Assembly (NCBI GenBank): GCA_026387405.1
Contig: JAPLLV010000056.1
Span: 25,765 to 89,764 of the forward strand
Direction of reading: 5' to 3'
DNA from: Candidatus Omnitrophota bacterium
GTDB lineage: Bacteria; Omnitrophota; Gorgyraeia; Gygaellales; Profunditerraquicolaceae
Length of the DNA stretch: 64,000 nt
Shown: positions 1-64,000 of the stretch, one piece after another
Layout of the letters: each line of letters opens with the position of its first letter
How positions within the stretch are numbered: the stretch's first letter is position 1
The notes under the pieces: generated by a model
The model's input: the letters and a program-made list of their open reading frames with translations, nothing else
Told to the model about the DNA's origin: nothing
Database searches by the model: none
Program-made: the position numbers and the translations under genes

Positions 1-75
1 TGAAATCCTCTCGCCGCCATTTAATTAGTATTCTTCGAGCGAGCGAACGCAGTGAGCGAGTCGAGAAGACAAAAA
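1..75 (+). repeat. Partial, degenerate copy of the family-1 intergenic structured repeat; the core tcttcgagc...gtcgagaag is present, but the arms and termini are not conserved and the copy is cut by the window edge
   Basis: Shares the core motifs tcttcgagc and gtcgagaaga with the copies at 356, 5991, 30669, 48679 and 63131. Confidence 0.35.
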
Positions 76-92
76 TAATGAGAGAAGGCTGA

Positions 93-350
93 AAATGGTT
101 CGTTTACATCATCGAATGTAAAGATAGTACTTATTATACAGGGCTTACCTGGAAGCCAAAACTTAGGTATGAACAGCATGAGTCGGGATTAGGGGGTAAA
201 TATACTGCAGTACATGGCGTAAAGCGAATTGTCTATATCGAAGGACACACAGATCTGGAAACAGCAAGAAGCAGAGAAAGACAAATTAAAGATTGGAACC
301 AGGATAAGAAAAAGAAACTGATAAGCGGTGCTTGGAAAAAAGAGTGGTAA
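93..350 (+). CDS. GIY-YIG nuclease superfamily (UPF0213-like) small protein. The only in-frame ATG (78-80) is followed by an in-frame TGA (90-92), so this is a possible pseudogene, a sequencing error, or a non-ATG start
   Basis: Translation reads KWFVYIIECKDSTYYTGLT...GGKYTAVHGVKRIVYIEGHTDLETARSRERQIKDWNQDKKKKLI, matching the canonical GIY-YIG fold motifs (WYVYIL...YTG.T.DL..R...H..G...KYT...P..LVY.E......A..RE.QIK.W.R.KK..LI). Confidence 0.55.
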   Translation, partial: KWFVYIIECKDSTYYTGLTWKPKLRYEQHESGLGGKYTAVHGVKRIVYIEGHTDLETARSRERQIKDWNQDKKKKLISGAWKKEW

Positions 351-355
351 GCGTT

Positions 356-428
356 GTTCTCGACTCGATAAAAAATCTTCTTTGAATGAAATCGAGAAGA
401 AGATTTTTTACCTCGCTCGAACAATAAC
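356..428 (+). repeat. Family-1 structured intergenic repeat, copy A
   Basis: gttctcgactcg + arm ataaaaaatcttctt + core + complementary arm aagaagattttttac + ctcgctcgaacaataac; the termini are conserved with copies B to E. Confidence 0.8.
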
Positions 429-476
429 TACTGGCCAGAGGTTTTACCGCTAAAAAGTTTATAGGGGTACTCAACT

Positions 477-845
477 ATGAAAAAAATATTGATCGCGGAT
501 GACGAAGTAGACGCGTTAAAATTCCTAGAAAAAAGATTAAAGCTTGAAAAATACGGCGTGACGGCAGTCAATAATAGCGGGGATGTTATCAAATTGGCCA
601 AATCCGACAAGCCGGATCTGTTTATTTTGGATATTGCCATGCCTGGTATGGACGGTTACGCGCTGGCGGCAACCATGAGAAAAGATAGCGAGCTTAAAAA
701 TATCCCTGTCATCTTTATCACCGGCAAGGAATTCGTTCCTAAGGCCATGGAAGAGATAACCCGGGATGCCGGAGCCTATGATTACATTATGAAGCCTTGC
801 AGCTTTGAAGAAATATTAAGTAAAGTACAGACGGTTTTAGGCTAA
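477..845 (+). CDS. Single-domain response regulator receiver protein (CheY-like)
   Basis: 122 aa with DDE...D...K receiver signature (ILIADDE, FILDIAMPGMDG, IFITGK). Confidence 0.85.
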   Translation: MKKILIADDEVDALKFLEKRLKLEKYGVTAVNNSGDVIKLAKSDKPDLFILDIAMPGMDGYALAATMRKDSELKNIPVIFITGKEFVPKAMEEITRDAGAYDYIMKPCSFEEILSKVQTVLG

Positions 846-880
846 ACCTACCAAGCTACACCCGGATTTTCAATTTCACG

Positions 881-1837
881 ATGCTCCTGGACCAGATCAG
901 AAAAACCATAAAGAACCAGGGACTCCTCGACAAAAACGATACCGTGCTCATCGGGGTTTCCGGCGGCCCGGATTCGGTAGCGCTTCTCTATATCCTAAAT
1001 ATCCTCAAGGAAGAATACCGGCTTAAACTGCACATCGCGCATCTAGACCACGCGCTTAGACCAGCTTCTTCCCGGGACAAAGAATTTGTAATAAGCCTGG
1101 CAAAAAAATTTAATATACCGGTTACCGCTGCCCGGGTAAAACTGCCAAAAGGCGGTTCGCTGGAAGAAGTTGCCAGACAGGCACGGATCGATTTCTTTTT
1201 AAAGGTAGCGAAAAAAATCAAGGCGAAAAAATTAGCGCTGGGGCATAACCGCGACGACCAGGCGGAAACAGTCCTCATGCGCATCTTAAGAGGTACGGGG
1301 CTCTATGGGCTGGCGGGAATACTTCCCAAACGTAAGATCTTTGGGCTTACAGTAATCCGTCCGCTGATTGCAACCCCGCGCAAGAAGATAGAACTGTTCC
1401 TGAAGACGAAAAGGATCAAGACACGCCTGGATGAGACTAACTTAAGGAACATATATTTTCGCAATAAAATACGTAATACCCTGCTGCCGCTGTTAGAAAA
1501 GAACTACAACAAGAATATTAAGGAGGCCTTATGCAATATAGCGGAGAGCGCGGGTTTTGACTACGATTATCTTAATGCCGTTGCGCTTCAACGACAAGAA
1601 CAATTCGGACAAAAGCTTAAGATAAAAGAGCTTATTGCCCTGCATCCGGCTATCCGCAGGCTAATATTACGCTTACGCATTGCCAGCTTCGCGGGAGATA
1701 CCCGGCGCCTGACTTTCAAGCATATCCGCGAAATCGAGGACCTGCTTTACTGCCGGCCTGCCAATTCCATTGTTGACCTGCCTAAGGGAATTTCTGCGGC
1801 AAAAAGGAAAAATTACCTCTCTATTTACAAACGCTAG
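881..1837 (+). CDS. tilS: tRNA(Ile)-lysidine synthetase
   Basis: PP-loop SGGPDS motif near the N-terminus; 318 aa; upstream of ftsH as in many bacteria. Confidence 0.85.
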   Translation: MLLDQIRKTIKNQGLLDKNDTVLIGVSGGPDSVALLYILNILKEEYRLKLHIAHLDHALRPASSRDKEFVISLAKKFNIPVTAARVKLPKGGSLEEVARQARIDFFLKVAKKIKAKKLALGHNRDDQAETVLMRILRGTGLYGLAGILPKRKIFGLTVIRPLIATPRKKIELFLKTKRIKTRLDETNLRNIYFRNKIRNTLLPLLEKNYNKNIKEALCNIAESAGFDYDYLNAVALQRQEQFGQKLKIKELIALHPAIRRLILRLRIASFAGDTRRLTFKHIREIEDLLYCRPANSIVDLPKGISAAKRKNYLSIYKR

Positions 1838-1986
1838 GCACCACACCATAAAAGACACCTTTGCCTATTGGAAGGCAAAGTGCGCCGCTTTCTGCGGCGA
1901 TAGTTCAAAAATACTTGATTTTATAAGGGGTTAAGATATAATAAGATTCTTATTTTGGGCTCTGGAAAATAATCGAAAGGAAAAAT

Positions 1987-3840
1987 ATGGCTAAGCAGAA
2001 CGGTAAAAAAATTACAAAATCTAATTTTCTAAAGCGCTTCCCTGTCGGGTGGCTGCTATTACTTTTGCTGTTTTATTTGTTCCTGGGGTCATTATCTACA
2101 TCCGGCACGCAGCAAGAGTTAAAATACAGCGATTTCTACGGCATCCTGAAGAACAACCCCGAAAAGATAAAATCTGTCACTAAGATAGACAGTAAATTGC
2201 AGGGGGAAATGACCGACAATAGCAAGTTTTATGTGTATATCCCCGACAACGACCAACAGCTGCTTATTCTCATTCAGCAAAACCTCAAGAATTTTAACGT
2301 CAAGCCCCCGTCATTTTGGGGGAGTCTGATCTTTCAACTAAGCGGGGTCATCCTGTTTATTGTGTTCTGGTGGCTGATGATGAACCGCGGTGAGCAACTA
2401 GGCAACCGCATCATGACCTTCGGCAAAGTCAAGACCAAACTCAACAGCGAAAAGGAATCGGAAAAGGCAACCTTCAACGACGTAGCCGGGGTGGATGAAG
2501 CCAAGGAAGAACTAAAAGAGGTCATCGAGTTCCTGAAGGACCCCAAGAAATTCCAGAGGTTAGGCGGCAAGATCCCTAAAGGCGTCCTCTTGGTGGGCCC
2601 GCCCGGATGCGGAAAGACCCTTATTGCCCGGGCAGTTGCCGGAGAGGCAGATGTGCCTTTTTTCAATATCTCGGGTTCGGACTTCGTAGAGATGTTCGTA
2701 GGCGTGGGCGCAAGCCGCGTACGCGACCTTTTTGAGCAGGGCAGGCGCGCTGCAAAAACCTCCGGTAAAGGAGCCATTATATTTATAGATGAAATAGACG
2801 CGGTGGGGCGGCTGCGTTTCTCAGGCATAGGGGGCGGGCACGATGAACGGGAACAGACCTTAAACCAGCTTCTAGTGGAAATGGACGGTTTTGATGCCGC
2901 GCAGGGATTGATCCTTATAGCCGCTACTAACCGGCCGGATACCCTGGACCCGGCACTGTTGCGGCCGGGGAGATTTGACCGGCATATCGTGGTTAACCTC
3001 CCTGATATCCTGGGAAGAGAAGAGATCCTAAGGGTGCATACCCGCAAATTAAAGCTTGCCGGGAACGTAGACCTTAAATCCCTGGCCTCGCAGACTCCGG
3101 GTTTTTCCGGGGCAGACCTGGCCAATCTCTGCAACGAAGCGGCGCTTTTGGCTGCCCGGAACAATAAAGACTCGATTGAACAGATTGATTTTGAAAAATC
3201 CGTGGAGCGCGTGCTTATGGGCCCGGAAAAGAAAAGCCACATCATGTCTAAGAAGGAAAAGGAGATCACGGCGCTGCATGAATCCGGACACTCCCTATTG
3301 TCGCTCCTCTTGCCGGATGTAAACCCGCTAAAGAAGGTTTCAATTATTCCCCGCGGGCTTGCCGGGGGATACACATTTACTCCTCCGGTGGAAGACCGCC
3401 ACTACTGGACCAAAAGCCAGCTGATCTCCGAGATTACCATGATGTTGGGCGGCCGGGCTTCCGAAGAAATAAACCTCAATGAAGTTACCACCGGCGCGCA
3501 GAATGACCTGGAAATGGCCACCGGCATGGCCCGGCGCATGGTCATGCAGTTCGGCATGTCTGAAAAACTGGGCCACATCACCCTGGGAAAAAGAGAGGGG
3601 CTGCTCTTCCTGGGCCGTGATATCATGGAAGAAAAGAATTATAGCGAAGAAACCGCCAGGGTTATTGATGAAGAGGTAAAAAATATAGTTGATACCGCCT
3701 ATCAAAGCGCTAAAACAATACTATCTCAGAATCTAGATAAGCTAAAGCTGCTCTCCAACGCGCTTTTGGAAAAAGAGGTCCTTGACGGCGAAGAAGCCAA
3801 GCGCATTATTGGGATAGAGAAGAAGGATGTTGTGATTTAG
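1987..3840 (+). CDS. ftsH: ATP-dependent zinc metalloprotease FtsH
   Basis: N-terminal TM segments, Walker [12 protein letters not shown] second region of homology, HESGH zinc motif; 617 aa. Confidence 0.95.
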
Positions 3841-5055
3841 ATGATCCGGGTCCTGGAAATCTCCAATCAAGCAGAATTAAGCGGGATTTTGCGGGAGATC
3901 GGGGTCGATCCTTATGGCATAGGTATCATGCGCCTGAAAGGAATGACGCGCCTTATCCATATCAAAGCCCTATCCAATATAACCGCAAATATCCTTAAGC
4001 AAGAAATGCTCGCCCTCGGCGCAGATGCCGCAATTGCCCGCGGCTCATTGACCGGTAAAACCAAAAGAACCGGCTGTTTGCTGATGGCCAATGATGCGCA
4101 GCTGAACCGGCTAAATGCCAAACTCAAAAATCAACCCTTTGGGCTTGGGGATATCGGGAACCGGATACGAAATGCGCTTCTGAACTACGAAAAAGATAAT
4201 TTTCTAATAGATATCGGAAGGTATAAACTGGACCTGAGCAAGTCTACCCGCGTCATGGGAGTGGTAAATCTTACGCCGGACTCTTTTAGCGGTGACGGCC
4301 TTTATACGCCATATGCCATACGCCATATGCCATACGCCGATAGAATTGTGGAATTTGCGCAAAAATTGGTAGAAGATGGGGCTGATATAATTGACGTGGG
4401 AGGTGAATCTTCCCGCCCCGGAGCCAAACCTATATCAATAAAAGAAGAGTGTTCTCGGGTTATGCCGGCGATCAAGGTTATAGCTAAAAAAATAAAGATC
4501 CCTATCTCCATAGACACCTACAAACCCGAAGTTGCCGGGCGCGCGCTTCTAAATGGCGCGGGTTTAGTAAATGATATCTCGGGTTTAAGAGATCCGGCTA
4601 TGGTTAAAGTGGTTGCCCGCTATAAAGCGGCGGTGGTGATCATGCATATGAAAGGCAAACCCTCTAATATGCAGAAAAAACCTGTTTATGAATCCCTGAT
4701 TTTTGAGATCATGGAATTCCTGGAAAATGCGATAGCCAATGCCGTATCGTGCGGCATAACCAGGGATAAGATCATTGTCGATCCGGGGATCGGCTTTGGG
4801 AAAACCCTAAGAGATAACCTGGAAATATTAAAGAACCTGCAAAGCCTTAAGACCCTGGGCAGGCCCATATTGGTCGGGCCGTCCAGAAAATCCTTTATCG
4901 GTAAAATATTGCGCAGCGGGCCTCAAGATAGGATGCCGGGCACGTTATCTGCCTGCGTATTGGCGGCTAAAAACGGTGCCAGGATCCTGCGGGCGCACGA
5001 TGTAAAAGAAGTAAAGCAGGCATTAAAGATCCTGGACGCGGTATCTGGAGCCTAA
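3841..5055 (+). CDS. folP: Dihydropteroate synthase with a roughly 120-aa N-terminal extension domain
   Basis: Pterin-binding motifs (VMGVVNLTPDSFSGDG, DIIDVGGESSRPGA, SIDTYKPEVA, VNDISG, IVDPGIGFGKT); the ftsH-folP synteny matches E. coli. Confidence 0.9.
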   Translation: MIRVLEISNQAELSGILREIGVDPYGIGIMRLKGMTRLIHIKALSNITANILKQEMLALGADAAIARGSLTGKTKRTGCLLMANDAQLNRLNAKLKNQPFGLGDIGNRIRNALLNYEKDNFLIDIGRYKLDLSKSTRVMGVVNLTPDSFSGDGLYTPYAIRHMPYADRIVEFAQKLVEDGADIIDVGGESSRPGAKPISIKEECSRVMPAIKVIAKKIKIPISIDTYKPEVAGRALLNGAGLVNDISGLRDPAMVKVVARYKAAVVIMHMKGKPSNMQKKPVYESLIFEIMEFLENAIANAVSCGITRDKIIVDPGIGFGKTLRDNLEILKNLQSLKTLGRPILVGPSRKSFIGKILRSGPQDRMPGTLSACVLAAKNGARILRAHDVKEVKQALKILDAVSGA

Positions 5056-5080
5056 ATCAACCTGCTATAAAAAGGGACGA

Positions 5081-5845
5081 ATGATAGTTTTTTTATTTCT
5101 CTGGAGTCCGATTTTCGAAGTATTGTCCCTCTTGTTTGTGATCTACCATATTATGCTGTTTTTCGAAGGCAGCGGTACCATACAGCTTTTGCGCGGGATC
5201 GTATTCTTGCTATTCGCTTTTTATCTATTCCAGAAACTGGATTTTATGGTCCTGGACTGGCTGATGACAAAATTACTCGCGGTTTCTGTCCTGGCGATCC
5301 TGATCATCTTTAATCCTGAGATACGCCAGGGGCTGGCGCGATTGGGGCAGAAGCATGTATTCATCACGCCCTTAAAAGAAGAAGAGATCGATGTGATGTT
5401 CCACGAAATCATCAAATCCATGGAGAATTTATCCAAAGAAAAGTTCGGGGCGATGATCGCGGTAGAAAAGAACGATTCTCTATCAGGCTATACAAAAAGC
5501 GGAGAGGCTGTCGACGGAAGGCTCTCCTGCGACCTTTTACAGGCCATATTTACCCCCAATAACCCTTTGCATGACGGAAGCGTAATCATTCAGCAAGGCA
5601 GGATCGCGGCAGCCGCCTGCATCTTCCCGATCTCCCAGAAACAAGACCTGAGCCGCATATTCGGCATGCGCCACCGCGCCGCGTTAGGCCTGAGCGAAGA
5701 AACCGACGCCTTGATCTTTATAGTATCGGAGGAAAGACAGGATATATCGCTGGTTTACCGGGGCAGGCTGTATAAAGACCTATCCGATGAAGAGCTTTTT
5801 GCAAAGGCCAAGGATATCATGCTTAAAGAGAGGGCCCATGCTTAA
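5081..5845 (+). CDS. cdaA: Diadenylate cyclase CdaA (membrane-anchored DAC domain)
   Basis: N-terminal TM helices followed by DisA_N motifs (GAMIAVE, LHDGSVII, RHRAALGLSEETDA, FIVSEE). Confidence 0.9.
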   Translation: MIVFLFLWSPIFEVLSLLFVIYHIMLFFEGSGTIQLLRGIVFLLFAFYLFQKLDFMVLDWLMTKLLAVSVLAILIIFNPEIRQGLARLGQKHVFITPLKEEEIDVMFHEIIKSMENLSKEKFGAMIAVEKNDSLSGYTKSGEAVDGRLSCDLLQAIFTPNNPLHDGSVIIQQGRIAAAACIFPISQKQDLSRIFGMRHRAALGLSEETDALIFIVSEERQDISLVYRGRLYKDLSDEELFAKAKDIMLKERAHA

Positions 5846-5975
5846 GAAAAAGGTCAGCTTAGGATACCGGATCAACCACTGGTTCACTTATCACCCCTGG
5901 CTTAAGTTATTTGCTCTTATCCTGGCAATTTTAGTCTGGTTTTACGTCAGGGAAGAGATAAACAGGTTTAACTGA
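5838..5975 (+). CDS. 46-aa remnant resembling the N-terminus of a CdaR/YbbR-like regulator, truncated just before repeat copy B
   Basis: ATG overlaps the cdaA stop (ATGCTTAA). MLKKKVSLGYRINHWFTYHPWLKLFALILAILVWFYV resembles YbbR N-termini. The ORF stops after 46 codons, immediately before the repeat at 5991. Confidence 0.4.
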   Translation: MLKKKVSLGYRINHWFTYHPWLKLFALILAILVWFYVREEINRFN

Positions 5976-5990
5976 AAAGAAACTTAAATC

Positions 5991-6065
5991 TTATTCGAGC
6001 GAGGCAAAACTTTTATCTTCTCGACAAGCTCGAAGCATAAAAGTTTTGCCGAGTCGAGAATATTT
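5991..6065 (-). repeat. Family-1 structured intergenic repeat, copy B (reverse orientation)
   Basis: tattcgagcgag + gcaaaacttttat + core cttctcgacaagctcgaagc + ataaaagttttgcc + gagtcgagaatattt; the arms are perfectly complementary. Confidence 0.8.
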
Positions 6066-6069
6066 ACAC

Positions 6070-6780
6070 ATGGAACTGGGTATAAATATCGACCATATAG
6101 CAACCTTAAGGCAGCTGCGGCTGGGCACAGAGCCTGAACCGGCATTTGCCGCTTTAGTCGCGCAGTCAGCGGGCGCGGATTCCATTGTCGCGCACCTCAG
6201 AGAAGACCGCAGGCATATCAACGAAAGGGATATCGAGATATTAAAAGAGGTGGTGCGGGTTAAATTCAACCTTGAGATGTCCATTGCAAAAGACATAGTG
6301 GAGATCGCCTGCTGTTTAAAACCGGACCAGGCGACTTTGGTCCCGGAAAAACGAAAAGAACTCACCACCGAGGGCGGACTGGACGTTATCGGAAACTTAA
6401 ATACTCTAAAAACAGTTAAAAACAGGTTAGAAAAACAGGGTATCGCGCTTAGCCTTTTTATTGATCCTGACAAGAAACAAATTGGTGCCGCCAAGATCTT
6501 AGGCGTAAAAATGATCGAATTACATACCGGCCGTTACGCGGATGCCAAAACCGCGCAAGACCAGAAAAAATATTTTAGGGAACTAGTGTCGGCGGTAACC
6601 TGCGCCAAAAATAAGGGCCTGCGCGTTTTTGCCGGACACGGCCTGAATTATTACAATGTATCCCGAGTGGCAAAGATAAAAGGCATAGAAGAATTGAATA
6701 TAGGTTATTCCATAATCTGCCGCGCGGCATTAGTAGGATTAGAACGCGCGGTTAAAGAGATGAAGGCTTTAATCAGTTAA
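6070..6780 (+). CDS. pdxJ: Pyridoxine 5'-phosphate synthase
   Basis: MELGINIDHIATLRQ start typical of PdxJ. The ATG at 6046 in the ORF track lies inside repeat B, so the start at 6070 is preferred. pdxJ-acpS adjacency matches E. coli. Confidence 0.9.
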   Translation: MELGINIDHIATLRQLRLGTEPEPAFAALVAQSAGADSIVAHLREDRRHINERDIEILKEVVRVKFNLEMSIAKDIVEIACCLKPDQATLVPEKRKELTTEGGLDVIGNLNTLKTVKNRLEKQGIALSLFIDPDKKQIGAAKILGVKMIELHTGRYADAKTAQDQKKYFRELVSAVTCAKNKGLRVFAGHGLNYYNVSRVAKIKGIEELNIGYSIICRAALVGLERAVKEMKALIS

Positions 6781-6796
6781 ATAATGGTTATTCCAG

Positions 6797-6837
6797 CTCC
6801 AGACCCGCGGTGGAAAAACTCCACCGCGGGTCTGGAG
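6797..6837. repeat. Family-5 perfect hairpin (17-bp stem ctccagacccgcggtgg / ccaccgcgggtctggag, loop aaaaact). A second copy lies at 12506-12546
   Basis: Read directly from the sequence. No U-tract follows, so it is not a canonical intrinsic terminator. Confidence 0.7.
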
Positions 6838-6865
6838 GGAAAAAATGAAAACATTGATCGGATAA

Positions 6866-7225
6866 ATGGCTATTATTGGAACCGGAGTAGACATCACTGA
6901 AGTCAGGCGCCTGCGGCAGGCAATAGAAAAATGGGGAGACGAATTCCTGAATAAAGTATTTACTTCCGCGGAGATAAAAAACGCCAAAAACCGCAGCAGT
7001 TTTTACCAACACCTGGCCGGGAGATTCGCAGCAAAAGAAGCAATATTCAAGGCCCTGGGAGATAAATCCATTACCTGGAAGGATGTCGAGATATTAAACG
7101 ACAAGGAAGGCCGGCCTTACTGCAGGATATTAAACGGCAAATCAAACAAGGTAACGGTGTGCGTCTCTATATCCCACGTAAAAAGCTATGCGGTTGCCAA
7201 TGCGGTTATTACGGAGAAAGAATAA
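6866..7225 (+). CDS. acpS: Holo-[acyl-carrier-protein] synthase
   Basis: 119 aa, MAIIGTGVDITEVRR start, 4'-phosphopantetheinyl transferase motifs. Confidence 0.9.
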   Translation: MAIIGTGVDITEVRRLRQAIEKWGDEFLNKVFTSAEIKNAKNRSSFYQHLAGRFAAKEAIFKALGDKSITWKDVEILNDKEGRPYCRILNGKSNKVTVCVSISHVKSYAVANAVITEKE

Positions 7226-8051
7226 CTCCCACAAGGGAGATTTCGGCCATGTTTTTATAGTGGCGGGTTCGGCCCGTTACTCCGGTGCGGGGGCTCTATG
7301 CTCAGAAGCAGCCATTCGTTCGGGAGCAGGATTAGTAACCTTAGGCATTCCTAAAAGCCTGAATAACGCAATGATAAAGATCAAACCTAAGGAGGTAATG
7401 ACCTTACCGCTGCCGGAAACCAAGCAAGCAACCTTAAGCATAAGGGCGTTTAAAAAGATAAAGGATTTTAGTAACAATATAGATATTCTAGCTATCGGAC
7501 CTGGTCTTTCTCAAAATAACTCAACTCAATCTTTAGTGCGTAAAATTGTGGCGAAAATTGATAAACCGATGGTTATCGATGCCGACGGCCTAAATGCTTT
7601 AGCCGGCCATCTCGGTTTTCTACTAACGACTAACGACCAACGACCAGCGACTATATTAACCCCGCATCCTGGAGAAATGGCGCGGCTATTGGGAACAACT
7701 ATAAAAAAAGTACAGTCGTGTAGAAATGAGACTGCCGTCAGATTTGCCAGAGACTACGATTGCACAGTAGTCTTAAAAGGACACCATACTGTAGTAGCTG
7801 ATTACCGGGGAAATTCATATGTCAACAATACCGGCAACCCAGGGATGGCTACTGCCGGCAGCGGAGACGTATTAACAGGGATGATAGCGGCATTCTTGGC
7901 GCAAGGAATAGAAAGCTATAGCGCGGCAAAATATGCTGTATATCTGCACGGATTAGCTGGCGACTTAGCCGCGGAAGAAAAGACACAAATTTCCTTGATT
8001 GCTTCGGATATTATTGCTAAAATCCCTGAAGCGATAAAGAAAAGCAGTTAG
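7188..8051 (+). CDS. nnr: ADP-dependent NAD(P)H-hydrate dehydratase (YjeF C-terminal / Nnr family). The start is uncertain because it overlaps acpS. Contains an in-frame heptamer-repeat insertion at 7616-7652
   Basis: HKGDFGHVFIVAGSARYSGA, GAGLVT and GSGDVLTG motifs of the carbohydrate-kinase-like YjeF_C domain. Confidence 0.8.
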   Translation: MRLPMRLLRRKNNSHKGDFGHVFIVAGSARYSGAGALCSEAAIRSGAGLVTLGIPKSLNNAMIKIKPKEVMTLPLPETKQATLSIRAFKKIKDFSNNIDILAIGPGLSQNNSTQSLVRKIVAKIDKPMVIDADGLNALAGHLGFLLTTNDQRPATILTPHPGEMARLLGTTIKKVQSCRNETAVRFARDYDCTVVLKGHHTVVADYRGNSYVNNTGNPGMATAGSGDVLTGMIAAFLAQGIESYSAAKYAVYLHGLAGDLAAEEKTQISLIASDIIAKIPEAIKKSS

Positions 8052-8052
8052 C

Positions 8053-8128
8053 GCCGGCGTAGCTCAGTCGGTAGAGCGTCTGTTTTGTAAACAGATGGTC
8101 GGGGGTTCGATTCCTCTCGCCGGCTCCA
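8053..8128 (+). tRNA. tRNA-Thr (anticodon UGU)
   Basis: Hand-folded cloverleaf: acceptor gccggcg/cgccggc, D-arm gctc-agtcggta-gagc, anticodon stem tctgt/acaga with loop tttgtaa, T-loop ttcgatt, 3' CCA encoded. Confidence 0.85.
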
Positions 8129-8138
8129 CTAAAAAAGA

Positions 8139-8804
8139 ATGATTTCAGTAAATCAACAAACGATTAAAAATTTATATTGGGAAAAGGGCTATACTGTGCC
8201 GGATATCGCGAAACGGATTAATATTTCTTCATGGGCACTTTATAATTTTATGGATAGACATAAGATTGGACGGCGCGATCGTTCACAGACAAGCTTTCTT
8301 TTGAGCCGTAATAAACCCCGGTTTATAATAAACAACACTCTTACAGCTTCGCAGGAAAAGCTAAAGATTGCAGGAGTAATGTTATACTGGGCAGAGGGCA
8401 CTTTATTGCATAACACTGTGGATTTTACTAATTCCAATTCAAATATGGTTAGGTTGTTCTTGAAATTCTTAAGGGAAATTTGTGGAATAAGCGAAAAGAG
8501 ATTACGTGTTTATCTTTATTGTTATTCCTATCAGAAGGTAGAAGACCTATTGAACTACTGGCACAAAGTTACGGGAATTCCGTTATCTCAATTTACAAAA
8601 CCATACATAAGAGAAGGAAACATTAATTCTAGCTTAAGAAAATTACCATACGGATTAATTCATGTAAGGTATAATGATAAACAATTGCTTGAGATAATCA
8701 AACAATGGATTGATGAGTATATAGTTTGGACAGGTACCCAAGTGGCCAAAGGGGGCAGACTGTGTAAACGCAGCGTCTTGCCGAAAGGCAGGATGGAAAA
8801 GTAG
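8139..8804 (+). CDS. LAGLIDADG-like homing endonuclease candidate with an N-terminal HTH. It is free-standing and lies immediately upstream of the intron-containing tRNA-Tyr. The 3' end of the ORF reads through the tRNA-Tyr 5' exon
   Basis: IAGVMLYWAEGT resembles the LAGLIDADG/AEG dodecapeptide, followed by a block (NMVRLFLKFLREICGISEKRLRVYLY) typical of single-motif LAGLIDADG enzymes. Location between tRNA genes next to a group I intron. Confidence 0.45.
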   Translation: MISVNQQTIKNLYWEKGYTVPDIAKRINISSWALYNFMDRHKIGRRDRSQTSFLLSRNKPRFIINNTLTASQEKLKIAGVMLYWAEGTLLHNTVDFTNSNSNMVRLFLKFLREICGISEKRLRVYLYCYSYQKVEDLLNYWHKVTGIPLSQFTKPYIREGNINSSLRKLPYGLIHVRYNDKQLLEIIKQWIDEYIVWTGTQVAKGGRLCKRSVLPKGRMEK

Positions 8805-9014
8805 GTGAATTCAGGGGAGCCCCAAGAAACACTTGGGGGAATCCTGAGCCAAGCCCGCCAACTTTTTTCCGGCGGGAAGGTGCAGAGACTAAGCGCCTAC
8901 CACCTAAAACTTTAAAAAGTAACGGTGATGAGATAGTCCAAGCCTTGAGGTAACTCGAGGGCACTTGAAATCTGCTGCACTTGTGCTTCAGAGGTTCGAA
9001 TCCTCTCCTGTCCA
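8728..9014 (+). tRNA. tRNA-Tyr (anticodon GUA) interrupted in the anticodon loop by a 204-nt group I intron. Exon 1 is 8728-8763, exon 2 is 8968-9014
   Basis: Exon 1 ggacagg-ta-ccc-aagtggccaaa-ggg-g-gcaga-ctgt and exon 2 aaa-tctgc-tgcacttgtgcttc (long variable arm)-agagg-ttcgaat-cctct-cctgtcc-a. The spliced product is nearly colinear with E. coli tRNA-Tyr (CCCGAGCGGCCAAAGGGAGCAGACUGUAAAUCUGC). The spurious antisense ORF MDRRGFEPL is the classic tRNA reverse-complement signature. Confidence 0.8.
8764..8967 (+). ncRNA. Group I intron (204 nt) in tRNA-Tyr
   Basis: 5' exon ends with U (cugu|), paired to the internal guide gcag just inside the intron (P1 with a U.G wobble). The intron ends with G (cacttg|). 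The R-like element gtgcagagactaag (8881-8894) and S-like element gagatagtcc (8930-8939) form P7 (gacta/tagtc). Further hairpins at ccccaag-aaaca-cttgggg and cccgcc...ggcggg. Confidence 0.75.
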
Positions 9015-9037
9015 TTGACTTTATCTACAGAACCAAT

Positions 9038-9658
9038 ATGGAAAATATAATAAAAACAGACCGAGATGCTTCTCTTTTTATCGATTTAGCAGATAAAGAT
9101 TATTTAGCAGTCAGGTTACTTTTTGGTTGTGGTAACTGTTTTTATAATTTAGCCGCCTACCATTCTCAGCAATGCTTGGAAAAATATCTAAAAGCATTTC
9201 TTGTTCAGAAAACCAGCACTTATCTCAAAACACATAATTTGAAAGAATTAAGGGAGATGGCCGAAGCTCATAATAGCTATTTCTCTAAAGACGAGGTAAA
9301 AAAAGCTTTGGCTGAGTTTGATAAATATGACCAAGTTACCCGTTATAGCGCAGAGGCCACTTACGACCCAAATTCACAGAAAAATAAGTGCTTTGAGATT
9401 AAAGGGGTGTGGAGCTTCGGTCTTGGGTTTGGCAATATTAGAACTTTAGATAAGCTTGTTTACGAAATAAGGAGTTTAATGGACTTCGATAAATTAAAGG
9501 GAAGAAACAATCTAAAAGACATATTTAAGGAAGAGAAAAACAATTCATTTATCATGTGTTGGAAATTACCGATTCCGATAAAAAGAGTATTAACTATAGA
9601 AAATGATTATTGGGGGGGCAGGTTAGATATAAAAGTTGAGTTTGTAGAAGTCAGTTAA
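9038..9658 (+). CDS. HEPN domain protein (putative RNase / toxin-like) with an Rx5H motif
   Basis: AAYHSQQCLEKYLKAFL helix and LREMAEAHNSY (R-x5-H) characteristic of HEPN. The first 19 codons of the tracked ORF overlap the tRNA-Tyr 3' exon, so the start at 9038 is preferred. Confidence 0.55.
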   Translation: MENIIKTDRDASLFIDLADKDYLAVRLLFGCGNCFYNLAAYHSQQCLEKYLKAFLVQKTSTYLKTHNLKELREMAEAHNSYFSKDEVKKALAEFDKYDQVTRYSAEATYDPNSQKNKCFEIKGVWSFGLGFGNIRTLDKLVYEIRSLMDFDKLKGRNNLKDIFKEEKNNSFIMCWKLPIPIKRVLTIENDYWGGRLDIKVEFVEVS

Positions 9659-9726
9659 ACCTGTTAGAATAGTTACAAATTAGTGAAAAAATTGGCTACA
9701 CCAATTTTTTCCTTACAAAGGAACCC

Positions 9727-9981
9727 ATGACCTGCGGACTAGGCATAAGCTGGATAGCATTATTGATCATTCTCGCGGCAGCATTAGTAATTTCTCTTTT
9801 TATTTTCTGGCTTTCCATGCTCATTGATTGCTGCAAAAGGAATTTCAACAACGGGATAGAGCGGCTTATCTGGCTCTTGATCATAATACTGGGTAATTTA
9901 TTGGGCGTCACTATATACTATTTCCTGATCGTCAGATACCATCCTGACGGGATAGCGGATAAGGAAGGCCGATTAAAATAG
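9727..9981 (+). CDS. Small membrane protein with a PLD-nuclease N-terminal (PLDc_N) domain
   Basis: Two TM helices with LIWLLIIILGNLLGVTIYYFL, typical of PLDc_N / YxlE-like proteins. Confidence 0.6.
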   Translation: MTCGLGISWIALLIILAAALVISLFIFWLSMLIDCCKRNFNNGIERLIWLLIIILGNLLGVTIYYFLIVRYHPDGIADKEGRLK

Positions 9982-9984
9982 TTT

Positions 9985-10058
9985 GCGAGCGTAGTTCAAT
10001 GGTAGAACAATAGCCTTCCAAGCTATATATGTCGGTTCGATTCCGATCGCTCGCTCCA
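9985..10058 (+). tRNA. tRNA-Gly (anticodon UCC)
   Basis: Acceptor gcgagcg/cgctcgc, anticodon stem atagc/gctat with loop cttccaa, T-arm gtcgg-ttcgatt-ccgat, CCA encoded. Confidence 0.85.
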
Positions 10059-10066
10059 AAAAAAAT

Positions 10067-10831
10067 ATGGAACGTGAATTTTTAGAACCTGTTTTTATCG
10101 AAGCCTTTGACCTGGATGACGCGTGGTTCCAGTGCCTCTCCAGGATACTGGATAGCGGCCATATCTATACCATCACCCGCGGCAGCTATGAGGGGCAGAA
10201 ACGCCTGGAGTTCGATTTTGTTACGATCAGAGTAAAAAAACCGGCACACCAGATTATCCCGATCATCCCCGAGGGGATGAGTATCCCCGCCCCGACAGAT
10301 ATGGACTATATCCAGGGTTATCTTAGTTATCTCATGACCGGGACCAAAACAGAGACCGAAGATTATACCTACGGAGAACGGCTGGTCGAGCCGCGGGTAA
10401 GGATAAAAGAAAATAAGGACGGCAAAGAGATGGTCCGGGAGATGCCTATCGGGGGTAACCAGATAGAAGCGGTAATAGACATGTACCGGAAAAAAGGCTT
10501 TGGCACCAATCAGGCAATAATGGAGATCGGCATGCCTTCCGACATCAACCTCGATGACCCTCCGTGCCTGCGGCTTATAGATACCAGGGTGCGCTACGGT
10601 AAGCTCCACTTTATCCTTTATTTCCGTTCCTGGGACCTCTGGGGCGGTTTCCCCTCTAACCTCGGAGGGCTGGAATTAGTCAAACAATACATGGCCGAGG
10701 AGATCGGGGTCAAGGACGGAGAAATAATCGCGGTGAGCAAGGGCTTGCACCTCTATGATTATAGCTGGGAACTGGCAAAGATGAGGACCAATAAGTCCTC
10801 TCCCCGGGCATTGGTTAATTTATCCACTTAA
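10067..10831 (+). CDS. thyA: Thymidylate synthase (ThyA superfamily), divergent
   Basis: Catalytic PPC(L) motif in DPPCLRLID and the R-S-x-D motif in ILYFRSWDLWGGFPSN. Length of 254 aa and N-terminal region are colinear with ThyA. Confidence 0.6.
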   Translation: MEREFLEPVFIEAFDLDDAWFQCLSRILDSGHIYTITRGSYEGQKRLEFDFVTIRVKKPAHQIIPIIPEGMSIPAPTDMDYIQGYLSYLMTGTKTETEDYTYGERLVEPRVRIKENKDGKEMVREMPIGGNQIEAVIDMYRKKGFGTNQAIMEIGMPSDINLDDPPCLRLIDTRVRYGKLHFILYFRSWDLWGGFPSNLGGLELVKQYMAEEIGVKDGEIIAVSKGLHLYDYSWELAKMRTNKSSPRALVNLST

Positions 10832-10856
10832 AACTAAAAAACAACGCGGAGTTGAC

Positions 10857-11414
10857 ATGGGCAGAAGAAAAAAATTCACCGGTAAGGAACGCAGGAAGTT
10901 TATAAGGCTTGACTACACGGCGCCTCTTGCCCTTAAGGTCTGTAAAAAAGAAACCGTCTCTAAGATACTGGATGGCTACACATCCGATGTAAGCCAGGCA
11001 GGACTCTTATGCAACATAAAAGACAAGGTAAAGATCAATGATATTTTATGGATCTCATTTGACCGGGCCACGCTGAATATCTGCGGAGAGATCGAAAAAA
11101 ATAGTTTTATCTATCAAGGCGGTATTGTCGGCAAGGTAGTCAGGATAACCCGCGCGCCCGGCGGATTCTACAGCGTGGGCGTCCAGTTCATGACCCGGGA
11201 AGAAAAAAACATCACCAATATCTTCCCGCAAATAAAATTTTTACGCCGAAGGAAAAAAATCCCGCCTGTGATAGAAGATACGGCCGAGGAAGAGCACAGT
11301 CCCGAACCGCTTGAGGAGATTGAGATCGGCGACCGGCACCACAAAAATAAACCCGTAGAACCTGAAACAGCTGAAGACGAGACAGATAAAGACTTCAAAG
11401 ATGAAGAAACCTGA
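10857..11414 (+). CDS. PilZ domain protein (c-di-GMP binding) with an acidic C-terminal tail
   Basis: RxxxR (ERRKFIRL) and DxSxxG (DVSQAGL) motifs. Confidence 0.65.
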   Translation: MGRRKKFTGKERRKFIRLDYTAPLALKVCKKETVSKILDGYTSDVSQAGLLCNIKDKVKINDILWISFDRATLNICGEIEKNSFIYQGGIVGKVVRITRAPGGFYSVGVQFMTREEKNITNIFPQIKFLRRRKKIPPVIEDTAEEEHSPEPLEEIEIGDRHHKNKPVEPETAEDETDKDFKDEET

Positions 11415-12402
11415 TATCTCTGTATTGGGCGACGGCGGATGGGGAACTACCTTAGCTATTTTACTGTATAATAAAGGTTTACCCGTTACCTTATGGGGAG
11501 CCTTCGAAGACTATAGCCGAGAAATAAACAGGACCCGGGTTAATAAAAGGTTCCTTCCCGGCATAAGGATACCCTCGGGCATCATTATCACCTCTAACCT
11601 TAAAGTTGCGTTGTCCGGAAAAGACATTATAATCTTTGCCATACCTTCGCAGTATATGCGCGGAGTGCTGAAGAAAATTAAAAAGATAGGTCATCCGCCT
11701 AAAGCAATATACCTAAGCGTAACGAAAGGAATAGAAATAGCTTCTTTAAAACGGATGTCGGAGATCATAAAAGATGAGCTCGGCAATCTAAAATTAGCCG
11801 TGCTCTCCGGGCCGACTATCGCGCATGAGCTGGCCAAAAGGCTTCCTACTACCGCTGTTATTTCCTCCCGGGACAAACCGCTAAGGAAATACCTGCAGAA
11901 TATCTTTATGACCGACACTTTTCGCATCTACACCAATGACGATACCGTGGGGGTTGAATTAGGGGGAAGCCTGAAAAATGTGATCGCCATTGCCTGCGGG
12001 ATCTCGGATGGGCTGGGGTTCGGCACCAATACAAAGGCCGCGTTATTATCCCGCGGGCTTTGTGAGATATCACGGTTGGGCGAAGCTATGGGGGCAAAGA
12101 AAAAGACTTTTAGCGGGCTCAGCGGGTTAGGAGACCTGGTCACTACCTGTATCAGCCCTTACAGCAGAAACAAATTTTTGGGAGAGCAGATTGCAAAGGG
12201 AAAAACTTTGCACAAAATAAAGTCTCATATGCAGATGGTAGCAGAGGGTGTGCCGACCGCAAAATCCGCTTACGAGTTAAGCCGGAAATACAAAGTCGAT
12301 ATGCCCATAATCAAAGAGATATATCTCGTTCTTTATAAAAATAAAAAACCGCGCAAGGCAGTAGAATACCTGATGGCGCGGGAGAGAAAAGAAGAATATT
12401 AG
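11401..12402 (+). CDS. gpsA: Glycerol-3-phosphate dehydrogenase [NAD(P)+]
   Basis: N-terminal Rossmann GDGGWGT, 333 aa, GpsA family motifs throughout. Confidence 0.9.
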   Translation: MKKPDISVLGDGGWGTTLAILLYNKGLPVTLWGAFEDYSREINRTRVNKRFLPGIRIPSGIIITSNLKVALSGKDIIIFAIPSQYMRGVLKKIKKIGHPPKAIYLSVTKGIEIASLKRMSEIIKDELGNLKLAVLSGPTIAHELAKRLPTTAVISSRDKPLRKYLQNIFMTDTFRIYTNDDTVGVELGGSLKNVIAIACGISDGLGFGTNTKAALLSRGLCEISRLGEAMGAKKKTFSGLSGLGDLVTTCISPYSRNKFLGEQIAKGKTLHKIKSHMQMVAEGVPTAKSAYELSRKYKVDMPIIKEIYLVLYKNKKPRKAVEYLMARERKEEY

Positions 12403-12421
12403 AAGATATACGATTGAAAAA

Positions 12422-12496
12422 CGGGGGATGGCGCAGTTTGGCTAGCGCGCTTGAATGGGGTTCAAGAGGCCGAGAGTTCAAGTCTCTCTCCCCCGA
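12422..12496 (+). tRNA. tRNA-Pro (anticodon GGG)
   Basis: Acceptor cggggga/tcccccg, anticodon stem cttga/tcaag with loop atggggt (G37), T-arm gagag-ttcaagt-ctctc. Confidence 0.75.
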
Positions 12497-12505
12497 TTAA
12501 ATCTT

Positions 12506-12546
12506 TCCAGACCCGCGGTGGAAAAAATTCCACCGCTGGTCTGGAA
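12506..12546. repeat. Family-5 hairpin, second copy (ttccagacccgcggtgg-aaaaaatt-ccaccgctggtctggaa)
   Basis: Near-identical to the hairpin at 6797-6837. Confidence 0.7.
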
Positions 12547-12559
12547 AAGGACAATCCGT

Positions 12560-12946
12560 ATGGATGAGGAAAGAAGGAGGTCACCGCGGATAAAAAAGAC
12601 GCTCGCAGTCCTCTATAGCCGCTGTGGAGAGACAGGACAAAATAACCAGACCTGGAACATGACTTCAGTCCAGAATATAAGCGGAAGAGGCATGCGGATA
12701 GTCACCAACGAAGAATTTCCTATCGGTGAAACTTTGATCTTCCGCCTTAAAATCCCTTCGCGTCCATTTGAATGGCAGGAGATAAAAGGTAAAATTGCAG
12801 GTGTCGAACAATTAAAAACGTCTAACGATGAACCTGTGGCTGGACAGTATATCGCAAGGATAGAATTTATAGAAACGCGAGATGACCAAAAATGGCATAT
12901 CGAAGAATACATACGCTGGTTCTTAGAACAATCCGGAGGTGAATAA
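12560..12946 (+). CDS. PilZ domain protein
   Basis: ERRRSPRIKK (RxxxR) and NISGRG (xSxxG) motifs. Upstream codons of the tracked ORF overlap tRNA-Pro, so the internal start is preferred. Confidence 0.6.
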   Translation: MDEERRRSPRIKKTLAVLYSRCGETGQNNQTWNMTSVQNISGRGMRIVTNEEFPIGETLIFRLKIPSRPFEWQEIKGKIAGVEQLKTSNDEPVAGQYIARIEFIETRDDQKWHIEEYIRWFLEQSGGE

Positions 12947-13302
12947 TGGGATATATTGGCCCGGAGAGGAGATCGAATCCCCGCGTAAACGGAAGATTTA
13001 TCGTTTCCTACCGGGTGCTGGACGAAAATGAATCTATCGATATCACCCAAACCAAAAACTTAAGCCTGGGCGGTATGCTCTTAACTACAAACCGGTACTT
13101 TGAAGCAGGAACTAACCTTGCCCTGGAAATCCGTCTCCCATTTGACCCTAACCCTATTATGCTTATCGCAAGAGTAGTAGATTCCCAGGAAATAACCAAA
13201 AACTTGATCTATGACACAAGGCTCACATTCCTGGCCATTGACGAAAGACATAGGAAGGTAATGTCGCAGACGGTAAACTATTATTTAAAAAGATCCGAGT
13301 AA
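12946..13302 (+). CDS. PilZ domain protein
   Basis: PERRSNPRV and NLSLGG motifs; 118 aa. Confidence 0.6.
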   Translation: MGYIGPERRSNPRVNGRFIVSYRVLDENESIDITQTKNLSLGGMLLTTNRYFEAGTNLALEIRLPFDPNPIMLIARVVDSQEITKNLIYDTRLTFLAIDERHRKVMSQTVNYYLKRSE

Positions 13303-13413
13303 TCCCGCAGAAAGCGGAACACCGATTTATCGCCGCAGTGGCGGCGCACCGGCCAATCAGGTATGGCCGGGTGCATGATAAAATCGGGTTTTAACTGTTG
13401 TGAAGGGACAAAC

Positions 13414-14709
13414 ATGGAAAAAATAAATATTGGCATTATCGGCTTTGGAAATGTTGGGGCGGGAGTGGTCAAGATCATACGCGAACGCGGCGCTAACTTG
13501 TCTTCAAAGATCGGCCTGCATCTTGAGATTAAGAAGATCTGCGATAAGGATACCGTGTCCAAAAGGAATGTCTCGGTAGATAAAAGCTTGATTACCAAGG
13601 ACGCGCACGAGATCATTGACGACCCGAAAATCGACATCGTGGTAGAACTCATCGGAGGCATCCACCCGGCGAGAGAGTTCATCACCCAGGCGCTTAATAA
13701 AGGCAAGAATATCGTCACTGCCAATAAGGCGCTTCTGGCCGTCTATGGCAGAGAACTCTTTGCCTTGGCAAGCGACCGCGGCAAAAATATTTATTTTGAA
13801 GCCTCGGTGGGCGCAGGGATACCCATAATCAAATCCCTGCGGGAAGGGCTAGTGGCGAACAAATTCAATAGTATCTATGGGATCGTGAACGGCACCTCGA
13901 ATTTCGTATTATCCCAGATGTCACAGCAAAACTACAGTTTTGACGAGGCATTGAGGGAGGCCAAAGAAAAGGGGTTCGCCGAAAAAGACCCGTCGCTCGA
14001 TATAGAAGGCATGGATTCCGCGCATAAATTATCCATCCTAAGCTATCTGGCCTTTGGCAGGCTTGTGGACCTCAGCGATATTTTTGTAGAGGGCATCTCC
14101 TGCGTAACCAACGCCGATATTAATTATGCCAGGGAACTCGGGTTCGCCATAAAACTATTGGCCATTGCCAAGAAAGAAAAAGATGAACTGGAACTAAGGG
14201 TGCATCCCACCCTTATACCCGAAGACCATCTTCTTTCCTCGGTGGGAGGGGTCTTCAACGCCATCTATGTTTCCAGCGACCTGGCGGGAAACCTCCTCTT
14301 CTACGGGCCCGGGGCCGGACAACTCTCTGCCGCCTCGGCTGTGGTGTCTGACCTGGTGGACTTAAGCCATGATATCAAGGCAGGGCTTTTCCGTCCCACA
14401 TTAAAGATCTCTCCGGATACCTCGATCAAGAAACTGCGTAAGATAGACGACATTGAAAGCCGCTATTATCTCCGCACCATGACCTTAGATAAACCCGGCG
14501 TCTTGGCAAAGATCGCCGGCATCCTGGCTAAATCCGGAATAAGTATCGCCTCGGTATCCCAGAAAGAGAAAGGGAGGCAGGAGGCCGTGCCTATAGTAAT
14601 GATAATCCACAGCGCAAAAGAAAAAGACATGCGCACTGCTTTAGGGACAATTAATAAATTGGATATAATCAAACAGAAGGCTGTGGCAATCAGGATCGAG
14701 GAGTTATGA
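13414..14709 (+). CDS. hom: Homoserine dehydrogenase
   Basis: GFGNVGAGV NAD-binding motif, homoserine dehydrogenase catalytic domain, C-terminal ACT domain. Internal Met at MEKINIGIIG preferred as the start. Confidence 0.9.
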   Translation: MEKINIGIIGFGNVGAGVVKIIRERGANLSSKIGLHLEIKKICDKDTVSKRNVSVDKSLITKDAHEIIDDPKIDIVVELIGGIHPAREFITQALNKGKNIVTANKALLAVYGRELFALASDRGKNIYFEASVGAGIPIIKSLREGLVANKFNSIYGIVNGTSNFVLSQMSQQNYSFDEALREAKEKGFAEKDPSLDIEGMDSAHKLSILSYLAFGRLVDLSDIFVEGISCVTNADINYARELGFAIKLLAIAKKEKDELELRVHPTLIPEDHLLSSVGGVFNAIYVSSDLAGNLLFYGPGAGQLSAASAVVSDLVDLSHDIKAGLFRPTLKISPDTSIKKLRKIDDIESRYYLRTMTLDKPGVLAKIAGILAKSGISIASVSQKEKGRQEAVPIVMIIHSAKEKDMRTALGTINKLDIIKQKAVAIRIEEL

Positions 14710-15884
14710 AAAATCACAAGTATAACGGGATTATAGAAAAATACCGCGGGTATCTTCCTGTTTCCGGTAAGACGCCGGTAATCACTCTGCAAGAAGGAAA
14801 TACTCCTCTAATATACGCCCCTTTCCTGAGTAGATTAGTCAGTGAAAGTTGCGGGGTTTACCCCCACACCAATTGGAAAAAAAAGGATATCTTTCAACCA
14901 ATTGGTGTGGGGGTATATCTAAAATATGAAGGTCTTAATCCTACCGGTTCTTTCAAAGACAGGGGCATGACTATGGCTGTTTCCAAGGCCTGCGAGCAAG
15001 GCTCAAGGGCAGTGATCTGCGCCTCAACCGGAAATACATCGGCCTCGGCTGCCGCTTATTCTGCCCGCGCCGGAATTAGATGCATTGTGCTCATTCCTAA
15101 GGGAGCGATCGCCCTGGGAAAGTTGAGCCAGGCAATAATCCACGGAGCAACGGTCCTGGCTGTTAAAGGAAATTTTGATGAAGCACTGGAACTGGTAAAA
15201 GAGGTCGCGGCAAAATATCCCATAACCCTGGTCAACTCGCTTAACCCTTTCCGCATTGAAGGACAGAAAACCGCTAGTTTCGAGATCTGCGATTATTTGG
15301 GCAGGGCTCCGGATTTCCAGGTCATGCCTGTGGGCAATGCCGGAAATATCACCGCTTATTGGAAAGGATATAAAGAATACAAAGTTCATAAGAAAATAAG
15401 GCATTTGCCTGTGATGCTCGGTTTTCAGGCCGAAGGCGCAGCGCCTATAGTGAAGGGACATCCCATAAAAAATCCGCAAACTTTAGCCACGGCCATACGT
15501 ATCGGCAATCCGGCAAGCTGGACTCAGGCAGAAGCAGCTCGAGACGAATCCAGCGGGCTTATCGATGCGGTCTCGGATAAAGAAATAATCGCTGCCTACA
15601 AACTATTAGCCCAAAAGGAAGGCGTCTTTGTGGAACCTGCTTCCGCGGCTTCTATCGCCGGCCTCTTAAAATTAGCCAGAAATAAATATTTTAAACCAAG
15701 TACCAACGACCAACCCCGCCTGCCACTTGGTACGCGGGGCGGGCAGGGACCAACGACCAAAATCGTCTGCATCCTGACCGGACATGGCTTGAAAGACCCG
15801 GACAGGGCCATAAAATCAGTTAAAGAACCAAAGATAGTAAAGCCGGAATTGAGAGCTATATTAAGGGGAATAGGCTATTTTTAG
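14706..15884 (+). CDS. thrC: Threonine synthase, with a roughly 22-aa repeat-derived insertion near the C-terminus
   Basis: PLP-lysine motif FKDRGMT and GNTSASAAAY. The insertion KPSTNDQPRLPLGTRGGQGPTTK is encoded by caacgac-type repeats at 15696-15762. Confidence 0.9.
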   Translation: MKNHKYNGIIEKYRGYLPVSGKTPVITLQEGNTPLIYAPFLSRLVSESCGVYPHTNWKKKDIFQPIGVGVYLKYEGLNPTGSFKDRGMTMAVSKACEQGSRAVICASTGNTSASAAAYSARAGIRCIVLIPKGAIALGKLSQAIIHGATVLAVKGNFDEALELVKEVAAKYPITLVNSLNPFRIEGQKTASFEICDYLGRAPDFQVMPVGNAGNITAYWKGYKEYKVHKKIRHLPVMLGFQAEGAAPIVKGHPIKNPQTLATAIRIGNPASWTQAEAARDESSGLIDAVSDKEIIAAYKLLAQKEGVFVEPASAASIAGLLKLARNKYFKPSTNDQPRLPLGTRGGQGPTTKIVCILTGHGLKDPDRAIKSVKEPKIVKPELRAILRGIGYF

Positions 15885-15954
15885 CGTATAGCGGATAGCG
15901 TTTAGTGAGCAGAAAAATTCTCGCTCTACGCTCTACGCTCTACGCTCTACGCTA
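15885..15954. repeat. Family-2 simple repeat: agcgtatagcggatagcg followed by four tandem copies of the heptamer GCTCTAC (15923-15950)
   Basis: Direct reading. Shares agcgtatagcggatag with the repeat at 60286-60360. Confidence 0.8.
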
Positions 15955-16584
15955 ATGTTAAAAAATAAGCGAATTCTAATTACCGCGGGCCCCACCTGGG
16001 TTCCCATAGACAGCGTAAGGGTAATCAGTAATATCGCGACAGGGGAAACCGGGAGGCTTTTAGCCGAAAGATTACAAAAGGCAGGCGCAAAGGTCACTCT
16101 GATTATAGGACATACGGGCTGTTCTTCTTCAAACCGCAATATCCGCATAATTAATTTTAAATTTTTTGATGACCTGCGGAAAATCCTGAAAAAAGAACTG
16201 CGCTTAACTAAATACGATTTTATTATCCATTCGGCAGCCGTTTCAGATTTTAAACCGCGAAGGACCATTAAAAACAAGATTGATTCGGCAAGACCTCGCA
16301 CTTTGAAGCTTATAGGCTTACCGAAAATCATAAAGGATATACGCTCTTTAAATCCCGAGGGGAAACTAGTGATGTTCAAGTTGGAATCGGGGGTAAATGA
16401 CACGACTCTGATTAAACGCGCCAGAAAATCCCTGCTGGCTTACCAGGCGGATTTTGTTGTAGCAAACCGCGTCTTTAGAGCGTACAAGGCATTTGTCCTG
16501 AATCATTCAAAGGTTTACTCAAAAGCCGGATCAAAAAAAGAATTGGTTAGAAAACTCGTTGAGGTATTAAAGCGGGCGAGGTGA
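15955..16584 (+). CDS. coaB: Phosphopantothenoylcysteine synthetase domain protein (CoaB-like, DFP C-terminal half)
   Basis: ILITAGPTWVPIDSVRVISNIATGETG matches the CoaB signature. Confidence 0.75.
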   Translation: MLKNKRILITAGPTWVPIDSVRVISNIATGETGRLLAERLQKAGAKVTLIIGHTGCSSSNRNIRIINFKFFDDLRKILKKELRLTKYDFIIHSAAVSDFKPRRTIKNKIDSARPRTLKLIGLPKIIKDIRSLNPEGKLVMFKLESGVNDTTLIKRARKSLLAYQADFVVANRVFRAYKAFVLNHSKVYSKAGSKKELVRKLVEVLKRAR

Positions 16585-17312
16585 AAATGGAATTAAATGA
16601 AATCGATATCCGGGTAAAAAACGCGTTCGATAATTTCGTTTTACAGGCGAGCGAGCGGCTTAAAAATAGCCTGAAATCAGTTATATTACACGGCAGCATT
16701 GTTTCAGGGGAACATATCCCGAGGCATTCCGATATTAATATTTTACTGGTGGTCGATAAAGTGGACATCGATATCCTTGATGCTATCGCCGGAATAAAAA
16801 CTAAGACTTCCGCCGGCCGCATCGTGCCATTGGTTTTAAGCGATAATTATATACAAAACTCCACTGATACCTTCCCCATAGAATTTTTAGAGATGCAAAA
16901 ACACCATACGGTGCTATGGGGAAACGATCCTTTAGCGGGACTTAAGATCGACCCTAAGAATCTCAGGCATCAATGCGAATGGGAACTAAAATCGAAAATC
17001 ATAACCATGCAGCAACTATATATAAATACCCGCGGCAATGCCAGGGCAGCAGGAGATTTCTTAATTAGAAACCTGACCTCTTTTATCGTAGTCTTTAAAC
17101 ATATCCTGGGCTTAAAAAATGTCCTTGTGGATGGCCAGCCGGAGGTATTGGAAAAAATATGCGATGAATTTGGGCTGGAAAAAGATATTTTTTTGGAAAT
17201 TTTGCATGCGCGGCAGGGAAAATTAAAAATAAAGGATGCGGCGAGTTCATTCGCGCGATTTTTATCTGCGCTAAACAAACTTTCTGAACAAATCGATAAA
17301 CTATCCTTGTAA
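16581..17312 (+). CDS. Nucleotidyltransferase (Pol-beta superfamily) domain protein with a C-terminal helical domain
   Basis: hGS-x10-DID motif (LHGSIVSGEHIPRHSDINILLVV). Confidence 0.6.
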   Translation: MKMELNEIDIRVKNAFDNFVLQASERLKNSLKSVILHGSIVSGEHIPRHSDINILLVVDKVDIDILDAIAGIKTKTSAGRIVPLVLSDNYIQNSTDTFPIEFLEMQKHHTVLWGNDPLAGLKIDPKNLRHQCEWELKSKIITMQQLYINTRGNARAAGDFLIRNLTSFIVVFKHILGLKNVLVDGQPEVLEKICDEFGLEKDIFLEILHARQGKLKIKDAASSFARFLSALNKLSEQIDKLSL

Positions 17313-17315
17313 TAT

Positions 17316-18065
17316 ATGCGCAAAAGATGGTTGATCGCCGCTTTAATCATATTAACCGCTTGGCGTTGGGGCTTTGCCGGGGAAAAAGTTCCTGCCCCTT
17401 CGGGATGGGTAAATGATTTTGCCGGAGTAATCAATCCGGCGTATAAAGAAAAAATCAGCTCTTTAATTGAAGAGCTGGAGCAAAAGACAAGCTCAGAGAT
17501 AGCGGTAGTTACCATAAGCTCCATCTCGCCATATGATGAAAATTCATACGCGAGGATGCTCTTTGACAGCTGGAAACCGGGGAAAAAGGGTAAGGATAAC
17601 GGCGTCTTGATCCTTGTGGCGGTCAAAGAAAGACGCTGGAGGATCGAGACCGGATATGGAGTAGAAGGCATATTGCCCGACGGGCTCTGCGGAGAGATCG
17701 GCCGTAACCAGATGGTCCCCTATTTTAAACAAGGTGATTACGGAACAGGCCTTTACTATGGGGCCGCGGCAATAGCGCAAATTATTGCTAAAGATGCACA
17801 CGTTGTCTTAGACGTAGAAGGAAACCTCCCCGGTACACCTATAACCCAGACTCCAGGGTCGTCTATGGAAGGCATAATATTCTTTATAGTAATAATAGTG
17901 ATAATTGTTCTTACGTTGATTTCCAACCTCTTTCACGGTTACGGTCTTTTTGGCGGTGGATATTACGGCGGTGGATATGACGGAGGCGGTGGTTTTGGCG
18001 GAGGTGGATTCGGAGGATTCGGAGGAGGCGGAGGAGGCGGTGGCGGAGGTGGAGGAGGATTTTAA
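17316..18065 (+). CDS. TPM domain (YgcG/TLP18.3-like) protein with a glycine-rich C-terminal tail
   Basis: Signal/TM, TPM motifs (AVVTISS...ILVAVKERRWRIETGYG), C-terminal GGGYYGGGYDGGGGFGGGG low-complexity tail; paired with LemA. Confidence 0.75.
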   Translation: MRKRWLIAALIILTAWRWGFAGEKVPAPSGWVNDFAGVINPAYKEKISSLIEELEQKTSSEIAVVTISSISPYDENSYARMLFDSWKPGKKGKDNGVLILVAVKERRWRIETGYGVEGILPDGLCGEIGRNQMVPYFKQGDYGTGLYYGAAAIAQIIAKDAHVVLDVEGNLPGTPITQTPGSSMEGIIFFIVIIVIIVLTLISNLFHGYGLFGGGYYGGGYDGGGGFGGGGFGGFGGGGGGGGGGGGGF

Positions 18066-18111
18066 ATGAGGGCGCAATTTGATAAGTCGGAATTAATAAT
18101 GGGAGGTAATT

Positions 18112-18669
18112 ATGAATAAAATGGTCATCGGAATAATAGCGGCGATAGTGCTCATCGGCATCATATTTATTTCAGGGTACAACGCAATAGTTTCAAAACA
18201 TGAGACTATTACTGCCAAATGGGCGCAGGTAGAGAATCAGCTGCAGAGGAGAAACGACCTTATACCAAATCTCGTCAACACGGTGAAGGGATATGCAGCG
18301 CACGAAAAGACCTTATTTGAAGATATCACTAACGCGCGTTCGCAATGGGGCAAGGCAAACACGGTGGACGAAAAGGTCAAGGCTGCAAGCGCCATTGACA
18401 GCGCCATCTCGCGTTTATTGATGGTGGTAGAGAATTATCCGAATTTAAAAGCAGACCAGACCTTCCTGAAATTACAGGATGAATTAGCGGGAACAGAAAA
18501 TCGTATTGCCACCGAACGCATGCGTTATAACGAAGCGGTAAGGGAGTATAATATAACGGTAAGGATGTTCCCGGGGAACATGATCGCCGGAATTTACGGC
18601 TTCAAACCGGCTACTGAATATTTTAAGGCCGAAGAAAGAGCAAAGGCAGTACCGGAAGTAAAATTTTAA
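18112..18669 (+). CDS. lemA: LemA family protein
   Basis: N-terminal TM plus the LemA conserved region (NDLIPNLVNTVKGYAAHEK...). Confidence 0.8.
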   Translation: MNKMVIGIIAAIVLIGIIFISGYNAIVSKHETITAKWAQVENQLQRRNDLIPNLVNTVKGYAAHEKTLFEDITNARSQWGKANTVDEKVKAASAIDSAISRLLMVVENYPNLKADQTFLKLQDELAGTENRIATERMRYNEAVREYNITVRMFPGNMIAGIYGFKPATEYFKAEERAKAVPEVKF

Positions 18670-18670
18670 A

Positions 18671-18850
18671 GTAGCAATGGAATTGTCTGTGAGCGCACAA
18701 TTAGAATTTTTTCGGCAAAAGCGCGCAAAGCTTTACGGTGAGCAAAGTGAGCTACCGTAAGTTAGTCACAGACGTTGGCGAACGAAGCGAACCGTAAACT
18801 GTAGCGCGCGGCGAAAAAATTCGTGCGCGAACAGACATTTACATTGCTAA
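18671..18850. repeat. About 180-bp imperfect long palindrome / structured spacer upstream of the ApgM-like/lysC pair
   Basis: Outer arms tagcaatggaattgtctgtgagcgcac and gtgcgcgaacagacatttacattgcta; inner arms gcgcgcaaagctttacgg and ccgtaaactgtagcgcgc. Confidence 0.6.
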
Positions 18851-18857
18851 TATACAT

Positions 18858-20060
18858 ATGAAATACATAGTACTGGTAGGAGATGGGATGGCGGATTACC
18901 CGATCCAAGAACTGGGTAATCGTACGCCCTTAGAGGCGGCCAAGACCCCGAATATGGATTTTATCGCCCAAAACGGCATGCTCGGGCAGATAAAAACTAT
19001 CCCCCTGAATATGACCCCGGCCTCGGACGTGGCCAATATCTCTATCCTGGGGTATGACCCGGAGCAATATTACACCGGGCGCGGACCGCTTGAAGCGGCC
19101 AACCTGGGAGTAGAATTAGGGGATGACGACATAGCTTTCAGGTGCAACCTGATCACCGCTTCCGGTGATACGCTCATAGATTACAGCGCCGGCCATATCT
19201 CAACCAAAGAAGCAGAACAAATCATTAGATTTCTCGATCGTGCTCTCGGCAATGACCAGATCAAATTTTACCCGGGGGTGAGTTACCGGCACGTAATGCT
19301 GGTCAAGGACGGCGCCCGTGAAAACCTGGATAAAATAAAGGCTAAACCGCCGCATGATATAAGCGGACAAGGTATTTCCAAGAATCTACCCGTTGGCCCG
19401 GGGAGTGAGATACTGATAAAATTAATGCGGGATTCTTTGCCGCTCCTTGAGAACCACGAAATAAATCACGTCCGGGTTGACTTAAAAGAAAACCCGGCAA
19501 ACATGATCTGGCTCTGGGGACAGGGCAAAAAACCCGTCATGCCTAAGTTCTCTGATAAATACGGGCTCACCGGCAGCGTTATTTCCGCGGTAGATCTATT
19601 GAAAGGCCTGGGAAGGATCCTGGGCCTTAATGTGATTGATGTCCCGGGCGCAACAGGATATTATGATACGGATTATGCCGGCAAGGCCAATGCGGCTATC
19701 AAATCATTAAAAGAACTCGACTTCGTCTTTGTTCACGTAGAGGCCCCGGACGAGGCAGGGCACAACGGAGACCTAAGGGAAAAAATCGCGGCCATTGAAC
19801 GCTTTGACCAGCTGGTGGTCGGCAACATTTTAGATGCCTTTAAACGCAGGAAGAATTTCCGCGTATTAGTACTTCCCGACCATGCTACTCCTATCAGCCT
19901 GAAAACGCACGTGGCGGATAAGATCTGTTTCGGTATCTTCGGTAAAGATATTACGGCGGGTAATTTTACGGCTTACAGCGAAAAAGAAGCTCAAAAATCC
20001 AGCCTTAATTTTGAAAAAGGACATGAGCTGATGGAATATTTCATACGGAGCAAAATATGA
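18858..20060 (+). CDS. Cofactor-independent phosphoglycerate mutase, archaeal-type (ApgM family). In this context it may be a non-canonical homoserine kinase
   Basis: MKYIVLVGDGMAD start and metal-binding motifs of the ApgM family. No thrB is present in the window, and the gene sits between hom-thrC and lysC. Confidence 0.7.
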   Translation: MKYIVLVGDGMADYPIQELGNRTPLEAAKTPNMDFIAQNGMLGQIKTIPLNMTPASDVANISILGYDPEQYYTGRGPLEAANLGVELGDDDIAFRCNLITASGDTLIDYSAGHISTKEAEQIIRFLDRALGNDQIKFYPGVSYRHVMLVKDGARENLDKIKAKPPHDISGQGISKNLPVGPGSEILIKLMRDSLPLLENHEINHVRVDLKENPANMIWLWGQGKKPVMPKFSDKYGLTGSVISAVDLLKGLGRILGLNVIDVPGATGYYDTDYAGKANAAIKSLKELDFVFVHVEAPDEAGHNGDLREKIAAIERFDQLVVGNILDAFKRRKNFRVLVLPDHATPISLKTHVADKICFGIFGKDITAGNFTAYSEKEAQKSSLNFEKGHELMEYFIRSKI

Positions 20061-21277
20061 GCCATAAGTTGATCGTACAGAAATTCGGCGGTTCATCACT
20101 CGCCAACGTTGAACGTATCCAGAATGTGGCGAAAAGGGTCGCCGGCTATAAGAAAAACGGGCACGATCTGGTAGTGGTAGTTTCGGCGTTGGGCGACACC
20201 ACCGATGAACTGATCGAACTAGCCAATAAAATCAATACCGAGCCTTCAGAGCGAGAAATGGACATGCTGCTTTCTACGGGAGAACAGATATCGGTCGCGC
20301 TCCTGGCCATGGCCCTGCATAAACTCAAGGTAGAAGCCATATCTTTCACGGGCCTGCAGATCGGCATTATTACCGACACCAGCCACACCCGGGCGCGTAT
20401 TTTAAAGGTCAATACCGAGAAAATAAAAGAGGAACTTCAAAAGGGAAAGATAGTCATTGTCGCCGGCTTTCAGGGCGTCACCCCTAATCAAGACATTACC
20501 ACCCTCGGCCGCGGCGGCTCAGACCTGACCGCAGTAGCCCTGGCCAAAGAATTAAAGGCCGACGAATGCGAGATATACACTGATGTGGAAGGCATTTTTA
20601 CTACCGATCCGCGCATCGAACCAAAGGCCAGAAAAATAAACGCCATAACTTACGACGAGATGCTTGAAATGGCCTCATTAGGCGCGCAGGTAATGCAGGC
20701 GCGCTCCATAGAGGTAGCGAAAAAATTTGACGTACCCATACACGTGCGCTCTTCATTTTCGCAAAAACCCGGCACAATGATCATTAGGGAGGTTAAAAGA
20801 ATGGAAGAGGTCGTAGTCAGCGGGGTAACCTTGAATAAAAACGAAGCCAAGATCACCGTATGCGATGTCCCGGACAAACCCGGAGTGGCAGCCAGGATCT
20901 TTAATGAATTATCCGGCGCGGGCATAAATGTGGATATGATAGTCCAGAACGTATCTCATACCCGCAAGACCGACATCTCCTTTACCATAAGCAAGGCGGA
21001 GAGCGTTAAAACCCTCAAGACCGTCAAGAAGGTTGCCGCAAAGATCGGGACAGGGGAAGTCTTAATGGATGACGATATTGCCCGTTTGTCGATAGTGGGC
21101 GTGGGGATGAAATCGCATCCCGGGGTCGCAGGCACGATGTTTAAAGTCCTGGCGGAAAATAAAGCCAACATCGAGATGATCTCTACCTCGGACATAAGTA
21201 TATCCTGCATCATCAAAAAGAAATTTGCCGAGACCGCGTTAAGAGCGCTGCACGGAAAATTTGGTTTAGCAAAATGA
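20057..21277 (+). CDS. lysC: Aspartate kinase
   Basis: KFGGSSL N-terminus, amino-acid kinase fold and two C-terminal ACT domains. Its start overlaps the upstream TGA (ATGA). Confidence 0.9.
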   Translation: MSHKLIVQKFGGSSLANVERIQNVAKRVAGYKKNGHDLVVVVSALGDTTDELIELANKINTEPSEREMDMLLSTGEQISVALLAMALHKLKVEAISFTGLQIGIITDTSHTRARILKVNTEKIKEELQKGKIVIVAGFQGVTPNQDITTLGRGGSDLTAVALAKELKADECEIYTDVEGIFTTDPRIEPKARKINAITYDEMLEMASLGAQVMQARSIEVAKKFDVPIHVRSSFSQKPGTMIIREVKRMEEVVVSGVTLNKNEAKITVCDVPDKPGVAARIFNELSGAGINVDMIVQNVSHTRKTDISFTISKAESVKTLKTVKKVAAKIGTGEVLMDDDIARLSIVGVGMKSHPGVAGTMFKVLAENKANIEMISTSDISISCIIKKKFAETALRALHGKFGLAK

Positions 21278-21283
21278 CTTAGT

Positions 21284-21360
21284 TGTCATTGCGAGGAGCG
21301 AAAGCGACGAAGCAATCTAAAGGCATGATTGCTTCGCCCCTTCGGGGCTCGCAATGACAG
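21284..21360 (+). repeat. Family-4 structured repeat with GAAA and UUCG tetraloop hairpins, copy 1
   Basis: Outer stem tgtcattgcgag/ctcgcaatgaca; inner hairpins gaagcaatc...gattgcttc and gcccc-ttcg-gggc; gc-gaaa-gc. Confidence 0.75.
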
Positions 21361-21378
21361 TATTGAAAAGAGGACTTT

Positions 21379-22971
21379 ATGCATAAAGTAAAATTATACG
21401 ATACCACGCTGCGCGACGGCTCACAGGGAGAAGGTATTTCTTATTCCGTAATGGATAAAGTCCATATCGCCGGAGAGCTGGATTTATTAGGCATCCATTA
21501 CATTGAAGGCGGTTGGCCCGGGTCCAACCCTAAGGACATGGAGTTCTTCCTGAAAATGTCGCAACTGCGTTTGAAAAACAGCGAACTGGTGGCCTTTGGC
21601 TCAACGCGCAAAGCCCATACGCCGGCAGAAAAAGACCCAAACCTGCTTGCGCTGTTAAAATCCAAGGTCAAGATCGTTACGCTCTTCGGGAAAACCTGGG
21701 ATTTGCATATTACAGAAGTGCTCAAAACTACCTTAGAGGAAAATCTGGCAATGATCAAGGATTCCGTAGGGTTCCTTACTGCCGGAGACATAGAAGTATT
21801 CTACGATGCGGAGCATTTTTTTGACGCCTATCAGGCAAATAAAGAATACAGCTTGCGCTGCCTGGCCGTTGCGCAGGAAGCAGGGGCACAGGCGATCTGC
21901 CTTTGCGATACAAACGGCGGGACCTTAACCTCCAGAATTTCAGCTGTAATTAAAGAGATCCGGCCAGAGATCAAAGTAAGCCTGGGTATCCATTGCCATA
22001 ATGACGCGGGGCTGGCTGTGGCTAACTCCATTGCCGCGGTTGAGGCAGGGACAGATATGGTCCAGGGAACCATTAACGGTTACGGAGAACGCTGCGGAAA
22101 TGCCGACCTGATCCCGATCATAGCTAACCTCAAATTAAAATTAGGTATTGACTGCGTAACTGACGACAAATTAAAGGAACTGACCAAAGTTTCGCATTTC
22201 GTCAGCGAGATCAGCAATATGAAACAGCGGGATGAGCAGCCCTACACCGGGGCTTCGGCTTTCGCGCACAAAGCCGGGGTGCATATCAACGCGGTGATGA
22301 AAAATCCCAAGACCTACGAACATATCGAACCGGCCCTGGTAGGAAACAAAAACAGGATCCTGGTTTCGGAACTCGCCGGGAAAACCGGAGTATTTGTCCG
22401 GGCTCAAGGATTGGACTTAAACCTGGACAAGAATGACCCGCGGACTAAGAAGATCCTGGAGCTTATCCAGAGGCTTGAGCACGAAGGGTATCATTTTGAG
22501 GCAGCCGACGCGTCTTTCGAACTCCTGATGAAGAGGGCGCTTAAAAAATATAATAAATTCTTCGACCTCACCGGATTCCGCGTGGTTATCGAAAAGGAAT
22601 CAAACCGTAAGGTTACTACTGAAGCGATAATCAGACTGAAAGTAAAAAACGCTAAGGTCCACACTGCCGCGGACGGAGACGGCCCGGTCAATGCCCTGGA
22701 TAATGCCCTGCGCAAGGCCTTGGCAGATTTTTATCCAGCATTGTCGAAGATGCATCTTTCTGATTTCAAGGTGCGCGTCTTGGATGAAAAAGCCGGCACT
22801 GCCGCAAAGGTGCGCGTACTCATTGAATCGCAGGACGAAGACGATACCTGGAGCACCATCGGGGTTTCGGAAAATATCATCGAGGCCAGCTGGCAAGCGC
22901 TCGTTGACAGCGTAGAATACAAGCTTTTGAAAGATGGAAAACAACTCTACGGGCATACCCGTGAAACCTAG
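21379..22971 (+). CDS. 2-isopropylmalate synthase / (R)-citramalate synthase family
   Basis: MHKVKLYDTTLRDGSQ start and HMGL-like TIM barrel plus LeuA dimerisation domain; 530 aa. Confidence 0.85.
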   Translation: MHKVKLYDTTLRDGSQGEGISYSVMDKVHIAGELDLLGIHYIEGGWPGSNPKDMEFFLKMSQLRLKNSELVAFGSTRKAHTPAEKDPNLLALLKSKVKIVTLFGKTWDLHITEVLKTTLEENLAMIKDSVGFLTAGDIEVFYDAEHFFDAYQANKEYSLRCLAVAQEAGAQAICLCDTNGGTLTSRISAVIKEIRPEIKVSLGIHCHNDAGLAVANSIAAVEAGTDMVQGTINGYGERCGNADLIPIIANLKLKLGIDCVTDDKLKELTKVSHFVSEISNMKQRDEQPYTGASAFAHKAGVHINAVMKNPKTYEHIEPALVGNKNRILVSELAGKTGVFVRAQGLDLNLDKNDPRTKKILELIQRLEHEGYHFEAADASFELLMKRALKKYNKFFDLTGFRVVIEKESNRKVTTEAIIRLKVKNAKVHTAADGDGPVNALDNALRKALADFYPALSKMHLSDFKVRVLDEKAGTAAKVRVLIESQDEDDTWSTIGVSENIIEASWQALVDSVEYKLLKDGKQLYGHTRET

Positions 22972-22976
22972 ATTAG

Positions 22977-23006
22977 ATCCTTGACATTGTAATTCATGTC
23001 AAGGAT
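22977..23006. promoter_or_regulatory. Perfect palindrome atccttgacat-tgtaattc-atgtcaaggat containing TTGACA. Either a terminator hairpin for the upstream gene or an operator over the valS -35
   Basis: Direct reading. Followed by a roughly 100-nt leader closed by tatcccgcc (23007-23015) / ggcgggata (23105-23113). Confidence 0.4.
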
Positions 23007-23119
23007 TATCCCGCCGACAGGAATAATTTGTTAATTTAGCGACATCTCGCCGAGCGGGTATTTCTTCTTATTCATGCACGGCTATGGCCGTGGTATTCTG
23101 CGAAGGCGGGATAAATCTA

Positions 23120-25933
23120 ATGAGCAATGAAATCCCCAAACAATATAACCCGCGAGAATGTGAAGATAAGTGGTATAAGTTCTGGGAAGAGAATAATTAT
23201 TTCTCCGCCAGGGCCAATCCCGCAAAGAAACCTTTCTCTATAGTCATTCCGCCGCCTAATGTGACAGGGATCCTGCACATGGGCCATGCCTTAAATAACA
23301 CTATCCAAGACATCCTCATCCGCTACCATCGCATGCAAGGTGAAGAGTCTCTCTGGATGCCGGGGACTGACCATGCCGGGATCGCCACCCAAAACGTGGT
23401 AGAAAAAGCCCTTGCCAAGGAAAACATCAAGCGCCAGGATTTAGGGAGGGAAAAATTCATCGAGAAAGTCTGGCTATGGAAGGAACAATACGGCTCCGCC
23501 ATCATCAGGCAGCTAAAGAAATTAGGCGCATCCTGCGATTGGTCAAGGATACGCTTTACCATGGATGAGGAATATTCCAAGGCGATAGTTGAAGTCTTTG
23601 TGCGCCTATATGAGAAGGGCCTGATCTATCAGGGAAACTACATTATCAACTGGTGCCCGCGCTGCCAGACCGCGCTTTCCGATGAAGAAGCGCCGCATAA
23701 AGAGCTGCAGGGAAATTTATACTATTTAAGATATCCTATTGTCGTTAGTCGTAAGTCGTTAGTCGTTAGTAAGGCTGGAGCAAAAGGAAGCGGAAAAAAG
23801 ACGGATGACGAATACATTGTTGTCGCAACTACCCGGCCGGAGACGATGCTCGGCGACACGGCGGTGGCGGTTAACCCCAAAGATAAACGCTATAAGCATC
23901 TTATCGGTGAGAGCATCATCCTGCCTTTAGTCAATCGCGAAATAAAAATTATCTCTGACAACAGCGTGGATGTGAAATTCGGCACAGGCGCGGTCAAAGT
24001 CACGCCCGCGCATGACCCTAACGATTATGCCTTAGGCAAAAAGCACAAGCTGGAATTTATAAACGTGATGCGTGCCGACGGACGCATGAATGAAAATTCG
24101 GGCGATTACAAAGATATGGATCGTTTCGAGGCCAGGGAGGTCATCCTGGAAGACTTGAAGGAAAAGGGATTCCTGGAGAAGGTCGAACCTCACCAGTTGT
24201 CCGCTGGACACTGCTACCGTTGCCACACCATCATCGAACCCTACCTATCCAAACAGTGGTTTGTAAAAATGAAGCCGCTGGCAAAAGAAGCGATACGGGT
24301 AGTCAAAAAGGGTAAGATCAAATTTCATCCGGAGCGCTGGACCAAGGTATACCTTAACTGGATGGAGAATATCCAGGATTGGTGCATCTCCAGACAGATC
24401 TGGTGGGGACATCGCTTGCCTGTTTACTACTGTAAAAATTGCCTGACTAACGACCAACGACTAACGACTAACGACAAGGGAGGCGTTATTGTCTCTCGCA
24501 CTAAGCCGGAAAAATGCCCGGAATGCGGTTCAACCGATATCTATCAAGACGACGATGTGCTGGACACCTGGTTTTCCAGCTGGCTCTGGCCCTTTGCTAC
24601 CTTTGGCTGGCCATTTGGCTTATCGCATATGGCAAATGGCATATCGCAAGAAAGCCATAAGCGATTAGCGATAAGCGATAAGCAAAAGGATTTAGATTAT
24701 TTCTACCCCACCTCTGTCCTCGTTACTGCCCCGGAAATCATCTTTTTCTGGGTAGCGCGCATGATCATGGCCGGCCTGGAGTTCATGCAAGACATTCCTT
24801 TTAGAGATGTTTATATCCACGGGACAGTGCGCGACACCGAAGGCAAAAAGATGTCTAAATCCCTGGGTAATATTATAGACCCGCTGGATATCATAAAAGA
24901 GTTCGGAACCGATGCCTTACGCTTCAGCCTGATATCCATTACCGCCCAGGGCCAAGACGTATTCTTGTCCAAAGAAAGATTTGAACAGGGAAGGAATTTC
25001 GCCAACAAGATCTGGAACGCCTCAAGGTTCATCCTGATGAACCTCCAACCGGAGCAAACCAAAGCCGATCTCTGTGTATTCTTCAAAAAAGAAAATTTAA
25101 GCCTGGAAAACCGTTGGATCTTAAGCCGGTTCTATTCGGTATTAAAAGAGTTAAACTCTCACCTTGACTCCTTAAAATTCAATGAAGCCGCGAATCTTTT
25201 GTATGGCTTCTTCTGGCACGAGTTCTGCGATTGGTATCTGGAAATAATCAAGGCTGATATAAAGAACCCGCAGAACCAGATAGTCATGTATAAGGTGTTA
25301 GAAAAATTTTTAAGGATACTGCACCCGTTAATGCCTTTTTTGACCGAGGAGATCTGGCAGAAATTTAACAACCAACCAACGACCAAGGACCAACGACTAA
25401 CGACCAGTATTATGATCCAGCCCTGGCCGCATGTGCAAGAGCAGATGATCGACAAGAAATATGAAGAATTGATGCAGTCGGTCTTTGATGTCATTGTAAC
25501 CATCCGGAATATGCGCTCGGAATTGGAAATACCCCTCCAGGACACCATATCCTCGACGATTTGTTCTCCCCAGAAGAAGGAACGAGAACTTTTAGCATCC
25601 TGCGCTCCGATCATAAAGAACCTGACCAAAACAGGAGAAGTGGATATCAAAGAGACATGCACGCGCGGCCCGGGACAATTCGTAATGGTCTTAAAAGACA
25701 TGCATATCGTCATCCCGCTCTCAGGGCTAATAGACATTGCTGCCCACCGCAAAAAGACCGAAGAGAAGATAGCCAAAGCTGAGGCAGAGATCAAGCGCAA
25801 AAAGGAACTGTTGGAGAATGCGAATTTCAGCAAAAATGCACCGGAAGAAATAGTAGAGAAGGAAAAGGCGAGGTTAAGCGAATTAAACGAGCTGGTAAAA
25901 AAACTAAAGGCGGTGAAAGATGCACTCCAATAA
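23120..25933 (+). CDS. valS: Valine--tRNA ligase, with four in-frame repeat-derived insertions
   Basis: HMGHAL (HIGH) and KMSKS motifs, C-terminal coiled coil. Insertions at 23741-23774, 24444-24474, 24611-24682 and 25371-25408 fall in loops that are variable in E. coli ValRS. Confidence 0.95.
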   Translation: MSNEIPKQYNPRECEDKWYKFWEENNYFSARANPAKKPFSIVIPPPNVTGILHMGHALNNTIQDILIRYHRMQGEESLWMPGTDHAGIATQNVVEKALAKENIKRQDLGREKFIEKVWLWKEQYGSAIIRQLKKLGASCDWSRIRFTMDEEYSKAIVEVFVRLYEKGLIYQGNYIINWCPRCQTALSDEEAPHKELQGNLYYLRYPIVVSRKSLVVSKAGAKGSGKKTDDEYIVVATTRPETMLGDTAVAVNPKDKRYKHLIGESIILPLVNREIKIISDNSVDVKFGTGAVKVTPAHDPNDYALGKKHKLEFINVMRADGRMNENSGDYKDMDRFEAREVILEDLKEKGFLEKVEPHQLSAGHCYRCHTIIEPYLSKQWFVKMKPLAKEAIRVVKKGKIKFHPERWTKVYLNWMENIQDWCISRQIWWGHRLPVYYCKNCLTNDQRLTTNDKGGVIVSRTKPEKCPECGSTDIYQDDDVLDTWFSSWLWPFATFGWPFGLSHMANGISQESHKRLAISDKQKDLDYFYPTSVLVTAPEIIFFWVARMIMAGLEFMQDIPFRDVYIHGTVRDTEGKKMSKSLGNIIDPLDIIKEFGTDALRFSLISITAQGQDVFLSKERFEQGRNFANKIWNASRFILMNLQPEQTKADLCVFFKKENLSLENRWILSRFYSVLKELNSHLDSLKFNEAANLLYGFFWHEFCDWYLEIIKADIKNPQNQIVMYKVLEKFLRILHPLMPFLTEEIWQKFNNQPTTKDQRLTTSIMIQPWPHVQEQMIDKKYEELMQSVFDVIVTIRNMRSELEIPLQDTISSTICSPQKKERELLASCAPIIKNLTKTGEVDIKETCTRGPGQFVMVLKDMHIVIPLSGLIDIAAHRKKTEEKIAKAEAEIKRKKELLENANFSKNAPEEIVEKEKARLSELNELVKKLKAVKDALQ

Positions 25934-26801
25934 CCATTTTCTTTCGGAAAGAGAACCTGCGTTAAGCGAACAGAGGATAGACGAAATAGTCCGGCACGCG
26001 CTGATCGAGGATATTGGAAAAGGGGACATCACTACTGAGCTGACCATACCTAAAGGCAAAGATATCGAAGCTAAACTGGTTGTAAAAGAAGATTGTATCA
26101 TCTGCGGGATGATGCTCGCGGAAAGGGCATTTACCCTCTCTGATAAAGGCGTCAAATTCAGCGCGCTGGTAAAAGACGGCCAAGCCGCTAAATCCGGAAA
26201 GGCCATCGCGGAGATCTCCGGAGACGCCGGCCATATTTTGACCTCGGAGAGAGTGGCGCTTAACCTCTTGAGCATGCTCTCAGGGATCGCCACTACCACG
26301 CGAAAATACGTCAAGGCAGCCAGCCCGCACAAGGTAAAGATCACCGATACCCGCAAGACCATGCCCGGACTAAGGGAGCTGCAAAAATACGCCGTGAGGA
26401 TAGGAGGAGGTTATAGCCACCGTATGGGTCTTGACGAGATGATCCTGATCAAGGACAACCACATCAAGGTCACCGAAGGCTATGACAAACTACCCAGCGT
26501 GCCTAAAGGTTTTAAGATCGAGATCGAGGTACAGAATATAGATGAATTTAAACATGCCCTGCGCTTTAAGCCGGACGTGATCATGCTGGATAACATGAAA
26601 ATAGAAGATATAAAAGAAGCGGTTAAGATCCGCAATAACACTGAATTTAAAAGCCATCACCTTCCCACTAAACTTGAGGCATCAGGAGGCATCGTCCTGG
26701 AAAACATCCAGGAGGTAGCCTCAACCGGCGTCGATATTATCTCTATCGGAGCCCTAACCCATTCCGTGGACTCCATTGATATAAGCCTTGATATTGAATA
26801 G
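25920..26801 (+). CDS. nadC: Nicotinate-nucleotide pyrophosphorylase (quinolinate phosphoribosyltransferase)
   Basis: QPRTase fold motifs (TRKT.PG.R, MLDN); 293 aa. Confidence 0.85.
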   Translation: MHSNNHFLSEREPALSEQRIDEIVRHALIEDIGKGDITTELTIPKGKDIEAKLVVKEDCIICGMMLAERAFTLSDKGVKFSALVKDGQAAKSGKAIAEISGDAGHILTSERVALNLLSMLSGIATTTRKYVKAASPHKVKITDTRKTMPGLRELQKYAVRIGGGYSHRMGLDEMILIKDNHIKVTEGYDKLPSVPKGFKIEIEVQNIDEFKHALRFKPDVIMLDNMKIEDIKEAVKIRNNTEFKSHHLPTKLEASGGIVLENIQEVASTGVDIISIGALTHSVDSIDISLDIE

Positions 26802-26804
26802 CGG

Positions 26805-28793
26805 ATGGAAAAATTTAAACTAAAAAGCCCTTATAAGCCTTGCGGCGACCAGCCCAGGGCGATCAAGGAATTAACCGACTCTATCCTTTCCGGAAAAAAC
26901 CACCAGACCCTCATGGGAGTCACCGGCTCGGGCAAGACCTTTACCCTGGCAAACGCAATAGCTCAAGTAAATCTTCCCACGCTGGTAATCTCGCACAATA
27001 AGACCCTTGCCGCACAGCTCTATTCCGAATTCAAAGAATTCTTCCCGCATAACGCCGTAGAATATTTTGTCAGTTATTACGACTATTACCAACCGGAGGC
27101 ATATGTGCCTTCAACCGATACCTATATCGAAAAAGACTCCGCGATCAACGACAGGCTTGACCGGCTGCGCTTATCCTCAACCACAGCGCTTATGTCCCGC
27201 AGCGATGTTTTAATCGTGGCCTCGGTATCCTGTATTTACAACCTGGGCAGCCCGGAAGAATACCGGGATATGCTCCTAATTCTTGAGCGGGGAAAAGATT
27301 TTCCGCGCGATGAAATTATCAAACGCCTCATCCAGATCCAATACGAGCGCAATGACTACGAATTCATCCGCGGCAGGATCCGCGTGCGCGGAGATACGCT
27401 GGAGATTTTTCCCTCTTACGAAGAAAAAGCCCTGCGCATTGAGCTATTCTCTGACAGGATCGATAAAATATCCGAGATTGACCCGGTCTCCGGTAAAATC
27501 CTTTGTCCTTTGGAAAAAATTTCCATTTATCCGGCAAAACATTTTTTGGTAGGCCCTGAAAGAATTGAGGGAGCGGTTAAGGAAATCGAAGGGGAATTGC
27601 AGGAACAGCTCGCTCTCCTAAGGAGCAAGAATAAGCTCTTAGAAGCCCAGCGCCTGGAATCGCGCACGCGCTACGATATGGAGATGCTCAAAGAGATAGG
27701 CTATTGCCACGGAATAGAGAATTATTCCCGGATACTCTCCGGCAGGCCTGCCGGCTCGCGGCCGCATTGCCTCATCGATTACTTCCCGGATAAATTCCTC
27801 ACCATTATTGACGAATCCCATGCCACCGTCCCCCAGCTTAACGGCATGTACGCCGGAGATAAAGCCAGAAAAGAGATCCTGGTGGAATACGGTTTCAGGC
27901 TTCCGTCATGCCTGGATAACCGCCCATTAAGATTCAATGAATTCGAGGAACTGACACAGCAAGTGGTCTATGTCTCAGCCACCCCGGCAGATTATGAACT
28001 CAAGAAAAGCACTAATAAAATATTCGAACAGATCATCCGGCCCACAGGACTGGTAGACCCGGAGATCATCATCCGGCCCGTTGAAGGCCAAATAGACGAC
28101 CTCATCCGTGAGATCAAAGCGCGCGCCGCAAAGAACGAACGCATTTTAGTTACCACCCTCACCAAAAGAATGTCCGAAGACCTGACTACCTATTTACAAG
28201 AACAGGGTTTAAGGGTAAAATACATGCATTCGGAGATCCAGACTATCGAACGCTCAAAAATACTGCGGGACCTGCGCAAACAGGTCTTTGATTGCCTGGT
28301 GGGGATAAATCTGCTCCGGGAAGGCCTGGATCTGCCCGAGGTATCGCTGGTAGCTATCCTGGACGCGGATAAGGAAGGATTCCTGCGCTCCGCAACCTCC
28401 CTGATCCAGGTTGCCGGGCGCGCCGCGCGCAATATAAACGGCACGGTGATCATGTACGCGGATGTCCTCACCGGCTCCATAAAAAAGGCGGTCAGCGAAA
28501 GCAACCGGCGAAGAGATATCCAGATCGAATTTAACAAAAAGAATAAGATCACTCCGCGTTCCATACAAAAAGCGATTAGGGAAGGGATTGAAGGCCTGGA
28601 GGAAGCGGAAGAATTCGTCGCCAATTTAACCGGAGAACAAAGAGACGAGTACGAACTGCGTAAGTATATAGCAGAGAGGGAATACGAGATGGAACTGGCA
28701 GCCCGGAATTTACAGTTTGAGAAAGCCGCCGAGATACGGGATGAGATAAAAAAATTCAAGGGGACTGTCCCCGCAGATCGCCAACATAAGTAG
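26805..28793 (+). CDS. uvrB: Excinuclease ABC subunit B
   Basis: GVTGSGKT Walker A, helicase motifs, C-terminal UVR domain; 662 aa. Confidence 0.95.
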
Positions 28794-28795
28794 TC

Positions 28796-29575
28796 TTGGA
28801 GGGGACTGTCCCCATGAAAACTATGCTTGCTATTGATATAGGCAATACCAATACCCATCTGGCACATTTCCGAAAGAACAGAATAATAAAAACGCTTACC
28901 TGCGCCACTAAAAGCAAGTTAAGCCAAGCCACTTTAAGAAAATTCTCTTCCCGATCAGAAAATGAAAACGCCATAGTTGTCAGCGTGGTTCCCGCAGCCA
29001 CAAGGGCTTTAGAGAAAGAATTACTGCGCCTCACAGGCAGGCGTCCATATATTATAGGTAAGAATATCAAAATCCCTATGCGCAGTCTATACCGCGATCC
29101 TCGTTCCCTGGGACAGGACCGGCTGGTAAATGCCTTTGCCGCAGCCGCGCTATATGGCGCTCCAGCGATTATAATCGGATTGGGAACAGCCGTTACTTTT
29201 GACGTGGTTTCAAAAGATAAACGCCACCTGGGAGGCATGATCCTGCCGGGATTAGAGCTTTCTTTAGGCGCACTCTCTAAACATACCGCGCTTTTACCCA
29301 GGGTAATACTGGAGGATCCAAAAGAACTTTTGGGCCGGGACACAAAAAACAGTATCTTGAGCGGCATAGTTCATGGTTATGCCGGGCTTTGCGACGCACT
29401 GACGCGTAAAATAAAAGCTAAGATTGGCACAAACGCCGTGGTCATCGCAACAGGCGGAAACGCAAGACTAATAAGCAAATATTCTAAAGAGATCAAGATA
29501 GTTGACCCAAAACTTACCTTAAAAGGGATAAATATTATCTACAACTCCCGTAAAAGGGGGACAGTTCTATCATAA
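28796..29575 (+). CDS. coaX: Type III pantothenate kinase
   Basis: MLAIDIGNTNTHLA N-terminal motif and the ASKHA fold. Confidence 0.85.
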   Translation: MEGTVPMKTMLAIDIGNTNTHLAHFRKNRIIKTLTCATKSKLSQATLRKFSSRSENENAIVVSVVPAATRALEKELLRLTGRRPYIIGKNIKIPMRSLYRDPRSLGQDRLVNAFAAAALYGAPAIIIGLGTAVTFDVVSKDKRHLGGMILPGLELSLGALSKHTALLPRVILEDPKELLGRDTKNSILSGIVHGYAGLCDALTRKIKAKIGTNAVVIATGGNARLISKYSKEIKIVDPKLTLKGINIIYNSRKRGTVLS

Positions 29576-29733
29576 CCCCTTTATTATCAAAGAGCTATCT
29601 AGAAACGGTCTGCCGGAAAGCGGTTTCTCTAAACCCCAGAAATACCCTTGAAAATCACCGATTATTAATCCATACTTTTAATGTAAAATTATAATTTTGA
29701 CAATCTGTAAATTTGAACACTACCTAGTGTCAA

Positions 29734-30153
29734 ATGGAGAGCCTAGACGACCATAAAGACAGAAGAACATTCCTGCGCATCGGAACAAATATCCCCCTGA
29801 CATTCCTTAAACAAAGATCCGATAAACCATTTTCCGCCCAAATAAGCGACATCAGCGCAAACGGGATCGGCCTGACCTCAAACCAAAAGATGTCCTGCCA
29901 AACCCCGCTTAAGCTGATCGTAAATATCCCCAACGACGGCCCGTTCTGCGCCGAAGGAGAAGTGGCCTGGATAAAGAAAATAAGGTTTCATAAATACCGC
30001 ATCGGCATAACCTTAACAAAGATCAATCTGCTGGGGATAGCACGCGTATTAAATTTTGCTAAGACCATACCTGAACCTTTACCCGAAGAAATATACGACT
30101 ACCGTCCGTCCTTGCTGCGCTGGTTTAAGAAACCCGGCTTAGCCATACCTTAG
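29734..30153 (+). CDS. PilZ domain protein
   Basis: DRRTFLRI and DISANG motifs; 139 aa. Confidence 0.6.
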   Translation: MESLDDHKDRRTFLRIGTNIPLTFLKQRSDKPFSAQISDISANGIGLTSNQKMSCQTPLKLIVNIPNDGPFCAEGEVAWIKKIRFHKYRIGITLTKINLLGIARVLNFAKTIPEPLPEEIYDYRPSLLRWFKKPGLAIP

Positions 30154-30180
30154 CTTCCTACCAGATAATCAAAAAAAATC

Positions 30181-30208
30181 TTGACAAAAACCTATTTTAA
30201 TTTATAAT
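30181..30208 (+). promoter_or_regulatory. Sigma-70-type promoter of groESL (TTGACA-16 nt-TATAAT)
   Basis: ttgaca at 30181-30186 and tataat at 30203-30208. Confidence 0.6.
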
Positions 30209-30234
30209 TGGCACTCCGAGTACAAGAGTGCCAA
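30208..30234 (+). promoter_or_regulatory. CIRCE-like HrcA operator variant TTGGCACTC-N9-GAGTGCCAA
   Basis: Perfect 9-bp inverted repeat with a 9-nt spacer immediately downstream of the -10 box. It differs from the canonical TTAGCACTC at position 3. Confidence 0.75.
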
Positions 30235-30252
30235 TTTATTAATATTATTAGA

Positions 30253-30340
30253 CACCCCGCGCTAAGAAGTCATCTGGCCCTAGGCACCCGGCGCTTATTT
30301 GAATTGCGCCGGTGTTCCCTCGTGGGGAATTTGCGCGGGT
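30253..30340 (+). promoter_or_regulatory. groES leader hairpin module: outer stem caccccgcgc/gcgcgggtg enclosing inner hairpin cacccggcgc-ttatttgaatt-gcgccggtg. Same motif family as 34243-34274 and 42153-42183
   Basis: Direct reading. 32 nt (gcacccggcgcttatttgaattgcgccggtgt) are identical to the guaB-like leader. Confidence 0.6.
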
Positions 30341-30371
30341 GTTGTCCTGGTGGACAAGGAGGTGTAAAAAA

Positions 30372-30662
30372 ATGGACATCAAACCATTAGGAGACAGGGT
30401 GGTCATTCAGCCCTTAGAGGCAGAGAATAAGACCAAGGGAGGCATTGTCTTACCTGATACGGCTAAGGAAAAACCTCAAGAGGGAAAGGTCGTGGCAATA
30501 GGCAAAGGCAAGATACTGGACAGCGGAGCCGTTCAGGCATTGGAAGTCAAGGTAGGAGACAAGGTGCTTTACGGAAAGTATTCCGGAAACGAGATTACCA
30601 CCAAAGAAGGCCAGGAACTTTTGATCATGCGCGAAGAAGACATCTTGGCAATCATTAAGTAG
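30372..30662 (+). CDS. groES: Co-chaperonin GroES
   Basis: [13 protein letters not shown]... 96 aa. The internal ATG at 30372 is preferred over the upstream ORF start. Confidence 0.95.
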
Positions 30663-30668
30663 CAACCA

Positions 30669-30742
30669 GTTCTCGACTCGCAGCAAATTTATTCTTCGAG
30701 CTTGTCGAGAAGATAAATTTGCTGGCTCGCTCGAACAATATT
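30669..30742 (+). repeat. Family-1 structured intergenic repeat, copy C (inside the groES-groEL spacer)
   Basis: gttctcgactcg + cagcaaatttat + tcttcgagcttgtcgagaag + ataaatttgctg + gctcgctcgaacaatatt. Confidence 0.8.
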
Positions 30743-30770
30743 CTTTAAAAGATTCGAGTCTGAAAGTTAA

Positions 30771-32429
<1,659 letters not shown>

Positions 32430-32460
32430 TCGTTAGTCGTTGGTCGTTGGTTGATAGTCA
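32430..32460. repeat. Heptamer tandem repeat (TAGTCGT/TGGTCGT x4), i.e. the reverse complement of the ACGACTA/CAACGAC family
   Basis: tagtcgttagtcgttggtcgttggttgatagtc directly after the groEL stop. Confidence 0.75.
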
Positions 32461-32497
32461 AAAAAAGGGGGGCACAGGAAAGTGCTCCCCTTTTTTT
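32461..32497 (+). terminator. Rho-independent (bidirectional-type) terminator after groEL
   Basis: A-run, stem ggggggcac/gtgctcccc, loop aggaaa, then ttttttt. Confidence 0.8.
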
Positions 32498-32543
32498 AAA
32501 AATAATACTTGACAAAAAGCAAAAAAAATATAAAATCAAATCA

Positions 32544-33500
32544 ATGAAAAGGTTAATCCTAATAGGAGTTACTCTTAGTATTCTTTTTTGGACAACACTT
32601 TTTGCTGCCTCGCGCAGCGAAGCCATAGAAAATACACTTCTGGCTGCAAATCTTCAGAATTCTCCTCCTCTACAAAAAGGATCCCCCGAAGAAACATCAA
32701 CGAATATACCTGACTGGATCAAGCGCACCAACTTCAATATCCAGGCGGGTACTGATCAAAGACCCAGATATTTCCTGGAGACCGTCCAACCGCTTCTAGG
32801 GACCCAAGAAAAAGATATCGTAATCTTTAATCAATTAAGGATATCCAGCAGCAGCGAGCGCCCTACCTATAATATCGGCCTGGGCTTACGCAAGATTTTT
32901 GCCGAAAAATACCTTTTAGGAATAAACAGCTTTTATGATTATCAAGACCTGCATCAACACAGCCGCGGGGGCGTGGGCTTCGAGGTAATCACGGATAAGG
33001 GCTTTGAGTCGCGCTTAAATACCTATATCAGGATATCCGGTAGGCGGCAAATAGCGGAAGACTCTGCCAATATTTATTACGAAAAGGTGGCCAATGGCTT
33101 TGATTGGGAAGAAGGTATTCCCTTGCCGTATCTACCGCAATTAAAGGTGTACGGCGGAGGTTATTGGTATAATTTTGAGCATTTCAAGAATAAATACGGT
33201 TGGAAGAGCAGATTAGAATACACCCCCTTTAAATATTCTAAGATAAATTTTGAGGTTTTTGACGATACTAAGAGGACCAGAATGGGATACCGCATTGAAG
33301 GAGCGATCTCTCTGGCATTTACCTCCTTTAGCCTCAAAGACCTAAAAGAGGACTTCATCTCCAAACAAGAAGCCTATCCTAAAGTAAATCTACGAGATAA
33401 GGTATTGGACGGGGTAGTCAGGGATTTTAATATCACGGTAATAACATCTACCAAGGCAAAAGGGACAGGGCTGACAGTTGAGGGAGGAAAGAGTGGATAG
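32544..33500 (+). CDS. Secreted outer-membrane beta-barrel protein resembling the inverse-autotransporter (intimin/invasin) beta-domain, without an attached passenger
   Basis: Signal peptide. NIGLGLRKIF..YLLGINSFYDYQ...HSRGGVGFEV...YLPQLKVYGGGYWYNFEHF matches the IAT beta-domain pattern. Confidence 0.5.
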   Translation: MKRLILIGVTLSILFWTTLFAASRSEAIENTLLAANLQNSPPLQKGSPEETSTNIPDWIKRTNFNIQAGTDQRPRYFLETVQPLLGTQEKDIVIFNQLRISSSSERPTYNIGLGLRKIFAEKYLLGINSFYDYQDLHQHSRGGVGFEVITDKGFESRLNTYIRISGRRQIAEDSANIYYEKVANGFDWEEGIPLPYLPQLKVYGGGYWYNFEHFKNKYGWKSRLEYTPFKYSKINFEVFDDTKRTRMGYRIEGAISLAFTSFSLKDLKEDFISKQEAYPKVNLRDKVLDGVVRDFNITVITSTKAKGTGLTVEGGKSG

Positions 33501-34080
33501 CAGGGCGCGCTTTTCTCTTATATTTATAGTACTTTCGCTTCTAGCAATATCTGCTTTTAGCCCCGTGGCTTTTGCCGCCAATCCCACCGGACCCGCATCT
33601 TACTATTTAGTACGTATTACCAAATTCGAGCTTTGGAACGGAACGGAATGGATAACTGCATTTAGCGGCACATCAGACGGCCTGAATATTGCTGCGGCAA
33701 GCGATACGAGTTCTTCGGTAGGAAATTTCTTATCGGGAATAGCTGTTCCGGACGGAACTTATACCAGCTCCAGGGTAACTCCTTCCGGGACATTTGTCTT
33801 TAGCGGGAATGACGGCGCCGGCAATTATACTACCGCTAACATAGGAGCCGGGGCGGGAGTGCACGGCAGTACCCCTACCACTAATGCAGCCCTGGAAGCA
33901 CAGTGCACTATCACTGTTACGGCTGGTGCACAAGAGAAGGCCCTTTCACCTTCTATTGTGGTGAAAGACGGAACCCCTAATCATAGAGTTCGGGTAAAAT
34001 TCAACCTCTCTAACGCCATTGAGAATATTAGCGGCGAACTCTTTCCTGCCGCGCCCGCGGTATCGGTTTCAGTAATATAG
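33478..34080 (+). CDS. Secreted hypothetical protein (signal peptide ending AFA-AN), Thr/Ser/Gly-rich
   Basis: Clear Sec signal peptide. Overlaps the preceding barrel gene by 23 nt in another frame. Confidence 0.45.
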   Translation: MREERVDSRARFSLIFIVLSLLAISAFSPVAFAANPTGPASYYLVRITKFELWNGTEWITAFSGTSDGLNIAAASDTSSSVGNFLSGIAVPDGTYTSSRVTPSGTFVFSGNDGAGNYTTANIGAGAGVHGSTPTTNAALEAQCTITVTAGAQEKALSPSIVVKDGTPNHRVRVKFNLSNAIENISGELFPAAPAVSVSVI

Positions 34081-34242
34081 TCAAACCTTCCTATTTTTAA
34101 GCCTTCCCGCTCTAAAATAAGCATTGACAAAAAAGCATTATTAGTGTAAAATTCAATATCTATTTTGTCGATATCAGACCTACCGGAAAATTCTGTATTT
34201 ATTTGATAAATAAGAGGTTGCGGACACTTGGGCCAGATAGGG

Positions 34243-34274
34243 CACCCGGCGCTTATTTGAATTGCGCCGGTGTC
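34243..34274 (+). promoter_or_regulatory. guaB-like leader hairpin cacccggcgc-ttatttgaatt-gcgccggtg (shared leader motif)
   Basis: Identical to the inner hairpin of the groES leader. Lies downstream of a TTGACA promoter at 34125 and is followed by a hairpin partly covering the SD. Confidence 0.6.
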
Positions 34275-34326
34275 CCCCCCGTGGGGAATTGAGCCAGTGT
34301 TAACTTACTGTTAAGGAGTAGATCAC

Positions 34327-35487
34327 ATGGCAGAGTGGATAGGTATAGGAAAACGCGGCAGAAGGTGCTACGGGTTTGACGAAGTAGCGCTGGTGCCGGG
34401 AGCGCAGACGGTTAACCCGGCTGAGGTTGATACCAGCTTTAAGATCAATGGGAAGAGATTCGAGATCCCTATTCTGGCAGCAGCCATGGACGGGGTTGTA
34501 GATGTAAAATTTGCCGTGGAGATGTCCAAGCTAGGGGGAATCGCGGTCTTAAACCTCGACGGCGTGCAGACCCGCTATGAAAATCCCGATGCCGTGCTGG
34601 AAAAAATCTCCAAGGCCAACCCTCAAGAAGCCACTACGCTGATACAGTCAATTTACACCACTCCCATAAAGGAAAAACTGGTGGGAAAGAGGGTAAAAGA
34701 GATAAAAGCCAAAAAAGGCACTGCCGTAGTCAGTTGTATCCCGGCCAACGCGGAAAAATTCGCTAAGCTCGCGGTAAACGCGGGAGCTGACATATTTGTT
34801 ATCCAATCCACGGTCACCACTACCAAACACATATCCCATCAATATAAAAGCCTGGATTTATTTAAGTTCTGTAAAAAAACACCTATTCCTGTCATTCTCG
34901 GCAACTGCGTAACATATGAAACTACCCTTGAATTGATGGATACAGGTTGCGCCGGACTACTCATTGGTATCGGACCGGGGGCTGCCTGCACTACCCGCGG
35001 AGTCTTAGGAATAGGCGTGCCGCAGGTCACTGCAACTGTAGACGCGGCCGCAGCCCGAGATTTTCATTTTAAACGCAGTGGAAAATACGTGCCTATTATT
35101 ACTGACGGCGGAATGAACCGAGGCGGAGACATCTGCAAGGCCTTTGCTTCAGGAAGTGACGCGGTAATGATCGGCTCCAGCTTTGCCCGGGCAAAAGAGG
35201 CTCCGGGAAGAGGATATCACTGGGGCATGGCTACCTCCCACATGAACCTTCCCCGCGGCACCCGTATTTACGTAGGCTCAACCGGCTCCTTAAAAGAGAT
35301 CTTATTCGGGCCGGCAAAAGTAGATGACGGTTCGCAAAACCTTATGGGCGCTTTAAAGACATCCATGGGGTCCTTAGGGGCGCAAAATATCAAAGAGATG
35401 CAAAACGTCGAGATCATCATCGCGCCTTCAATCCAGACCGAAGGAAAAATCTTCCAGGTAGGACAAAGGGTAGGAATGGGAAAATAG
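34327..35487 (+). CDS. guaB: IMP dehydrogenase / GMP reductase family protein lacking the CBS subdomain
   Basis: GIGPGAACTTRGVLGIGVPQVTA catalytic-loop signature; 386 aa; immediately upstream of guaA. Confidence 0.75.
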   Translation: MAEWIGIGKRGRRCYGFDEVALVPGAQTVNPAEVDTSFKINGKRFEIPILAAAMDGVVDVKFAVEMSKLGGIAVLNLDGVQTRYENPDAVLEKISKANPQEATTLIQSIYTTPIKEKLVGKRVKEIKAKKGTAVVSCIPANAEKFAKLAVNAGADIFVIQSTVTTTKHISHQYKSLDLFKFCKKTPIPVILGNCVTYETTLELMDTGCAGLLIGIGPGAACTTRGVLGIGVPQVTATVDAAAARDFHFKRSGKYVPIITDGGMNRGGDICKAFASGSDAVMIGSSFARAKEAPGRGYHWGMATSHMNLPRGTRIYVGSTGSLKEILFGPAKVDDGSQNLMGALKTSMGSLGAQNIKEMQNVEIIIAPSIQTEGKIFQVGQRVGMGK

Positions 35488-35528
35488 CACGTAGCAAATG
35501 GCTAATGGCAAATAGAAGGAAGGTATAA

Positions 35529-37070
35529 ATGACGAGGCATACGATTTTAATCTTAGATTTCGGTTCGCAATACACGCAGTTGATCGCCAGGCGCGTGCGG
35601 GAGAACAAAGTTTTCTCGCGCATTATCCCGTACAACACCCCGGCAAAAGAGATCGCCGCCATGGGTCCCAAAGGCCTGATCTTATCCGGAGGCCCGGCGT
35701 CTGCCATCACTAAAAAGAGCCCTTACCCGGATAAGGGAATATTCAAACTTGGGATCCCCATCCTGGGTATATGCTATGGCATGCAGGTGATCAGCGAAAT
35801 GTGCGGCGGTAAAGTCAGGCATACCAAGGAGCGCGAATTCGGCAAGACCGAATTATTCATAGATGATAACCGCGACCTCTTCAGCCATATGCCGGGAAAC
35901 CTGACCTGCTGGGCCAGCCACGGGGACTACGTAAATAAACTTCCTCCGGGATTCCATATTTCGGCGCACACCTTGAACGCTCCTATCGCCGCGATGTCTA
36001 ACCGCAATAAAAAGCTCTACGGCGTGCAATTCCATCCCGAGGTTACCCATACGGACAAAGGGAACCAGGTACTGGCAAACTTTTTATTTAAGATCTGCGG
36101 CGCATTAAGCCGCTGGACCATGCAATCATTCATCAAGGAAAGCATAGAAAATATCAAAAAAACCCTGGGTAAAAACAAGGTAGTGCTGGGCCTAAGCGGC
36201 GGGGTAGACTCCTCGGTAGCCGCGCTCTTAATCCACAAGGCCATAGGGAAGAATCTGCGCTGCATCTTTATAGATAACGGGGTGATGAGAAAAGACGAGC
36301 CCCAACAGGTAAAAAGCGTCTTTCGCGGGATGTATCACTTGAACCTGGACTATGTGGACCGCAGTAAACGCTTCCTGGAACGCCTAAGAGGCATTACTGA
36401 CCCCGAGCAAAAACGGAAGATCATCGGGTACGAGTTTGTCAAGGTATTCGAAGAAGAAGCGCACAAACTAAGAGGGGTAAAATACCTCGGCCAGGGGACG
36501 CTTTATCCGGACGTAATCGAATCCTCTTCGCCAACCGGCGCGCCTTCCTGCCGCATTAAAAGCCATCACAACGTCGGCGGCCTGCCGGAACATATGAAAT
36601 TGAAGCTGATCGAGCCGCTGCGCGACCTATTTAAAGATGAGGTGCGGCAGATCGGCAAAGAACTCGGCCTCCCCAGCGAGATAATCCTGCGCCAGCCTTT
36701 TCCGGGTCCGGGCCTGGCGATCAGGATCATCGGAGAGGTAACCAGAGAACGGCTGGAACTTCTGCGCGAAGTCGACCGCAGGGTCATCGAAGAGATCAGG
36801 GTTGCCGGACTCTATGAGCAGATCTGGCAATCCTTTGCCGTCTTGTTACCCATAAAAAGTGTGGGGGTTATGGGAGATGAACGCACTTACGAGAATACGA
36901 TAGCATTGCGCTGCGTCACCAGCCTTGACGGGATGACTGCGGACTGGGCAAAGATACCTTACGAGATCCTGGAAAAAATATCCAATCGTATTATCAACGA
37001 AGTAAAAGGAGTAAACCGCGTAGTCTACGATATCAGCTCCAAGCCTCCCGCGACTATTGAGTGGGAATAA
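35529..37070 (+). CDS. guaA: GMP synthase (glutamine-hydrolysing)
   Basis: Class-I GATase domain, then the ATP-PPase SGGVDSS motif; 513 aa. Confidence 0.95.
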
Positions 37071-37231
37071 ATTAGCAAATAGCACGTGGCGAATAGCAAA
37101 TAGCCATAACACAATCTTTCTGATAAATTTATAAATTTTTTATTTTTGCTTTCCGTGCTAGCGTCCTAAGCTTTACGCTATTAGCCATTTGCCATACGCT
37201 ATTAGCCATTTGCTATTAGCCATAAGCCATC
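37071..37231. repeat. Spacer built from inverted arrays of agcaaatagc / gctattagccatttgc motifs flanking an AT-rich centre. A related motif sits at 35488-35525
   Basis: attagcaaatagcacgtggcgaatagcaaatagccat on the left and gctattagccatttgccatacgctattagccatttgctattagccataagccat on the right. Confidence 0.7.
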
Positions 37232-40200
37232 ATGCCTCGTTCAGAATTCGTCCACCTACACCTGCATACCCAATACAGCCTCCTTGACGGCGCCTGCCGC
37301 ATCCCGGAATTATTAAGCCTAGCCAACCAATATAAAATGGATTCACTGGCTATTACCGACCATGGAGCAATGTTCGGGGCCATCGAATTCTACCTGGAAG
37401 CCCAAAAAGCGGGGATAAAACCGATTATCGGCTGCGAGGCCTATGTCGCGCCGAAAAGCCGCTTTGATAAAACCGGATCAGGCATTGACGAGGCATCCTA
37501 TCACTTTATACTCCTTGCCAAAGACGAGGCCGGTTACCACAACCTGATGAAGCTGGTATCCATCGCGTACCTGGAAGGTTTTTATTACCGTCCGCGCATT
37601 GACAAAGAGTGCCTGGCGCAGCATTCCAAGGGACTTATCGGCCTGACTGCCTGCCTGAAGGGTGAGATCCCGTCCCTGATCAGGGAAAAACGTTTTAACG
37701 ATGCCTTAAAAGAAGCGGACAATTATTTAAACATCTTTGGCAAGGGCAATTTCTACCTGGAGGTGCAAGGCAACTCCATCCCTGAGCAAAGAATAGTTAA
37801 CGAAGGACTGATACGCATTTCTAAAGAATTACACATCCCGCTTGTGGCCACCAATGACGTGCATTACCTAAAAAAGGAGCACGCCTCAAGCCACGAGGCG
37901 CTTTTGTGTATCCAGACCCAGACCACGCTTGACGACCCTAACCGCATGCGCCTGCAAACAGACGAATTCTATTTTCAATCACCGGAGGAGATGAAAGCAC
38001 TCTTCAAAGACCTGCCGGAAGCGATCGCCAATACCCTGGAGATCGCCCAGCGCTGTAACCTGGAGTTGGATTTTTCCCAGATACATTTGCCTAAATATAC
38101 GCCTCCCAACGGCCAGGACAAAGAAGACTACCTCAAGGACCTCTGCGCGGGAGGGCTGAAAAACCGTTTCCCGGAAGCCGCACCGGAAATTAAGGAACGC
38201 CTGGAATACGAATTAAAGATGATCAAGAATATGGGTTTTATCAGCTATTTCCTGATCGTCTGGGATTTTATTCATTACGCTAAAAGCAAAAATATACCTG
38301 TGGGACCGGGGCGCGGTTCAGCCGCGGGAAGCCTGGTGAGTTATCTTTTAGGTATTACCGATATCAATCCTTTAAGTTATGGCCTACTCTTTGAGAGATT
38401 CCTTAATCCTGAACGCTTAGGCCTGCCGGATATCGATATAGATTTCTGTTACGAAAGAAGGCAGGAGGTCATTGATTATGTGACCCAGAAATACGGCCGC
38501 CAGAACGTCGCCCAGATCATCACCTTCGGGACCATGCAGGCCCGCGCCGTGTTGCGCGATGTCGGCCGGGTCATGGGCATAGCCTACGCGGATGTTGACC
38601 GTATTGCCAAGATGATACCCCCGGACCCTAATATCACCCTAAAGGACGCGCTTGAATCAGAAGCGGAAATCAATAACCTCTACAAGAACGACCCCCAGAT
38701 AACAAAACTTATCGATACCGCGCTCTCCCTGGAAGGATTGAACCGTCATGCCTCAGTGCACGCCGCAGGGGTAGTCATCGCGGACAAACCGCTGGATAAT
38801 TACATGCCCCTGTTTAAGACCGGAGACGACCAGATCACCACCGGCTACAGCATGGGGATGCTCGAAAAGATCGGCTTATTGAAAGTGGACTTTCTGGGAT
38901 TAAGGACACTCACTGTCATTGACGAAACCCTAAAATTAGTCAGGCGCACCCGCGGCATAGAAATAGACCTGAAAAATCTTTCTCTCGAAGACTCTAAGAC
39001 CTACAAGCTTCTTGCGAATTCGCAAACAATCGGGGTATTCCAGGTAGAAAGTTCCGGGATGCGCGACCTCTTAAGAAAACTGGAACCCAGCCATTTTGAA
39101 GATATCATCGCGCTGCTGGCACTTTACCGCCCGGGGCCTATAGGTTCGGGGATGCTCGATGACTTCATGAAACGTAAACACAACCAGATTCCCATCAAAT
39201 ATGAACATCCGAAGTTAGAGCCCATTCTCAAGGAAACCTACGGTATAATGGTATACCAGGAGCAGATCATGCAGATCGCATCAAGCCTGGCAGGCTTCAG
39301 CCTGGCCCAGGCAGATATCCTGCGTAAGGCCATGGGCAAAAAGATACCCGAGGTAATGGAGAAACAGCGTAATATTTTTATCTCCGGCTGCGTGAATAAC
39401 GGTATAAAAGAAATCACTGCCTCCAAGATATTCGATCTCATCGAATATTTCTCGGGGTACGGCTTCAATAAATGCGTTGTTGGCTCTACAAAAATAATTT
39501 CTGGAGAAAATGGAGAGCGTATCACAGTAAAAGACTTATTTAGCAACAGGCAGCTGGCCAAAACTACATTCAGCTGCCAGGAAAATTTGAAAATCGTCAA
39601 AACCAACATAAAAGATGTGGTTTATAATGGGGCGAAACCGGTATACCGGCTTCAAACATGCCTCGGCAGAGAAATAGTAGCCACCTCTAATCATCCTTTA
39701 TTTACTTTTAAAGGCTGGAAAAACCTCGGTGATTTACGCATCGGGGAACGAATCGCATTGCCGCGGATCATACCTCTAGAGACCGACAAACAGTGGGAAC
39801 CGCATAAAATAATTGTTTTAGCGGGAATAATCTCTGAAGGAAATACTTGCCATCCTTCCGGGTTTTATTTTTATAATAATAGCGAGACGCTGGTAAAAGA
39901 CTATGTTGAGAACTTGCGTAAGTTTAACAATACAATCCCAAAAATCTATAAAAGAAGGGGGCGTTTTGAGGTATACGCGGGCACAGGCAAAGTCACCAGA
40001 TTTTCCAAAAACCAAATCCCCTGGAATAAACAAGGTTCCTTGACCACTACTACTTTTTATAAATGCGGGGCAAGGCTATGGATAGAAGAATTGGGCCTAG
40101 ACTATAAAAAGGCGAGTGATAAATTTATCCCTCCGGAGCTATTTTCCTTGGAGAATAAACAAATAGCCTTATTCCTGGGTAGGCTTTGGTCAGGAGACGG

Positions 40201-42022
40201 ATTTGTTTTTGGCAAAAACAACTCTATACCTTTTTACGCAAGCTCCTCCAGTAAATTATGCCAACAGATACAGGACTTATTGCTTAGGCTTAATATAGCA
40301 AGCCGTTTAAGCACAAAAAACTTTAAATATAAGTATAAAGGAATCAAGAAAGACGTGCCCGGTTTTACCCTACACCTTTTTGGGAGGGATAGCATAACCA
40401 GATTCATCCAGCTTATCTGTCCTTTTATTATCGATAAAGACGAACAGATCTCACATCTACGTAATTACTACGATAAAGCTTCTGATAATAGTGAATCAAA
40501 AGATACCCTGCCTCCCGAAATAAAGGAGATCGTGAAGGAAGAAAAAGATAAATTCGGCTTGACTTGGAAAGAATTAGAAACAAGGTCCGGAGTTTCAATG
40601 AAGGAATTTTACGGCGCGGACCATCCTAAGAAAAAAGGATTCCGCCGTTATACCATCTTGCGCTTGGCGCGCTTCCTTGAGTCCGAGAGACTATTAAGGT
40701 TTGTAAACTCGGATATACTATGGGATAGAGTTAGTTCGGTTGATTATGTTGGCAGGGAAGATACCTATGACATAGAAATCGAGGGGATCCATAACTTCAT
40801 TGCCAATGGCATAATAGTACACAACTCACATTCGGCCGCCTATGCCATGATCTCTTACCGCACCGCGTATCTAAAGGCGAATTTTCCCGTGGAATTCATG
40901 ACCGCGCTCTTGACCTCAGAACGCGACAATACCGATAAGATCGTAGAATACGTCAATGAGGCCCGGCACATGAACCTTGAGGTACTTCCTCCGGATATAA
41001 ATGAAAGCGAATCCCTGTTTAAGGTTGTAGACCAAAAGACCATCCGCTTCGGGCTGCTGGCAGTAAAAAACGTGGGGCAGGGTGCGGCAGAATCCATTGT
41101 CCAGGCCCGGCAAAACGACGGCAAATTTCTTTCCTTGCAGGACCTCTGCAAACGGATAGACCTACGACTGGCAAACCGCAAGGTCTTGGAAAGCCTGATC
41201 AAGTGCGGGGCCATGGATTATTTTAAGATGCCGCGGGCACAGATGGTCGCCGGATTAGACGGCATATTAGAACAATCCTCAAAGATACAGCGTGACCGCG
41301 CCAAAGGCCAACTGTCATTCTTCGACCAGGCGTTCAAAGAGAATGGTTTCCGCCAGAGCATAAACGACCTGCCCAAGGTACACGAATGGCCGGAGCCGCA
41401 GGTCCTGGCCTTTGAGAAAGAGATACTCGGGTTCTACGTTTCCGGCCACCCGTTAGCCCGTTATGCCGGCCAGCTTAAACGTTTTAGCTCCACATCTATA
41501 CCGGAATTATCGCGGCATAAAGACGATGAAGAGATAAAATTAGTAGGACTTATCTCTAAGATCAAACAGACCCTTACCCGCGCCAAGCAGGAAAAAATGG
41601 CCATCCTGAAACTGGAAGACCTGGAGGGCTCCGTAGAAGCCCTGGTCTTTCCCCAGGCATACCAAAAAGTTTCCCGCTATCTTTTGGCAAGCACGGTAGT
41701 CCTGGTCAGGGGAAGGCTCAACCTGAAAGAAGATACGCCTAAGATCATCATAAATGACCTGTTCCCGGTGGATGAAATTTATAAAATGATCTCCAGCATA
41801 AATATCAACCTGTCCGGCATAAGGGAAAATCTCTTTACCAGCCTAAAGGAGGTCCTTTGCGAAAATAGGGGGAAAATCCCTATATATATGCACCTGGATA
41901 CGTCCACGCGTTCGCGCATCCATCTCGTGGTGGGCGATGGGCTTTTTGTCGAGCCGAGCGAAAAACTGATCCAGGATATAGAAACTCTTTTAGGCGAAGA
42001 CCGCCTATCTTTAATACTCTAG
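37232..42022 (+). CDS. dnaE: DNA polymerase III alpha subunit, interrupted by an in-frame intein
   Basis: PHP domain HLHLHTQYS, polymerase core and OB domain. The ORF is 1596 aa, and is 1145 aa without the intein. Confidence 0.95.
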   Translation: MPRSEFVHLHLHTQYSLLDGACRIPELLSLANQYKMDSLAITDHGAMFGAIEFYLEAQKAGIKPIIGCEAYVAPKSRFDKTGSGIDEASYHFILLAKDEAGYHNLMKLVSIAYLEGFYYRPRIDKECLAQHSKGLIGLTACLKGEIPSLIREKRFNDALKEADNYLNIFGKGNFYLEVQGNSIPEQRIVNEGLIRISKELHIPLVATNDVHYLKKEHASSHEALLCIQTQTTLDDPNRMRLQTDEFYFQSPEEMKALFKDLPEAIANTLEIAQRCNLELDFSQIHLPKYTPPNGQDKEDYLKDLCAGGLKNRFPEAAPEIKERLEYELKMIKNMGFISYFLIVWDFIHYAKSKNIPVGPGRGSAAGSLVSYLLGITDINPLSYGLLFERFLNPERLGLPDIDIDFCYERRQEVIDYVTQKYGRQNVAQIITFGTMQARAVLRDVGRVMGIAYADVDRIAKMIPPDPNITLKDALESEAEINNLYKNDPQITKLIDTALSLEGLNRHASVHAAGVVIADKPLDNYMPLFKTGDDQITTGYSMGMLEKIGLLKVDFLGLRTLTVIDETLKLVRRTRGIEIDLKNLSLEDSKTYKLLANSQTIGVFQVESSGMRDLLRKLEPSHFEDIIALLALYRPGPIGSGMLDDFMKRKHNQIPIKYEHPKLEPILKETYGIMVYQEQIMQIASSLAGFSLAQADILRKAMGKKIPEVMEKQRNIFISGCVNNGIKEITASKIFDLIEYFSGYGFNKCVVGSTKIISGENGERITVKDLFSNRQLAKTTFSCQENLKIVKTNIKDVVYNGAKPVYRLQTCLGREIVATSNHPLFTFKGWKNLGDLRIGERIALPRIIPLETDKQWEPHKIIVLAGIISEGNTCHPSGFYFYNNSETLVKDYVENLRKFNNTIPKIYKRRGRFEVYAGTGKVTRFSKNQIPWNKQGSLTTTTFYKCGARLWIEELGLDYKKASDKFIPPELFSLENKQIALFLGRLWSGDGFVFGKNNSIPFYASSSSKLCQQIQDLLLRLNIASRLSTKNFKYKYKGIKKDVPGFTLHLFGRDSITRFIQLICPFIIDKDEQISHLRNYYDKASDNSESKDTLPPEIKEIVKEEKDKFGLTWKELETRSGVSMKEFYGADHPKKKGFRRYTILRLARFLESERLLRFVNSDILWDRVSSVDYVGREDTYDIEIEGIHNFIANGIIVHNSHSAAYAMISYRTAYLKANFPVEFMTALLTSERDNTDKIVEYVNEARHMNLEVLPPDINESESLFKVVDQKTIRFGLLAVKNVGQGAAESIVQARQNDGKFLSLQDLCKRIDLRLANRKVLESLIKCGAMDYFKMPRAQMVAGLDGILEQSSKIQRDRAKGQLSFFDQAFKENGFRQSINDLPKVHEWPEPQVLAFEKEILGFYVSGHPLARYAGQLKRFSSTSIPELSRHKDDEEIKLVGLISKIKQTLTRAKQEKMAILKLEDLEGSVEALVFPQAYQKVSRYLLASTVVLVRGRLNLKEDTPKIIINDLFPVDEIYKMISSININLSGIRENLFTSLKEVLCENRGKIPIYMHLDTSTRSRIHLVVGDGLFVEPSEKLIQDIETLLGEDRLSLIL
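39473..40825 (+). mobile_element. Intein (451 aa) with a LAGLIDADG homing-endonuclease domain, inserted at the FNK|SHSAAYA site of DnaE
   Basis: N-terminal Cys block CVVGSTKI, two LAGLIDADG-type blocks (KIIVLAGIISEGNT and IALFLGRLWSGDGFV), C-terminal IVHN followed by Ser +1. The flanks GYGFNK / SHSAAYAMISY are contiguous in uninterrupted DnaE proteins. Confidence 0.9.
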
Positions 42023-42152
42023 TCACAAAAGGTGAACATTTCCAGAATCCATAAAATCCTTGACATCGTAACTTTTTGGTGATATTGTAGTTACAATTAT
42101 GGTGTTCATAACACCCGGCCTTACCGGATAGGCCAATGTGCACTTCTGTTAA

Positions 42153-42183
42153 CACCCCGCGCTAATAGGAATTGCGCGGGTGC
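42153..42183 (+). promoter_or_regulatory. hup leader hairpin caccccgcgc-taataggaatt-gcgcgggtg (shared leader motif, variant stem)
   Basis: Same architecture as 30253 and 34243, with compensatory C/G swaps in the stem. Confidence 0.55.
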
Positions 42184-42209
42184 GCCCTTTCTGGGCAGGG
42201 AGGTTCAAG

Positions 42210-42482
42210 ATGACCAAGAAAGATATTATCCTTAAGGTTTCGGACGAAACAAACCTGAAGCAGATTGACGTCAAAAAGGTCGTGCAGAAAACCTTTGACT
42301 GTATCGTGCAGGCGCTGGGAAGAGGAGAGAAGATCGAGTTGCGCAATTTCGGCGTCTTCAAGGTAAAGCAGAGAAAAAGCCGCACCGGCAGGAATCCGCG
42401 TACCGGAGAAGTAGTCCCTGTCCCGCCCAGAAAAGTCGTTGTCTTCAAGCCGGGCCTGGAGATGAAACACGATATAAGATAA
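42210..42482 (+). CDS. hup: DNA-binding protein HU
   Basis: 90 aa, GFGxF and RNPxTG beta-arm motifs (NFGVFKVKQRKSRTGRNPRTGE). Confidence 0.9.
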   Translation: MTKKDIILKVSDETNLKQIDVKKVVQKTFDCIVQALGRGEKIELRNFGVFKVKQRKSRTGRNPRTGEVVPVPPRKVVVFKPGLEMKHDIR

Positions 42483-42509
42483 ACCTTTCACCCTCCCCAA
42501 TACTAAAAC

Positions 42510-43790
42510 ATGTTTAAAAGGATATCAGGCACAAAAGACATTCTGCCTGACGAAACACCGTCCTGGCAAGAAGTGGAAGATTTAGGCCGTAAGGTATTTT
42601 CTCTCTATAATTACCGCGAGGTGCGGCCCCCCTTATTGGAAGAGGCAAAGCTATTTTCCCGGTCGCTCGGCGAATTCGCGGAGGTGGTGCAGAAACAGAT
42701 GTTCCTGGTGAAAAACCAGGATGAGCTTTACGCCTTAAGGCCGGAGGCAACCGCTTCGGTAGCGCGCGCCTACATAGAAAATAACCTCGATAAGACCTAC
42801 GGCTTCTTGAAATTGTATTATACCGGGGCAATGTTCCGCCTGGAGCGCCCGCAAAAGGGCCGTCTAAGACAATTCCACCATATCGGCTGTGAGGCCATCG
42901 GTTCAAGCCTGCCTGAAGTGGATATTGAAGTGATATCCCTAGCAAACAGATTATTGGAGGCCTGGCAGGTCAATAATTATACGATAAAATTGAACAGCCT
43001 CGGCTGCAGTGAGGACAAATCGAAACTTTCCCTGAACCTACGCAAGGCCCTTAAAAGTAATAAAGGCTCACTCTGCGAAGATTGCAAAGTCCGCTATGAA
43101 AAAAATACCTTACGCATACTGGACTGCAAAAACGAGGCCTGCCAGGAAATAGTAAGCAAAATTTCCCTGGAAGAAAAACACCTGTGCCCGGAATGCAAGG
43201 CTCATTTTGAAACCGTAAAGAACGGGCTCCAAAATTTGGGTATCAGATACGAGATCCTGCCGCAACTGGTGCGGGGACTGGACTATTACACCCGGACTAT
43301 TTTCGAGATAAAACACGACGCCTTAGGAACCCAGGATGCCATCGGCGCGGGCGGAAGATACGATAATTTGCTCAAAGAACTGGGCGGGCCGGATGTCGGG
43401 GCAATGGGCTTTGCCTTCGGAGTAGAAAGAATACTATTGGCGTCTTGCGGGAGGCTCAAGAAGCCGGAAGAAAATCTGGTATACATAATAACTATGGGAG
43501 AAAAACCCAAAGCGCAAGGTTTGAGATTATTGCAAGACTTGCGCCGGGAGGGTATTGCCGCAGATACGGATTATGAAGGAAAATCCCTTAAAGGCGCATT
43601 GCGCAGGGCTAATGACCTAAGGGCAAAGAGAGTTTTAATCATAGGAGAAGACGAACTCAAGAAACAGATAGTAACCCTTAAAGATATGGGGTCAGGGGAA
43701 CAGAAAGAAATTAAGCAAGAGGATCTTATTCAGTCATTGCGAGGAGCCAATGGCGGTTGCGAGGCGAAGCCGAAGCAAACCAGCAGCTAG
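42510..43790 (+). CDS. hisS: Histidine--tRNA ligase. The C-terminal roughly 19 codons are encoded by the family-4 repeat
   Basis: Class II motifs and the HisRS anticodon-binding domain; 426 aa. Confidence 0.9.
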   Translation: MFKRISGTKDILPDETPSWQEVEDLGRKVFSLYNYREVRPPLLEEAKLFSRSLGEFAEVVQKQMFLVKNQDELYALRPEATASVARAYIENNLDKTYGFLKLYYTGAMFRLERPQKGRLRQFHHIGCEAIGSSLPEVDIEVISLANRLLEAWQVNNYTIKLNSLGCSEDKSKLSLNLRKALKSNKGSLCEDCKVRYEKNTLRILDCKNEACQEIVSKISLEEKHLCPECKAHFETVKNGLQNLGIRYEILPQLVRGLDYYTRTIFEIKHDALGTQDAIGAGGRYDNLLKELGGPDVGAMGFAFGVERILLASCGRLKKPEENLVYIITMGEKPKAQGLRLLQDLRREGIAADTDYEGKSLKGALRRANDLRAKRVLIIGEDELKKQIVTLKDMGSGEQKEIKQEDLIQSLRGANGGCEAKPKQTSS

Positions 43791-43877
43791 CGAAAAATGG
43801 GATTCCTCGCTGCGCTCGGAACAGGCTGCGCAATCTAAAATTAAGATTGCTTCGCCCCTTCGGAGCTCGCAATGACG
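43733..43877 (+). repeat. Family-4 structured repeat, copy 2, carrying a roughly 75-nt internal insertion. It spans the hisS 3' end and the hisS-aspS spacer
   Basis: gtcattgcgaggagc ... gcgcaatctaaaattaagattgcttcgccccttcggagctcgcaatgac. Shares the outer stem, inner stem and UUCG hairpin with copy 1 at 21284. Confidence 0.75.
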
Positions 43878-43885
43878 ACTTTACT

Positions 43886-45280
43886 ATGCTGCGCACACAC
43901 ACCTGCGGTGAACTAAAGACCTGCGATATCAATAAAGAAGTAACCCTCTGCGGATGGGTTGCCAGCCGCAGAGACCACGGTAAACTTATCTTTATCGATA
44001 TCCGCGATAGGACCGGCGTGACGCAGATAGTTTTCCTGCCTAAGGAGTGCCCGGAGGCGTATAAAAAAGCTCAAGACCTAAGAAGCGAGTTCGTGGTCAA
44101 GATAACGGGGAAAGTAAATAAACGGCCGGAAAACACGATCAACCCCAAGCTGCCTACCGGAGAAATTGAAATACTGGTTGAGGAACTCCAGATACTTAAC
44201 CCCAGCCTGACCCCGCCTTTTGAGATACAGGACGAGTTCGAGCGGGATGTAACCGAAGAGATACGGCTCAAATACCGGTATCTGGACCTGCGCCGTAAAA
44301 AAGTATTTGATAATTTTGTGTTAAGGAGCCGGCTATACAGGGTGATCCGCTCTTATCTTGACGCAAACGGATTTATAGAATGCGAAACGCCGATCCTGAC
44401 TAAATCCACCCCCGAAGGGGCGCGGGATTACCTGGTCCCTTCCAGGCTCAACCAGGGATATTTTTATGCCCTGCCGCAGTCTCCGCAATTATTCAAACAG
44501 ATCCTTATGGTATCGGGTATTGAAAAATACTACCAGATAGCCAAATGTTTCCGCGACGAAGACCTGCGCGCGGACCGCCAGCCGGAATTTACGCAACTGG
44601 ACCTGGAGATGTCTTTCGTGGAAGAAGAGGATATTTTCGCGCTCTTTGAAGAGATGATGCGGTTTATATTTAAAGATTTAAGGGGCGTGGATTTGATCAC
44701 GCCTTTCCCCCGGTTGACCTATGCCGAGTCGCAAAAAAAATACGCCTCGGATAAACCCGACTTGCGCAAAGAGCTGAATAATCCTTTTGCCTTTACCTGG
44801 GTCACGGATTTCCCTCTCTTTAAATACAATGAAGAAGAGAAACGCTGGGAGAGCGAACACCACCCTTTTACCTCGCCGCGCAAAGTTGACCTAGATGCCC
44901 TGGAAACCCATCCGGATAAAGTCCTCTCGCGGTCTTATGATCTGGTCTTAAACGGCATGGAAATAGGCTCGGGCTCTATCAGGATCCATGAGCAAGAATT
45001 GCAGGAAAAGATATTCAAGATCATCGGGCTTGAAGCCGAAGATGCCCGGAAGCGCTTCGGGTTCCTTCTGGAAGCCTTTCAATACGGCGCGCCGCCCCAC
45101 GGCGGATTTGCCTTTGGCATAGACCGGCTGCTTACAGTCCTGGCGGGCGAATCAAGCATACGCGAGGTGATCGGTTTTCCCAAAACCAGCGCCGGGGTAT
45201 GCCTGTTGACCGGAGCTCCTTCGGAGGTAGAGGAAAAACAATTAAAGGAATTGGGATTAGCGGTTAAAAAGACAAAATAG
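43886..45280 (+). CDS. aspS: Aspartate--tRNA ligase
   Basis: N-terminal OB fold and class II motifs (FRDEDLRADRQPEFTQLD, GGFAFGIDRL). The start at the Met preceding LRTHTCGEL is preferred. Confidence 0.9.
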   Translation: MLRTHTCGELKTCDINKEVTLCGWVASRRDHGKLIFIDIRDRTGVTQIVFLPKECPEAYKKAQDLRSEFVVKITGKVNKRPENTINPKLPTGEIEILVEELQILNPSLTPPFEIQDEFERDVTEEIRLKYRYLDLRRKKVFDNFVLRSRLYRVIRSYLDANGFIECETPILTKSTPEGARDYLVPSRLNQGYFYALPQSPQLFKQILMVSGIEKYYQIAKCFRDEDLRADRQPEFTQLDLEMSFVEEEDIFALFEEMMRFIFKDLRGVDLITPFPRLTYAESQKKYASDKPDLRKELNNPFAFTWVTDFPLFKYNEEEKRWESEHHPFTSPRKVDLDALETHPDKVLSRSYDLVLNGMEIGSGSIRIHEQELQEKIFKIIGLEAEDARKRFGFLLEAFQYGAPPHGGFAFGIDRLLTVLAGESSIREVIGFPKTSAGVCLLTGAPSEVEEKQLKELGLAVKKTK

Positions 45281-45289
45281 GAGGGGATA

Positions 45290-45874
45290 ATGAAAAGAGG
45301 GAATGTGTGGTATCTTTTAACAGCGGCTGCGGCGTTTCTATTATCCGGCTGCGTGGTCAGGACATATCAACTCACCAAGGCGCGCGTGGACCAGGATCTG
45401 ACGGGAAACCGCGGATACATCACAGGACAGGCGCCTGAAACACAGGAACAGCTCCCACGGGAAACAACCCGTACCACTCAAGTAGTAGAAATGGAGATAC
45501 ATTCTCCGCTCAAATTCGTAAAAGGCCATAACAAAGCAGTTGAAGGCAAAACTGAAGCGGGAACAGGGATGCTGGAAGAAGGACAGGGAGAAGGCGAAGG
45601 AAACAAAGGATATATTTTTAAAAAAGATTCCGCCGAAACCACCGCTGAAGAAACCGGCCTTAACTCCGCCAAATACACCGTTAAGAAAAACGACACCCTG
45701 CAGAAGATCTCAAAAGAATTCTACGGCACCACAAAAAAATGGAATAAGATATTCGAGGCGAATAAAGATACCTTAAAAGGGCCAAATAAGGTTTATCCCG
45801 GCCAGGTGCTCAATATACCCGGAGATACCACAGGCGCCGCCAAATTAAAAGAACCCAAAGAGAACCTTAAATAG
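45290..45874 (+). CDS. Lipoprotein with a C-terminal LysM domain
   Basis: Lipobox [37 protein letters not shown]...PGQVLNIP is a LysM motif. Confidence 0.7.
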
Positions 45875-46833
45875 TGGATAAAATAATCAAGCTGGAAGGA
45901 CGGCAAGAGGCGCAATCGCTTTTCGGCAATGCCGACGAGAACGCCAAGGCCATCGAAAAGGAATTCGGCGTACGGCTGGTGCTGCGCGGAGGCCACCTTA
46001 AGCTAAGCGGCACTGCCGCTAAAGTAAAAAAGGCCGAAGGCGCAATAGACTATCTGCTTGAAGCCTTACGCGCAGGGCAGGGAGAGATCGGCAATGCCGA
46101 CCTTTACTCTCTCCTGAAGAACTTTGGCCGCGCGCCCAAGAAAACTCCTTCCCCGGAAATGTCCGCGGTTACCAACTCTCTGGCAGGAAAGACGATCGGC
46201 CCTAAGACTCCAGGACAAAGAGATTATGTCGAGGCGATCAGGAAACATGATATCGTTTTTGGCATAGGCCCGGCGGGGACCGGCAAGACCTATCTGGCCA
46301 TGGCCTGCGCTGTAGAATCTTTAAAGAAACAGGAGGTACGCCGTTTGATCCTTACCCGTCCTGCGCTTGAGGCGGGGGAATCACTGGGATTTTTACCCGG
46401 AGATATGTACGAAAAGATCTCACCCTACCTAAGGCCTCTGTATGACGCGCTGTATGATATGATGGATGCCGAACGCATAGAAAAATACCTGGAAACCGGC
46501 ACCATTGAAGTCGCGCCGCTCGCCTATATGCGCGGCAGGACATTGAATGACGCCTTTATCATCCTTGATGAAGCCCAGAACTGCACTGCCGAACAGATGA
46601 AGATGTTTTTAACCCGGCTTGGCTTTGACTCCAGGGCAGTTATAACCGGAGATATTACCCAGAGTGACCTTCCAGACGGCAAACCCATCGGCCTGCTGCA
46701 GGCCCAGGATATACTAAAAGATATTGAAGGGATCAAATTCAATTATTTTACCGGGCAGGACGTAGTCCGCCACGCACTGGTCCAGAGGATCATTGAAGCA
46801 TATGATAAAGCAATTCGCGCTAAATCCGCTTAA
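45874..46833 (+). CDS. phoH: PhoH-like ATPase
   Basis: GPAGTGKTYLAMA Walker A and ILDEAQN Walker B. Confidence 0.9.
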   Translation: MDKIIKLEGRQEAQSLFGNADENAKAIEKEFGVRLVLRGGHLKLSGTAAKVKKAEGAIDYLLEALRAGQGEIGNADLYSLLKNFGRAPKKTPSPEMSAVTNSLAGKTIGPKTPGQRDYVEAIRKHDIVFGIGPAGTGKTYLAMACAVESLKKQEVRRLILTRPALEAGESLGFLPGDMYEKISPYLRPLYDALYDMMDAERIEKYLETGTIEVAPLAYMRGRTLNDAFIILDEAQNCTAEQMKMFLTRLGFDSRAVITGDITQSDLPDGKPIGLLQAQDILKDIEGIKFNYFTGQDVVRHALVQRIIEAYDKAIRAKSA

Positions 46834-48241
46834 GAAGCTCCGCAACAGGCGAAGCACCGATTCCGTGCCCCGGAAGGGGACACACCAATTACTCCAATAC
46901 AATTGGGTGCATGACAGGCTCGGGTTGCTGAGGCAGTTAAAGCCGATACTTTTAATAGCGCTGCTGTGCGCATTAAGCCTTATCCTGCATCTAAGCCTGC
47001 TTATCGTTTTTCTTCTGATCATTTTAACCCTGTACCTCGTAACAACCCAAAAAACCACCCATGCATTTAAAAACATTCTTTTGCATCTAAGCCTGCTTTT
47101 CGTAATAATCCTCGTCTTAAGCTATATCATCATCCAGAACGGCGGGACTTCTTATTACATACCATTTGCGGTTGTGCCCATCCTGGTTCAAATGCTCTTC
47201 TGCGACCTCGGGCTTTCGTTATTCACTACCCTGGCTGCTTCTCTCGCAGTCAGCGCGGTATGCGGAAACAATTACAACCTCTTCCTCCTGTTTACCACCA
47301 GCGGCCTGGTGTCCATACTATTGGTAAAAGAAGCCCCCCGGCGTATGCATGTGATGCGCGCCGGCGCAGTAGTAGGATTAGTACAGGCGGCCTCCTTATT
47401 TATCCTCAACCAGGCGGCGATCAGCTCCTGGGGAAGCTACCTGCTTCTCTTCTTAAACGGAATTGCCTGCAGTTTTATCGTCCTGGGGATCCTGCCCATC
47501 TTCGAATACCTGTTCAAGACGGTAACCGATATCAGTTTACTGGAGCTGGCGGACTTTAACCAGCCGCTGCTGCAACAATTGATAAAGGACGCGCCTGGCA
47601 CATTCCACCACAGCCTCGTAGTGGGAAATCTCTCGGACGCGGCCTCCAAGGCAGTAGGGGCGCACGCGCTCTTAGCCAGGGTAGGGGCATATTATCACGA
47701 TGTGGGAAAGCTTTCTAAGCCGGATTATTTCAGCGAAAACCAGGGCAATAACGAAAACATCCACGATGACCTGACGCCTACCATGAGCAAACTGGTGATC
47801 ATGAACCATGTCAAAGAAGGGCTGGACCTGGCAAAAAAATATAAATTGAGCCCGCGCCTCATGGATTTTATCCAGCAGCACCATGGCGACAGCCTGGTTT
47901 ATTACTTCTATCTCCGCGCCCTTCAGGGGATGGAGGATAAAGATGACGTGAACGAAGAAGGGTTCCGTTATCCCGGCCCAAAACCATCAACTAAAGAAAC
48001 TGCCATAGTGCTGCTCGCGGATTCTGCCGAGGCTGCCACGCGCACCTTAAAAGAACCAACCCCCTCCAATATAGAAGAACTGGTGCACAAGGTAATCAAT
48101 AATAAGTTTATCGACGGACAGCTGGATGCCTGCGACCTGACTTTAAAAGACCTGGAGCAGATCTCTGCCGTGTTCATCCATATTTTAGGGGCCATCTATC
48201 ACAGTCGCATAATATATCCCGAACAAGGCAAACCCCGTTAG
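46793..48241 (+). CDS. 7TM receptor with intracellular HD hydrolase domain (PgpH/YqfF-like, putative c-di-AMP phosphodiesterase)
   Basis: Multiple TM helices followed by an HD domain (HHSLVVGNL, YYHDVGK, QQHHG). The phoH-yqfF-ybeY gene order is conserved. Confidence 0.8.
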   Translation: MKHMIKQFALNPLKKLRNRRSTDSVPRKGTHQLLQYNWVHDRLGLLRQLKPILLIALLCALSLILHLSLLIVFLLIILTLYLVTTQKTTHAFKNILLHLSLLFVIILVLSYIIIQNGGTSYYIPFAVVPILVQMLFCDLGLSLFTTLAASLAVSAVCGNNYNLFLLFTTSGLVSILLVKEAPRRMHVMRAGAVVGLVQAASLFILNQAAISSWGSYLLLFLNGIACSFIVLGILPIFEYLFKTVTDISLLELADFNQPLLQQLIKDAPGTFHHSLVVGNLSDAASKAVGAHALLARVGAYYHDVGKLSKPDYFSENQGNNENIHDDLTPTMSKLVIMNHVKEGLDLAKKYKLSPRLMDFIQQHHGDSLVYYFYLRALQGMEDKDDVNEEGFRYPGPKPSTKETAIVLLADSAEAATRTLKEPTPSNIEELVHKVINNKFIDGQLDACDLTLKDLEQISAVFIHILGAIYHSRIIYPEQGKPR

Positions 48242-48269
48242 AAAACTCCGTTCTCTAACGGGGCAAAAA

Positions 48270-48773
48270 ATGGAAATAGCCATAAAAAACCTGCAGTCCA
48301 AAATTCCTATCAATCCGAAGAGGATAAAAAGAATAATCCTTGATACGCTTTCATCCGAAGGCGTCAAAAAACCAGCGAGCATCAGTGTCTGTTTTGTAAA
48401 CGACAAGAAAATAAAGGAATTGAATCTGCGTTTCCTTAAAAGATCGGGACCAACCGACGTAATATCCTTCGACCTATCCGCCGGTACAAAAGAGATTGTC
48501 GCGGAGATCGCCGTCTCTACGGACACGGCTATACGCCAGTCAAAGATCTATCACACCACTTATACCTATGAAACTCTCCTTTACGTAATACACGGGTTGC
48601 TGCATATACTTGGCTATGACGACAGAAGCGCCCGTCAAAGAAAACTCATGCAGGAAAAAACAGAATCTATACTTGATAGTTCCCGACTCGGAAAAACTTT
48701 TATTCTTCGAGCAAGGTCCCTGCCTGCCGGCAGGCAGGGAGAAGATAAAAGTTTTGCCTCGCTCGAACAATAA
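48270..48773 (+). CDS. ybeY: Endoribonuclease YbeY, C-terminally extended by read-through into repeat copy D
   Basis: HGLLHILGYDD zinc-binding motif. The last roughly 20 codons lie inside the family-1 repeat. Confidence 0.85.
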   Translation: MEIAIKNLQSKIPINPKRIKRIILDTLSSEGVKKPASISVCFVNDKKIKELNLRFLKRSGPTDVISFDLSAGTKEIVAEIAVSTDTAIRQSKIYHTTYTYETLLYVIHGLLHILGYDDRSARQRKLMQEKTESILDSSRLGKTFILRARSLPAGRQGEDKSFASLEQ

Positions 48774-48774
48774 C
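48679..48774 (+). repeat. Family-1 structured intergenic repeat, copy D, whose central loop carries the palindrome ccctgcctgccggcaggcaggga
   Basis: gttcccgactcg + gaaaaacttttat + tcttcgagc-aaggtccctgcctgccggcaggcagggagaag + ataaaagttttgcc + tcgctcgaacaataac. Confidence 0.8.
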
Positions 48775-48783
48775 ACGATCTAC

Positions 48784-49554
48784 ATGTCCATTCCTAAAAC
48801 CGAAGCCATAGTCCTTAATAAGCGCGATTTCCGGGAGACCTCTTTAATCGTTGATTTTTATACCCGCGATTTCGGTAAGATAAGCGGGCTGTTAAAAGGG
48901 ATAAGGGCCGATCCCCGTAAATTCGCAAGCACCCTGGAGCCTTATTCGTTCAACGAGATCATTTTCTATAAAAAAAGGAATTCGGCGCTGCATCTGGTAA
49001 GTCAGTGCGACTTACGCCATAACTATAACGTCGTGCGCAAAGATATAATGAAAAGCGCCAATGCCATTCTCATATGTGAGCTTATCCATAGCGTAATGGG
49101 ACAGGAAGACAAGAACGAGGACATATTTAACCTGGCAAAGGAAACCCTGGAGGCACTGGAATCCAATAGCAGCCACACCGAAAAAATCACCTTGATATTC
49201 AAGATAAAACTCCTGACACTCTCAGGATTCCAGCCACACTTTGAATCCTGCGTGTCTTGCGGGACAAAGATAACCCAAGAGGCGAAATTCAGCCTCTCCC
49301 AGGGAGGACTTTTGTGTTCGGGGTGTTTCCCGAAAGACACGCACGCGAGGACGATCTTCCGGGGTACCATTGCCTCGATACTGCATATACAGAAAAACGA
49401 CATGAGGACAAACCTGAATCTCGGCCTGAACCCGGAGATCAAGAAAGAATTAAGCCAGATCCTGCACGCCTTCTTCAGCTTCCACCTGGAAAAAGATTTC
49501 AGGGCAGAAAGGGTATTAAAACAGTTGCGTAGTTTAGAACCTGCGATACAATAA
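48784..49554 (+). CDS. recO: DNA repair protein RecO
   Basis: N-terminal OB fold (AIVLNKRDFRETSLIVDFYT) and C-terminal C4 zinc finger (CVSCG...CSGC). Confidence 0.85.
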   Translation: MSIPKTEAIVLNKRDFRETSLIVDFYTRDFGKISGLLKGIRADPRKFASTLEPYSFNEIIFYKKRNSALHLVSQCDLRHNYNVVRKDIMKSANAILICELIHSVMGQEDKNEDIFNLAKETLEALESNSSHTEKITLIFKIKLLTLSGFQPHFESCVSCGTKITQEAKFSLSQGGLLCSGCFPKDTHARTIFRGTIASILHIQKNDMRTNLNLGLNPEIKKELSQILHAFFSFHLEKDFRAERVLKQLRSLEPAIQ

Positions 49555-49558
49555 TAAT

Positions 49559-50491
49559 ATGAGAATCGTTATTGTCGGACCCGGGGCGATCGGCTGCCTG
49601 CTGGCGGCATTTTTATCAAAATCCAAGGAAGAGGTAGTGCTTTTGGATAAAGATAAGGCGCGCGCGCAAAGCCTGAACCAGCACGGCATAAGCGTAGAAG
49701 GCATATCCGGGAACTGGCAGGCAAAAGTACATGCCTGCTCAGAGGCAAAAGATCTAAAAGACATAGACCTGGTGATCATCGCCGTAAAATCCTACGACAC
49801 AAAAGATGCCATAACCCTGGCTAAGCCGCTTGTGGGAGAAAACACAAGGATCGTTACGCTGCAGAACGGCATCGGGAATATCGAGGTTATCGCGGAGGTT
49901 GTGGGTAATGATAAGGTGATCGGCGGCGTAACCAACATGGGCGCGACCCTCCTGGATACGGGCAAGGTGCGCCACGCAGGGCGCGGGGAAACGACCATCG
50001 GCAGGCTCGACGGAAAAATACCGGTTGAGATGCGCTATATCCGTGAAATATTCAATAAGGTGGGCCTGCAAACGCGCATTTCCCGTGACATAAAAGGCCT
50101 TTTGTGGTCAAAGCTGATCATCAATGTGGGCATAAACGCCCTCACCGCGATCACCCGCCTTAAAAACGGGAAATTATTGGAATTCGAGGCCACGCGCAGG
50201 ATATTGCGGGAGGCGGTGAGCGAGGCAACCAGGATAGTCAAACGAAAACGCATAAAGCTTATTTATGATGACCCCCTGACCAAGGTCGAAGCGGTCTGTG
50301 AGGCAACCTCCGGTAACGTATCCTCGATGCTGCAGGATGTCTTACGGAAAAAACGCACGGAGATAGATTATATAAACGGCGTCATTGTCCGCCAGGCCCA
50401 GGAACTAGGTATCCCCGCCCCGGTTAATTCCGTATTGGTAGACTTGGTCAAGACCCTCGAATCCACCTACAACGTTTCCAACACCGCTTAA
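49559..50491 (+). CDS. panE: 2-dehydropantoate 2-reductase
   Basis: MRIVIVGPGAIGCLLA Rossmann N-terminus and the ApbA/PanE family C-terminal domain. Confidence 0.8.
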   Translation: MRIVIVGPGAIGCLLAAFLSKSKEEVVLLDKDKARAQSLNQHGISVEGISGNWQAKVHACSEAKDLKDIDLVIIAVKSYDTKDAITLAKPLVGENTRIVTLQNGIGNIEVIAEVVGNDKVIGGVTNMGATLLDTGKVRHAGRGETTIGRLDGKIPVEMRYIREIFNKVGLQTRISRDIKGLLWSKLIINVGINALTAITRLKNGKLLEFEATRRILREAVSEATRIVKRKRIKLIYDDPLTKVEAVCEATSGNVSSMLQDVLRKKRTEIDYINGVIVRQAQELGIPAPVNSVLVDLVKTLESTYNVSNTA

Positions 50492-50516
50492 AAAAACGCA
50501 GGAACAGTTTTAAAAA

Positions 50517-51365
50517 ATGAAGAAAAAAGCCATCTTGCTTATTTTAGGAATCCTCTTATCTCTCTGCCTGATCAGCGCCCTGAATATGAGCGGTTACCTT
50601 TTTATATCCGGATGGGGTAACGGCCGATTCCTGGGTGCGCGGATAAGGGCATACCCCAAAAACGCGTTTATTACCGATACGCTCCGGCTCTTAAAATTAA
50701 GAAAAGACAACGCGGCTTACCTGAACAGCGAACAGATCCTCAACCTTGAGCCGTATAATATCGATGCCCTATGGATCAAGGCGGAAGTCTTACGCAGGAA
50801 AAACAATTATAAAAATTCGGAAGAATTGCTGCGAAACATCCTCAACGACGACCCTGAACACAACCCTTCGTTGATCAGCCTCGCGTATATAGAATATAAC
50901 GCAAATAAATTTGACGAAGCCCAGAGGCTTATCCAGCGCGTCCTGAAAAGTAAAGACCTGGAGCGCGAAGAGCAGGCTTTGGCTTTTATGATGCTGGGCG
51001 CGATCAATAGCGGCCGTGCCCAAAGCGGCGGCTGGATCTTTAACAAGTTTCGTTACGGCACCAAGATCAAAGGCTATTTTTTAAAGGCCAGGGAAATTGC
51101 GCCGGACCTGCCCGAGGTCCATCTTGCCCTGGGGACATTCTATCTCTATGCCCCGGCGTTGGTAGGAGGAAATCTGAATAAGGCAATTTCCGAGTTGGAG
51201 CGCGCTGTCTCCATCGCCCCCGAGTTTGCTACGGCCTACGCCCGCCTGGCCCAGGCCTATAAAGCCAAGAACGATATGGCCAAATATAATTTATTCCTCA
51301 ACAAAGCCAAAAAGCTTGACCCTCAAGATGAAACAGTAAAGAAAGCAGAGGATGATAAACACTGA
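50517..51365 (+). CDS. TPR-repeat protein with an N-terminal signal/TM
   Basis: Several tetratricopeptide-like helical repeats (AYIEYNANKFDEAQRL..., AYARLAQAYKAKND...). Confidence 0.6.
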   Translation: MKKKAILLILGILLSLCLISALNMSGYLFISGWGNGRFLGARIRAYPKNAFITDTLRLLKLRKDNAAYLNSEQILNLEPYNIDALWIKAEVLRRKNNYKNSEELLRNILNDDPEHNPSLISLAYIEYNANKFDEAQRLIQRVLKSKDLEREEQALAFMMLGAINSGRAQSGGWIFNKFRYGTKIKGYFLKAREIAPDLPEVHLALGTFYLYAPALVGGNLNKAISELERAVSIAPEFATAYARLAQAYKAKNDMAKYNLFLNKAKKLDPQDETVKKAEDDKH

Positions 51366-53061
51366 AATAGCGGAGATATTCCGCCAGATCGCCCAGATTT
51401 TAGAGATAAAGGGGGAGAATGTCTTTAAAATACGCGCCTATGAACGCGCAGCGCAGAATATCGAAGGCCTGACCGAAGGCCTGAAAAATATAGCTAAAGA
51501 AGGCCGGCTCACCGAGATCTCCGGCATAGGCAAAGACCTCTCCAATAAAATAAACGAATTCATAAAAACAGGCCGCATCCAGGCCTACGAAGACTTAAAG
51601 AAATCAATACCCGGTGGCCTGCTGGAATTATTGAATATCCCCTCCGTCGGGCCAAAAACCGTCAAGCTCTTATATGAACAACTAAAGATAAAAAACATCT
51701 TGGACCTGGAAAAAGCAATAGCCGGGGGAAAGCTCAAAGGCATATTCGGGATAAAAGAGAAAACTATTGAAAATATTTCTAAGGGCATAGAGCTGCTGAA
51801 TAGATCCTCCGAACGCATGACGCTGGCGCAGGCCACTTTACTAACGGAGGAATTCCTGAAAAGCCTCAAAGATATTCCGGGTGTCAAAGAGGTATCCTGC
51901 GCGGGGTCATTACGCCGGCAAAAAGATACGGTGCGCGACATTGATATACTGGTGACCTCGGATAAGCCGCAAGATTTAATGGACGCCTTTGTGCGCCTGC
52001 CTCCGGTAAAAGATATCATAGCACATGGAGAAACAAAATCTGCCGTGCGCACCAAAGACGATGTGCAGGTTGACTGCAGGGTGGTTGAAGACAGGTCATT
52101 CGGCGCGGCGCTCGTATATTTTACCGGTGCGAAAAATTTCAATATCAAACTCCGGCACCTGGCGATAAAAAAAGGCCTCAAGGTCAATGAATACGGCGTA
52201 TTCCGGAAAGAAAGGTTCGTAAGCGGCAGGAGCGAAGAAGAATTATTAAAGACCTTGGGGATGCAGTATATCCCTCCGGAATTAAGGGAAGACGGCGGAG
52301 AAATAGAGCTGGCGCTGAAAAATAAATTACCGCATCTGATCGAGCTATCGGATATCAAGGGTGACTTGCACGTGCATTCCAACTGGTCAGACGGCTCAAA
52401 TTCCATCGCAGAAATGGTTGAAGGCTGCGTAAAGAGGGGCTACAGGTACGCGGCTATCACCGACCACTCCCAGAGCCTCAAGGTCGCGCACGGCCTAAGC
52501 ATCGCGGATTTAAATAAGAAGAGGTTGGAGATCGAGCGTTTAAATAAGAAACTGCGCAATTTTACCGTCCTTTTCGGCACCGAGGTAGAGATAGATTCAG
52601 AAGGCAATATTGATTATAAGGACGGGGTATTAAAAGATTTTGACGTGGTGGTAGCGGCGATCCATTCCGGATTCAAACAATCAAAAGAACAGCTTACTAG
52701 GAGGATGATCAAGGCCTGCAAGAATAAATACGTGCGCATAATAGCCCATCCCTTTGGCCGGCTCTGGGGCGCACGCGAACCCTATGAGCTGGATCTCGAT
52801 GAGATCTTAAAAGTTGCCCGGGAAACCAATACCCACCTGGAGATAAATTCCTTTCCCGACCGCCTTGACCTGAACGACATACATGCCCACAGGGCAAAAG
52901 AGATGGGCGTGAAGCTGGCCATCAATACGGATGCGCACGCCTTAGAGCAGTTAGGGACAATTAAGTACGGGCTGGCCATGGCCCGCCGGGGCTGGCTTTC
53001 TGCCGAAGACGTGATCAACACCCTCCCGCTGGACATACTATTGAAGGAATTAAAGAAATGA
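51352..53061 (+). CDS. polX: DNA polymerase/3'-5' exonuclease PolX (Pol-beta-like core plus PHP domain)
   Basis: HhH motifs, GSLRR...DIDIL nucleotidyltransferase motif, C-terminal PHP histidine cluster (HVHSNWSDG). Confidence 0.85.
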   Translation: MINTEIAEIFRQIAQILEIKGENVFKIRAYERAAQNIEGLTEGLKNIAKEGRLTEISGIGKDLSNKINEFIKTGRIQAYEDLKKSIPGGLLELLNIPSVGPKTVKLLYEQLKIKNILDLEKAIAGGKLKGIFGIKEKTIENISKGIELLNRSSERMTLAQATLLTEEFLKSLKDIPGVKEVSCAGSLRRQKDTVRDIDILVTSDKPQDLMDAFVRLPPVKDIIAHGETKSAVRTKDDVQVDCRVVEDRSFGAALVYFTGAKNFNIKLRHLAIKKGLKVNEYGVFRKERFVSGRSEEELLKTLGMQYIPPELREDGGEIELALKNKLPHLIELSDIKGDLHVHSNWSDGSNSIAEMVEGCVKRGYRYAAITDHSQSLKVAHGLSIADLNKKRLEIERLNKKLRNFTVLFGTEVEIDSEGNIDYKDGVLKDFDVVVAAIHSGFKQSKEQLTRRMIKACKNKYVRIIAHPFGRLWGAREPYELDLDEILKVARETNTHLEINSFPDRLDLNDIHAHRAKEMGVKLAINTDAHALEQLGTIKYGLAMARRGWLSAEDVINTLPLDILLKELKK

Positions 53062-53068
53062 ATCTATT

Positions 53069-53245
53069 GCTTTTCGTTTGCTCGGGATATTGCCCCTGCT
53101 TGCTTACACTCGCAGGGATTTCGCTAGACAAAAAGTTAAGGTGCTCAATTCGCGCAGCCCCCGAAACTTTTACCTTAAAGATTATTATTCAGGTATATGT
53201 TTCGGGATAATTGTGCGCTCACAATATCCCGAGCAAACGAAAAGC
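53069..53245. mobile_element. MITE-like element: perfect 24-bp terminal inverted repeats (gcttttcgtttgctcgggatattg / caatatcccgagcaaacgaaaagc) flanking a roughly 130-bp core
   Basis: Direct reading. Internal hairpins; the 61-aa ORF at 53078 inside it is probably spurious. Confidence 0.55.
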
Positions 53246-53259
53246 CTAAATAAAACAAT

Positions 53260-54192
53260 ATGAATACACTCATAAACGTATTTTCGATAATTATAGCTGT
53301 GCTTTTAAGCGGGTGCCAGCAACAACGCCTCTACAAAGACACGCGGGTGTTGATGGGGACTTTTGTGGAGGTGATCTCACCGGAAAAAAGGGCAAGCAAA
53401 ATAGCCTTTGATGAGATGCAAAGATTAGAGAACCTCTTAAGCAAGTATAAACCGGACAGCGAGGTTTCGCGATTAAATGCGAAAGGCGAATTAAAGTTGA
53501 GCCCGGAGGCATTCTTTATCATCAAGAGATCCAAGGATATCTCTCAAGCCTCCGGGGGCGCCTTTGATATCACGGTAGCGCCGCTGGTTGACCTCTGGGG
53601 GTTCACTGATAGGAAATTCAAGATCCCCCAAGATACAGAGATCAAAGAAACCCTTAAACTGGTAGGTTCAGAAAAAATTGTATTGAACGATAGCAATAAT
53701 GTGGTAAAATTTAGCTTTCCCGGAATGAAAATTGATTTGGGCGGCATCGCTAAAGGGTATGCCCTTGACTGCGCGGCAAAGAAACTTAAGGACGCCGGAA
53801 TAAAAAGCTGCCTGATAAATGCCGGAGGACAGGTATATGCCCTGGGTGACAAATTCGGAACCCCCTGGATGATAGGCATTAAAGACCCCCGCCGGGTAGA
53901 GCCTACGGAATTTATCACTCTGGAAAATCAATCAACTTCTACCAGCGGCAATTACCAACAGTTTTTTATTAAAGATGGCGTGCGCTACGCGCATATAATT
54001 GATCCCAAAACAGGCTTCCCGGCAAAGGCCGGATTAATTTCCGTAACGGTAACTGCCCCGGAGGGTCTGACCGCAGACGCGCTCTCCACCGCCATATTCG
54101 TGCTGGGGAAAGAAAAAGGAGAGGCCCTGGCAAAAAATTTTCCGCAAATAAAGCTAATGGAAGTCGAAGAGAAAACGGCTAAAACGCAATGA
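53260..54192 (+). CDS. apbE: FAD:protein FMN transferase (ApbE family lipoprotein)
   Basis: Lipobox LLSGC. ApbE motifs (GGIAKGYALD, SGNYQQF). 310 aa. Confidence 0.85.
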   Translation: MNTLINVFSIIIAVLLSGCQQQRLYKDTRVLMGTFVEVISPEKRASKIAFDEMQRLENLLSKYKPDSEVSRLNAKGELKLSPEAFFIIKRSKDISQASGGAFDITVAPLVDLWGFTDRKFKIPQDTEIKETLKLVGSEKIVLNDSNNVVKFSFPGMKIDLGGIAKGYALDCAAKKLKDAGIKSCLINAGGQVYALGDKFGTPWMIGIKDPRRVEPTEFITLENQSTSTSGNYQQFFIKDGVRYAHIIDPKTGFPAKAGLISVTVTAPEGLTADALSTAIFVLGKEKGEALAKNFPQIKLMEVEEKTAKTQ

Positions 54193-55526
54193 ACAACGTA
54201 AATCCCGTTAACCCCGCCCAAAAACAGATGTTCGTGTTCTTTTCCCACCTCTTGGATAGGACGGTAGTTGATAACAACGGCCAATTAGTCGGCAAGGTAC
54301 ACGATATAATCGTAAGGACTACGGAGGTCTATCCGCAGTCTGTGGCGCTTATCATACGCAAAGGTTTTCTCCGGCGTCAATACGCGCTAGTTGCCTGGGG
54401 CGATATCAAAGAGCTAGAAGAAAATGAAGTAGCCTTAAAGATTGCCCTTGAAAAGATCAATTTTACCGATAAGCACAACAACAAGGAAGAACTTACCCTG
54501 CGGCGCGATATCCTTGACCAACAGGTCGTTGATACCCACAATCATAAAGTCATCCGCGTAAACGATATACACTTATTGCTCGTTGACCATTCCCTGATGG
54601 TGGCGCATGTGGATATAAGCGTAAAAGGCCTTGCCCGCCGATTAGGGGTAGAGCCGTTCATCGCATTCTTATGCAAGGCCCTCAATAAAAATTCCGACTA
54701 TTTATCAAAACTCAACCTCATTGGGTGGAAATACATCCAGCCGCTCTCCATCAATCCCGTAAGCATGACCATCAAAGTAGACATGCCGCAGAAACAGTTA
54801 AGCGCCATACCGGCCGCGGATTTAGGAGATATATTCCTGGACCTCAACCAGAAACAACAGGCGATTCTTTTCAAATCCCTGGACATCTCAACCAAGGCCA
54901 GGATCTTTATCAATATTGATTTTAAGACCCAAAAATCCTTGATCGAGGAACTGCAAAACAAAGATATAGTAGAAATATTAAACAGTATCCCTTCGGATGA
55001 AGCCACGGATTTCCTGGAAAAGCTTCCCCAGGTAAAAGTGGACCAGCTCTTAAAGCTCCTGGAAAGCAAGATCTCCAATAAATTATCCCAGCTTCTGGGG
55101 TATTCCAGCGATTCAGCCGGAGGCCTGATGACCGCTGAATACCTGGCCTTTACAAAAGAAACCCCAGTAGAAGAGACCCTCAGGCAGATAAAAGAGCGCT
55201 CCTTCAAGGTAGAACCCTTGCAATTCGTTTATGTGATCGATGAAGGCCATCATTTGATGGGCTCAACGAACTTCCGCCGGCTCATTATGGCTGACCCTAA
55301 AGAACCCATCCAAAAAGCCATGTTCCCCAAGACCTATCCTGTGCACCTGGATTCCAGCGTTAAAGAAGTGGCGTACTTAATGGATAAATATAAATATTAC
55401 GTCATACCCGTAGTGAATAAAGACAACATCCTGCAGGGGATTATCACCGTTGATGATATCCTAAGCCAGGTGATCAGTATCGCCTGGAGAAAACTAAGAA
55501 AGATAACCCCAGCGACAAAAATATGA
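54189..55526 (+). CDS. MgtE-intracellular-domain / CBS-pair protein lacking the MgtE transmembrane domain
   Basis: PRC-barrel-like N-terminus, MgtE_N helical region, two CBS motifs, and no C-terminal TM segment. Confidence 0.65.
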   Translation: MNNVNPVNPAQKQMFVFFSHLLDRTVVDNNGQLVGKVHDIIVRTTEVYPQSVALIIRKGFLRRQYALVAWGDIKELEENEVALKIALEKINFTDKHNNKEELTLRRDILDQQVVDTHNHKVIRVNDIHLLLVDHSLMVAHVDISVKGLARRLGVEPFIAFLCKALNKNSDYLSKLNLIGWKYIQPLSINPVSMTIKVDMPQKQLSAIPAADLGDIFLDLNQKQQAILFKSLDISTKARIFINIDFKTQKSLIEELQNKDIVEILNSIPSDEATDFLEKLPQVKVDQLLKLLESKISNKLSQLLGYSSDSAGGLMTAEYLAFTKETPVEETLRQIKERSFKVEPLQFVYVIDEGHHLMGSTNFRRLIMADPKEPIQKAMFPKTYPVHLDSSVKEVAYLMDKYKYYVIPVVNKDNILQGIITVDDILSQVISIAWRKLRKITPATKI

Positions 55527-56782
55527 GACTAAAAAGGTTCTGGCAGAGCCTGCTTATATTTCTCGCGGTAATGGGTCCCGGGATTATTACCGGAAGCGTG
55601 GACAATGACGCCGGAGGAATTACAACCTATTCGGTTGCCGGAGCGCTCTATGGCTATAAGCTTTTGTGGGTGCTTATCCCGTCATTCATTATTTTGGCCG
55701 TGGTCCAGGAGATGAACGCGAGGATGGGGGTGGTAACCGGGATGGGCCTGGCAGACCTGATCCGGGAAAATTTCGGGGTCAGGATCACCTTTTTCATCTT
55801 CCTGGGGCTGGTCATTGCCGATATCGGCAATACCGCTACCGAGTTTGCCGGAGTAGCCGGAAGCATGATGATATTCGGAGTGAGTAAATATGTCTCTGTC
55901 CCGATATCCGCCCTCGCAGTCTGGATACTCGTGGTAAAAGGCAACTATAAGATAGCGGAGAGGATATTCCTGTTGTTCAGCTTTTGCCTTCTCTCATATA
56001 TAGTCTCCGCGCTCCTGGCAAAGCCGGACTGGCACCAGGTGGTATCGGGATTCATGATACCGAATGTAACCTTTGACGCAAACTGCCTGGGATTGATCCT
56101 CGGCATCGTCGGCACTACCGTAGCTCCCTGGATGCAATTCTACATGCAATCGTCCGTTATCGAGAAAGGCATTAAAATAAAAGATTATAAACTTTCGGTG
56201 CTCGATGTTCTGGTAGGCTGCACCGCCACCATAGTGGTTGCCTTTTTTATCATGGTTGCCTGCGCCGCAACGCTGAATAAAAACCATATCATCATACAAG
56301 AAGCAAAAGACGCGGCTATGTCGCTTAAGCCCTTTGCCGGTGCCTTTGCCGCGCAGCTATTCGCCTTTGGGCTTTTCGTGGCGTCTATATTCTCTGCGGC
56401 AATACTGCCTCTGGCCACCGCTTTTTATGTCTGCGAGGCCTTTGGTTTCGAGGCCGGTATAAACAAGAACCTCCGGGAAGCGCCTCAATTTTATTCACTG
56501 TTCACCGCGATCATATTGATCGCCCTGATCATCATACTGTTCCCTAACGCCCCCCTGATCGGCATCACCATCTGGACGCAGGTAATCAATGCCATGCTTT
56601 TACCGGTAGTACTTTTATCCATGATACTTATGGTCAATAATAAATCGATCATGGGAGATTACACAAATAATAAATTCCAGAATATCGTGGGATGGGCAAC
56701 CGTAATAATCCTCATAATACTTACCATAATGCTCTTAGCAACGCCTATCGCATCATATTTAAAAAATTTAATCCGAGGTTAA
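55523..56782 (+). CDS. mntH: NRAMP-family divalent metal transporter
   Basis: GPG...DND.GG signature (AVMGPGIITGSVDNDAGGITTYS), 11-12 TM helices, MNARMGVVTG. Confidence 0.85.
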   Translation: MRLKRFWQSLLIFLAVMGPGIITGSVDNDAGGITTYSVAGALYGYKLLWVLIPSFIILAVVQEMNARMGVVTGMGLADLIRENFGVRITFFIFLGLVIADIGNTATEFAGVAGSMMIFGVSKYVSVPISALAVWILVVKGNYKIAERIFLLFSFCLLSYIVSALLAKPDWHQVVSGFMIPNVTFDANCLGLILGIVGTTVAPWMQFYMQSSVIEKGIKIKDYKLSVLDVLVGCTATIVVAFFIMVACAATLNKNHIIIQEAKDAAMSLKPFAGAFAAQLFAFGLFVASIFSAAILPLATAFYVCEAFGFEAGINKNLREAPQFYSLFTAIILIALIIILFPNAPLIGITIWTQVINAMLLPVVLLSMILMVNNKSIMGDYTNNKFQNIVGWATVIILIILTIMLLATPIASYLKNLIRG

Positions 56783-56783
56783 A

Positions 56784-57617
56784 ATGAAAAGCGCCAAAAT
56801 AACGCTAAAAGATATCCTGGACCTTAAAAACAAACGCAAGATCACCATGCTTACCGCCTATGATTTCCCGACGGCTTCGCTGGTGGATAAGGCGGGAATT
56901 GACATGATCCTTGTCGGGGATTCACTTGCAAATGTGGTCTTAGGCCTGGACTCTACCACCAAGGTGGGGATGACCGAAATGCTGCATCACGCCAAGGCAG
57001 TCACCCGCGCCGTGGAACATGCCCTGGTAGTCGGAGATATGCCCTATGATTCCTATCAAGTAAATCCCGAAGAATGCGTAAAGAACGCCGGGCGTTTTAT
57101 CGCGGAGGCGAATTGCGATGCCGTAAAATTAGAGTGGTTTGACCGTTGCCTGGAGGTAACCGAAAAGATCATCTCTGCCGGAATACCGGTAATGGGACAT
57201 ATAGGGCTCACCCCCCAAACCGCGGATAAAATAGGCGGTTTTAAGGTGCAGGGCAAGGATGCCGAGACTGCCCAGAAACTCATAGACCAGGCGGTCAACC
57301 TCCAGAAACTGGGTTGTTTCTCGATAGTGCTGGAATGCGTGCCGGACAAGATCGCGGCAGTCATAACCAGGAAACTAAAGATCCCCACTATCGGCATCGG
57401 CGCCGGGCTCGATTGTGACGGACAGGTTTTAGTCATCCATGACCTCTTGGGGTTATTCGAGCGTTTTAAGCCGAAATTCGTCAAGCAATACATAAACCTG
57501 TCGCCCCTGATATTTAAGGCGATCGAAGAATACAAAAATGAGGTAACCGCGCTTAAGTTCCCCGCGCCGGAACATACCTTCGGCATAAAAGAAGAAGAAT
57601 TGAAAAAACTTAAGTGA
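56784..57617 (+). CDS. panB: 3-methyl-2-oxobutanoate hydroxymethyltransferase
   Basis: LTAYDFPTA...VGDSL...GDMP motifs of PanB. Confidence 0.9.
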   Translation: MKSAKITLKDILDLKNKRKITMLTAYDFPTASLVDKAGIDMILVGDSLANVVLGLDSTTKVGMTEMLHHAKAVTRAVEHALVVGDMPYDSYQVNPEECVKNAGRFIAEANCDAVKLEWFDRCLEVTEKIISAGIPVMGHIGLTPQTADKIGGFKVQGKDAETAQKLIDQAVNLQKLGCFSIVLECVPDKIAAVITRKLKIPTIGIGAGLDCDGQVLVIHDLLGLFERFKPKFVKQYINLSPLIFKAIEEYKNEVTALKFPAPEHTFGIKEEELKKLK

Positions 57618-58333
57618 AAAGAAAATTACTGCGAAACACCCTGATTATCATCTCGCTTGTGCCGGTAGTGCTCTTTGTGGCCAAGTTCGGAGGGCCGTCC
57701 ATATTAAAGATGTACGTCCGGGCGGGTATAACGCAATCGCATAATCAAGCCATCTTTTCTCTTGCGCCTGAGCAGGCGATAAATAAACCGGAGATAGAAA
57801 ACGCGTACCTGTCCGGATTAAAACATTACCGCCTGCCTGAAATAGAGATATCCCTTCCCAAAGACATAAGGGCGGTGCAGGGAGAAACCACTAGAACTTA
57901 CTATAAGAAAAGACCATGGCGGACAGGAGAGGCAGTAGCTTATATCTTATATGAAAAGCCGAGATTTTTCATGAACCTGTTCCCACGCTTAAAAAAACAG
58001 GGTATCACCAGCGACCAGGATTTCTTAAGCCATACCATGTCGGCAAAGCTCGATGATATAAAGACCATTACCGACGCCTTTTTTGTAATCATGAAAGGTA
58101 TCTTTACCCCTGACCTGGGAGACCAGAAAAACCTGCAGATGTTAAGTTTTTCTACCTCCGATAAAAACGGTTTCATCTCTTACAATTTGAACAAATCCGC
58201 GAATTATTTTGACTGCAATTTCTTTGACCATAAAGGCAATTTTTTCAAGGTATACGTAAAGGACATAACCGGCTCGTTAGACATAAATAAGATATTCGCC
58301 ATAATTTCAACGGTAAAGCAAAAGAATGGATAG
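57614..58333 (+). CDS. Hypothetical membrane-anchored protein
   Basis: N-terminal TM helix; no recognisable domain. Confidence 0.4.
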   Translation: MKRKLLRNTLIIISLVPVVLFVAKFGGPSILKMYVRAGITQSHNQAIFSLAPEQAINKPEIENAYLSGLKHYRLPEIEISLPKDIRAVQGETTRTYYKKRPWRTGEAVAYILYEKPRFFMNLFPRLKKQGITSDQDFLSHTMSAKLDDIKTITDAFFVIMKGIFTPDLGDQKNLQMLSFSTSDKNGFISYNLNKSANYFDCNFFDHKGNFFKVYVKDITGSLDINKIFAIISTVKQKNG

Positions 58334-58342
58334 GTAATACCA

Positions 58343-58813
58343 ATGCGAAAACGGCTGATTCTGATAGCGTTAACTGCATTTATCGTGCATCCTTCGTATC
58401 GCGCGGCTTGCGCCGATTATCCCAGCCAATCCCGGCAGGAAGGAAGATACGAGATGCTCATTCCGGAAGTCCCCAACGGTTATGGCGCGCGTACCACTTA
58501 CAGAAAAGTCCCGGCAATAGTCTTGGACACCTGGCAGGGGATCGCCTGGAGATGCACGAACCTGGAAGATGAAAAGCCTGTTTGGGTCAAAGATGAATTA
58601 GACAAAGATGCCCCTGCCTCATCGACAAAGAAATATTCGGGGAGGATCTCCAATATGAGCGGTCCGGAATTAAGGATCTCCGCGCTAATAATAAACACAG
58701 AGGAAGGCAGGGCCTGGAATTGCCCTGACATCACCCAACAAGATGCAAAATGGACGCTTACAGACCTGACCAAGGCTGCGCCAAAGAAAAAAGACATGTA
58801 CTCTGAAGAGTAA
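58343..58813 (+). CDS. Hypothetical secreted protein
   Basis: Signal peptide (LTAFIVHPSYRAACA); no recognisable domain. Confidence 0.4.
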   Translation: MRKRLILIALTAFIVHPSYRAACADYPSQSRQEGRYEMLIPEVPNGYGARTTYRKVPAIVLDTWQGIAWRCTNLEDEKPVWVKDELDKDAPASSTKKYSGRISNMSGPELRISALIINTEEGRAWNCPDITQQDAKWTLTDLTKAAPKKKDMYSEE

Positions 58814-58920
58814 CGTTAAGGATTGATTGACTTTGCTATTAAATTGCGATAGAATGGAACACAATTCTTCGGACATACCTATCTAGTGACATCCGCCGGA
58901 TTTGTGGCGGGTTAAAACCC

Positions 58921-60285
58921 ATGGCTGAAAATTTGATGGATAAGATAGTTTCACTTTCTAAGCGCCGGGGCTTTATCTTCCAGTCTTCGGAGGTATACGG
59001 AGGCCTTAGCAATACCTGGGACTACGGCCCTTTTGGCGTGGAGCTCAAGAACAACCTAAAAACAGCCTGGTGGAAGGCCAATGTCTACCAGCGCGACGAT
59101 ATCCTGGGCATGGACGCGGCCATACTCATGCACCCTGATGTCTGGCGGGCATCCGGTCACGTGGATAACTTTTTTGATCTAAAAAGCGACTGCAAAACCT
59201 GCAAAAAACGCTTTAAGACCGCGGACTTAAAAAACGCCGATAAATGTCCCGAATGCGGCGGAGAACTCACTGAAAGCCGCCCTTTTAACCTGATGTTCAA
59301 AACCTACCAGGGGCCGGTGGAAGACGCAGGGAATATCGTTTATTTAAGGCCGGAGACTGCCCAGGGGATGTTCGTGAACTTCATCAATATCCTGGACGCG
59401 CGCCACCCCAAACTTCCCTTTGGCCTGGCGCAGATCGGCAAGGCCTTCAGGAACGAGATCACACCGGGTAATTTCACCTTCCGCACCCGTGAGTTCGAGC
59501 AGATGGAGATCGAATATTTTGTCCGGCCGCAAGAGGGCGACAAAAAATTAGAGGAGTGGATAGAAACCCACTTTAATTGGTATGTCAATTTGGGTATAAA
59601 GAAGGAGAACTTAAGGAAACGCCCGCACGGGAAAGAGGAACTGGCGCATTACGCCAAGGCCTGCACGGATATCGAATACAACTTTCCCTTCGGGTGGAGC
59701 GAATTAGAAGGTATTGCCAACCGGACTGATTTTGATCTAAAGCAGCACGCCAGGCAAAGCGGCAAGGACTTTCAGTATTTCGACGACGCGGCAAAACAAA
59801 GGTTTTATCCGTACATTATTGAACCATCAGGGGGGGTAGACAGGAGCGTTCTGGCATTTCTGGTAGATGCCTACCACGAGGAAAAAGTTCCCCCCCGCAC
59901 CAATTTTGAAAAAAACGAAGCTATTCTACCAATTGGTGCGGGGGTAAAGAATGACACGCGCGTGGTCTTAAAGCTGCACAGGGACCTGGCGCCTACAAAA
60001 GTGGCGGTGCTGCCGCTTTTAAGGAACCGGCCGGAGATCGTGGAGCTGGCGCAAAAAATAGCCCGGGAGCTTAAGAAAAATATGGTGGCCGTTTATGACG
60101 ACACCGGCTCAATAGGAAAACTCTACCGCAGACAGGATGAGGTAGGCACGCTCTACTGCGTCACGGTAGATGTACAGTCAATGGAGGACAAGCAGGTCAC
60201 GGTGCGCGAGCGTGACAGCATGCAACAAGAACGCATCAGCGTCGATAAACTAAAAGAATATCTTTTGCAAAAATTAAACAACTAG
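58921..60285 (+). CDS. glyQS: Glycine--tRNA ligase, alpha2 (archaeal/eukaryotic-like) type
   Basis: Class II motifs, zinc-ribbon-like CxxC...CPEC insertion, C-terminal anticodon-binding domain; 454 aa. Confidence 0.9.
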   Translation: MAENLMDKIVSLSKRRGFIFQSSEVYGGLSNTWDYGPFGVELKNNLKTAWWKANVYQRDDILGMDAAILMHPDVWRASGHVDNFFDLKSDCKTCKKRFKTADLKNADKCPECGGELTESRPFNLMFKTYQGPVEDAGNIVYLRPETAQGMFVNFINILDARHPKLPFGLAQIGKAFRNEITPGNFTFRTREFEQMEIEYFVRPQEGDKKLEEWIETHFNWYVNLGIKKENLRKRPHGKEELAHYAKACTDIEYNFPFGWSELEGIANRTDFDLKQHARQSGKDFQYFDDAAKQRFYPYIIEPSGGVDRSVLAFLVDAYHEEKVPPRTNFEKNEAILPIGAGVKNDTRVVLKLHRDLAPTKVAVLPLLRNRPEIVELAQKIARELKKNMVAVYDDTGSIGKLYRRQDEVGTLYCVTVDVQSMEDKQVTVRERDSMQQERISVDKLKEYLLQKLNN

Positions 60286-60360
60286 TCTTAGCGTATAGCG
60301 TAGAGCGTATAGCGGATAGACCTATACGCTAAACGCTATCCGCTAAACGCTAAAAGAAAG
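60286..60360. repeat. Family-2 simple repeat / imperfect palindrome built from TAGCGTATAGCG and CGCTAAACGCTA units
   Basis: ttagcgtatagcgtagagcgtatagcggatag-acc-tatacgctaaacgctatccgctaaacgctaa. Shares agcgtatagcggatag with 15885. Confidence 0.75.
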
Positions 60361-60377
60361 GGAAAAGGTCGGAAGAA

Positions 60378-63125
60378 ATGGCAACAAAAAAGTACGTTTA
60401 CAGCTTTGGCGGAGGTAAGGCAGACGGTAACGAGGGCATGAAGAACCTTTTAGGAGGAAAAGGCGCGAACCTCGCGGAGATGGCCGGCAACAAAAATTTA
60501 AAACTTCCGGTCCCCCCGGGATTCACTATTACTACGGAGGTTTGCACCTATTATTATAAGAATAGGAAAACTTATCCTAAAGAACTAAAGGACCTGGTAA
60601 ATAAAGCCCTGGCCCAGGTGGAGAAACTCATGGGTCGTAATTTCGGTGACCCGGTAAATCCGCTTTTGGTTTCCGTGCGCTCCGGGGCAAGAAAATCCAT
60701 GCCCGGAATGATGGAAACGATCTTAAACGTGGGGCTGACCGAAAAAACCATACCCGGCCTGGTCAAACAAAGCGGTGGAAATACCCGTTTTGTCTATGAC
60801 GCCTACCGCAGGCTGATCACGATGTATTCCGACGTGGTCATGGAGAAGGCTGCCGGCATTGAACCAAAAGAAGACAAAGGTATCCGTAAGCAGCTGGAAG
60901 AGATCATGGCCCATATGAAAAGTGAGAAAGGTGCCAAGAGCGATACCGATCTCTCCGCAGAAGACCTGAAAAAACTCTGCGCGCTTTATAAGGCCAAAAT
61001 AAAAGAAATATTAGGTAAGGAGTTCCCTGATGAGCCCAAAGAGCAGCTCTGGGGAAGTATTGGAGCGGTATTTGCCTCCTGGAACGGCAAGCGCGCCATC
61101 AGCTACCGCCGCATCGAAAACATCCCCGATGAATGGGGGACCGCGGTAAACGTCCAGACCATGGTCTTCGGGAATATGGGGAACGATTCGGCAACCGGCG
61201 TTGCCTTTACCCGTAATCCCGGTAACGGTGAAAACAATTTTTACGGTGAATATTTGATCAATGCGCAAGGAGAAGACGTGGTAGCCGGAATACGCACCCC
61301 TGCGCCGATCAACGAATACTCTAAATCTGAACACAACAAAGAGCTGGTGACCCTGGAAAAGGCCATGCCCGCGATCTATAAGGAGCTCTATGATATCCAG
61401 GGGCGCCTTGAGAGACACTATCGAGATATGCAGGATATAGAATTTACAATTGAAAAAGACAGGCTCTTTATGCTGCAGTGCAGGATAGGAAAACGTAACG
61501 GCCCTGCCGCAGTACGCATGGCTGTGGATATGCTCAAGGAAAAATTCATTAAAAAAGAAGAGGCGGTGATGCGCGTTACCCCTGCGCAGCTGGATGAATT
61601 ACTGCACCCGATCATTGACCCCAAGGCTGAACTGACCACAAAACCCTTAGCCAAAGGCCTTCCGGCCGGGCCGGGCGGGGCAAACGGCCAGATAGTCTTT
61701 AATGCCAAAGATGCGGTGGAATGGGCCAAAACAGGCAAAAAAGTGATCCTTGTGCGCGAAGAGACGAATCCGGAAGATGTGGAGGGGATGAGAGCTGCGC
61801 AGGCTATTTTGACTGCCCGCGGTGGGATGACCTCGCATGCCGCCCTGGTTGCCCGTGGTTGGGGCAAGTGCTGTATTGTGGGTTGCGCCGCCTTAGAGGT
61901 TGAGGCTGCGAAAAAAGAACTGGTAATAGGAGAGAAGGTCCTTAAAGAAGGTGATTGGATCACCTTAAACGGCACCAAGGGCAATGTCTATGCCGGCAAG
62001 CTTACCATGATGGACGCTACCGAAGAAAACCAGTTGTTAAGCGATTTCCTTACCCTTTGCAGCTCGATCCGGAAGCTGGGCATCCGCACTAACGCCGATA
62101 CCCCGGACGACGCCAAAAAGGCCCGCCAGTTCGGAGCAGAAGGCATCGGCCTTTTCCGCACTGAGCATATGTTTTATGGTAAGGGCTCTGACGCGCCGCT
62201 TTTTATCCTGCGCAAGATGATCATCTCAAATACCAAAGAAGAAAGACGTAAGGCCCTGGATGAACTCTATCCTTATGTTAAAAAAGATATCAAAGGAACC
62301 ATAGAGGCAATGGACGGCTATCCGGTGGTTATCCGCCTGCTTGACCCGCCTCTGCACGAATTTGTCCCGCGCGAACAAAGTAAATTAGAGCAATTAGCCA
62401 AGGACCTCAATATCACCATGGAAGAGCTTTCGGATAGAGCCGAGGCATTGCATGAATCAAATCCTATGATGGGGCACCGCGGGGTACGCTTAGGCGTAAC
62501 CTACCCTGAAGTAAGCGCCATGCAGATCCGCGCTATCTTAGAATCTGCCGCTGAACTGCTCAAGGAAGGCAAAAAGCCGTACCCGGAGATCATGATCCCG
62601 GTGGTCTGCGACGTCAAAGAATTATACGACCAACTCGCCATAGCTAAAGACATCTACGCCCAAGTGCTCAAGAATTACGGCCTGAAAAAGATCAAGCACA
62701 TGTTCGGCACGATGATCGAGATCCCGCGGGCTTCGCTGGTAGCCGGAAAATTAGCGGAGGTGGCGGAATTCTTCTCCTACGGCACCAATGACATGACCCA
62801 GATGGGGTTCGGCTTTTCCCGCGACGATATCGGTGGATTCCTGCCGGATTATCTGCAAAAGGGTATCCTCGCCGATGACCCGTTCCAAACCATTGATCAG
62901 GAAGGGGTAGGCGAATTGATAAAGATAGGCATTGAGCGGGGACGCAAGACCCGCAAAAACCTGGAAGTAGGCATATGCGGCGAACACGGAGGAGACCCGC
63001 GTTCTGTAGAATTCTGCCATCGCGTGGGCATGGATTACGTAAGCTGCTCGCCGTTCCGCGTGCCTATCGCGAACCTGGCAGCCGCGCAGGCAGTGCTGCG
63101 AGAAAATAACCGGAAAAAAAGATAA
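60378..63125 (+). CDS. ppdK: Pyruvate, phosphate dikinase
   Basis: ATP-grasp N-terminus, central phospho-His domain (GGMTSHAALVARGWG), C-terminal PEP-utilising TIM barrel (GICGE); 915 aa. Confidence 0.95.
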   Translation: MATKKYVYSFGGGKADGNEGMKNLLGGKGANLAEMAGNKNLKLPVPPGFTITTEVCTYYYKNRKTYPKELKDLVNKALAQVEKLMGRNFGDPVNPLLVSVRSGARKSMPGMMETILNVGLTEKTIPGLVKQSGGNTRFVYDAYRRLITMYSDVVMEKAAGIEPKEDKGIRKQLEEIMAHMKSEKGAKSDTDLSAEDLKKLCALYKAKIKEILGKEFPDEPKEQLWGSIGAVFASWNGKRAISYRRIENIPDEWGTAVNVQTMVFGNMGNDSATGVAFTRNPGNGENNFYGEYLINAQGEDVVAGIRTPAPINEYSKSEHNKELVTLEKAMPAIYKELYDIQGRLERHYRDMQDIEFTIEKDRLFMLQCRIGKRNGPAAVRMAVDMLKEKFIKKEEAVMRVTPAQLDELLHPIIDPKAELTTKPLAKGLPAGPGGANGQIVFNAKDAVEWAKTGKKVILVREETNPEDVEGMRAAQAILTARGGMTSHAALVARGWGKCCIVGCAALEVEAAKKELVIGEKVLKEGDWITLNGTKGNVYAGKLTMMDATEENQLLSDFLTLCSSIRKLGIRTNADTPDDAKKARQFGAEGIGLFRTEHMFYGKGSDAPLFILRKMIISNTKEERRKALDELYPYVKKDIKGTIEAMDGYPVVIRLLDPPLHEFVPREQSKLEQLAKDLNITMEELSDRAEALHESNPMMGHRGVRLGVTYPEVSAMQIRAILESAAELLKEGKKPYPEIMIPVVCDVKELYDQLAIAKDIYAQVLKNYGLKKIKHMFGTMIEIPRASLVAGKLAEVAEFFSYGTNDMTQMGFGFSRDDIGGFLPDYLQKGILADDPFQTIDQEGVGELIKIGIERGRKTRKNLEVGICGEHGGDPRSVEFCHRVGMDYVSCSPFRVPIANLAAAQAVLRENNRKKR

Positions 63126-63130
63126 ACTTA

Positions 63131-63224
63131 TATTGTGCGAGCGAGGCGGCAATTTTATCTTCTCCCTGCCTGCCGGCAGGCAGGGACGCTGCTCGAAGAG
63201 TAAATTTGCCGCCGAGTCGAGAAC
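63131..63224 (-). repeat. Family-1 structured intergenic repeat, copy E (reverse orientation, with the central palindrome ccctgcctgccggcaggcaggg)
   Basis: tattgtgcgagcgag + gcggcaattttat + cttctccctgcctgccggcaggcagggacgctgctcgaaga + gtaaatttgccgcc + gagtcgagaac. Confidence 0.8.
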
Positions 63225-63236
63225 ATTAACTCCAAT

Positions 63237-64000
63237 ATGGAAGCCCTAAAAACATATCTCAATGAAATAAGAAATATCTCTCTCTTAAAAGCGGAGGAAG
63301 AGGTATCCCTCTCAAAGAAGATCAAGAGAGGGGATGAGCAGGCGCGCAAGGCCATGATCCGGGGCAACCTGCGCCTGGTGATCAACATCGCCAAGCGTTT
63401 TATGTATTTAGGCATCCCGCTTCTGGATCTGATAGAGGAAGGTAACCTTGGCCTGATGAAGGCGGTGGATAAATTTGACCACAGGAAAGGTTTCCGTTTC
63501 TCCACGTATGCCGCCTGGTGGATCAGACAGAGCATCACGCGCTCCATATCCGAACAGGGCAAGATGATCCGCGTGCCGGTATATATGAACGAGATGATCT
63601 CGCGCTGGCAGAAGACCAAAGAACAACTCTCACATAAGTTAAACCGCGTACCCAGCGACGAAGATATAGCCAAAAAGATGCATATCTCCGACGCCAATAC
63701 CAAGCAGATAAAATTCTGGCTCGCTACCAAAACATCTTCCCTTGATGCCCCTATTGACGACGGAGGAGAAAGCCAGGTCAGTGACCTCATCCAGGATAAT
63801 TCATCCACCTCTCCGGACGCGGCAATCGAACATATGATGAATACGGAGAGGGTAAATAATCTCCTGGATATGATGACTGACAGGGAACGGGATATTTTGG
63901 ATATGCGTTTTGGTTTGGATAAACAGAGATCGCACACCCTGGCCGAGGTGGCCAAAAAGCTGGGGGTTTCGCGCGAGCGCGTGCGCCAGATAGAAGAAGC
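63237..64000 (+). CDS. rpoD: RNA polymerase sigma-70 family factor (RpoD-like, short form), truncated by the window end
   Basis: Region 2 (DLIEEGNLGLMKAVDKFD, YAAWWIRQSITR), region 3 and region 4 (LAEVAKKLGVSRERVRQIE). Confidence 0.85.
   Translation, partial: MEALKTYLNEIRNISLLKAEEEVSLSKKIKRGDEQARKAMIRGNLRLVINIAKRFMYLGIPLLDLIEEGNLGLMKAVDKFDHRKGFRFSTYAAWWIRQSITRSISEQGKMIRVPVYMNEMISRWQKTKEQLSHKLNRVPSDEDIAKKMHISDANTKQIKFWLATKTSSLDAPIDDGGESQVSDLIQDNSSTSPDAAIEHMMNTERVNNLLDMMTDRERDILDMRFGLDKQRSHTLAEVAKKLGVSRERVRQIEE

Follow-up and report, generated by a model that had tools for sequence, protein, structure and literature searches.

To our knowledge, the Ssn enzymes are the only site-specific nucleases that are restricted to single-stranded DNA. 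SsnA from Neisseria meningitidis is a 94-amino acid protein with a single GIY-YIG domain (CDD cd10448), and its gene is flanked by hairpin repeats, NTS (CGTCATTCCCGCGMAVGCGGGAATCYRG), of which there are hundreds (Chenal et al., Nat Commun 2025; PMC11893778). SsnA binds NTS only as single-stranded DNA, cuts one strand a few nucleotides upstream, is inactive on the reverse strand, on double-stranded DNA and on RNA, and modulates natural transformation (PMC11893778). The paper describes thousands of SsnA homologs, defined by tblastn E < 1e-10 to the N. meningitidis protein; most are flanked by Ssn-related motifs (SRM), and 42% are flanked on both sides. The authors note that NTS-ssnA-NTS is laid out like an insertion sequence and parallels the REP/RAYT systems, and they expect many enzyme/motif pairs of differing specificity (PMC11893778).

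Family-1, the repeat considered here, is found in a 64-kb stretch of DNA (the window) from a Candidatus Omnitrophota bacterium. Rather than an unknown kind of repeat, it is most likely a divergent Ssn/SRM variant with its own nuclease clade and its own repeat architecture: dispersed hairpins that quite probably pair with a small single-domain GIY-YIG nuclease, in a divergent version of the Ssn/SRM (NTS) system. The first-pass annotation had not recognized the family, although it most likely belongs to a kind published in 2025; literature searches with the repeat sequence strings, and for GIY-YIG together with MITE, REP or transposon, gave no match. The likeness to Ssn/SRM has several parts: the nuclease is a small single-domain GIY-YIG protein (about 90-95 amino acids), hairpin repeats lie on either side of its gene, these repeats are also dispersed in many, mostly intergenic, copies (six in the 64 kb), and each is a stem with a conserved non-palindromic flank and so has a direction. 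The features of the window are as follows.

About 27-68, minus strand: short unit of the left-end type, with its tail away from the GIY-YIG gene, ending 9 nt before the ATG.
78-350, plus strand: single-domain GIY-YIG nuclease gene, Ssn-like, about 90 codons (Pfam PF01541, E = 1.7e-15).
356-428, plus strand: composite long-form unit of the right-end type, beginning 5 nt past the nuclease stop codon; outer ends GTTCTCGACTCG ... CTCGCTCGAACAATAAC, arms ATAAAAAATCTTCTT / AAGAAGATTTTTTAC, inner inverted unit partly decayed.
5991-6065, minus strand: composite long-form unit, arms GCAAAACTTTTAT / ATAAAAGTTTTGC, between a cdaA-like DAC gene (with a 62-aa ORF) and pdxJ.
30669-30742, plus strand: composite long-form unit, arms CAGCAAATTTAT / ATAAATTTGCTG, in the groES-groEL spacer.
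48679-48774, plus strand: composite long-form unit, beginning at the end of the YbeY domain, with recO next.
48717-48740, no strand assigned: perfect 24-nt palindrome TCCCTGCCTGCCGGCAGGCAGGGA, the hairpin of the nested inverted inner unit.
63131-63224, minus strand: composite long-form unit, arms GCGGCAAATTTAC / ATAAAATTGCCGC, 5 nt past the ppdK stop codon.
63163-63186, no strand assigned: identical second copy of the 24-nt palindrome TCCCTGCCTGCCGGCAGGCAGGGA, at the same place in the nested inner unit.

The six copies, five long and one short, all lie where the first-pass annotation had put them, and they occur in both orientations as it had said, three in sense on the plus strand and three on the minus strand. 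Its gene contexts were also correct: Pfam confirms the groES/groEL spacer, the YbeY domain, PPDK and the DAC domain, while the 62-aa ORF between the DAC-domain gene and pdxJ has a putative YbbR/CdaR-like N-terminus. At ybeY, to whose 3' end a copy had been described as fused, the domain ends at residue 136 and the ORF continues for 31 codons (SRLGKTFILRARSLPAGRQGEDKSFASLEQ) through the repeat (48679-48773) to a TAA in the repeat tail, so that the original 3' end and stop codon of ybeY have been replaced by the repeat. The conserved ends of the family-1 copies are GTTCTCGACTCG ... CTCGCTCGAACAATA. In the window, the 3' terminus CTCGCTCGAACAAT has seven matches with up to two mismatches against 0.44 expected, a number reached in none of 100 shuffles, and these are the six copy termini and the nested inner unit at 48702-48715; the 5' decamer TCTCGACTCG alone is weakly enriched (6 matches against 2.5 expected). 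The copy at 63131-63224 is 84% complementary to 48679-48772. The short copy at about 27-68 reads on the minus strand as TTCTCGACTCG, then 13 nt, then CTCGCTCGAAGAAT, and on the plus strand as AGTATTCTTCGAGCGAG-cgaacgcagtgag-CGAGTCGAGAAG.

The basic unit, clearest in the short forms of other genomes, has a closing stem N-TTC...GAA-N', an internal loop, a variable hairpin and the 3' tail AATATT. The internal loop has 5-8 nt per side, lies between the 4-5-bp closing stem and the variable hairpin, and is conserved, asymmetric and non-complementary, with TCGACTCG on the 5' side opposite CTCGC on the 3' side (loop bases GAGCGAG / CGAGTCGA). The long copies of the window are composites, in which a second unit of opposite orientation is nested at the apex of the outer hairpin. 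What had been described as a core, TCTTCGAGC...GTCGAGAAG (tcttcgagc...gtcgagaag), is this nested inverted second unit, and the central palindrome, which is present in two copies as the identical 24-nt sequence described, is the hairpin of that inner unit. A similar hairpin, CCTGTCTGCCGACAGGCAGG, serves an ordinary unit in related loci of other genomes (L129 and L130).

Conserved termini and copy-specific complementary arms are present in the five long copies, as first reported, and the proposal that selection acts on pairing and not on sequence withstood the covariation check. The 34 long-form copies compared, from the window and many genomes, have 32 distinct arm pairs. Watson-Crick pairs within the copy account for 374 of 410 arm positions (91%), and the pairing fraction per arm is 0.88 within the same copy compared with 0.52 (sd 0.14) when arms are swapped across copies. 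These values come from anchored parsing of the copies in Python, which was used in place of a MAFFT/RNAalifold alignment of 32 long copies that misaligned the variable arms and under-reported covariation. The closing pair of the unit is Watson-Crick in 325 of 369 non-redundant units (88%; G-C 139, C-G 113, T-A 50 and A-T 23), and that of the inner unit covaries as well (C-G 29, G-C 3, T-A 1). The stems are thus kept by compensatory change, and the loop and tail are conserved in sequence. The five long copies fold better than shuffled sequences both as RNA (z = -3.2 to -5.6) and as DNA (z = -3.1 to -6.5), and one of them has an alternative fold in which the outer 3' end pairs with the inner unit; the short copy at 27-68 folds no better than shuffles (z about -0.4). 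Mismatches in the arms (six G:T, eleven A:C) do not single out a functional strand.

The degenerate copy reported at 1-75 is real; overlooked was that it forms, together with 356-428, the inverted ends of a GIY-YIG cassette. Units 27-68 and 356-428 bracket the gene at 78-350 in inverted orientation with their tails outward, giving a cassette of about 0.4 kb (27-428). PF01541 covers 74 of the 85-90 residues of the nuclease, which has no second domain, and the nuclease alignment shows no variation at the Tyr, Tyr, Gly, Arg, His and Glu positions. Inverted units directly flank the nuclease gene in the window and in six loci of other genomes (L001, L072, L078, L050, L100 and L004); the same layout is found beside GIY-YIG genes of Omnitrophota, Pirellulales, Bacteroidales, an Ignavibacteria MAG and a MAG labelled Actinomycetota, and Pfam finds the GIY-YIG domain in the window locus and in loci of five other phyla.

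The association was also approached from the protein side. Relatives were fetched from metagenomes with a three-protein alignment, which gave more than 505 stretches, of which 80 were kept and 75 were non-redundant. With a strict motif definition applied to these 75 non-redundant metagenome loci of the window nuclease clade, an antisense unit lies upstream of the nuclease in 45 of 74 loci (61%; median gap 10 nt), a sense unit lies downstream of its stop codon in 50 of 71 (70%; median gap 8.5 nt), and units lie on both sides in 41 of 70 (59%), compared with a background density of 0.2 units per kb in the rest of these loci. The remaining loci mostly have variant unit classes, for example CCTTCGAC...GCTCAGGCAAT. 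The parts of the system, their layout, the covariation and the association between gene and repeat are directly observed.

The copy of the nuclease gene in the window is probably a pseudogene. The protein shares 82% identity with an ortholog of 90 aa that is intact in an Omnitrophota MAG (L001, 6021-6290 on the minus strand of contig JAUSEX010000045.1). At the fifth codon, 90-92, the window has an in-frame TGA, whereas L001 and L072 encode Trp there (TGG), so the gene is probably inactive unless UGA is read as Trp. TGA is a normal stop in other long ORFs of the window; the codon at 90-92 could be a nonsense mutation, a sequencing error or a site of low-level UGA-to-Trp read-through. Since the nuclease in the window is probably dead, the five long copies would depend on a nuclease copy elsewhere in the genome or be relics.

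A scan of species-representative genomes for TTCTCGACTCG-N40-70-CTCGCTCGAA gave at least 108 loci. Among the matches listed are Omnitrophota, Planctomycetota, Bacteroidota, Patescibacteria, Actinomycetota (including cultured Bifidobacterium), Acidobacteriota and others, at least seven phyla, often with several units per genome; a minority of the matches, in high-GC genomes, resemble chance hits in coding DNA. By their tails, the units fall into two classes, and no locus carries both. The AATA(TT) tail occurs in Omnitrophota, candidate phyla and some Planctomycetota, and the ATGACA tail of the sister class in Bacteroidales, Pirellulales, Terriglobales and Bifidobacterium. The two tail types go with different nuclease clades: of the units that flank the window nuclease clade, 61 of 79 have the AATA(TT) tail and none the ATGAC tail. 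The sister class has the same loop motifs, and where a gene adjoins (L078, L050), a GIY-YIG nuclease is flanked.

Other arrangements were seen among these loci and in the window. In Candidatus Doudnabacteria, the repeat is expanded head-to-tail, with tandem 27-nt half-units (CTTCTCGACTCGGCTCGAAATCTGCGA repeated) and one complete unit at the end (L048, 7300-7410; L054, 1708-2031). A gene-less inverted doublet at 21284-21360 of the window represents a second repeat class with a canonical tail, TGTCATTGCGAG-gagcgaaagcgac-GAAGCAATCT, aaaggcat, GATTGCTTCG-ccccttcgggg-CTCGCAATGACA, and folds strongly as DNA (-26 kcal/mol, z -7.1). A partly decayed copy of this class lies at 43800-43878, and in L100 a canonical Ssn-like gene has units of this class at its sides; the 64-kb window itself contains no cognate gene. 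The small GIY-YIG gene at L045 (7208-8000) is a different one and matches T5orf172 as well. It has the complete tRNA gene on one side and a partial duplicate of the tRNA 5' end on the other, which suggests that it was inserted at the tRNA gene and uses no hairpin units.

Compared with Ssn/SRM in detail, the sister class has an outline (GATT..C ... G..AATGACA) that is that of the other strand of NTS (GATTCCCGC...GCGGGAATGACG). Family-1 itself differs in several respects. The tail is AATATT where that of Ssn/SRM is GTCATT, and whereas NTS is one continuous stem, the unit is interrupted by an internal loop that sets its variable hairpin apart. Composites with a nested inverted unit are absent from the passages of the Ssn paper considered here (PMC11893778). 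The tails point outward from the gene, whereas those of the nearest repeats face ssnA in the N. gonorrhoeae control locus, which has NTS copies on both sides of the gene. The published SRM pattern, HGTCWYN(0-2)YYVSBRHN(0-5)WNVSBRGN(0-2)RNCYNB, finds five NTS copies in this control locus and has no hits in the window, on its copies or otherwise, and none in L078, L100 or L050. A regular-expression match at 57318-57335 of the window lies inside a gene and was rejected as chance.

The nuclease differs as well. The window clade is 32-33% identical to the SsnA of N. gonorrhoeae (41-46 bits), compared with 44-50% for the proteins of L078, L100 and Planktothrix (L078, 50%), and Neisseria records are absent among the protein-search matches at E <= 1e-6. 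A neighbor-joining tree places the window clade beside the canonical Ssn group on a long branch. Judging from the bit scores, by our own estimate, the window nuclease would miss the tblastn threshold used to define Ssn homologs. UPF0213/YhbQ proteins are of equal size and single-domain, and they are the best match among solved structures and plasmid-borne genes: the window clade is 39-43% identical to BH0048 (PDB 1zg2; 58-66 bits, E = 5e-14), the best solved-structure match, and also matches the UPF0213-type EF2693 (PDB 1ywl; E = 1e-9) and E. coli YhbQ (31-32% identity). The low score to SsnA and the higher score to UPF0213 mean that the clade may lie outside Ssn as defined by cd10448. Overall identity to UPF0213/YhbQ is nevertheless only 31-43%, and E. 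coli yhbQ is situated between yhbP and yhbS with no space for flanking hairpin units. NCBIfam has no model for these nucleases.

The link to the gene, the covariation, the even orientation of units relative to co-directional flanking genes (46 the same, 49 opposite) and the Ssn-like architecture lead to the reading of family-1 as a nuclease-paired DNA element. By analogy with SsnA, the nuclease is expected to share its biochemistry, including cleavage, choice of strand and a single-stranded substrate. When DNA becomes single-stranded, as in replication, transformation or repair, one strand of the unit would fold; the nuclease would read the stem together with the bases of the loop and tail, and would nick the single strand a few nucleotides outside the tail, ignoring double-stranded DNA and RNA. 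From the geometry of a composite copy, each DNA strand would show one module in the cleavable orientation. Gene-less units are scattered in intergenic DNA on either strand. The whole may be a selfish cassette or a modulator of single-stranded DNA restriction or recombination that serves the host.

The selfish alternative, in the form of a mini-transposon or homing cassette, is possible but doubtful. It involves the same parts as the nuclease-paired element and gives them the role of a parasite: the 0.4-kb unit'-GIY-YIG-unit would be an autonomous mobile element, spreading by cuts at the outward tails followed by repair or by integration of single-stranded DNA, and the solo and composite units would be its non-autonomous derivatives, comparable to MITEs or REPINs. 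The layout is indeed like that of an insertion sequence, with inverted ends and outward tails, and gene-less unit'-unit dimers occur in L001, L111 and L113, beside the sister-class doublet at 21284-21360. The wide occurrence, in more than 505 related metagenome loci for the nuclease and at least seven phyla for the units, also speaks for it, and the Ssn authors raise the same possibility (PMC11893778). Several observations weigh on the other side. The five window copies have no target-site duplications, and neither empty-site nor target-duplication evidence for mobility was seen. We know of no strand-transfer activity for a GIY-YIG domain alone. L115 and L132/L133 share both flanks, with nucleases 64-76% identical to the query, which resembles vertical inheritance as in RAYTs. 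The only clear case of recent multiplication, in the Omnitrophota MAG JAZDOX01, is that of a larger repeat bounded by terminal inverted repeats that carries the unit.

In JAZDOX01 (L037, L042, L091, L106 and L108), the composite unit lies inside a repeat with the inverted ends GTGGAGTTTCCCCAAAATTT ... AAATTTTGGGRAATGTCCAC, present on at least five contigs with 1-3 differences. Such near identity on so many contigs indicates that the unit hitch-hikes in another small mobile element.

A more specific proposal is that a previously undescribed clade of single-domain GIY-YIG nucleases, no farther from UPF0213/YhbQ than from SsnA, has its own class of structured recognition elements in single-stranded DNA (closing stem, conserved internal loop, variable hairpin and AATATT tail), that with them it forms an autonomous mobile cassette of about 0.4 kb, and that the nested composites are an adaptation putting a cleavable module on both strands. 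Taken as a whole, this proposal is unlikely.

The structured-RNA alternative left in the first-pass annotation fares much worse and is very improbable. It would have the repeat act in its own transcripts as a hairpin for processing, stabilization or attenuation, at groES-groEL and elsewhere, as REP sometimes does. Copies directly past stop codons or in operon spacers, strong folding as RNA and covarying stems would all suit this role. However, the loop and tail are asymmetric, so an RNA function should show an orientation bias, and none is seen, either among flanking genes (46:49) or in the window (3:3), where all genes are on the plus strand. Also in favor of DNA over RNA, 303 of 369 units (82%) lie outside long ORFs; the exact core was used for these 369-unit counts, since a loose motif allowing one mismatch per half had many chance matches in coding sequence. 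No copy in the window or in eight related loci matches Rfam at the gathering score or at E <= 1, which together with the random orientation makes a structured RNA unlikely. The units, including the groES-groEL copy, have no terminator-like T run, and an intrinsic terminator was rejected for this lack. The element is also tied to a nuclease whose characterized relatives act on single-stranded DNA and bind no RNA (PMC11893778). Hairpins this strong could still have a secondary effect on mRNA, for example at groES-groEL.

The likeness to REP, BIME and MITE elements drawn in the first-pass annotation is apt for REP/BIME as far as architecture goes. As in REP/BIME/REPIN-RAYT systems, a small nuclease-type gene sits between inverted copies of its own dispersed palindromes, inverted doublets make longer hairpins, and diverged genomes have the gene at a shared locus. 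RAYTs are HUH Y1 transposases, however, whereas the bracketed gene is GIY-YIG in all loci examined; the REPs of one genome have a conserved stem sequence, whereas the arms here differ from copy to copy; and REPs have a GTAG-type head. Where MITEs moved by DDE enzymes have terminal inverted repeats of at least 10 nt and target-site duplications, the ends of family-1 pair over 4-5 bp only and no duplication was found at the five copies. Classical REP/BIME moved by a RAYT, or a MITE of a DDE insertion sequence, can hardly be credited: the elements are indeed small, palindromic, intergenic, multi-copy and at times in inverted pairs, but the bracketed gene is neither HUH nor DDE, terminal pairing is short, and target-site duplications and a GTAG head are lacking in the window copies.

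IS200/IS605 elements and PATEs offer a further parallel in their subterminal imperfect hairpins, which are read on one strand of single-stranded DNA and cut beside the hairpin. They differ in their HUH chemistry, in left and right cleavage sites guided by base triplets, in ends without inverted symmetry and in greater length. Integron attC sites were also considered and rejected: the ends here are GTT...AAC and not AAC...GTT, the copies lie between housekeeping genes, and no integrase is nearby.

As a nuclease-paired DNA element, family-1 supplies an enzyme/motif pair that the Ssn search pattern and homology threshold would probably miss. It has a different recognition architecture, with an internal loop, another tail and nested two-strand composites, and its nuclease clade bridges SsnA and UPF0213/YhbQ. 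It offers an explanation for common orphan intergenic palindromes in uncultivated phyla, Bacteroidales and Bifidobacterium; such palindromes create spurious ORFs and can alter gene ends, as at ybeY. If the cassette is mobile, it bears on the rise of REP-like repeats with a non-HUH enzyme and, at about 0.4 kb, would be among the smallest autonomous mobile elements known. The proposal, if true, would add a new hairpin-directed GIY-YIG mode of DNA mobility or of single-stranded DNA restriction that is widespread in Omnitrophota, Planctomycetota and candidate-phyla bacteria.

The window contains other repeats and structured elements. A 60-nt palindromic repeat, GTTTACCCCCACACCAATTGG ... CCAATTGGTGTGGGGGTA, is present in two copies that are 77% identical (14856-14915 and 59887-59946) and is unrelated to family-1. 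A 61-nt repeat with 84% identity between copies (30283-30343 and 34241-34301) has the inverted repeat GGCACC(C)GGCGC-N11-GCGCCGGTG, lies upstream of groES and of the ORF at 34327, and is possibly an operator common to both, such as one for heat-shock control. Tandem arrays of 7 nt occur on both strands (GTCGTTA/TAACGAC, TATGCCA-like and CTCTACG/CGTAGAG-like) at 4303-4347, 7616-7659, 15879-15955, 23726-23775, 24441-24478, 25364-25409, 32415-32464, 35468-35509, 37063-37230 and 60288-60355; in L119 and L121, heptad arrays (AACCAGT, AACTGGT) adjoin GIY-YIG cassettes. The group I intron at 8694-8960 (Rfam RF00028, 82 bits, E 2.5e-19) is complete and is not in a tRNA gene, and a tRNA-Thr gene lies upstream of its locus (8053-8128). 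A 221-aa ORF for which Pfam gives no match (8139-8804) extends into the intron with its 3' end, and an ORF with a HEPN domain (8981-9658) follows.

Follow-up and report, generated by a model that had tools for sequence, protein, structure and literature searches.

The 64-kb stretch of Omnitrophota DNA analysed here (the window) carries a thrU-tyrU-glyT-type tRNA cluster, in which a group I intron and a neighbouring open reading frame (ORF) were located. All features described below lie on the forward (+) strand. The first gene of the cluster is tRNA-Thr(UGU) at 8053-8128, detected by ARAGORN and scored at 71.7 bits by the Rfam tRNA model. It is followed by an ORF of 221 amino acids at 8139-8804 (NCBI: hypothetical protein NTU54_06005), which starts 10 nt past tRNA-Thr and exactly fills the spacer between tRNA-Thr and tRNA-Tyr. 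As the earlier note had described, the ORF is wedged between tRNA-Thr and the first exon of tRNA-Tyr(GUA), and its frame crosses that exon. The stop codon is TAG at 8802-8804. Exon 1 (tRNA positions 1-35) was found at 8728-8763 and exon 2 (positions 36-76, including a long variable arm) at 8968-9014.

With introns allowed, ARAGORN called a tRNA-Tyr(gta) with a 204-nt intron from 8764, in agreement with the split gene proposed earlier. The joined exons formed a class II tRNA-Tyr(GUA) fold and had 80.8% identity to the annotated tRNA-Tyr of E. coli (5426/5426 genomes matched), which agrees with the reported closeness to the E. coli tRNA. When the tRNA-Tyr exons were compared across intron loci, substitutions in the tRNA stems were paired. 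The spliced tRNA-Tyr is an intact tRNA. The split gene occupies the canonical place in the Thr-Tyr-Gly cluster, and no second tRNA-Tyr was found within the window. Both the default mode of ARAGORN and the Rfam tRNA model missed it.

The intervening 204 nt (8764-8967) are a real group I intron. Rfam Intron_gpI (RF00028) gave 82.1 bits, compared with a gathering score of 50, and an E-value of 2.5e-19, so that the check proposed with the original claim came out in its favour. Exon 1 ends in CUGU and exon 2 starts with AAAUCUG, and the insertion, as claimed, lies between anticodon nucleotides 35 and 36, and the intron carries no ORF. The internal guide GCAG (8770-8773) pairs with the exon sequence CUGU (8760-8763) to form P1, in which a U.G pair lies at the 5' splice site. 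These pairs are the same in 32/32 sequences, and since they never vary P1 is without covariation evidence. The P2 hairpin (8774-8795, 9 bp with a GAAA loop) had compensatory changes in 8/9 pairs, and the 5' strand of P3 (8801-8807, partner 8894-8900), which holds the ORF stop codon, had double changes in 3/7 pairs. The P4-P5-P6-P6a domain spans 8811-8881. The guanosine-binding helix P7, with its 5' strand GACUA at 8887-8891 and its partner UAGUC at 8934-8938, was invariant in 32/32 sequences, and covariation was detected in 3/4 pairs of the P8 hairpin (8901-8927) and in 5/7 pairs of the P9 hairpin (8943-8960). The intron ends in the terminal guanosine (omega G) at 8967, which was present in 32/32 homologous introns; the P1, P7 and terminal G predicted in the earlier note were thus recovered in all 32 of these introns. 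Because the Rfam alignment misplaced P1 and P2 upstream (start at 8694), the structure was taken from RNAalifold and a covariation model instead. No canonical P10 was found, as the guide region had no complementarity to AAAU, and the 3' exon is presumably held by the anticodon stem.

At least 50 further loci, most of them from Omnitrophota, carry the same intron at the same site. In genomes, 37 loci were supported by Rfam Intron_gpI with 45.6-113 bits, one of them (L039, 45.6 bits) lying below 50, and one further tRNA-Tyr intron locus was called by ARAGORN only. A metagenome scan with the 16-mer of the 3' junction gave at least 120 matching stretches, at least 20 of which were true introns and the remainder chance matches. 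In the alignment of 32 introns the junctions were identical in all sequences (AGACUGU before the 5' splice site, GCAGC in the guide region, cuuG at the intron end and AAAUCUG after it), and compensatory changes were found in 32/63 base pairs. Paired alignment cells amounted to 97.8% as observed versus 86.0% after shuffling, and the 257 double-change cells observed (71 in shuffled alignments) were reached in 0/500 shuffles. Slid controls of the same alignment gave just 32-48% pairing. Double changes were present in P2, P3, P5, P6, P6a, P8 and P9, with one-sided variation in P4. Three of the 32 introns (L012, L016 and L018) had an insertion at the expected place of P7.1/P7.2. An nhmmer profile built from the tRNA-Tyr introns gave 85 and 80 bits on published Nitrospirota tRNA-Asn 35/36 introns, which are the closest published relatives of the window intron. 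The tRNA-Tyr intron belongs to the 35/36 lineage that uses the CUGU common to GUN-anticodon tRNAs (Asn, Asp and Tyr).

The protein encoded by the ORF consists of an N-terminal helix-turn-helix (HTH) DNA-binding module (amino acids 6-50, 8154-8288) and a C-terminal alpha/beta domain (amino acids 66-196, 8334-8726) that is LAGLIDADG-like. The HTH module was supported by family matches to HTH_7, HTH_23 and HTH_38 and by AF2 helices at residues 6-57, and it matched the DNA-binding part of the phage 'HNH endonuclease' PHROGs 8446 (E 5e-7) and 7545 (E 2.5e-6). The C-terminal domain contains the invariant motif LYWAEG (8382-8399), and the residues at the end of the motif helix, E86 and G87, did not vary among 113 close and 57 diverse relatives. 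The HTH is the sole confident annotation of the ORF. Pfam and NCBIfam gave weak HTH matches only to the window ORF and no LAGLIDADG match. The best result of the LAGLIDADG profiles on the ORF family was LAGLIDADG_3 with 16.3 bits against a cut-off of 22.5 (E 0.012, in 3/34 members), and hhalign of the family against an approximate I-CreI sequence gave a probability of 0.1. Searching PDB sequences with the protein alone and with two profiles returned HTH matches only, Foldseek against PDB gave nothing at E<=0.001 (top matches YfiB/OmpA-like, TM ~0.3), and PHROGs covered the HTH part alone, also in the phage members of the family. Of the LAGLIDADG/HTH gene proposed in the earlier note, the HTH is thereby upheld and a conserved acidic residue (E86) is present, while no LAGLIDADG profile passed its threshold.

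The conserved part of the protein ends near 8726, and the last 25 codons of the ORF are translated exon 1 and intron start. A translated-tRNA tail was present in most of the 112 homologous protein clusters. The run-ons into the tRNA occurred in three frames and ended at several positions, often with the stop at a covarying position of P3, and they are therefore probably not under selection. The ORF has no stop codon of its own, and its continuing through exon 1 into the intron is best read as an accident of that.

In total 614 homologues of the window ORF were found, and the family comprised 5552 clusters at 50% identity with E<=1e-3 and 1998 with E<=1e-10. In 73 of 80 genome loci the ORF stop lay close to the start of a tRNA on the same strand, from 23 nt ahead of it to 108 nt within it. 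The adjoining tRNAs were intron-bearing tRNA-Tyr (the 37 Rfam-supported loci and the one called by ARAGORN only) and intron-less tRNA-Tyr (approximately 30 loci), and distant members adjoined tRNA-Trp, Arg, Lys, Val, Gly or Gln. Relatives in Patescibacteria abutted intron-less tRNA-Tyr, and a Chloroflexota subfamily had the order argS-dcd-ORF-tRNA-Val. On viral contigs 20/21 relatives were within tRNA arrays. The ORF was antisense to the tRNAs in some phage arrays, which means that co-transcription does not apply to every member. Two paralogues (L044 and L076) adjoined two different tRNAs in one MAG. This large unannotated family is associated with tRNA genes of bacteria and phages. A long-kept synteny, with tRNA-Tyr in two phyla and with tRNA-Val in Chloroflexota, and identities of 55-65% were also observed; they speak against a mobile ORF in that a domesticated host gene could explain them instead.

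The ORF and the intron were found both together and apart. In three loci with introns 92.6-95.5% identical to each other, the ORF was intact (L003), internally deleted (L145) or absent (L170). A remnant of the ORF was found at L079, and the spacers at L123 and L185 were empty. Presence, absence and decay at an otherwise conserved site are what marks a mobile gene, and the ORF shows all of them. Its nuclease activity, target site and mobility are putative. At least five intron loci had no ORF and a spacer of 12-51 nt where it would be. Together with the ORF loci next to intron-less tRNA-Tyr, these show that the association of the ORF with tRNA genes is independent of the intron. The earlier suggestion of an ORF working together with the intron is thus not supported as it was put, and cooperation between the two is possible.

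We consider it likely that one tRNA locus houses two selfish elements that are separate from each other, the ORF being most likely a free-standing homing endonuclease of tRNA spacers. On the side of the intron, the transcribed RNA would fold into P1-P9, the guide GCAG would pair with C32-U35 of the loop, and both exons would be kept together by the anticodon stem. The folded intron would then excise itself with guanosine and leave a normal class II tRNA-Tyr; self-splicing in vivo is predicted. The ORF, whose family joins an HTH at the N terminus to a diverged LAGLIDADG-like domain with a single motif, would be transcribed along with the tRNA operon and would insert into spacers between tRNA genes. 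A wider version of this reading, which we offer tentatively, is that the ORF represents an unrecognised and very large family of homing endonucleases specialised for tRNA genes (HTH plus diverged LAGLIDADG-like domain). The family would home into tRNA-operon spacers of several phyla and into phage arrays while riding on tRNA-operon transcription, and in Omnitrophota it would also mobilise the ORF-less tRNA-Tyr intron by co-conversion.

A closer partnership, in which the ORF product is the trans-acting endonuclease of the intron, seems unlikely. In such collaborative homing the enzyme would cut intron-less tRNA-Tyr at or near 35/36, repair would copy both elements, and the intron would shield the host allele. 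The conserved ORF end is 36 bp from the insertion site, the DNA of the anticodon stem-loop is a palindrome centred on that site and fit for a homodimeric enzyme, and in the Omnitrophota-like set L001-L032 the intron was present in 30/32 ORF-bearing loci. Among the metagenomic matches listed, 16 intron loci extended far enough upstream to cover the ORF region; the ORF was intact in 10 of these and decayed in 1. However, collaborative homing would have the endonuclease gene with the intron and never without it, and the roughly 30 ORF loci with intron-less tRNA-Tyr would each carry a target for their own enzyme. The intron loci with a bare spacer are likewise against it, as are the relatives in phage arrays and those beside tRNAs for Val, Arg, Lys, Gly, Gln and Trp that lack an intron. 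A comparison of anticodon stems between alleles with and without the intron was uninformative on the enzyme target.

It is similarly improbable that the ORF encodes a domesticated regulator, that is, a WhiA-like non-catalytic protein with an HTH and a degenerate LAGLIDADG domain that is inherited vertically and controls the tRNA operon. The synteny kept in Chloroflexota and Omnitrophota would fit such a role, as would an HTH that is alone in being confidently annotated. On the other hand the acidic E86 at the helix end is invariant, and WhiA is not known to have an acidic residue at the end of the motif helix. A vertically inherited regulator is also difficult to reconcile with an ORF that is present, decayed or absent beside 95%-identical introns, with paralogues at different tRNAs within one genome, and with relatives that lie in both orientations within the tRNA arrays of phages.

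A maturase function, with the ORF product binding the intron RNA and aiding the folding of the tRNA-Tyr intron, is very improbable, although maturase activity is known for some LAGLIDADG proteins and the ORF lies beside the intron and is probably transcribed with it. Outside Omnitrophota most ORF relatives adjoin intron-less tRNAs, intron loci without the ORF persist, and small tRNA introns of the 35/36 class splice in vitro without protein (PMC13011429). That the tRNA halves are a pseudogene with coincidental group I features, as the earlier note had allowed, is refuted by the Rfam E-value of 2.5e-19, the at least 50 homologous loci, the covariation in intron and tRNA stems and the canonical cluster position, and nothing was found in its favour except that standard tRNA finders miss the gene.

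The split tRNA-Tyr has consequences for annotation. Gene callers extend a 'hypothetical protein' across it, and because the tRNA is missed by standard annotation many Omnitrophota genomes will seem to be without tRNA-Tyr, which affects completeness and decoding inferences for this phylum. The endonuclease-like gene was overlooked because it lies outside the intron and matches no profile. Its conservation beside the intron reopens the question of tRNA intron mobility, and the ORF points to a protein family, so far uncharacterised, that accompanies bacterial and phage tRNA genes and could, if it cuts DNA, be a source of new long-site nucleases. If co-conversion is true, it would be the first cellular case of an intron cooperating with a free-standing endonuclease and would explain the spread of 'endonuclease-less' tRNA introns.

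Classical bacterial IC3 tRNA introns, as in Azoarcus and Anabaena, are located in tRNA-Leu(UAA) at 34/35, in tRNA-fMet at 33/34 and in tRNA-Ile and tRNA-Arg at 36/37. Like them the tRNA-Tyr intron is small and ORF-less, sits in the anticodon loop with the splice site after a U, has the anticodon stem joining the exons and shares similar core sequences. It differs in insertion position and host tRNA, and the IC3 introns gave 44-62 bits with the same nhmmer profile, a lower similarity than to the 35/36 lineage. Group I introns at 35/36 have been described in tRNA-Asn, tRNA-Asp and tRNA-Tyr and assigned to subgroup IA1 (Nakagawa et al. 2026, mSystems, PMC13011429). As that survey includes one tRNA-Tyr(GUA) case, in Patescibacteria, the tRNA-Tyr 35/36 intron is not the first of its kind, and the earlier view of tRNA-Tyr as an unusual host is outdated (PMC13011429). 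Our introns have the same insertion site and the same CUGU/GCAG P1 logic on GUN-anticodon tRNAs, and they too are ORF-less, approximately 200-280 nt long and missed by standard tRNA finders (PMC13011429). For Omnitrophota the survey gave only a tRNA-fMet 33/34 IC3 intron, whereas here Omnitrophota is the host phylum and tRNA-Tyr the regular host in dozens of species, which extends the 35/36 class to a new phylum (PMC13011429). Endonuclease genes were sought there only inside introns, the upstream ORF is unmentioned, and it was concluded that tRNA introns are mostly without homing endonucleases and so rarely mobile (PMC13011429). Unlike the published Asn introns, most tRNA-Tyr copies lack the P7-P3' insertion.

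The motif helix of the ORF, ending in an invariant acidic residue and Gly and followed by a beta strand, resembles that of LAGLIDADG enzymes (I-DmoI, I-CreI, I-Tsp061I) and of WhiA, and as in WhiA an HTH module is attached to the LAGLIDADG-like domain. In contrast to LAGLIDADG enzymes, the family is matched by no model over threshold. In LYWAEG the small-residue pair and the acid are two residues further apart than in LAGLIDADG, and relative to these enzymes and WhiA the first beta hairpin is very short and an extra helix lies between strands 3 and 4. The ORF has a single domain and an N-terminal HTH; in WhiA there are two domains, and the HTH is C-terminal. Collaborative homing was reportedly described by Zeng, Bonocora and Shub in 2009 for F-CphI, a free-standing endonuclease next to the psbA intron of cyanophage S-PM2. 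The arrangement here is similar: a group I intron that has no ORF is bordered, in one host gene region, by an endonuclease-like gene outside it. The window ORF, however, precedes a tRNA gene, is carried by a cellular genome and comes from another protein family. It occurs equally often where there is no intron, and a partnership is therefore not obligatory. SegB is a free-standing, mobile enzyme of the GIY-YIG type. Endonuclease genes inside phage tRNA clusters are exemplified by SegB of phage T4 (PMC13096335), and the window ORF is comparable as an endonuclease-like gene between tRNA genes with relatives in phage tRNA arrays. Unlike the GIY-YIG enzyme SegB, its family combines an HTH with a LAGLIDADG-like domain and is mostly bacterial and chromosomal.

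A default tRNA search of the window found tRNA-Thr(UGU) at 8053-8128, tRNA-Gly(UCC) at 9985-10058 and tRNA-Pro(GGG) at 12422-12496, and no tRNA-Tyr. With introns allowed, ARAGORN called a tRNA-Tyr(gta) with a 204-nt interruption from 8764. Once joined, its two exons (8728-8763 and 8968-9014) take the class II fold of tRNA-Tyr(GUA), which bears out the split gene described in the earlier note, and they matched annotated tRNA-Tyr in 5426/5426 complete E. coli genomes (80.8% identity, 88% of length). The tRNA-Tyr stems of different loci are distinguished by paired substitutions, an argument against a pseudogene and in favour of a functional gene. The spacer between tRNA-Tyr and tRNA-Gly is only 3-100 nt in many related loci; in the window it holds an ORF with a HEPN domain (Pfam HEPN, E 2.9e-14; 9038-9658, forward strand) and a small ORF (9727-9981), a further insertion into the same tRNA operon. 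Between tRNA-Gly and tRNA-Pro an ORF (10067-10831, forward strand) gave a weak partial match to thymidylate synthase (PF00303, E 9.6e-11, C-terminal half only). In two related loci from Omnitrophota (L006, 5043-5297; L079, 4856-4970) apparently ordinary FMN riboswitches follow the tRNA cluster at a distance of a few kb.

The earlier note had proposed a group I intron and a covariance-model search for it. The Rfam model matched above its gathering score (82.1 against 50 bits, E 2.5e-19), and together with covariation in 32 copies this makes the intron real and far beyond chance. As the Rfam alignment begins at 8694 and wrongly locates both P1 and P2 within the ORF upstream, the helices were redrawn with RNAalifold on the intron alignment, and P7 (8887-8891/8934-8938) was added by hand. 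The junctions were identical in the 32 cleanly delimited copies: exon 1 ends in AGACUGU, the intron opens with 4-9 nucleotides rich in A, then GCAGC, and closes with uG (cacuuG in most), and exon 2 begins with AAAUCUG. This places the insertion between anticodon nucleotides 35 and 36, as proposed. P1 (8760-8763/8770-8773) carries the expected U.G at the splice site, paired with the internal guide. The other helices are the anticodon stem (8756-8759/8971-8974), P2 (8774-8782/8787-8795), P3 (8801-8807/8894-8900), P4 (8811-8816/8842-8847), P5 (8820-8826/8832-8838), P6 (8848-8850/8879-8881), P6a (8854-8860/8870-8876), P8 (8901-8904/8924-8927) and P9 (8943-8949/8954-8960). In this structure 97.8% of the alignment cells were paired, compared with 86.0% in shuffles, and compensatory double changes occurred in 32 of the 63 base pairs (257 double-change cells, 71 expected); the observed values were reached by 0/500 shuffles. 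Pairing fell to 32-48% when helix partners were slid as a control. P1 and P7 are invariant and the changes in P4 are one-sided; the covariation evidence comes from the other helices. A canonical P10 was looked for in the intron and not found; the 3' exon is presumably aligned by the anticodon stem, as in other tRNA introns. The intron is predicted to be spliced out.

A profile search with the upstream ORF in species-representative genomes gave 80 loci. An independent metagenome scan with the 3' junction GGRCACTTGAAATCTG gave at least 120 stretches, at least 20 of them true additional loci and the remainder chance matches. Rfam detected a group I intron inside tRNA-Tyr in 37/80 genome loci (45.6-113 bits), mostly Omnitrophota MAGs. 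Three of 32 copies (L012, L016, L018) have an insertion of about 35 nt between P7 and P3' (columns 206-241 of intron alignment A5), where IA introns carry P7.1/P7.2, and five (L004, L005, L006, L010, L019) an extension of about 49 nt after P9 (columns 342-390); the family thus has modular peripheral variants. The anticodon stem CAGA/UCUG was common to 32/32 intron-bearing alleles, whereas the stems of intron-less tRNA-Tyr alleles adjoining the ORF (L027-L068) were very diverse. The uniform stem could reflect shared ancestry or the intron's need for its exon context. One MAG (JAZDFW01) has two full tRNA-Thr/ORF/intron-bearing tRNA-Tyr units on different contigs (L002, L020), which may be due to strain mixture or duplication.

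Classical bacterial tRNA introns have tRNA-Leu, tRNA-fMet, tRNA-Ile and tRNA-Arg as hosts (PMC3984707; PMC8450103), and the earlier note regarded a tRNA-Tyr host as unusual. Group I introns at 35/36 were described in a 2026 survey (4934 complete genomes), which showed that they self-splice in vitro and lists one in a tRNA-Tyr(GUA) (GCA_016699995.1, Table 1); in the part of its supplement available to us, Omnitrophota are represented only by a tRNA-fMet 33/34 IC3 intron (PMC13011429). Our tRNA-Tyr intron profile scored 85 and 80 bits against the Nitrospirota tRNA-Asn 35/36 introns of that survey and 44-62 bits against its IC3 tRNA introns. The window's intron is thus a new member of the 35/36 class, which exploits the CUGU common to GUN-anticodon tRNAs. 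The intron interpretation is therefore correct and no longer unprecedented; the class was already known, and new here are the host phylum and tRNA-Tyr as a regular host.

Of the two elements at the locus, the ORF is of greater interest. As noted earlier, it is wedged between tRNA-Thr and tRNA-Tyr (221 aa, 8139-8804, starting 10 nt after tRNA-Thr) and reads through exon 1, with its TAG stop (8802-8804) within the P3 5' strand. This run-on looks incidental, as relatives run on in any of three frames and stop at several positions, most commonly at a P3 base that covaries. NCBI lists a hypothetical protein from a Candidatus Omnitrophica MAG, and Pfam and NCBIfam searches of the window ORF gave weak HTH matches and nothing beyond. 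In relatives the N-terminus matched HTH_7, HTH_23 and HTH_38, and also the DNA-binding part of phage 'HNH endonuclease' PHROGs (E 5e-7), so the HTH part of the LAGLIDADG/HTH proposal held. Pfam LAGLIDADG_3 was found below threshold in 3/34 C-terminal domains (best E 0.012), the best match taking in precisely the LYWAEG helix and the strand and helix that come after it; Y83, E86 and G87 in this helix are invariant in 57 diverse relatives. 'LAGLIDADG-like' is a reasonable, unproven assignment towards which we lean somewhat. The family is large, with 5552 clusters (50% identity) at E<=1e-3, or 1998 if the cut-off is E<=1e-10.

The ORF is associated with tRNA genes and not with the intron. In 73/80 genome loci its stop lay somewhere from 108 nt inside a same-strand tRNA to 23 nt before it. 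The adjoining tRNA-Tyr bore an intron in the 37 Rfam-supported loci and L036 (ARAGORN call only), and was intron-less in about 30, mostly Patescibacteria but also L027 and L031. The most distant relatives adjoin tRNA-Trp, Arg(UCU), Lys, Val, Gly(GCC) or Gln, and a Chloroflexota subfamily (1861 proteins) has a conserved argS-dcd-ORF-tRNA-Val(UAC) order. Conversely, at least five intron-bearing metagenomic loci (L091, L099, L109, L123, L185) have a tRNA-Thr/tRNA-Tyr spacer of only 12-51 nt. Beside introns 92.6-95.5% identical the ORF was intact (L003), internally deleted (L145) or absent (L170), and L079 retains a remnant only. Upstream of the L170 tRNA-Tyr (1-128) lies a tRNA-like chimera with no ARAGORN call, its 5' part resembling a CCU-anticodon tRNA and its 3' part matching the tRNA-Thr that related loci have here (L185); recombination or faulty assembly may have produced it.

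One Falkowbacteria MAG has ORF paralogues at tRNA-Tyr and tRNA-Arg (L044, L076), and 20/21 relatives on IMG/VR viral contigs were within tRNA arrays, in either orientation. Two paralogues share one 446-kb viral contig (L206, L209). On L221 (IMGVR_UViG_3300018080_004888, 84.5 kb, classed viral) a relative (2453-2962) is followed by tRNA-Met(CAU) interrupted by a group I intron of 199 nt (2453-3249 region, Rfam 65 bits), and 1 kb further downstream there is another group I intron (3994-4181, 67 bits). According to a 2014 review, the phage introns known at the time were all in protein-coding genes (PMC3984707), so that if L221 is indeed viral, its tRNA intron would be noteworthy. On the putative jumbo-phage contig L203 (IMGVR_UViG_3300017987_000005, 184 kb), positions 966-1165, flanked by tRNA genes in a 23-tRNA array, matched bacterial RNase P RNA class A below threshold (61 against a gathering score of 100 bits; E 1.8e-16); the match is just 200 nt long and extends over the full model.

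A free-standing homing endonuclease gene, which here would be aimed at tRNA-gene spacers, is expected to show what is seen in this family: copies that are intact, decayed or missing, paralogues beside different tRNAs, and copies in phages. The ORF starts 0-19 nt past tRNA-Thr and ends flush with or overlapping tRNA-Tyr, which fits an element that inserts where its product cuts and is expressed as part of the tRNA operon transcript. The main alternative is a domesticated WhiA-like regulator, for which conserved synteny speaks; however, an acidic residue that never varies and the pattern of ORF gain and loss speak against it. Collaborative homing, the idea of the earlier note in which the ORF product acts with the ORF-less intron, is possible in Omnitrophota, where 30/32 ORF-bearing loci (L001-L032) have the intron, but ORFs without introns and introns without ORFs show that the partnership is clearly not obligatory.

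Introns of the 35/36 type were recently judged immobile for want of endonuclease genes (PMC13011429). The ORF, of an unannotated, tRNA-associated and probably mobile gene family, lies just outside an intron of this class. An analogous case is SegB in the tRNA cluster of phage T4, which like the proposed ORF product is encoded by a free-standing endonuclease gene among tRNA genes (for an endonuclease gene in a phage tRNA cluster see also PMC13096335).

Follow-up and report, generated by a model that had tools for sequence, protein, structure and literature searches.

The threonine synthase gene (thrC) of a Candidatus Omnitrophota bacterium very probably carries a layered selfish or neutral insertion, in which a small GC-rich element, here called P, lies inside a heptamer array and the whole is translated as an extra surface loop of a normal ThrC. 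A broader and more tentative possibility is that P represents a class of mobile DNA that has not been described before and may be the smallest. Such an element would be 20–39 nt long with two conserved 8–10-nt GC-rich ends and occur with identical sequence across about ten phyla and in phages. It would insert precisely and without duplication into heptamer arrays, hairpin tips, tRNA D-loops, its own centres and, in frame, essential genes, and be moved by an enzyme that is not encoded adjacently. The window, that is, the whole 64-kb stretch of DNA analysed, comes from a single MAG assembly of Candidatus Omnitrophica; its features are collected in Table 1.

Table 1. Features of thrC, heptamer arrays and P elements in the 64-kb window.
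Feature	Positions	Strand	Basis
thrC (threonine synthase ORF, 392 aa, intact)	14706–15884	+	ORF list, Pfam, solved-structure similarity, protein identity
Left heptamer-array part, CCAAGTA CCAACGA CCAAC	15696–15714	+	direct reading; alignment to L001, L002
P2-type element in thrC, 33 nt	15715–15747	+	precise 33-nt gap in L001, L002 (alignment A1)
 end CCCGCCTGCC	15715–15724	+
 centre ACTTGGTACGCGG	15725–15737	+
 end GGCGGGCAGG	15738–15747	+
Right heptamer-array part, GA CCAACGA CCA... into AAA ATC GTC (K I V)	15748–15759	+	direct reading, alignment
ACYAACG array in NAD(P)H-hydrate dehydratase ORF (7188–8051)	7622–7653	+
ACYAACG array in valS (23084–25933)	24445–24475	+
Other valS array (reverse-complement unit)	23741–23770
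Other valS array (AAGCGAT)	24652–24683
Other valS array	25375–25406
ACYAACG-family array (TTAGTCG on +), starting at a gene's stop codon	32426–32459	-
P1 palindrome CCTGCCTGCCGGCAGGCAGG, centre of family-1 hairpin (about 48680–48772)	48719–48738	.	sequence comparison
P1 palindrome, centre of family-1 hairpin (63117–63230)	63165–63184	.	sequence comparison

The host ORF is a threonine synthase of PLP fold type II. It matches the Pfam PALP family (PF00291) with E=1.5e-68 and 231.8 bits (cut-off 35), and the solved ThrC structures 2zsj, 6cgq, 1uim and 2d1f with E values from 1e-117 to 7e-138, the last for 2zsj. The protein is 100% identical to the database entry P0001, 'threonine synthase [Candidatus Omnitrophica bacterium]'. 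Both the PLP-binding lysine motif (SFKDRG, within GSFKDRGMT) and the glycine-rich phosphate loop (GNAGN, within PVGNAGNITA) are intact in the translation and invariant in alignment A2.

Positions 15696–15759 form an in-frame, non-conserved segment directly 5' of the conserved IVCILTGHGLKDP strand and translate as ...YFKPSTNDQPRLPLGTRGGQGPTTK/IVCILTGHGLKDPD. The heptamer and GC-rich sequence quoted in the original prediction is present here, and its reading as an in-frame insertion holds up in an alignment of ThrC orthologues, in which the segment is not conserved at the protein level. The solved structures have a gap of ∼18 residues exactly at this place and the loop is anywhere between 11 and 39 residues long in the 120 closest ThrCs, which identifies the segment as a non-conserved insertion. 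The surface exposure of the loop rests on these alignment gaps, because the AlphaFold model is poor (pLDDT 57) and served for secondary-structure order only. A 7- or 8-residue periodicity is found in the loops of 46 of the 120 orthologues, compared with 5.6% of shuffled loops.

Selection of the extra 22 residues (331–352) for a role in ThrC, be it regulation, interaction or solubility, is very unlikely. The retained frame, the hydrophilic, Gly/Pro/Arg-rich peptide and the presence of some insertion at this loop in most Omnitrophota ThrCs would agree with such a role. However, the loop sequence differs even between close relatives, the peptide periodicity tracks a DNA period of 7 that is read in three frames, and the same DNA elements are also found between genes, in other enzymes, in phage structural genes and in tRNA genes. 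Most likely the insert is a passenger tolerated in a surface loop, and it would have no function in the enzyme.

The first layer of the insertion is a tandem array of ∼30 nt, with about four CCAACGA units, in the loop that follows the last long helix and precedes the IVCILTGHGLKDP strand. At equal codon positions, one of the two nearest sampled thrC orthologues (L001) has an uninterrupted (CCAACGA)x4 and the other (L002) an unbroken CCAACGA/CCAAAGA array; arrays with differing units occupy the loop in many Omnitrophota. The heptamer family named in the original prediction is real: ACCAACGACCAA has 22 matches in the window at up to two mismatches, compared with 4.1 expected, and 22 was reached in none of 100 shuffles. 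The window has 8–9 period-7 runs and none of period 5, 6 or 8, and 792 kb of related loci contain 60 period-7 runs against 3–11 for other periods. TRF also detects the period-7 arrays in the window, and the thrC array, with at least three head-to-tail 7-nt units, is one of many. Six window arrays share the ACYAACG unit, and the L001 gene for NAD(P)H-hydrate dehydratase likewise holds an array (4330–4359).

A 7-nt period is not divisible by three; slippage by a single unit would therefore change the reading frame, and gain or loss of units could in principle switch thrC off and on as a contingency locus. Phase variation of this kind is nevertheless highly improbable. The array is short, imperfect and interrupted, features that suppress slippage; similar arrays lie in essential genes such as valS; and the array-bearing orthologues whose DNA was read all keep an intact thrC frame. 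No length variants of the protein are recorded, its cluster having a single member (n=1).

The thrC array is split by a separate 33-nt element of P2 type. The 'heptamer-repeat insertion' originally described thus does contain a heptamer array but is not one insertion. The element is exactly 11 codons long (PRLPLGTRGGQ) and splits one heptamer unit between CCAAC and GA, leaving no target-site duplication. Two other species have the heptamer array but lack the palindromic element, so array and P element arrived at different times; the proposal that the two were co-mobilised is not supported. The whole 35-nt core has no second copy in the 64-kb window at up to three mismatches; the P family became visible only once the core was split into ends and centre. 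The ends CCCGCCTGCC...GGCGGGCAGG are shared by 40 further copies, whose centres measure 7, 10, 13 or 16 nt, and the 13-nt centre of the thrC copy is unique to it. Two other thrC genes (L088 and L086) contain the 21-nt CCTGCCTGTCCGGCAGGCAGG within a different array, identical at 21 of 21 positions in proteins that are only 79% identical, and a further thrC (L087) has a 25-nt variant with an additional CAGG in a third array.

The unique centre bears on whether the GC-rich core is of local origin, made by slippage during replication or by template switching within the heptamer array, its palindrome likeness being convergent. Over nine bases (ACTTGGTAC) the centre matches the reverse complement of the tandem CCAAGTA unit that opens the array, a variant unit present at 15696–15702, and on sequence grounds this match hints at a local template-switch contribution. 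The arms are also made of short CCNG units expandable by slippage, as the additional CAGG of L087 illustrates. A wholly local origin is still improbable, given that the same two 10-nt ends recur, in the same non-complementary arrangement, in 40 other copies from unrelated phage and bacterial contigs, and that one clean 33-nt gap separates thrC from two orthologues. By our own estimate, a chance match of at least 16 specified bases has an expectation of <1e-3 in 64 kb. An assembly or sequencing artefact in the MAG is hardly credible: the sequence does come from one assembly and one cluster member, but the insert is exactly 11 codons in a full-length ORF and P-equivalent elements occur in independent NCBI, JGI, ENA and Logan assemblies, including isolates and long-read chromosomes.

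Insertion of a discrete element into the array is the reading that we follow below. The P family consists of very small GC-rich elements with conserved 8–10-nt ends, CC(Y)GCC(Y)GCC ... GGC(R)GGC(R)GG. P1 is a perfect 20-nt palindrome, CCTGCCTGCCGGCAGGCAGG, and minimal forms may also be 21 nt; P2 combines the ends seen in thrC with a variable centre. Larger forms have 7–19 additional central bases, giving an overall size of 20–39 nt. The length of the P2 copies is a multiple of 3 in 38 of 41, and 11 of the 15 copies in 792 kb not selected for P are perfect or one edit off. Minimal 20–21-nt P1 and P2 forms fold well (-6.7 to -8.8 kcal/mol, z -2.1 to -4.0). For the thrC copy a strong hairpin is unsupported, because neither the 81-nt region (z = -0.23) nor the 33-mer (z = -0.27) folds better than shuffles.

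Within the window, P1 occupies one identical internal position in two family-1 hairpins and is missing from two other family-1 copies, which read GTC/GAGAAG (∼30660–30740) and TTCTC/GAC (5975–6067). The likeness of the thrC cctgcc/ggcagg motif to the family-1 palindrome is stronger than first claimed. The 11-nt thrC arms CCCCGCCTGCC and GGCGGGCAGGG each match half of the 22-nt palindrome CCCTGCCTGCC/GGCAGGCAGGG (48718–48739 and 63164–63185) at 10 of 11 positions. The link drawn between the repeat classes holds as nesting, the classes being unrelated in sequence: P is an independent GC-rich unit inserted in both. Rfam has no family over the thrC segment or the P loci, its matches in the window being tRNAs and one group I intron only, and full-text and sequence-string literature searches found no paper on the P sequence.

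P is present in at least 120 species-representative genomes of about ten phyla, where by our own estimate ∼2 would be expected. These include seven cultured Bacteroidota, among them Winogradskyella echinorum, Flagellimonas yonaguniensis, Longitalea luteola, Aquiflexum lacus and Agriterribacter humi. In IMG/VR, 65 stretches contain P1 and 19 the exact P2 21-mer, and the prophage contigs of one genome hold at least 25 copies; the total runs to hundreds. ARAGORN gave no call for the P-interrupted tRNAs. One locus (L193) is probably a full tRNA with a P insert and is the only one offered as such, since three others (L108, L133 and L208) resemble tRNA fragments and were set aside. In Agriterribacter humi the D-loop of tRNA-Arg(TCT) probably carries an insert.

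The presence and absence of P at otherwise continuous sequence is seen for thrC against L001 and L002, among the family-1 paralogues, and at four sites in related tailed phages. Each of these phage sites is precisely filled by P in some genomes and empty in others, without duplication, and the flanks are 85–96% identical, which indicates that insertion or loss was recent. A spread that needs no transposase would have ectopic gene conversion acting between dispersed repeats, with same-unit heptamer arrays, family-1 hairpins and P copies supplying homologous flanks. P is indeed enriched in multicopy sequences, two family-1 copies hold it at the same position, the ACYAACG unit recurs in the window, and no transposase was found in the loci and phage contigs scanned. 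Most copies, however, including the four polymorphic ones in phages, are in unique coding sequence without flanking repeats, and conversion leaves unexplained both the first arrival in a genome and the identical elements in about ten phyla. We consider such a spread unlikely.

The sequence context of P as a mobile element was compared between 174 P sites and 3348 control positions. The junction is spanned by a tandem run of at least 6 at 18.4% of P sites and 3.4% of controls, and a run of at least 8 at 9.2% and 0.7%, respectively; a perfect flanking stem of at least 8 bp is found at 5.2% and 1.0%. Some of the 40 further copies with the thrC-type ends are nested in one another or in heptamer/octamer arrays. 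The structural preference is partial, because over 70% of P copies lie outside both arrays and hairpins, and the enrichment in heptamer arrays could reflect insertion preference or mere tolerance there. P1 copies fall within long ORFs in 20% of cases, compared with 74% of control positions; selection acts against genic P copies. No clear target motif is visible in the P flank logos, which show weak biases only: T is rare at -1 and A at +1, and oriented P2 copies favour a purine at -1 and T at +1.

No mobilising gene was found: in an all-against-all BLAST of 5310 ORFs around the elements, no gene family recurs beside P in the 120 genomic loci of up to 8 kb, and no RAYT or TnpA gene was seen near P in the same loci. 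The neighbours of these 120 genomic copies are unrelated housekeeping genes, and the only large ORF clusters around P are phage genes common to one related virus group. Pfam and PHROG scans of P-carrying phage contigs returned structural, packaging and methylase genes only, and the genes scanned in P2-rich prophages were structural only. A ParB gene lies next to P at one locus (L090) and was rejected as a mobiliser, as it does not recur elsewhere. We infer a transposition mechanism in which a host or phage enzyme would move P in trans by recognising its ends or hairpin. P would prefer single-stranded DNA that readily forms structure, or would simply be tolerated there, as in slipped tandem arrays, the loops of hairpins and the centre of P itself, and the genic survivors would be frame-keeping copies in permissive loops.

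The closest precedent is found in the small dispersed repeats (SDR) nested in the heptameric tandem repeats (STRR) of cyanobacteria. These were reportedly described by Elhai et al. in 2008 from Nostoc and other cyanobacteria, with eight families published. They are said to be ∼20–27 nt long, hairpin-forming and dispersed, to lie inside heptamer arrays and one another, and to interrupt continuous sequence with no target duplication; we know of no transposase for them. Compared by description, P is similarly ∼20 nt, hairpin-capable, dispersed, nested in heptamer arrays and in itself, and duplication-free. The thrC copy differs from both minimal P and SDR in its 33-nt length and in folding no better than shuffles. 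P is found in Omnitrophota, about ten phyla and phages rather than in cyanobacteria, and its sequence may differ from theirs. To our knowledge, conserved ends with a 0–19-nt centre, insertion in frame into housekeeping genes and phage structural genes, and presence in tRNA D-loops are new relative to SDR.

Rickettsia palindromic elements (RPE) are 100–150 nt, restricted to Rickettsia, and lie in frame in conserved genes, where they are translated as surface peptides. P is likewise palindromic and in frame in conserved genes, but is 20–39 nt long and spread across phyla. A second insert in thrC, at 14859–14915, comes nearer to the RPE style. Mitochondrial GC clusters of ∼30–60 nt invade AT-rich genomes, including their genes, and those of yeast have a short target duplication; we know of no established mechanism for their mobilisation. 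Small GC-rich palindromes of this kind, as GC clusters or hairpin elements, are described in the available parts of the literature for yeasts, other fungi and sponges (PMC4478555, PMC2800124). P shares their small, GC-rich, palindromic character and differs in being bacterial and shorter, the clusters being organellar.

According to the accessible portions of two reports, REP and REPIN sequences are multicopy, GC-rich imperfect palindromes of 20–40 nt, whose movement in trans is ascribed to an HUH enzyme specific for single strands (RAYT); REPs carry a GTAG or CGTC end tag, are extragenic and species-specific in sequence, and lie near a RAYT gene (PMC3116915, PMC3733652). P is also small, GC-rich, palindromic and multicopy, but has genic copies too and one sequence across phyla. 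It has no tag: no tetranucleotide, GTAG and CGTC included, is conserved in the flanks of 176 unique copies. A MITE assignment was discarded as well. Conserved inverted ends are present, but target-site duplication is absent at every filled/empty pair and 20–39 nt is far below MITE size. IS200/IS605-type (PATE-like) single-strand transposition leaves no duplication and places elements beside a fixed 4–5-nt target; P shows no duplication, weak flank biases and no TnpA gene nearby in the loci scanned. For the arrays themselves, the part of one paper available to us describes dispersed elements of four tandem heptanucleotides in Geobacter metallireducens, with a GGACCGG unit at 49 places within and between genes, sometimes several per gene, and reads them as regulatory (PMC2700814). 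The window arrays resemble these modules in their fixed size (24–35 nt, compared with about four 7-nt units there) and in their clustering, valS holding four. The unit is different, and nested palindromes are not reported for Geobacter in that part of the paper (PMC2700814).

The spread of very short repeats, such as REPs, cyanobacterial SDRs and organellar GC clusters, is a long-standing puzzle, because these repeats have no coding content and their size is often below what known transposases can use. P elements, which seem to rank with the smallest known mobile DNA, are helpful here. They offer a sharp 20–21-nt sequence, sites that are cleanly filled or empty in related phages, presence in cultured Bacteroidota, and in-frame survival in essential enzymes, properties that make the question of spread testable by comparative genomics and experiment. 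Their insertions lengthen conserved proteins of Omnitrophota, CPR bacteria and phages and make them more diverse, hide tRNA genes from ARAGORN, and can mislead alignment, annotation and phylogeny.

The sequence quoted in the original prediction is present in thrC, where it encodes PSTNDQPRLPLGTRGGQGPTTK and directly precedes IVCILTGHGLKDPD. The thrC product gives a Pfam PALP match (E = 1.5e-68) and aligns with the solved Aquifex enzyme 2zsj at E = 7e-138; both the SFKDRG motif, which carries the PLP-lysine, and the GNAGN loop are intact. Homoserine dehydrogenase precedes the gene and a DFP (CoaB-type) gene follows it, an order kept in related contigs. Each of the three printed alignments with a solved ThrC has a gap of ∼18 residues exactly at the segment, together with a second gap at residues 47–69. 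Among the 120 closest ThrCs (70–78% identity, the named ones mostly from Omnitrophota/Omnitrophica), the loop ranges from 11 to 39 residues with a mode of 18–19, and only eight have the 11-residue baseline loop. These gaps and the length variation indicate that the segment is a non-conserved insertion; conservation in ThrC homologues was looked for and a variable loop was found, upholding the proposed in-frame insertion. Most probably the insert is a neutral passenger, carried in a loop already tolerant of an array. The AlphaFold model of ThrC was too poor to inform on its role.

The insert is composed of two layers, as seen in orthologue loop DNA that was fetched via exact ThrC proteins and then read. 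The loop in the related stretch L001 (GCA_028710715.1) reads TTT AAA (CCAACGA)x4 CAAAAATA, and the same type of array, with two units CCAAAGA, is present in L002 and L003. The window loop reads TTT AAA CCAAGTA CCAACGA CCAAC, a 33-nt element, then GA CCAACGA CCAAAATC. In a MAFFT alignment with the window, L001 and L002 lack the 33 nt as one clean gap. The heptamer array is therefore common to three species, and the 33 nt (CCCGCCTGCC - ACTTGGTACGCGG - GGCGGGCAGG) are an added, lineage-specific insertion. The suggestion that the two repeat classes are related or co-mobilised thus holds as nesting of the element inside the array; co-mobilisation is not supported, since L001 and L002 have the array without the element.

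Repeats, insertions and associated genes (window positions, except the last row)
Feature	Position	Strand	Remarks
thrC ORF, 392 aa	14706-15884	+	threonine synthase; 100% identical to a Candidatus Omnitrophica protein
33-nt element in thrC	15715-15747	+	exactly 11 codons; no duplicated target bases
Second palindromic insertion in thrC	14859-14915		in frame; unrelated to the 33-nt element
Copy related to the second insertion	59890-59946		in frame in class-II aminoacyl-tRNA synthetase ORF 58921-60285, an essential gene
Four heptamer arrays	starts 23741, 24445, 24652, 25375		in frame in valS (23084-25933), an essential gene
Heptamer array			within NAD(P)H-hydrate dehydratase gene (7188-8051)
Heptamer array			within pterin-binding enzyme gene (3841-5055)
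Family-1 hairpin repeats, ∼90-115 nt	5975-6067; ∼30660-30740		without palindrome
Family-1 hairpin repeats, ∼90-115 nt	∼48680-48772; 63117-63230		with palindrome
Family-1 fragment	403-426		
Palindrome CCCTGCCTGCC/GGCAGGCAGGG	48718-48739; 63164-63185		centre of family-1 hairpin repeats
Dispersed repeat pair, 47 nt	21312-21358; 43830-43876		contains GCCCCTTCGGGGC
Dispersed repeat pair, 61 nt	30283-30343; 34241-34301		contains GGCACCCGGCGC...GCGCCGGTG hairpins
Group I intron	8694-8960	+	Rfam 82 bits, E = 2.5e-19; tRNA-rich stretch
tRNAs near the intron	8053-8125; 9985-10055; 12422-12496		
Probable tRNA-Arg(TCT) gene with P	L193 52-130		anticodon by eye; cultured Agriterribacter humi YJ03, NZ_VOHQ01000008.1

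Heptamer arrays are widespread in the window and its relatives. At no more than two mismatches, ACCAACGACCAA has 22 matches in the window versus 4.1 expected, and the window contains eight or nine period-7 runs and none of period 5, 6 or 8. In 792 kb of related loci there are 60 period-7 arrays, as compared with 3–11 for each other period from 4 to 12; their lengths are tight (median 27 nt, interquartile range 24–31). The dehydratase gene of L001 contains a counterpart array, which shows that arrays can be inherited. The ThrC loop arrays of other species use the 7-nt units AGCGCAC, ACGCANN, CCAAAAC, AACGGGC, GGGGCAA and CGAAAAC or the 8-nt units CCGGCAAA and CAGGCAAA. A 7-nt unit translated across three frames gives a repeat every seven residues, and 7- or 8-residue periodicity was detected in 46 of the 120 ThrC loops versus 5.6% of shuffled loops. 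On direct reading the units are nearly T-free on the coding strand, and stop codons are therefore avoided in all frames. In the first valS array, a lone variant unit GTCGTAA (for GTCGTTA) averts an in-frame TAG; L002, L004 and L089 also have valS arrays near residue 200, built from other units. Dispersed modules of fixed size have a precedent in Geobacter metallireducens, whose genome contains 49 elements of four tandem heptanucleotides, within and between genes (PMC2700814), and heptameric repeats have also been described as over-represented in bacteria (PMC4692102). Directly downstream of the thrC stop (15882-15953) and of the synthetase stop (60289-60354), a TAGCGNA array of three to four units is followed by near reverse-complement units (CGCTCTA x4; CTAAACG/CTATACG); these paired arrays make up hairpin-like, possibly terminator-like structures.

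The 33-nt element belongs to a family of 20–39-nt GC-rich elements with conserved 8–10-nt ends, here termed P. No second copy of the whole thrC core was found in the window, and its arms CCCCGCCTGCC and GGCGGGCAGGG each match, at 10 of 11 positions, one half of a perfect palindrome that sits centrally in two family-1 hairpin repeats. Family-1 repeats read TTATTCGAGCGAGGCAAAACTTTTATCTTCTC ... GCTCGAAG...GTTTTGCCGAGTCGAGAA. Filled and empty family-1 copies differ by exactly 20 nt (CCTGCCTGCCGGCAGGCAGG, between TTCTC and GAC); this perfect palindrome, P1, is present in two of the four repeats at an identical internal position. The same element lies within other arrays in the ThrC loops of further Omnitrophota: L088 has CCTGCCTGTCCGGCAGGCAGG between AGCG and CAC, L086 has these 21 nt unchanged within its ACGCANN array, and L087 has CCTGCCTGGCCGGCAGGCAGGCAGG. 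The L086 and L088 proteins are only 79% identical and their array flanks differ at about one-third of positions (by eye), in contrast to the identity of the 21 nt. Another small hairpin (TCCCGCCAAAGGCGGGA, peptide SGIPPKAGK) fills the loop in seven further orthologues, and the octamer array of L004 is split, relative to L005, by an unrelated 41-nt insert.

From its sequence, the thrC copy is assigned to a second subfamily, P2, as a member with an enlarged centre. P2 ends read CCCGCCTG...CGGGCAGG, and the arms are incompletely complementary because the blocks run A B ... A' B', an arrangement that is the same in every P2 copy found; the arms of the thrC copy pair with one C·A mismatch and one G·T pair (read by eye). 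The 21-nt form CCCGCCTGCCGGACGGGCAGG was found in 19 IMG/VR stretches and, in two copies, in L107, a Bacteroidetes MAG. A search with the 10-nt ends fixed and 6–20 nt between them returned 41 copies, the window's included, with total lengths of 27 (13 copies), 30 (7), 33 (11), 36 (7), 37 (2) and 39 nt (1). AAGCCTT, ATCGCCTGGCACT and CCTCACTACTGAGTGG are recurring centres; that of the thrC copy is unique, and nine of its bases are the reverse complement of tandem CCAAGTA, the variant unit opening the same array. P2 copies also sit within heptamer or octamer arrays in L307, L321 and L295/297/316. In L298 and L319 a 27-nt P2 is nested in the centre of a 33-nt P2, of which L323 has the undisturbed form.

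Searching one genome per species (596 Gb) for exact matches to CCTGCCTG(N)CCGGCAGGCAGG gave at least 120 contig stretches versus ∼2 expected by chance on our own estimate. By record titles, whose MAG labels were given by the submitters, the matches listed include Patescibacteria/CPR (Parcu-, Wolfe-, Saccharibacteria, WWE3, Uhr-, Doudna-, Davies-, Yanofsky-, Giovannoni- and Peregrinibacteria), Bacteroidota, Omnitrophota, Planctomycetota, MAGs labelled Gamma- and Deltaproteobacteria and Bdellovibrionales, Nitrospira, Thermodesulfovibrionales, Chloroflexi, Elusimicrobia and Ignavibacteria; seven of those listed are cultured Bacteroidota. P is also present in 65 IMG/VR stretches. The 792 kb, a set chosen without regard to P, contain 15 family members at a distance of up to three edits; 11 are exact or differ by a single edit. 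A full-text literature search by sequence found no paper.

Mobility was examined by searching all fetched DNA with the two 80-nt flanks of every copy joined together. This search led to ∼20 related GC-rich viral contigs encoding tailed-phage portal, protease-major-head fusion and tail genes. At four sites a 21-nt P is precisely present in some phage genomes and absent in others, with flanks 85–96% identical and no duplication: site A, between GCCGA and CGGCGTGG, is filled in three of eight aligned contigs, site B in three of nine, site C in two of five, and site D, inside the head gene, in one of four. These sites provide direct evidence that P was recently gained, or was precisely lost. At site A, L225 and L271 have CCTGCCTG-A-CCGGCAGGCAGG and L227 has CCTGCCTGCCGG-A-CAGGCAGG, with the unpaired base placed across the central CCGG. 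Independent insertion, or else flipping of the hairpin tip, would give this variant. As an alternative to a trans-acting enzyme, gene conversion between dispersed repeats would account for part of the spread of P; the insertions into unique phage sequence lie outside its reach.

The sequence context of 174 unique P sites was compared with that of 3348 positions drawn at random from the same loci. Tandem runs of 6 or more cross the junction at 18.4% of P sites versus 3.4% of controls, runs of 8 or more at 9.2% versus 0.7%, and a perfectly paired flanking stem of 8 bp or longer is present at 5.2% versus 1.0%. Copies in L112, L138 and L115 are split by another P one base off centre. The 20-nt copies are depleted in long ORFs (20% versus 74% of control positions) and P2 lengths are nearly all multiples of three, consistent with selection acting on the location and form of surviving copies. 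In tRNA genes, P lies between the D-loop and the 3' D-stem. The Rfam tRNA model spans the L193 gene with its 20-nt insert (31.2 bits), and ARAGORN made no call for this interrupted gene. L108, L133, L208, L124 and L135 carry P or a related palindrome at the same junction in tRNA genes or tRNA-like fragments.

The second palindromic insertion in thrC has a perfect 18-nt inverted repeat (TACCCCCACACCAATTGG / CCAATTGGTGTGGGGGTA) with a 21-nt loop and encodes VYPHTNWKKKDIFQPIGVG. It is present in the ThrC orthologues P0056 and P0042 and partly in P0002 and P0012, and its mode of insertion resembles that of Rickettsia palindromic elements. Separately, the 3' end (17944-18059) of ORF 17316-18065 encodes a long glycine-rich tail (GGYYGGGYDGGGGFGGGGFGG...) through overlapping 9-, 15- and 18-nt tandem repeats; the syntenic counterpart in L004 is a TPM-domain protein gene.

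P thus inserts precisely, without target duplication, has conserved ends and an optional centre, nests, and occurs in array and hairpin contexts; it is recently polymorphic, and frame-preserving copies survive in permissive loops. No gene adjoining P or recurring near it was found in the 120 genomic loci or the scanned P2-rich prophage contigs, and no strong target motif was found in the P flanks. The favoured mechanism, held with low confidence, is that P is moved in trans by an enzyme that would recognise its ends or hairpin and work on single-stranded, structure-prone DNA. P does not belong with REP/REPIN elements, from which it differs in end tag and extragenic location, or with MITEs, from which it differs in size and in lacking target duplication. 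The nearest known counterparts are the small dispersed repeats of Nostoc, reportedly nested in heptamer arrays (Elhai et al. 2008); P shares all the features tested, which were dispersed hairpin-forming copies, nesting, and presence or absence at orthologous sites. It is less likely than not, but a real possibility, that the whole P family forms an undescribed class. In a single IMG genome, prophage contigs (L276-L291; IMGVR_UViG_2820306284_000001 to _000010; GC 0.40–0.43) contain at least 25 exact 21-nt P2 copies, 13 of them in one 18.9-kb contig and many inside phage structural ORFs, and these contigs would offer a good system for finding the P mobiliser.

Follow-up and report, generated by a model that had tools for sequence, protein, structure and literature searches.

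Heptanucleotide repeat arrays read in frame in the valine--tRNA ligase gene of an Omnitrophota bacterium

How does DNA with the look of a non-coding repeat come to lie in frame inside an essential enzyme, and what produces it? The question is raised by the valS gene (valine--tRNA ligase, ValRS) of a 64-kb window, the whole stretch of Omnitrophota DNA that was analysed (Table 1). A deposited Omnitrophota ValRS (P0001) matches its product at 100% identity, and the T. thermophilus enzyme (1GAX) matches it at E=7e-219. The gene holds five period-7 arrays over four sites, every one in frame. An earlier note on this DNA had described four repeat segments here, translated as polar peptides; Tandem Repeats Finder places all four at these positions, and all of the quoted peptides are found in the product of 937 residues.

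Table 1. Coordinates of valS and of the heptamer arrays in the 64-kb window
Feature	Position	Strand	Units and product	Basis
folP array (folP, 3841..5055)	4304..4338	+	ATACGCC/ATATGCC x5, in frame	Tandem Repeats Finder
nnrD array (NAD(P)HX dehydratase gene, 7188..8051)	7622..7651	+	TAACGAC x4, in frame, peptide LTTNDQRPA	Tandem Repeats Finder
thrC remnant array (thrC, 14706..15884)	15702..15758	+	TAACGAC family, in frame	Alignment with L001
Spacer hairpin, thrC / DFP-family (PF04127) gene	15880..15958		Left arm TAGCGTA/TAGCGGA, right arm CGCTCTA x4.6	Tandem Repeats Finder
valS (valine--tRNA ligase, 937 aa)	23120..25933	+	Hosts four in-frame repeat inserts	ORF
valS site 1	23741..23770	+	GTCGTTA x4.3 (reverse complement of TAACGAC family), peptide VVSRKSLVVS	Tandem Repeats Finder
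valS site 2	24445..24475	+	TAACGAC x4.4, between two CxxC pairs	Tandem Repeats Finder
valS site 3	24618..24683	+	Hairpin element, peptide LSHMANGISQESHKRLAISDK	Tandem Repeats Finder (right arm), own scans, RNA fold
valS site 4	25375..25406	+	CAACGAC/CAAGGAC/TAACGAC x4.6, peptide PTTKDQRLTT	Tandem Repeats Finder
Spacer array, begins within groEL stop codon	32426..32459		GTCGTTA family	Tandem Repeats Finder
Single spacer array, IMPDH-family (PF00478) / GMP-synthase-type (PF00117 + PF00958) genes	35485..35513		AAATGGC/TAATGGC	Tandem Repeats Finder
Inverted array pair in spacer, GMP-synthase-type gene / dnaE	37073..37232			Tandem Repeats Finder
Spacer hairpin, class II aminoacyl-tRNA synthetase / pyruvate phosphate dikinase genes	60286..60356		TAGCGTA x4.4 and reverse complement x4.7	Tandem Repeats Finder

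T. thermophilus ValRS and 21 orthologues from Omnitrophota, rather than the E. coli enzyme, served for comparison with the product. The four segments are insertions relative to the orthologues of 874–876 residues, from which they are absent; in the 1GAX alignment, gaps lie opposite sites 1 and 3, and at sites 2 and 4 the T. thermophilus protein has fewer residues. Site 1 is missing from the short orthologues and from 1GAX alike. The alignment bears out the proposal that the segments occupy variable positions. The further proposal, that one of them lies inside the zinc knuckle, also holds, as site 2 is flanked by the invariant pairs C438xxC441 and C466xxC469. The insertion sites in the ValRS, folP and nnrD products coincide with indel-prone loops in the alignments, and all the in-gene arrays of the window are in frame and at indel-tolerant loops. 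Because an AlphaFold2 model of ValRS (22-sequence alignment, mean pLDDT 57, pTM 0.44) was too poor to place the inserts, it is the indel positions alone that put the loops, presumptively, at the protein surface.

Wherever the consensus unit would give an in-frame stop, a one-base variant abolishes that stop; this is true of 12 of 12 arrays (Fisher p=2e-8), and the arrays are therefore translated. At site 1, a GTCGTAA copy turns the would-be TAG into AAG and is the sole departure from a perfect repeat (the codon is TCG in the relative L001). A CAACGAC copy at site 2 changes the would-be TAA to CAA, a GATTAGC copy at site 3 changes TAA to TTA, and a CAA variant removes the stop in the nnrD array. 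The stop-removing variant is the only departure from a perfect repeat in two arrays of the window, and variant units break up the window's arrays so that at most two perfect units stand consecutively. An intein, an intron and a bypassed segment were considered and are out: the inserts are 13–24 codons long, have no splicing motifs and are stop-free in frame, with stop-repairing substitutions. Third-codon positions in the arrays shared with L001 are conserved at 28 of 29 positions, compared with 595 of 784 in the rest of valS (p=0.003), which hints at a nucleotide-level constraint or at recent exchange. Five of the eight coding arms of the window fall in valS (binomial p=1e-5). We count this enrichment and the third-position conservation against the explanation that we favour below.

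Site 3 is the sole palindromic valS insert of the window. The left arm (24618–24648) consists of ATATCGC, ATATGGC and AAATGGC units, and a short loop separates it from the right arm (24653–24683), which reads GATAAGC, GATTAGC, GATAAGC, GATAAGC (4.6 copies by Tandem Repeats Finder, 24652–24683). The RNA fold has an energy of -29.5 kcal/mol (z -5.7). Sites 1, 2 and 4 are single arrays without secondary structure (z -0.2 and +1.1). A hairpin element of about 72 nt with ATATCGC and GATAAGC arms (4+4 units) is found in frame in valS site 2, valS site 3, the tRNA-guanine transglycosylase gene (TGT, PF01702) and an LpxL/ELM1-type gene. The 28-nt right arm is identical across the four contexts, with the left arm matching, and the order of units in the element stays the same in non-coding DNA and in no fewer than four protein contexts. 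The identical site-3 right arm occurs in 12 metagenome contigs, the TGT gene included. Paired arrays fold at z -4 to -10 (relatives of the site-3 element at z -6 to -10). A search with a 42-residue idealised query of the hairpin-encoded peptide found no protein.

Period 7, and no other, is enriched in the window. Tandem Repeats Finder gives 14 period-7 arrays of 2.7–7.3 copies, 10 of them with 4.3–5.0 units; our own scans agree. A lag scan returns 11 segments at period 7 against 0–2 at each other period from 4 to 12 and 0 in shuffles, and TAACGACTAACGAC, with up to two mismatches, has 11 matches in the window against 0.26 expected. The density census covers the 64-kb window, in which eight arms lie in 5.5 kb of spacer and eight in 58.5 kb of coding sequence, making the spacers about ten times denser. 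The period-7 excess is repeated in the DNA of relatives and in 891 kb from other phyla (265 segments at period 7, 0–25 at other periods).

Three other genes of the window carry arrays. The folP array, of the GCCATAT/ATATGGC family seen in the left arm of site 3, lengthens the product by 7 residues over solved dihydropteroate synthases, and the nnrD array does so by 5 over TM0922. The thrC array is interrupted by a nested, in-frame, G+C-rich insertion of 36 nt (15714–15749); in L001 it is unbroken and encodes LTTNDQQPTT. A gapped-pattern search of the window gave no match to the nested insert and a 10-mer scan one short match elsewhere; it is not a repeated family within this window. The earlier note had traced the valS families to four spacers. 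This stands for the GTCGTTA array at 32426–32459 and for the pair at 37073–37232, whose units are of the ATGGC/GCCAT family, as in the left arm of site 3, but the hairpins at 15880–15958 and 60286–60356 are of a different heptamer family (TAGCGTA/TAGAGCG). The single array at 35485–35513 is also of the ATGGC/GCCAT family. The groEL array is conserved in L001 and precedes an intrinsic-terminator-like hairpin. The pair next to dnaE has TAGCAAA units (37073–37104) and GCCATTT/ATTAGCC units (37174–37232) with an A+T-rich stretch in between. The hairpin behind thrC (right arm with 100% matches) folds at -33.3 kcal/mol (z -4.2), and at its position L001 has a 4+4 hairpin of other units (ATATCGC/GATAAGC); the hairpin at 60286–60356 folds at -33.2 kcal/mol (z -5.4). 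Rfam has no known RNA family at any array.

In Acidobacteriota and Bacteroidota, MnmG, SpoU, peptidase U32 and a MiaB-like enzyme all contain the (YAACGAC)3 repeat, and the (YAACGAC)n unit is also present in viral contigs. No horizontal transfer is inferred from this distribution because, with many heptamer-rich genomes, recurrence of any unit is expected. That the unit is in distant phyla and viral contigs with no known vector is a further observation counted against the explanation given below.

In Omnitrophota ValRS the same loops hold other heptamer arrays according to lineage (units include GAAGGAC, TAGTCCA, CAGCTGT, CACCCTT and GGAGACA), and the insert peptides, fully set by the repeat unit, are wholly different between lineages. 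The shortest ValRS belongs to a relative without arrays, and none is present in the 22.6 kb around its valS. Between close relatives, the array at one loop is replaced by an unrelated one. L001 and L003 have the ATATCGC/GATAAGC hairpin at site 2 in place of the TAACGAC array, and at site 4 their inserts are unrelated to that of the window. Swapped arrays are accompanied by divergent flanks, and proteins that are >90% identical can differ in the presence or absence of a whole array. One family can occupy several sites of the same valS (TAACGAC three in the window, GATAAGC two in L001, GAAGGAC two and TAGTCCA two in L004). Homologous arrays are found in independent assemblies of other samples, namely L001 and the pair L002 and L003, which encode an identical protein.

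Unit number also changes. The relatives L144, L143 and L142 show 0, -7 and -14 nt in a perfect (GCAGCCT)n array of valS and are 99.93–100% identical outside the array. The -7 and -14 nt alleles split valS in L143 and L142, and both are the assembled consensus, in two samples. We read them as direct products of slippage, though they may instead be sequencing or assembly errors. The repeat-number polymorphism that the earlier note proposed to look for was seen in these relatives. Loss of frame, which the note had named as a refutation and a sign of misassembly, is seen in L142 and L143 (where error is possible) and in no array of the window.

The valS segments are arrays of a heptanucleotide simple-sequence repeat (SSR), usually with 4–5 units, single or as an inverted hairpin pair, drawn from a few dispersed unit families; we consider that they were probably generated by slippage and are tolerated in frame. 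Replication slippage would create the arrays and homogenise them, strand switching would yield the inverted pairs, and recombination or some copying step would carry whole arrays to new sites or between alleles. Selection would then retain only inserts that keep the frame, are free of stops and lie in permissive loops. The DNA repeat would dictate the extra peptides, which would be carried along as passengers and would not be features selected in the protein. The earlier suggestion that a heptamer microsatellite, either mobile or made by slippage, is borne in frame in the gene, much as the Rickettsia palindromic elements are, is supported by the removal of stops, the -7 and -14 nt alleles and the hairpin copies in four contexts. 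Two features weigh against slippage: the narrow array size and the repeated 4+4 hairpin architecture are not what free slippage predicts. Slippage alone cannot put one element into unrelated genes, and no copying machinery for the arrays was found.

A less likely, though still sizeable, possibility is that a dedicated enzyme, with the 7-nt periodic hairpin as its recognition target, moves the arrays, or the hairpin pairs at least, as non-autonomous mobile elements, slippage being secondary. The REPIN/RAYT system and the mover of the Rickettsia palindromic elements are models for such an enzyme. The fixed unit order of the ~72-nt element across at least four protein contexts and non-coding DNA, the uniform size and architecture, the recurrence of one family at several sites per gene (window, L001, L004), the whole-array differences between >90% identical proteins and the spread over phyla and viral contigs are all in its favour. 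Yet neither a target-site duplication nor conserved ends are present at any filled site inspected, and there is no transposase-like gene among the annotated ORFs, which cover part of the window. The variation of units by lineage at one locus, with constant architecture, fits in-place turnover better, and the divergent flanks of swapped arrays are such as allelic recombination leaves.

That the arrays are adaptive, either as a reversible 7-nt on/off switch in valS or through a selected role of the mRNA hairpins or extra peptides, we regard as very unlikely. A unit that is not a multiple of three within an ORF is the signature of a phase-variable gene, each of two samples has a different frameshift allele as its assembled consensus, valS is strongly enriched in arrays, synonymous sites within them are unusually conserved, and the mRNA hairpins are strong. 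Against this, valS is an essential housekeeping gene and not of the surface or restriction-modification class typical of contingency loci, variant units interrupt the window's arrays and so lower slippage, and the peptides are lineage-specific and fully determined by the repeat unit. Orthologues without inserts exist, so the inserts are dispensable, and the same arrays occur in many unrelated genes and in spacers. The suggestion of contingency-type length variation survives only in part: unit number does vary, but out-of-frame alleles break an essential gene, and there is no sign of a selected switch. An adaptive switch is not supported. A still more speculative version, to which we give very little weight, is that heptamer slippage makes valS reversibly frameshift-prone, ValRS-off cells being a growth-arrest or persistence state; if true, this would account for the -7 and -14 nt consensus alleles and for the array enrichment of valS. 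Assembly or sequencing artefacts, including misassembly, are scarcely credible and were rejected: although the source is a metagenome-assembled genome and unit-number differences break the frame in L142 and L143, the arrays are ≤35 nt, far below read and assembly k-mer length, every array of the window keeps the frame, homologous arrays occur in the independent assemblies L001, L002 and L003, and stop-removing variants are not expected from an artefact.

Heptanucleotides are reported to be the commonest long SSR where bacterial genomes are rich in repeats, and polymerase slippage has been put forward as their origin (Mrazek 2007, summarised in PMC4679880; PMC4692102). Known heptamers include the cyanobacterial STRR, Xanthomonas GGGAATC and Nostoc GGGGAYT (PMC4692102) and Beggiatoaceae TAACTGA (PMC4679880). 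The Omnitrophota arrays resemble these in their tandem 7-nt units, many dispersed arrays of about 2–6 copies with about four preferred, mostly intergenic location, occasional inverted pairs, a proposed origin in slippage, forward units that leave none of the three reading frames open, and sporadic occurrence across phyla. They differ in the host, in the units (TAACGAC, GATAAGC/ATATCGC, TAGCGTA, GCCATAT) and in the placing of several arrays in the core of one essential enzyme, as opposed to protein ends or hypothetical ORFs; in addition, point changes repair stops and different units re-occupy the same loops across the phylum. G-quadruplexes have been offered as the reason for the four-unit preference of the Xanthomonas and Nostoc repeats; as the Omnitrophota units have no G-tracts, that explanation does not apply here. 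The STRR in the strict sense reportedly (Mazel et al. 1990) belong to heterocystous cyanobacteria and have CCCCAGT, TTGGTCA or CAACAGT as their units, and the Omnitrophota arrays differ from them in host and units.

The Rickettsia palindromic elements (Ogata et al. 2000, 2002; PMC10969869) are, like the site-3 element, palindromic repeats in frame in unrelated housekeeping genes, translated as an extra peptide, with no transposase known. They lie at fold-compatible positions, and the indel-prone loops of the Omnitrophota inserts may be such positions. They are, however, ~100–150 bp long and form defined sequence families rather than tandem heptamers, whereas the Omnitrophota element has ~72 nt and 4+4 heptamers, coexists with single-arm arrays and shows no sequence relationship to them, and the Omnitrophota arrays vary by whole units. 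Contingency loci (Haemophilus and Neisseria SSRs) share with the valS arrays a unit within an ORF whose length three does not divide, and a frame shift on unit change (in the relatives), but the valS arrays are short, mostly imperfect and within an essential housekeeping gene, with no evidence of selected switching. The arms of the valS element are inverted repeats as in MITEs, but no target-site duplication or conserved termini were seen at any filled site, nor a transposase among the ORFs scanned, and it does not qualify as one. In Borg elements, fast-evolving nucleotide repeats in ORFs are said to make new hydrophilic, disordered protein segments, as in valS. The Borg repeats are reportedly perfect, with unit lengths divisible by three; the Omnitrophota unit is 7 nt, so that the peptide repeats every 7 residues, over three units, and stops need repair.

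Heptanucleotide SSRs are already known, and the present arrays are best read as such repeats behaving like Rickettsia palindromic elements, which joins two separate literatures, that of the heptanucleotide SSRs and that of the Rickettsia-type protein-coding palindromes; what sets them apart from the known heptamers is the repair of stops, the location in the core of an essential enzyme and the re-occupation of loops. The inserts account for the scatter in ValRS length (874–980 residues) among orthologues that are ~70% identical, mark the loops of a class I synthetase that are tolerant of insertion, and serve as a warning that gene calls can be split in metagenome assemblies. The data suggest that inserts of this sort are widespread among uncultured phyla, for example Omnitrophota, Acidobacteriota and Bacteroidota. 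The valS gene offers a clear natural example of repeat DNA of a non-coding type that has become protein within an essential enzyme's core, and each step can be followed in the sequence: insertion at permissive loops, one-base stop repair, array turnover in close relatives and frame-breaking slippage. Selfish or slippage-prone repeat DNA can thus be borne as added protein loops.

The window belongs to a metagenome-assembled genome of Candidatus Omnitrophota. The product of valS (23120..25933, forward strand; 937 residues) is 100% identical to a deposited valine–tRNA ligase (ValRS). Tandem Repeats Finder gave a period of 7 at all four positions where the earlier note had placed repeat segments, and every peptide that it quoted is found in the product. 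Site 3 consists of two arms (tandem runs of 7-nt units), the left one being approximately the reverse complement of 24653-24683. The arrays are narrow in size, 4–5 units, though the units contain no G-tracts. A lag scan of the window over periods 4–12 gave 11 segments for period 7 and 0–2 for each other period; shuffled window sequence gave no period-7 segment. TAACGACTAACGAC, with up to two mismatches, has 11 matches in the window against 0.26 expected. The period-7 pattern is beyond chance, and valS holds five of the eight coding arms of the window (p=1e-5).

Coordinates and locations of the repeat arrays, inserts and neighbouring features (window positions unless a contig is named; L, contigs of relatives or genome collections; P, deposited ValRS proteins)
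Feature	Location	Sequence	Remark
valS site 1	23741-23770	GTCGTTA, 4.3 copies	Tandem Repeats Finder
valS site 2	24445-24475	TAACGAC register, 4.4 copies	Tandem Repeats Finder
valS site 3, left arm	24618-24648	ATATCGC/ATATGGC units	fifth valS arm
valS site 3, right arm	24652-24683	GATAAGC register, 4.6 copies	Tandem Repeats Finder
valS site 4	25375-25406	CAACGAC register, 4.6 copies	Tandem Repeats Finder
Split valS, site-2 array	L142 3835-4119; L143 3925-4126
...SP.GTVP... insert	L003 2843-2900 (valS site 4); P0006, P0013, P0087, P0145	GGGACAGTC/GGGACTGTCCC-type palindrome
28-mer element, valS site 3	L130; L135	GATAAGCGATTAGCGATAAGCGATAAGC	L135, right arm only
28-mer element, valS site 2	L137; L130	GATAAGCGATTAGCGATAAGCGATAAGC	variant in L130
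28-mer element, queuine tRNA-ribosyltransferase gene	L131	GATAAGCGATTAGCGATAAGCGATAAGC	PF01702
28-mer element, LpxL/ELM1-type protein gene	L139	GATAAGCGATTAGCGATAAGCGATAAGC
folP		ATACGCC/ATATGCC, in frame	+7 residues vs solved dihydropteroate synthases
NAD(P)HX dehydratase gene		TAACGAC, in frame	+5 residues vs TM0922
thrC		TAACGAC array, in frame	intact in L001; split in window by nested in-frame insertion
thrC nested insertion	15714-15749	PRLPLGTRGGQG	36 nt, G+C-rich; missing from L001
Coding repeats at 3' end of ORF 17316..18065	17952-18059	period-9, -15 and -18 arrays, GGA-rich tract
tRNA-Tyr(GUA) gene	8727-9015		long variable arm
Group I intron	8694-8960 (match)		Rfam RF00028, 82 bits
ORF overlapping 5' part of tRNA-Tyr gene	8139-8804
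HEPN-domain protein gene	8981-9658		overlaps 3' end of tRNA-Tyr gene
dnaE	37232-42022		intein at residues about 759-1198

In an alignment of 22 Omnitrophota ValRS sequences (874–980 residues, 71–87% identity to the query over aligned positions), the four segments lie opposite gaps in the shortest orthologues (P0104, P0107 and P0101), and are thus insertions relative to them. Site 2 is flanked by the invariant pairs C438xxC441 and C466xxC469. The Thermus thermophilus enzyme (1GAX) has gaps facing the inserts at sites 1 and 3 and fewer residues than the query at sites 2 and 4.

A heptamer unit containing TAA, TAG or TGA must meet a stop in any frame, because all seven codon registers pass within three units. 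For each of 26 in-gene arrays from the window and relatives, a perfect consensus array was built and translated in the frame of the host gene. A stop was present in 12 of them, and in all 12 the real sequence carries a single-base difference in precisely that codon (TAA to CAA or TTA; TAG to AAG, TCG or CAG; TGA to CGA), compared with deviation at 52 of 250 other codons (Fisher p=2e-8). In the arrays at 23741 and 24445, the stop-removing change is the sole departure from a perfect repeat. Where site 1 would have TAG, the window reads AAG, and L001, a relative with 86% protein identity, reads TCG; in the arrays common to both, 28 of 29 third-codon positions are conserved, compared with 595 of 784 in the remainder of valS (p=0.003). 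Splicing or bypassing of the inserts is countered by the stop repair and the universally kept frame, which show that the repeat DNA came under coding constraint. Judged from the sequences, the in-gene arrays are translated.

Three contigs (L144, L143 and L142) belong to one ValRS cluster and have 99.93–100% identity over about 2.77 kb outside the site-2 array. The array is a perfect (GCAGCCT)n, of in-frame length in L144, 7 nt shorter in L143 and 14 nt shorter in L142; in the shorter alleles valS falls into two ORFs, one of 474 or 444 residues and one of 380. Taken at face value, these alleles would be direct evidence of slippage, though a sequence error is possible; the splitting of this essential gene may be a true frameshift or an error. 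Misassembly is unlikely, as the assembly k-mer far exceeds the arrays in length. Units with no sense-frame stop can stay perfect and therefore slippery; in the window arrays, stop-repair variants interrupt the runs, leaving at most two consecutive perfect units. An adaptive switch is not supported as the explanation of the valS arrays.

The occupants of the ValRS loops differ among relatives. The window and L001 have the array at site 1 and the hairpin at site 3 in common, but L001 has an ATATCGC/GATAAGC hairpin at site 2 in place of (TAACGAC)4 and an unrelated insert at site 4. The same loops hold GAAGGAC, TAGTCCA with its complement and AGTCCAC in L004, CAGCTGT/GCTGACA in L007, and CACCCTT and GGCCCAC in L003; no period-7 array was found in the 22.6 kb scanned of the L006 locus, which encodes an 874-residue ValRS. 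Within protein clusters of at least 90% identity, entire inserts are present in some members and absent from others at these loops. Among L127, L128 and L129 (95–97% nucleotide identity), unrelated arrays replace one another at sites 2 and 3 and divergence is locally higher in the flanks, a picture suggestive of allelic recombination or error-prone repair. Between thrC and a DFP-family gene, the spacer carries a hairpin of 4+4 units in both the window and L001, with units that differ in both arms. A second in-frame insert type, encoding ...SP.GTVP..., recurs in Omnitrophota ValRS; proteins that match in 98.4% of alignment columns can still differ in whether they carry it.

Exact copies of the 28-mer GATAAGCGATTAGCGATAAGCGATAAGC are present in 12 metagenome contigs, both in frame in several protein-gene contexts, where a left arm that matches it and a purine-rich loop accompany it, and in non-coding or long-array settings. 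This recurrence speaks for copying from site to site. One array family tends to fill several sites of the same gene in the valS loci compared. Neither target-site duplication nor a conserved terminus was found at the filled sites examined, nor a transposase among the ORFs annotated in part of the window; a dedicated mobile-element machinery moving the valS arrays is not supported.

Inverted pairs of arms fold into long hairpins with mismatches every 7 nt. The site-3 element has a fold of -29.5 kcal/mol (z -5.7), spacer hairpins of the window have z -4.2 and -5.4, and hairpins inside genes of relatives range from z -6 to -10; single arrays are unstructured (z -0.2 and +1.1). Five spacers of the window also hold arrays from the families found in genes or from related ones, in part as inverted pairs, and arm density in spacer (5.5 kb) is about ten times that in coding DNA (58.5 kb). 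Apart from a single short match at 2831, a 10-mer scan of the window found no further copy of the insertion nested in thrC, which therefore does not represent a repeated family there. The repeats in ORF 17316..18065, a TPM-phosphatase family gene by synteny with L001, are codon-multiple and form a class distinct from the heptamer arrays.

Elsewhere in the window, a group I intron of 204 nt splits the anticodon loop of the tRNA-Tyr gene; both exon halves were recovered with ARAGORN in its intron mode. To our knowledge, the group I introns known in bacterial tRNA genes lie in those for Leu, fMet, Ile and Arg, and a Tyr host may therefore be unusual. The ORF overlapping the 5' part of this gene has no Pfam match. 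The dnaE gene (DNA polymerase III alpha subunit) contains an intein with a LAGLIDADG homing endonuclease domain (Pfam).

At least 119 stretches from species-representative genomes contain (YAACGAC)3. About half of the matches listed are Acidobacteriota (taxa as given in the records), which suggests that this phylum is very rich in heptamer arrays; the others listed include Omnitrophota, Planctomycetota, Gemmatimonadota, Bacteroidota, Cyanobacteria and Patescibacteria. Across the listed stretches (891 kb) there are 265 period-7 arrays, against 0–25 for each other period from 4 to 12. In the Acidobacteriota (Terriglobia) share of the listed matches (L008-L126), the repeat often occurs as inverted pairs within 100 nt. 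Some arrays lie within Pfam domains (MnmG, peptidase U32, a MiaB-like radical SAM enzyme and SpoU), and their heptamer units also occur in viral contigs (18 and 15). With so many genomes rich in heptamer arrays, the reappearance of a given unit does not on its own point to transfer.

The earlier interpretation, a slippage-generated or mobile microsatellite tolerated in frame, was essentially right: selfish or neutral heptanucleotide repeat DNA most likely accounts for the valS inserts. Slippage and strand switching would generate and reshape the arrays, recombination or a copying step would move them, and a selection filter would leave in-frame, stop-free insertions in permissive loops. As cited in PMC4679880, Mrazek et al. 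(2007) place heptanucleotides as the top long simple-sequence repeat class in repeat-rich bacteria and suggest polymerase slippage as their cause. The TAACTGA repeats of Beggiatoaceae have 2–6 copies, with few cases in ORFs, mostly at protein ends (PMC4679880), whereas the valS arrays sit in several loops in the core of an essential enzyme. For palindromic in-frame insertions in housekeeping genes, the classic example is the Rickettsia palindromic elements (PMC10969869). The valS case joins both kinds, heptamer arrays resembling simple-sequence repeats and heptamer-built in-frame hairpins resembling the Rickettsia elements. In a combination for which we found no description in Omnitrophota in the part of the literature searched, it brings together repaired stops, turnover across the phylum and visible slippage.
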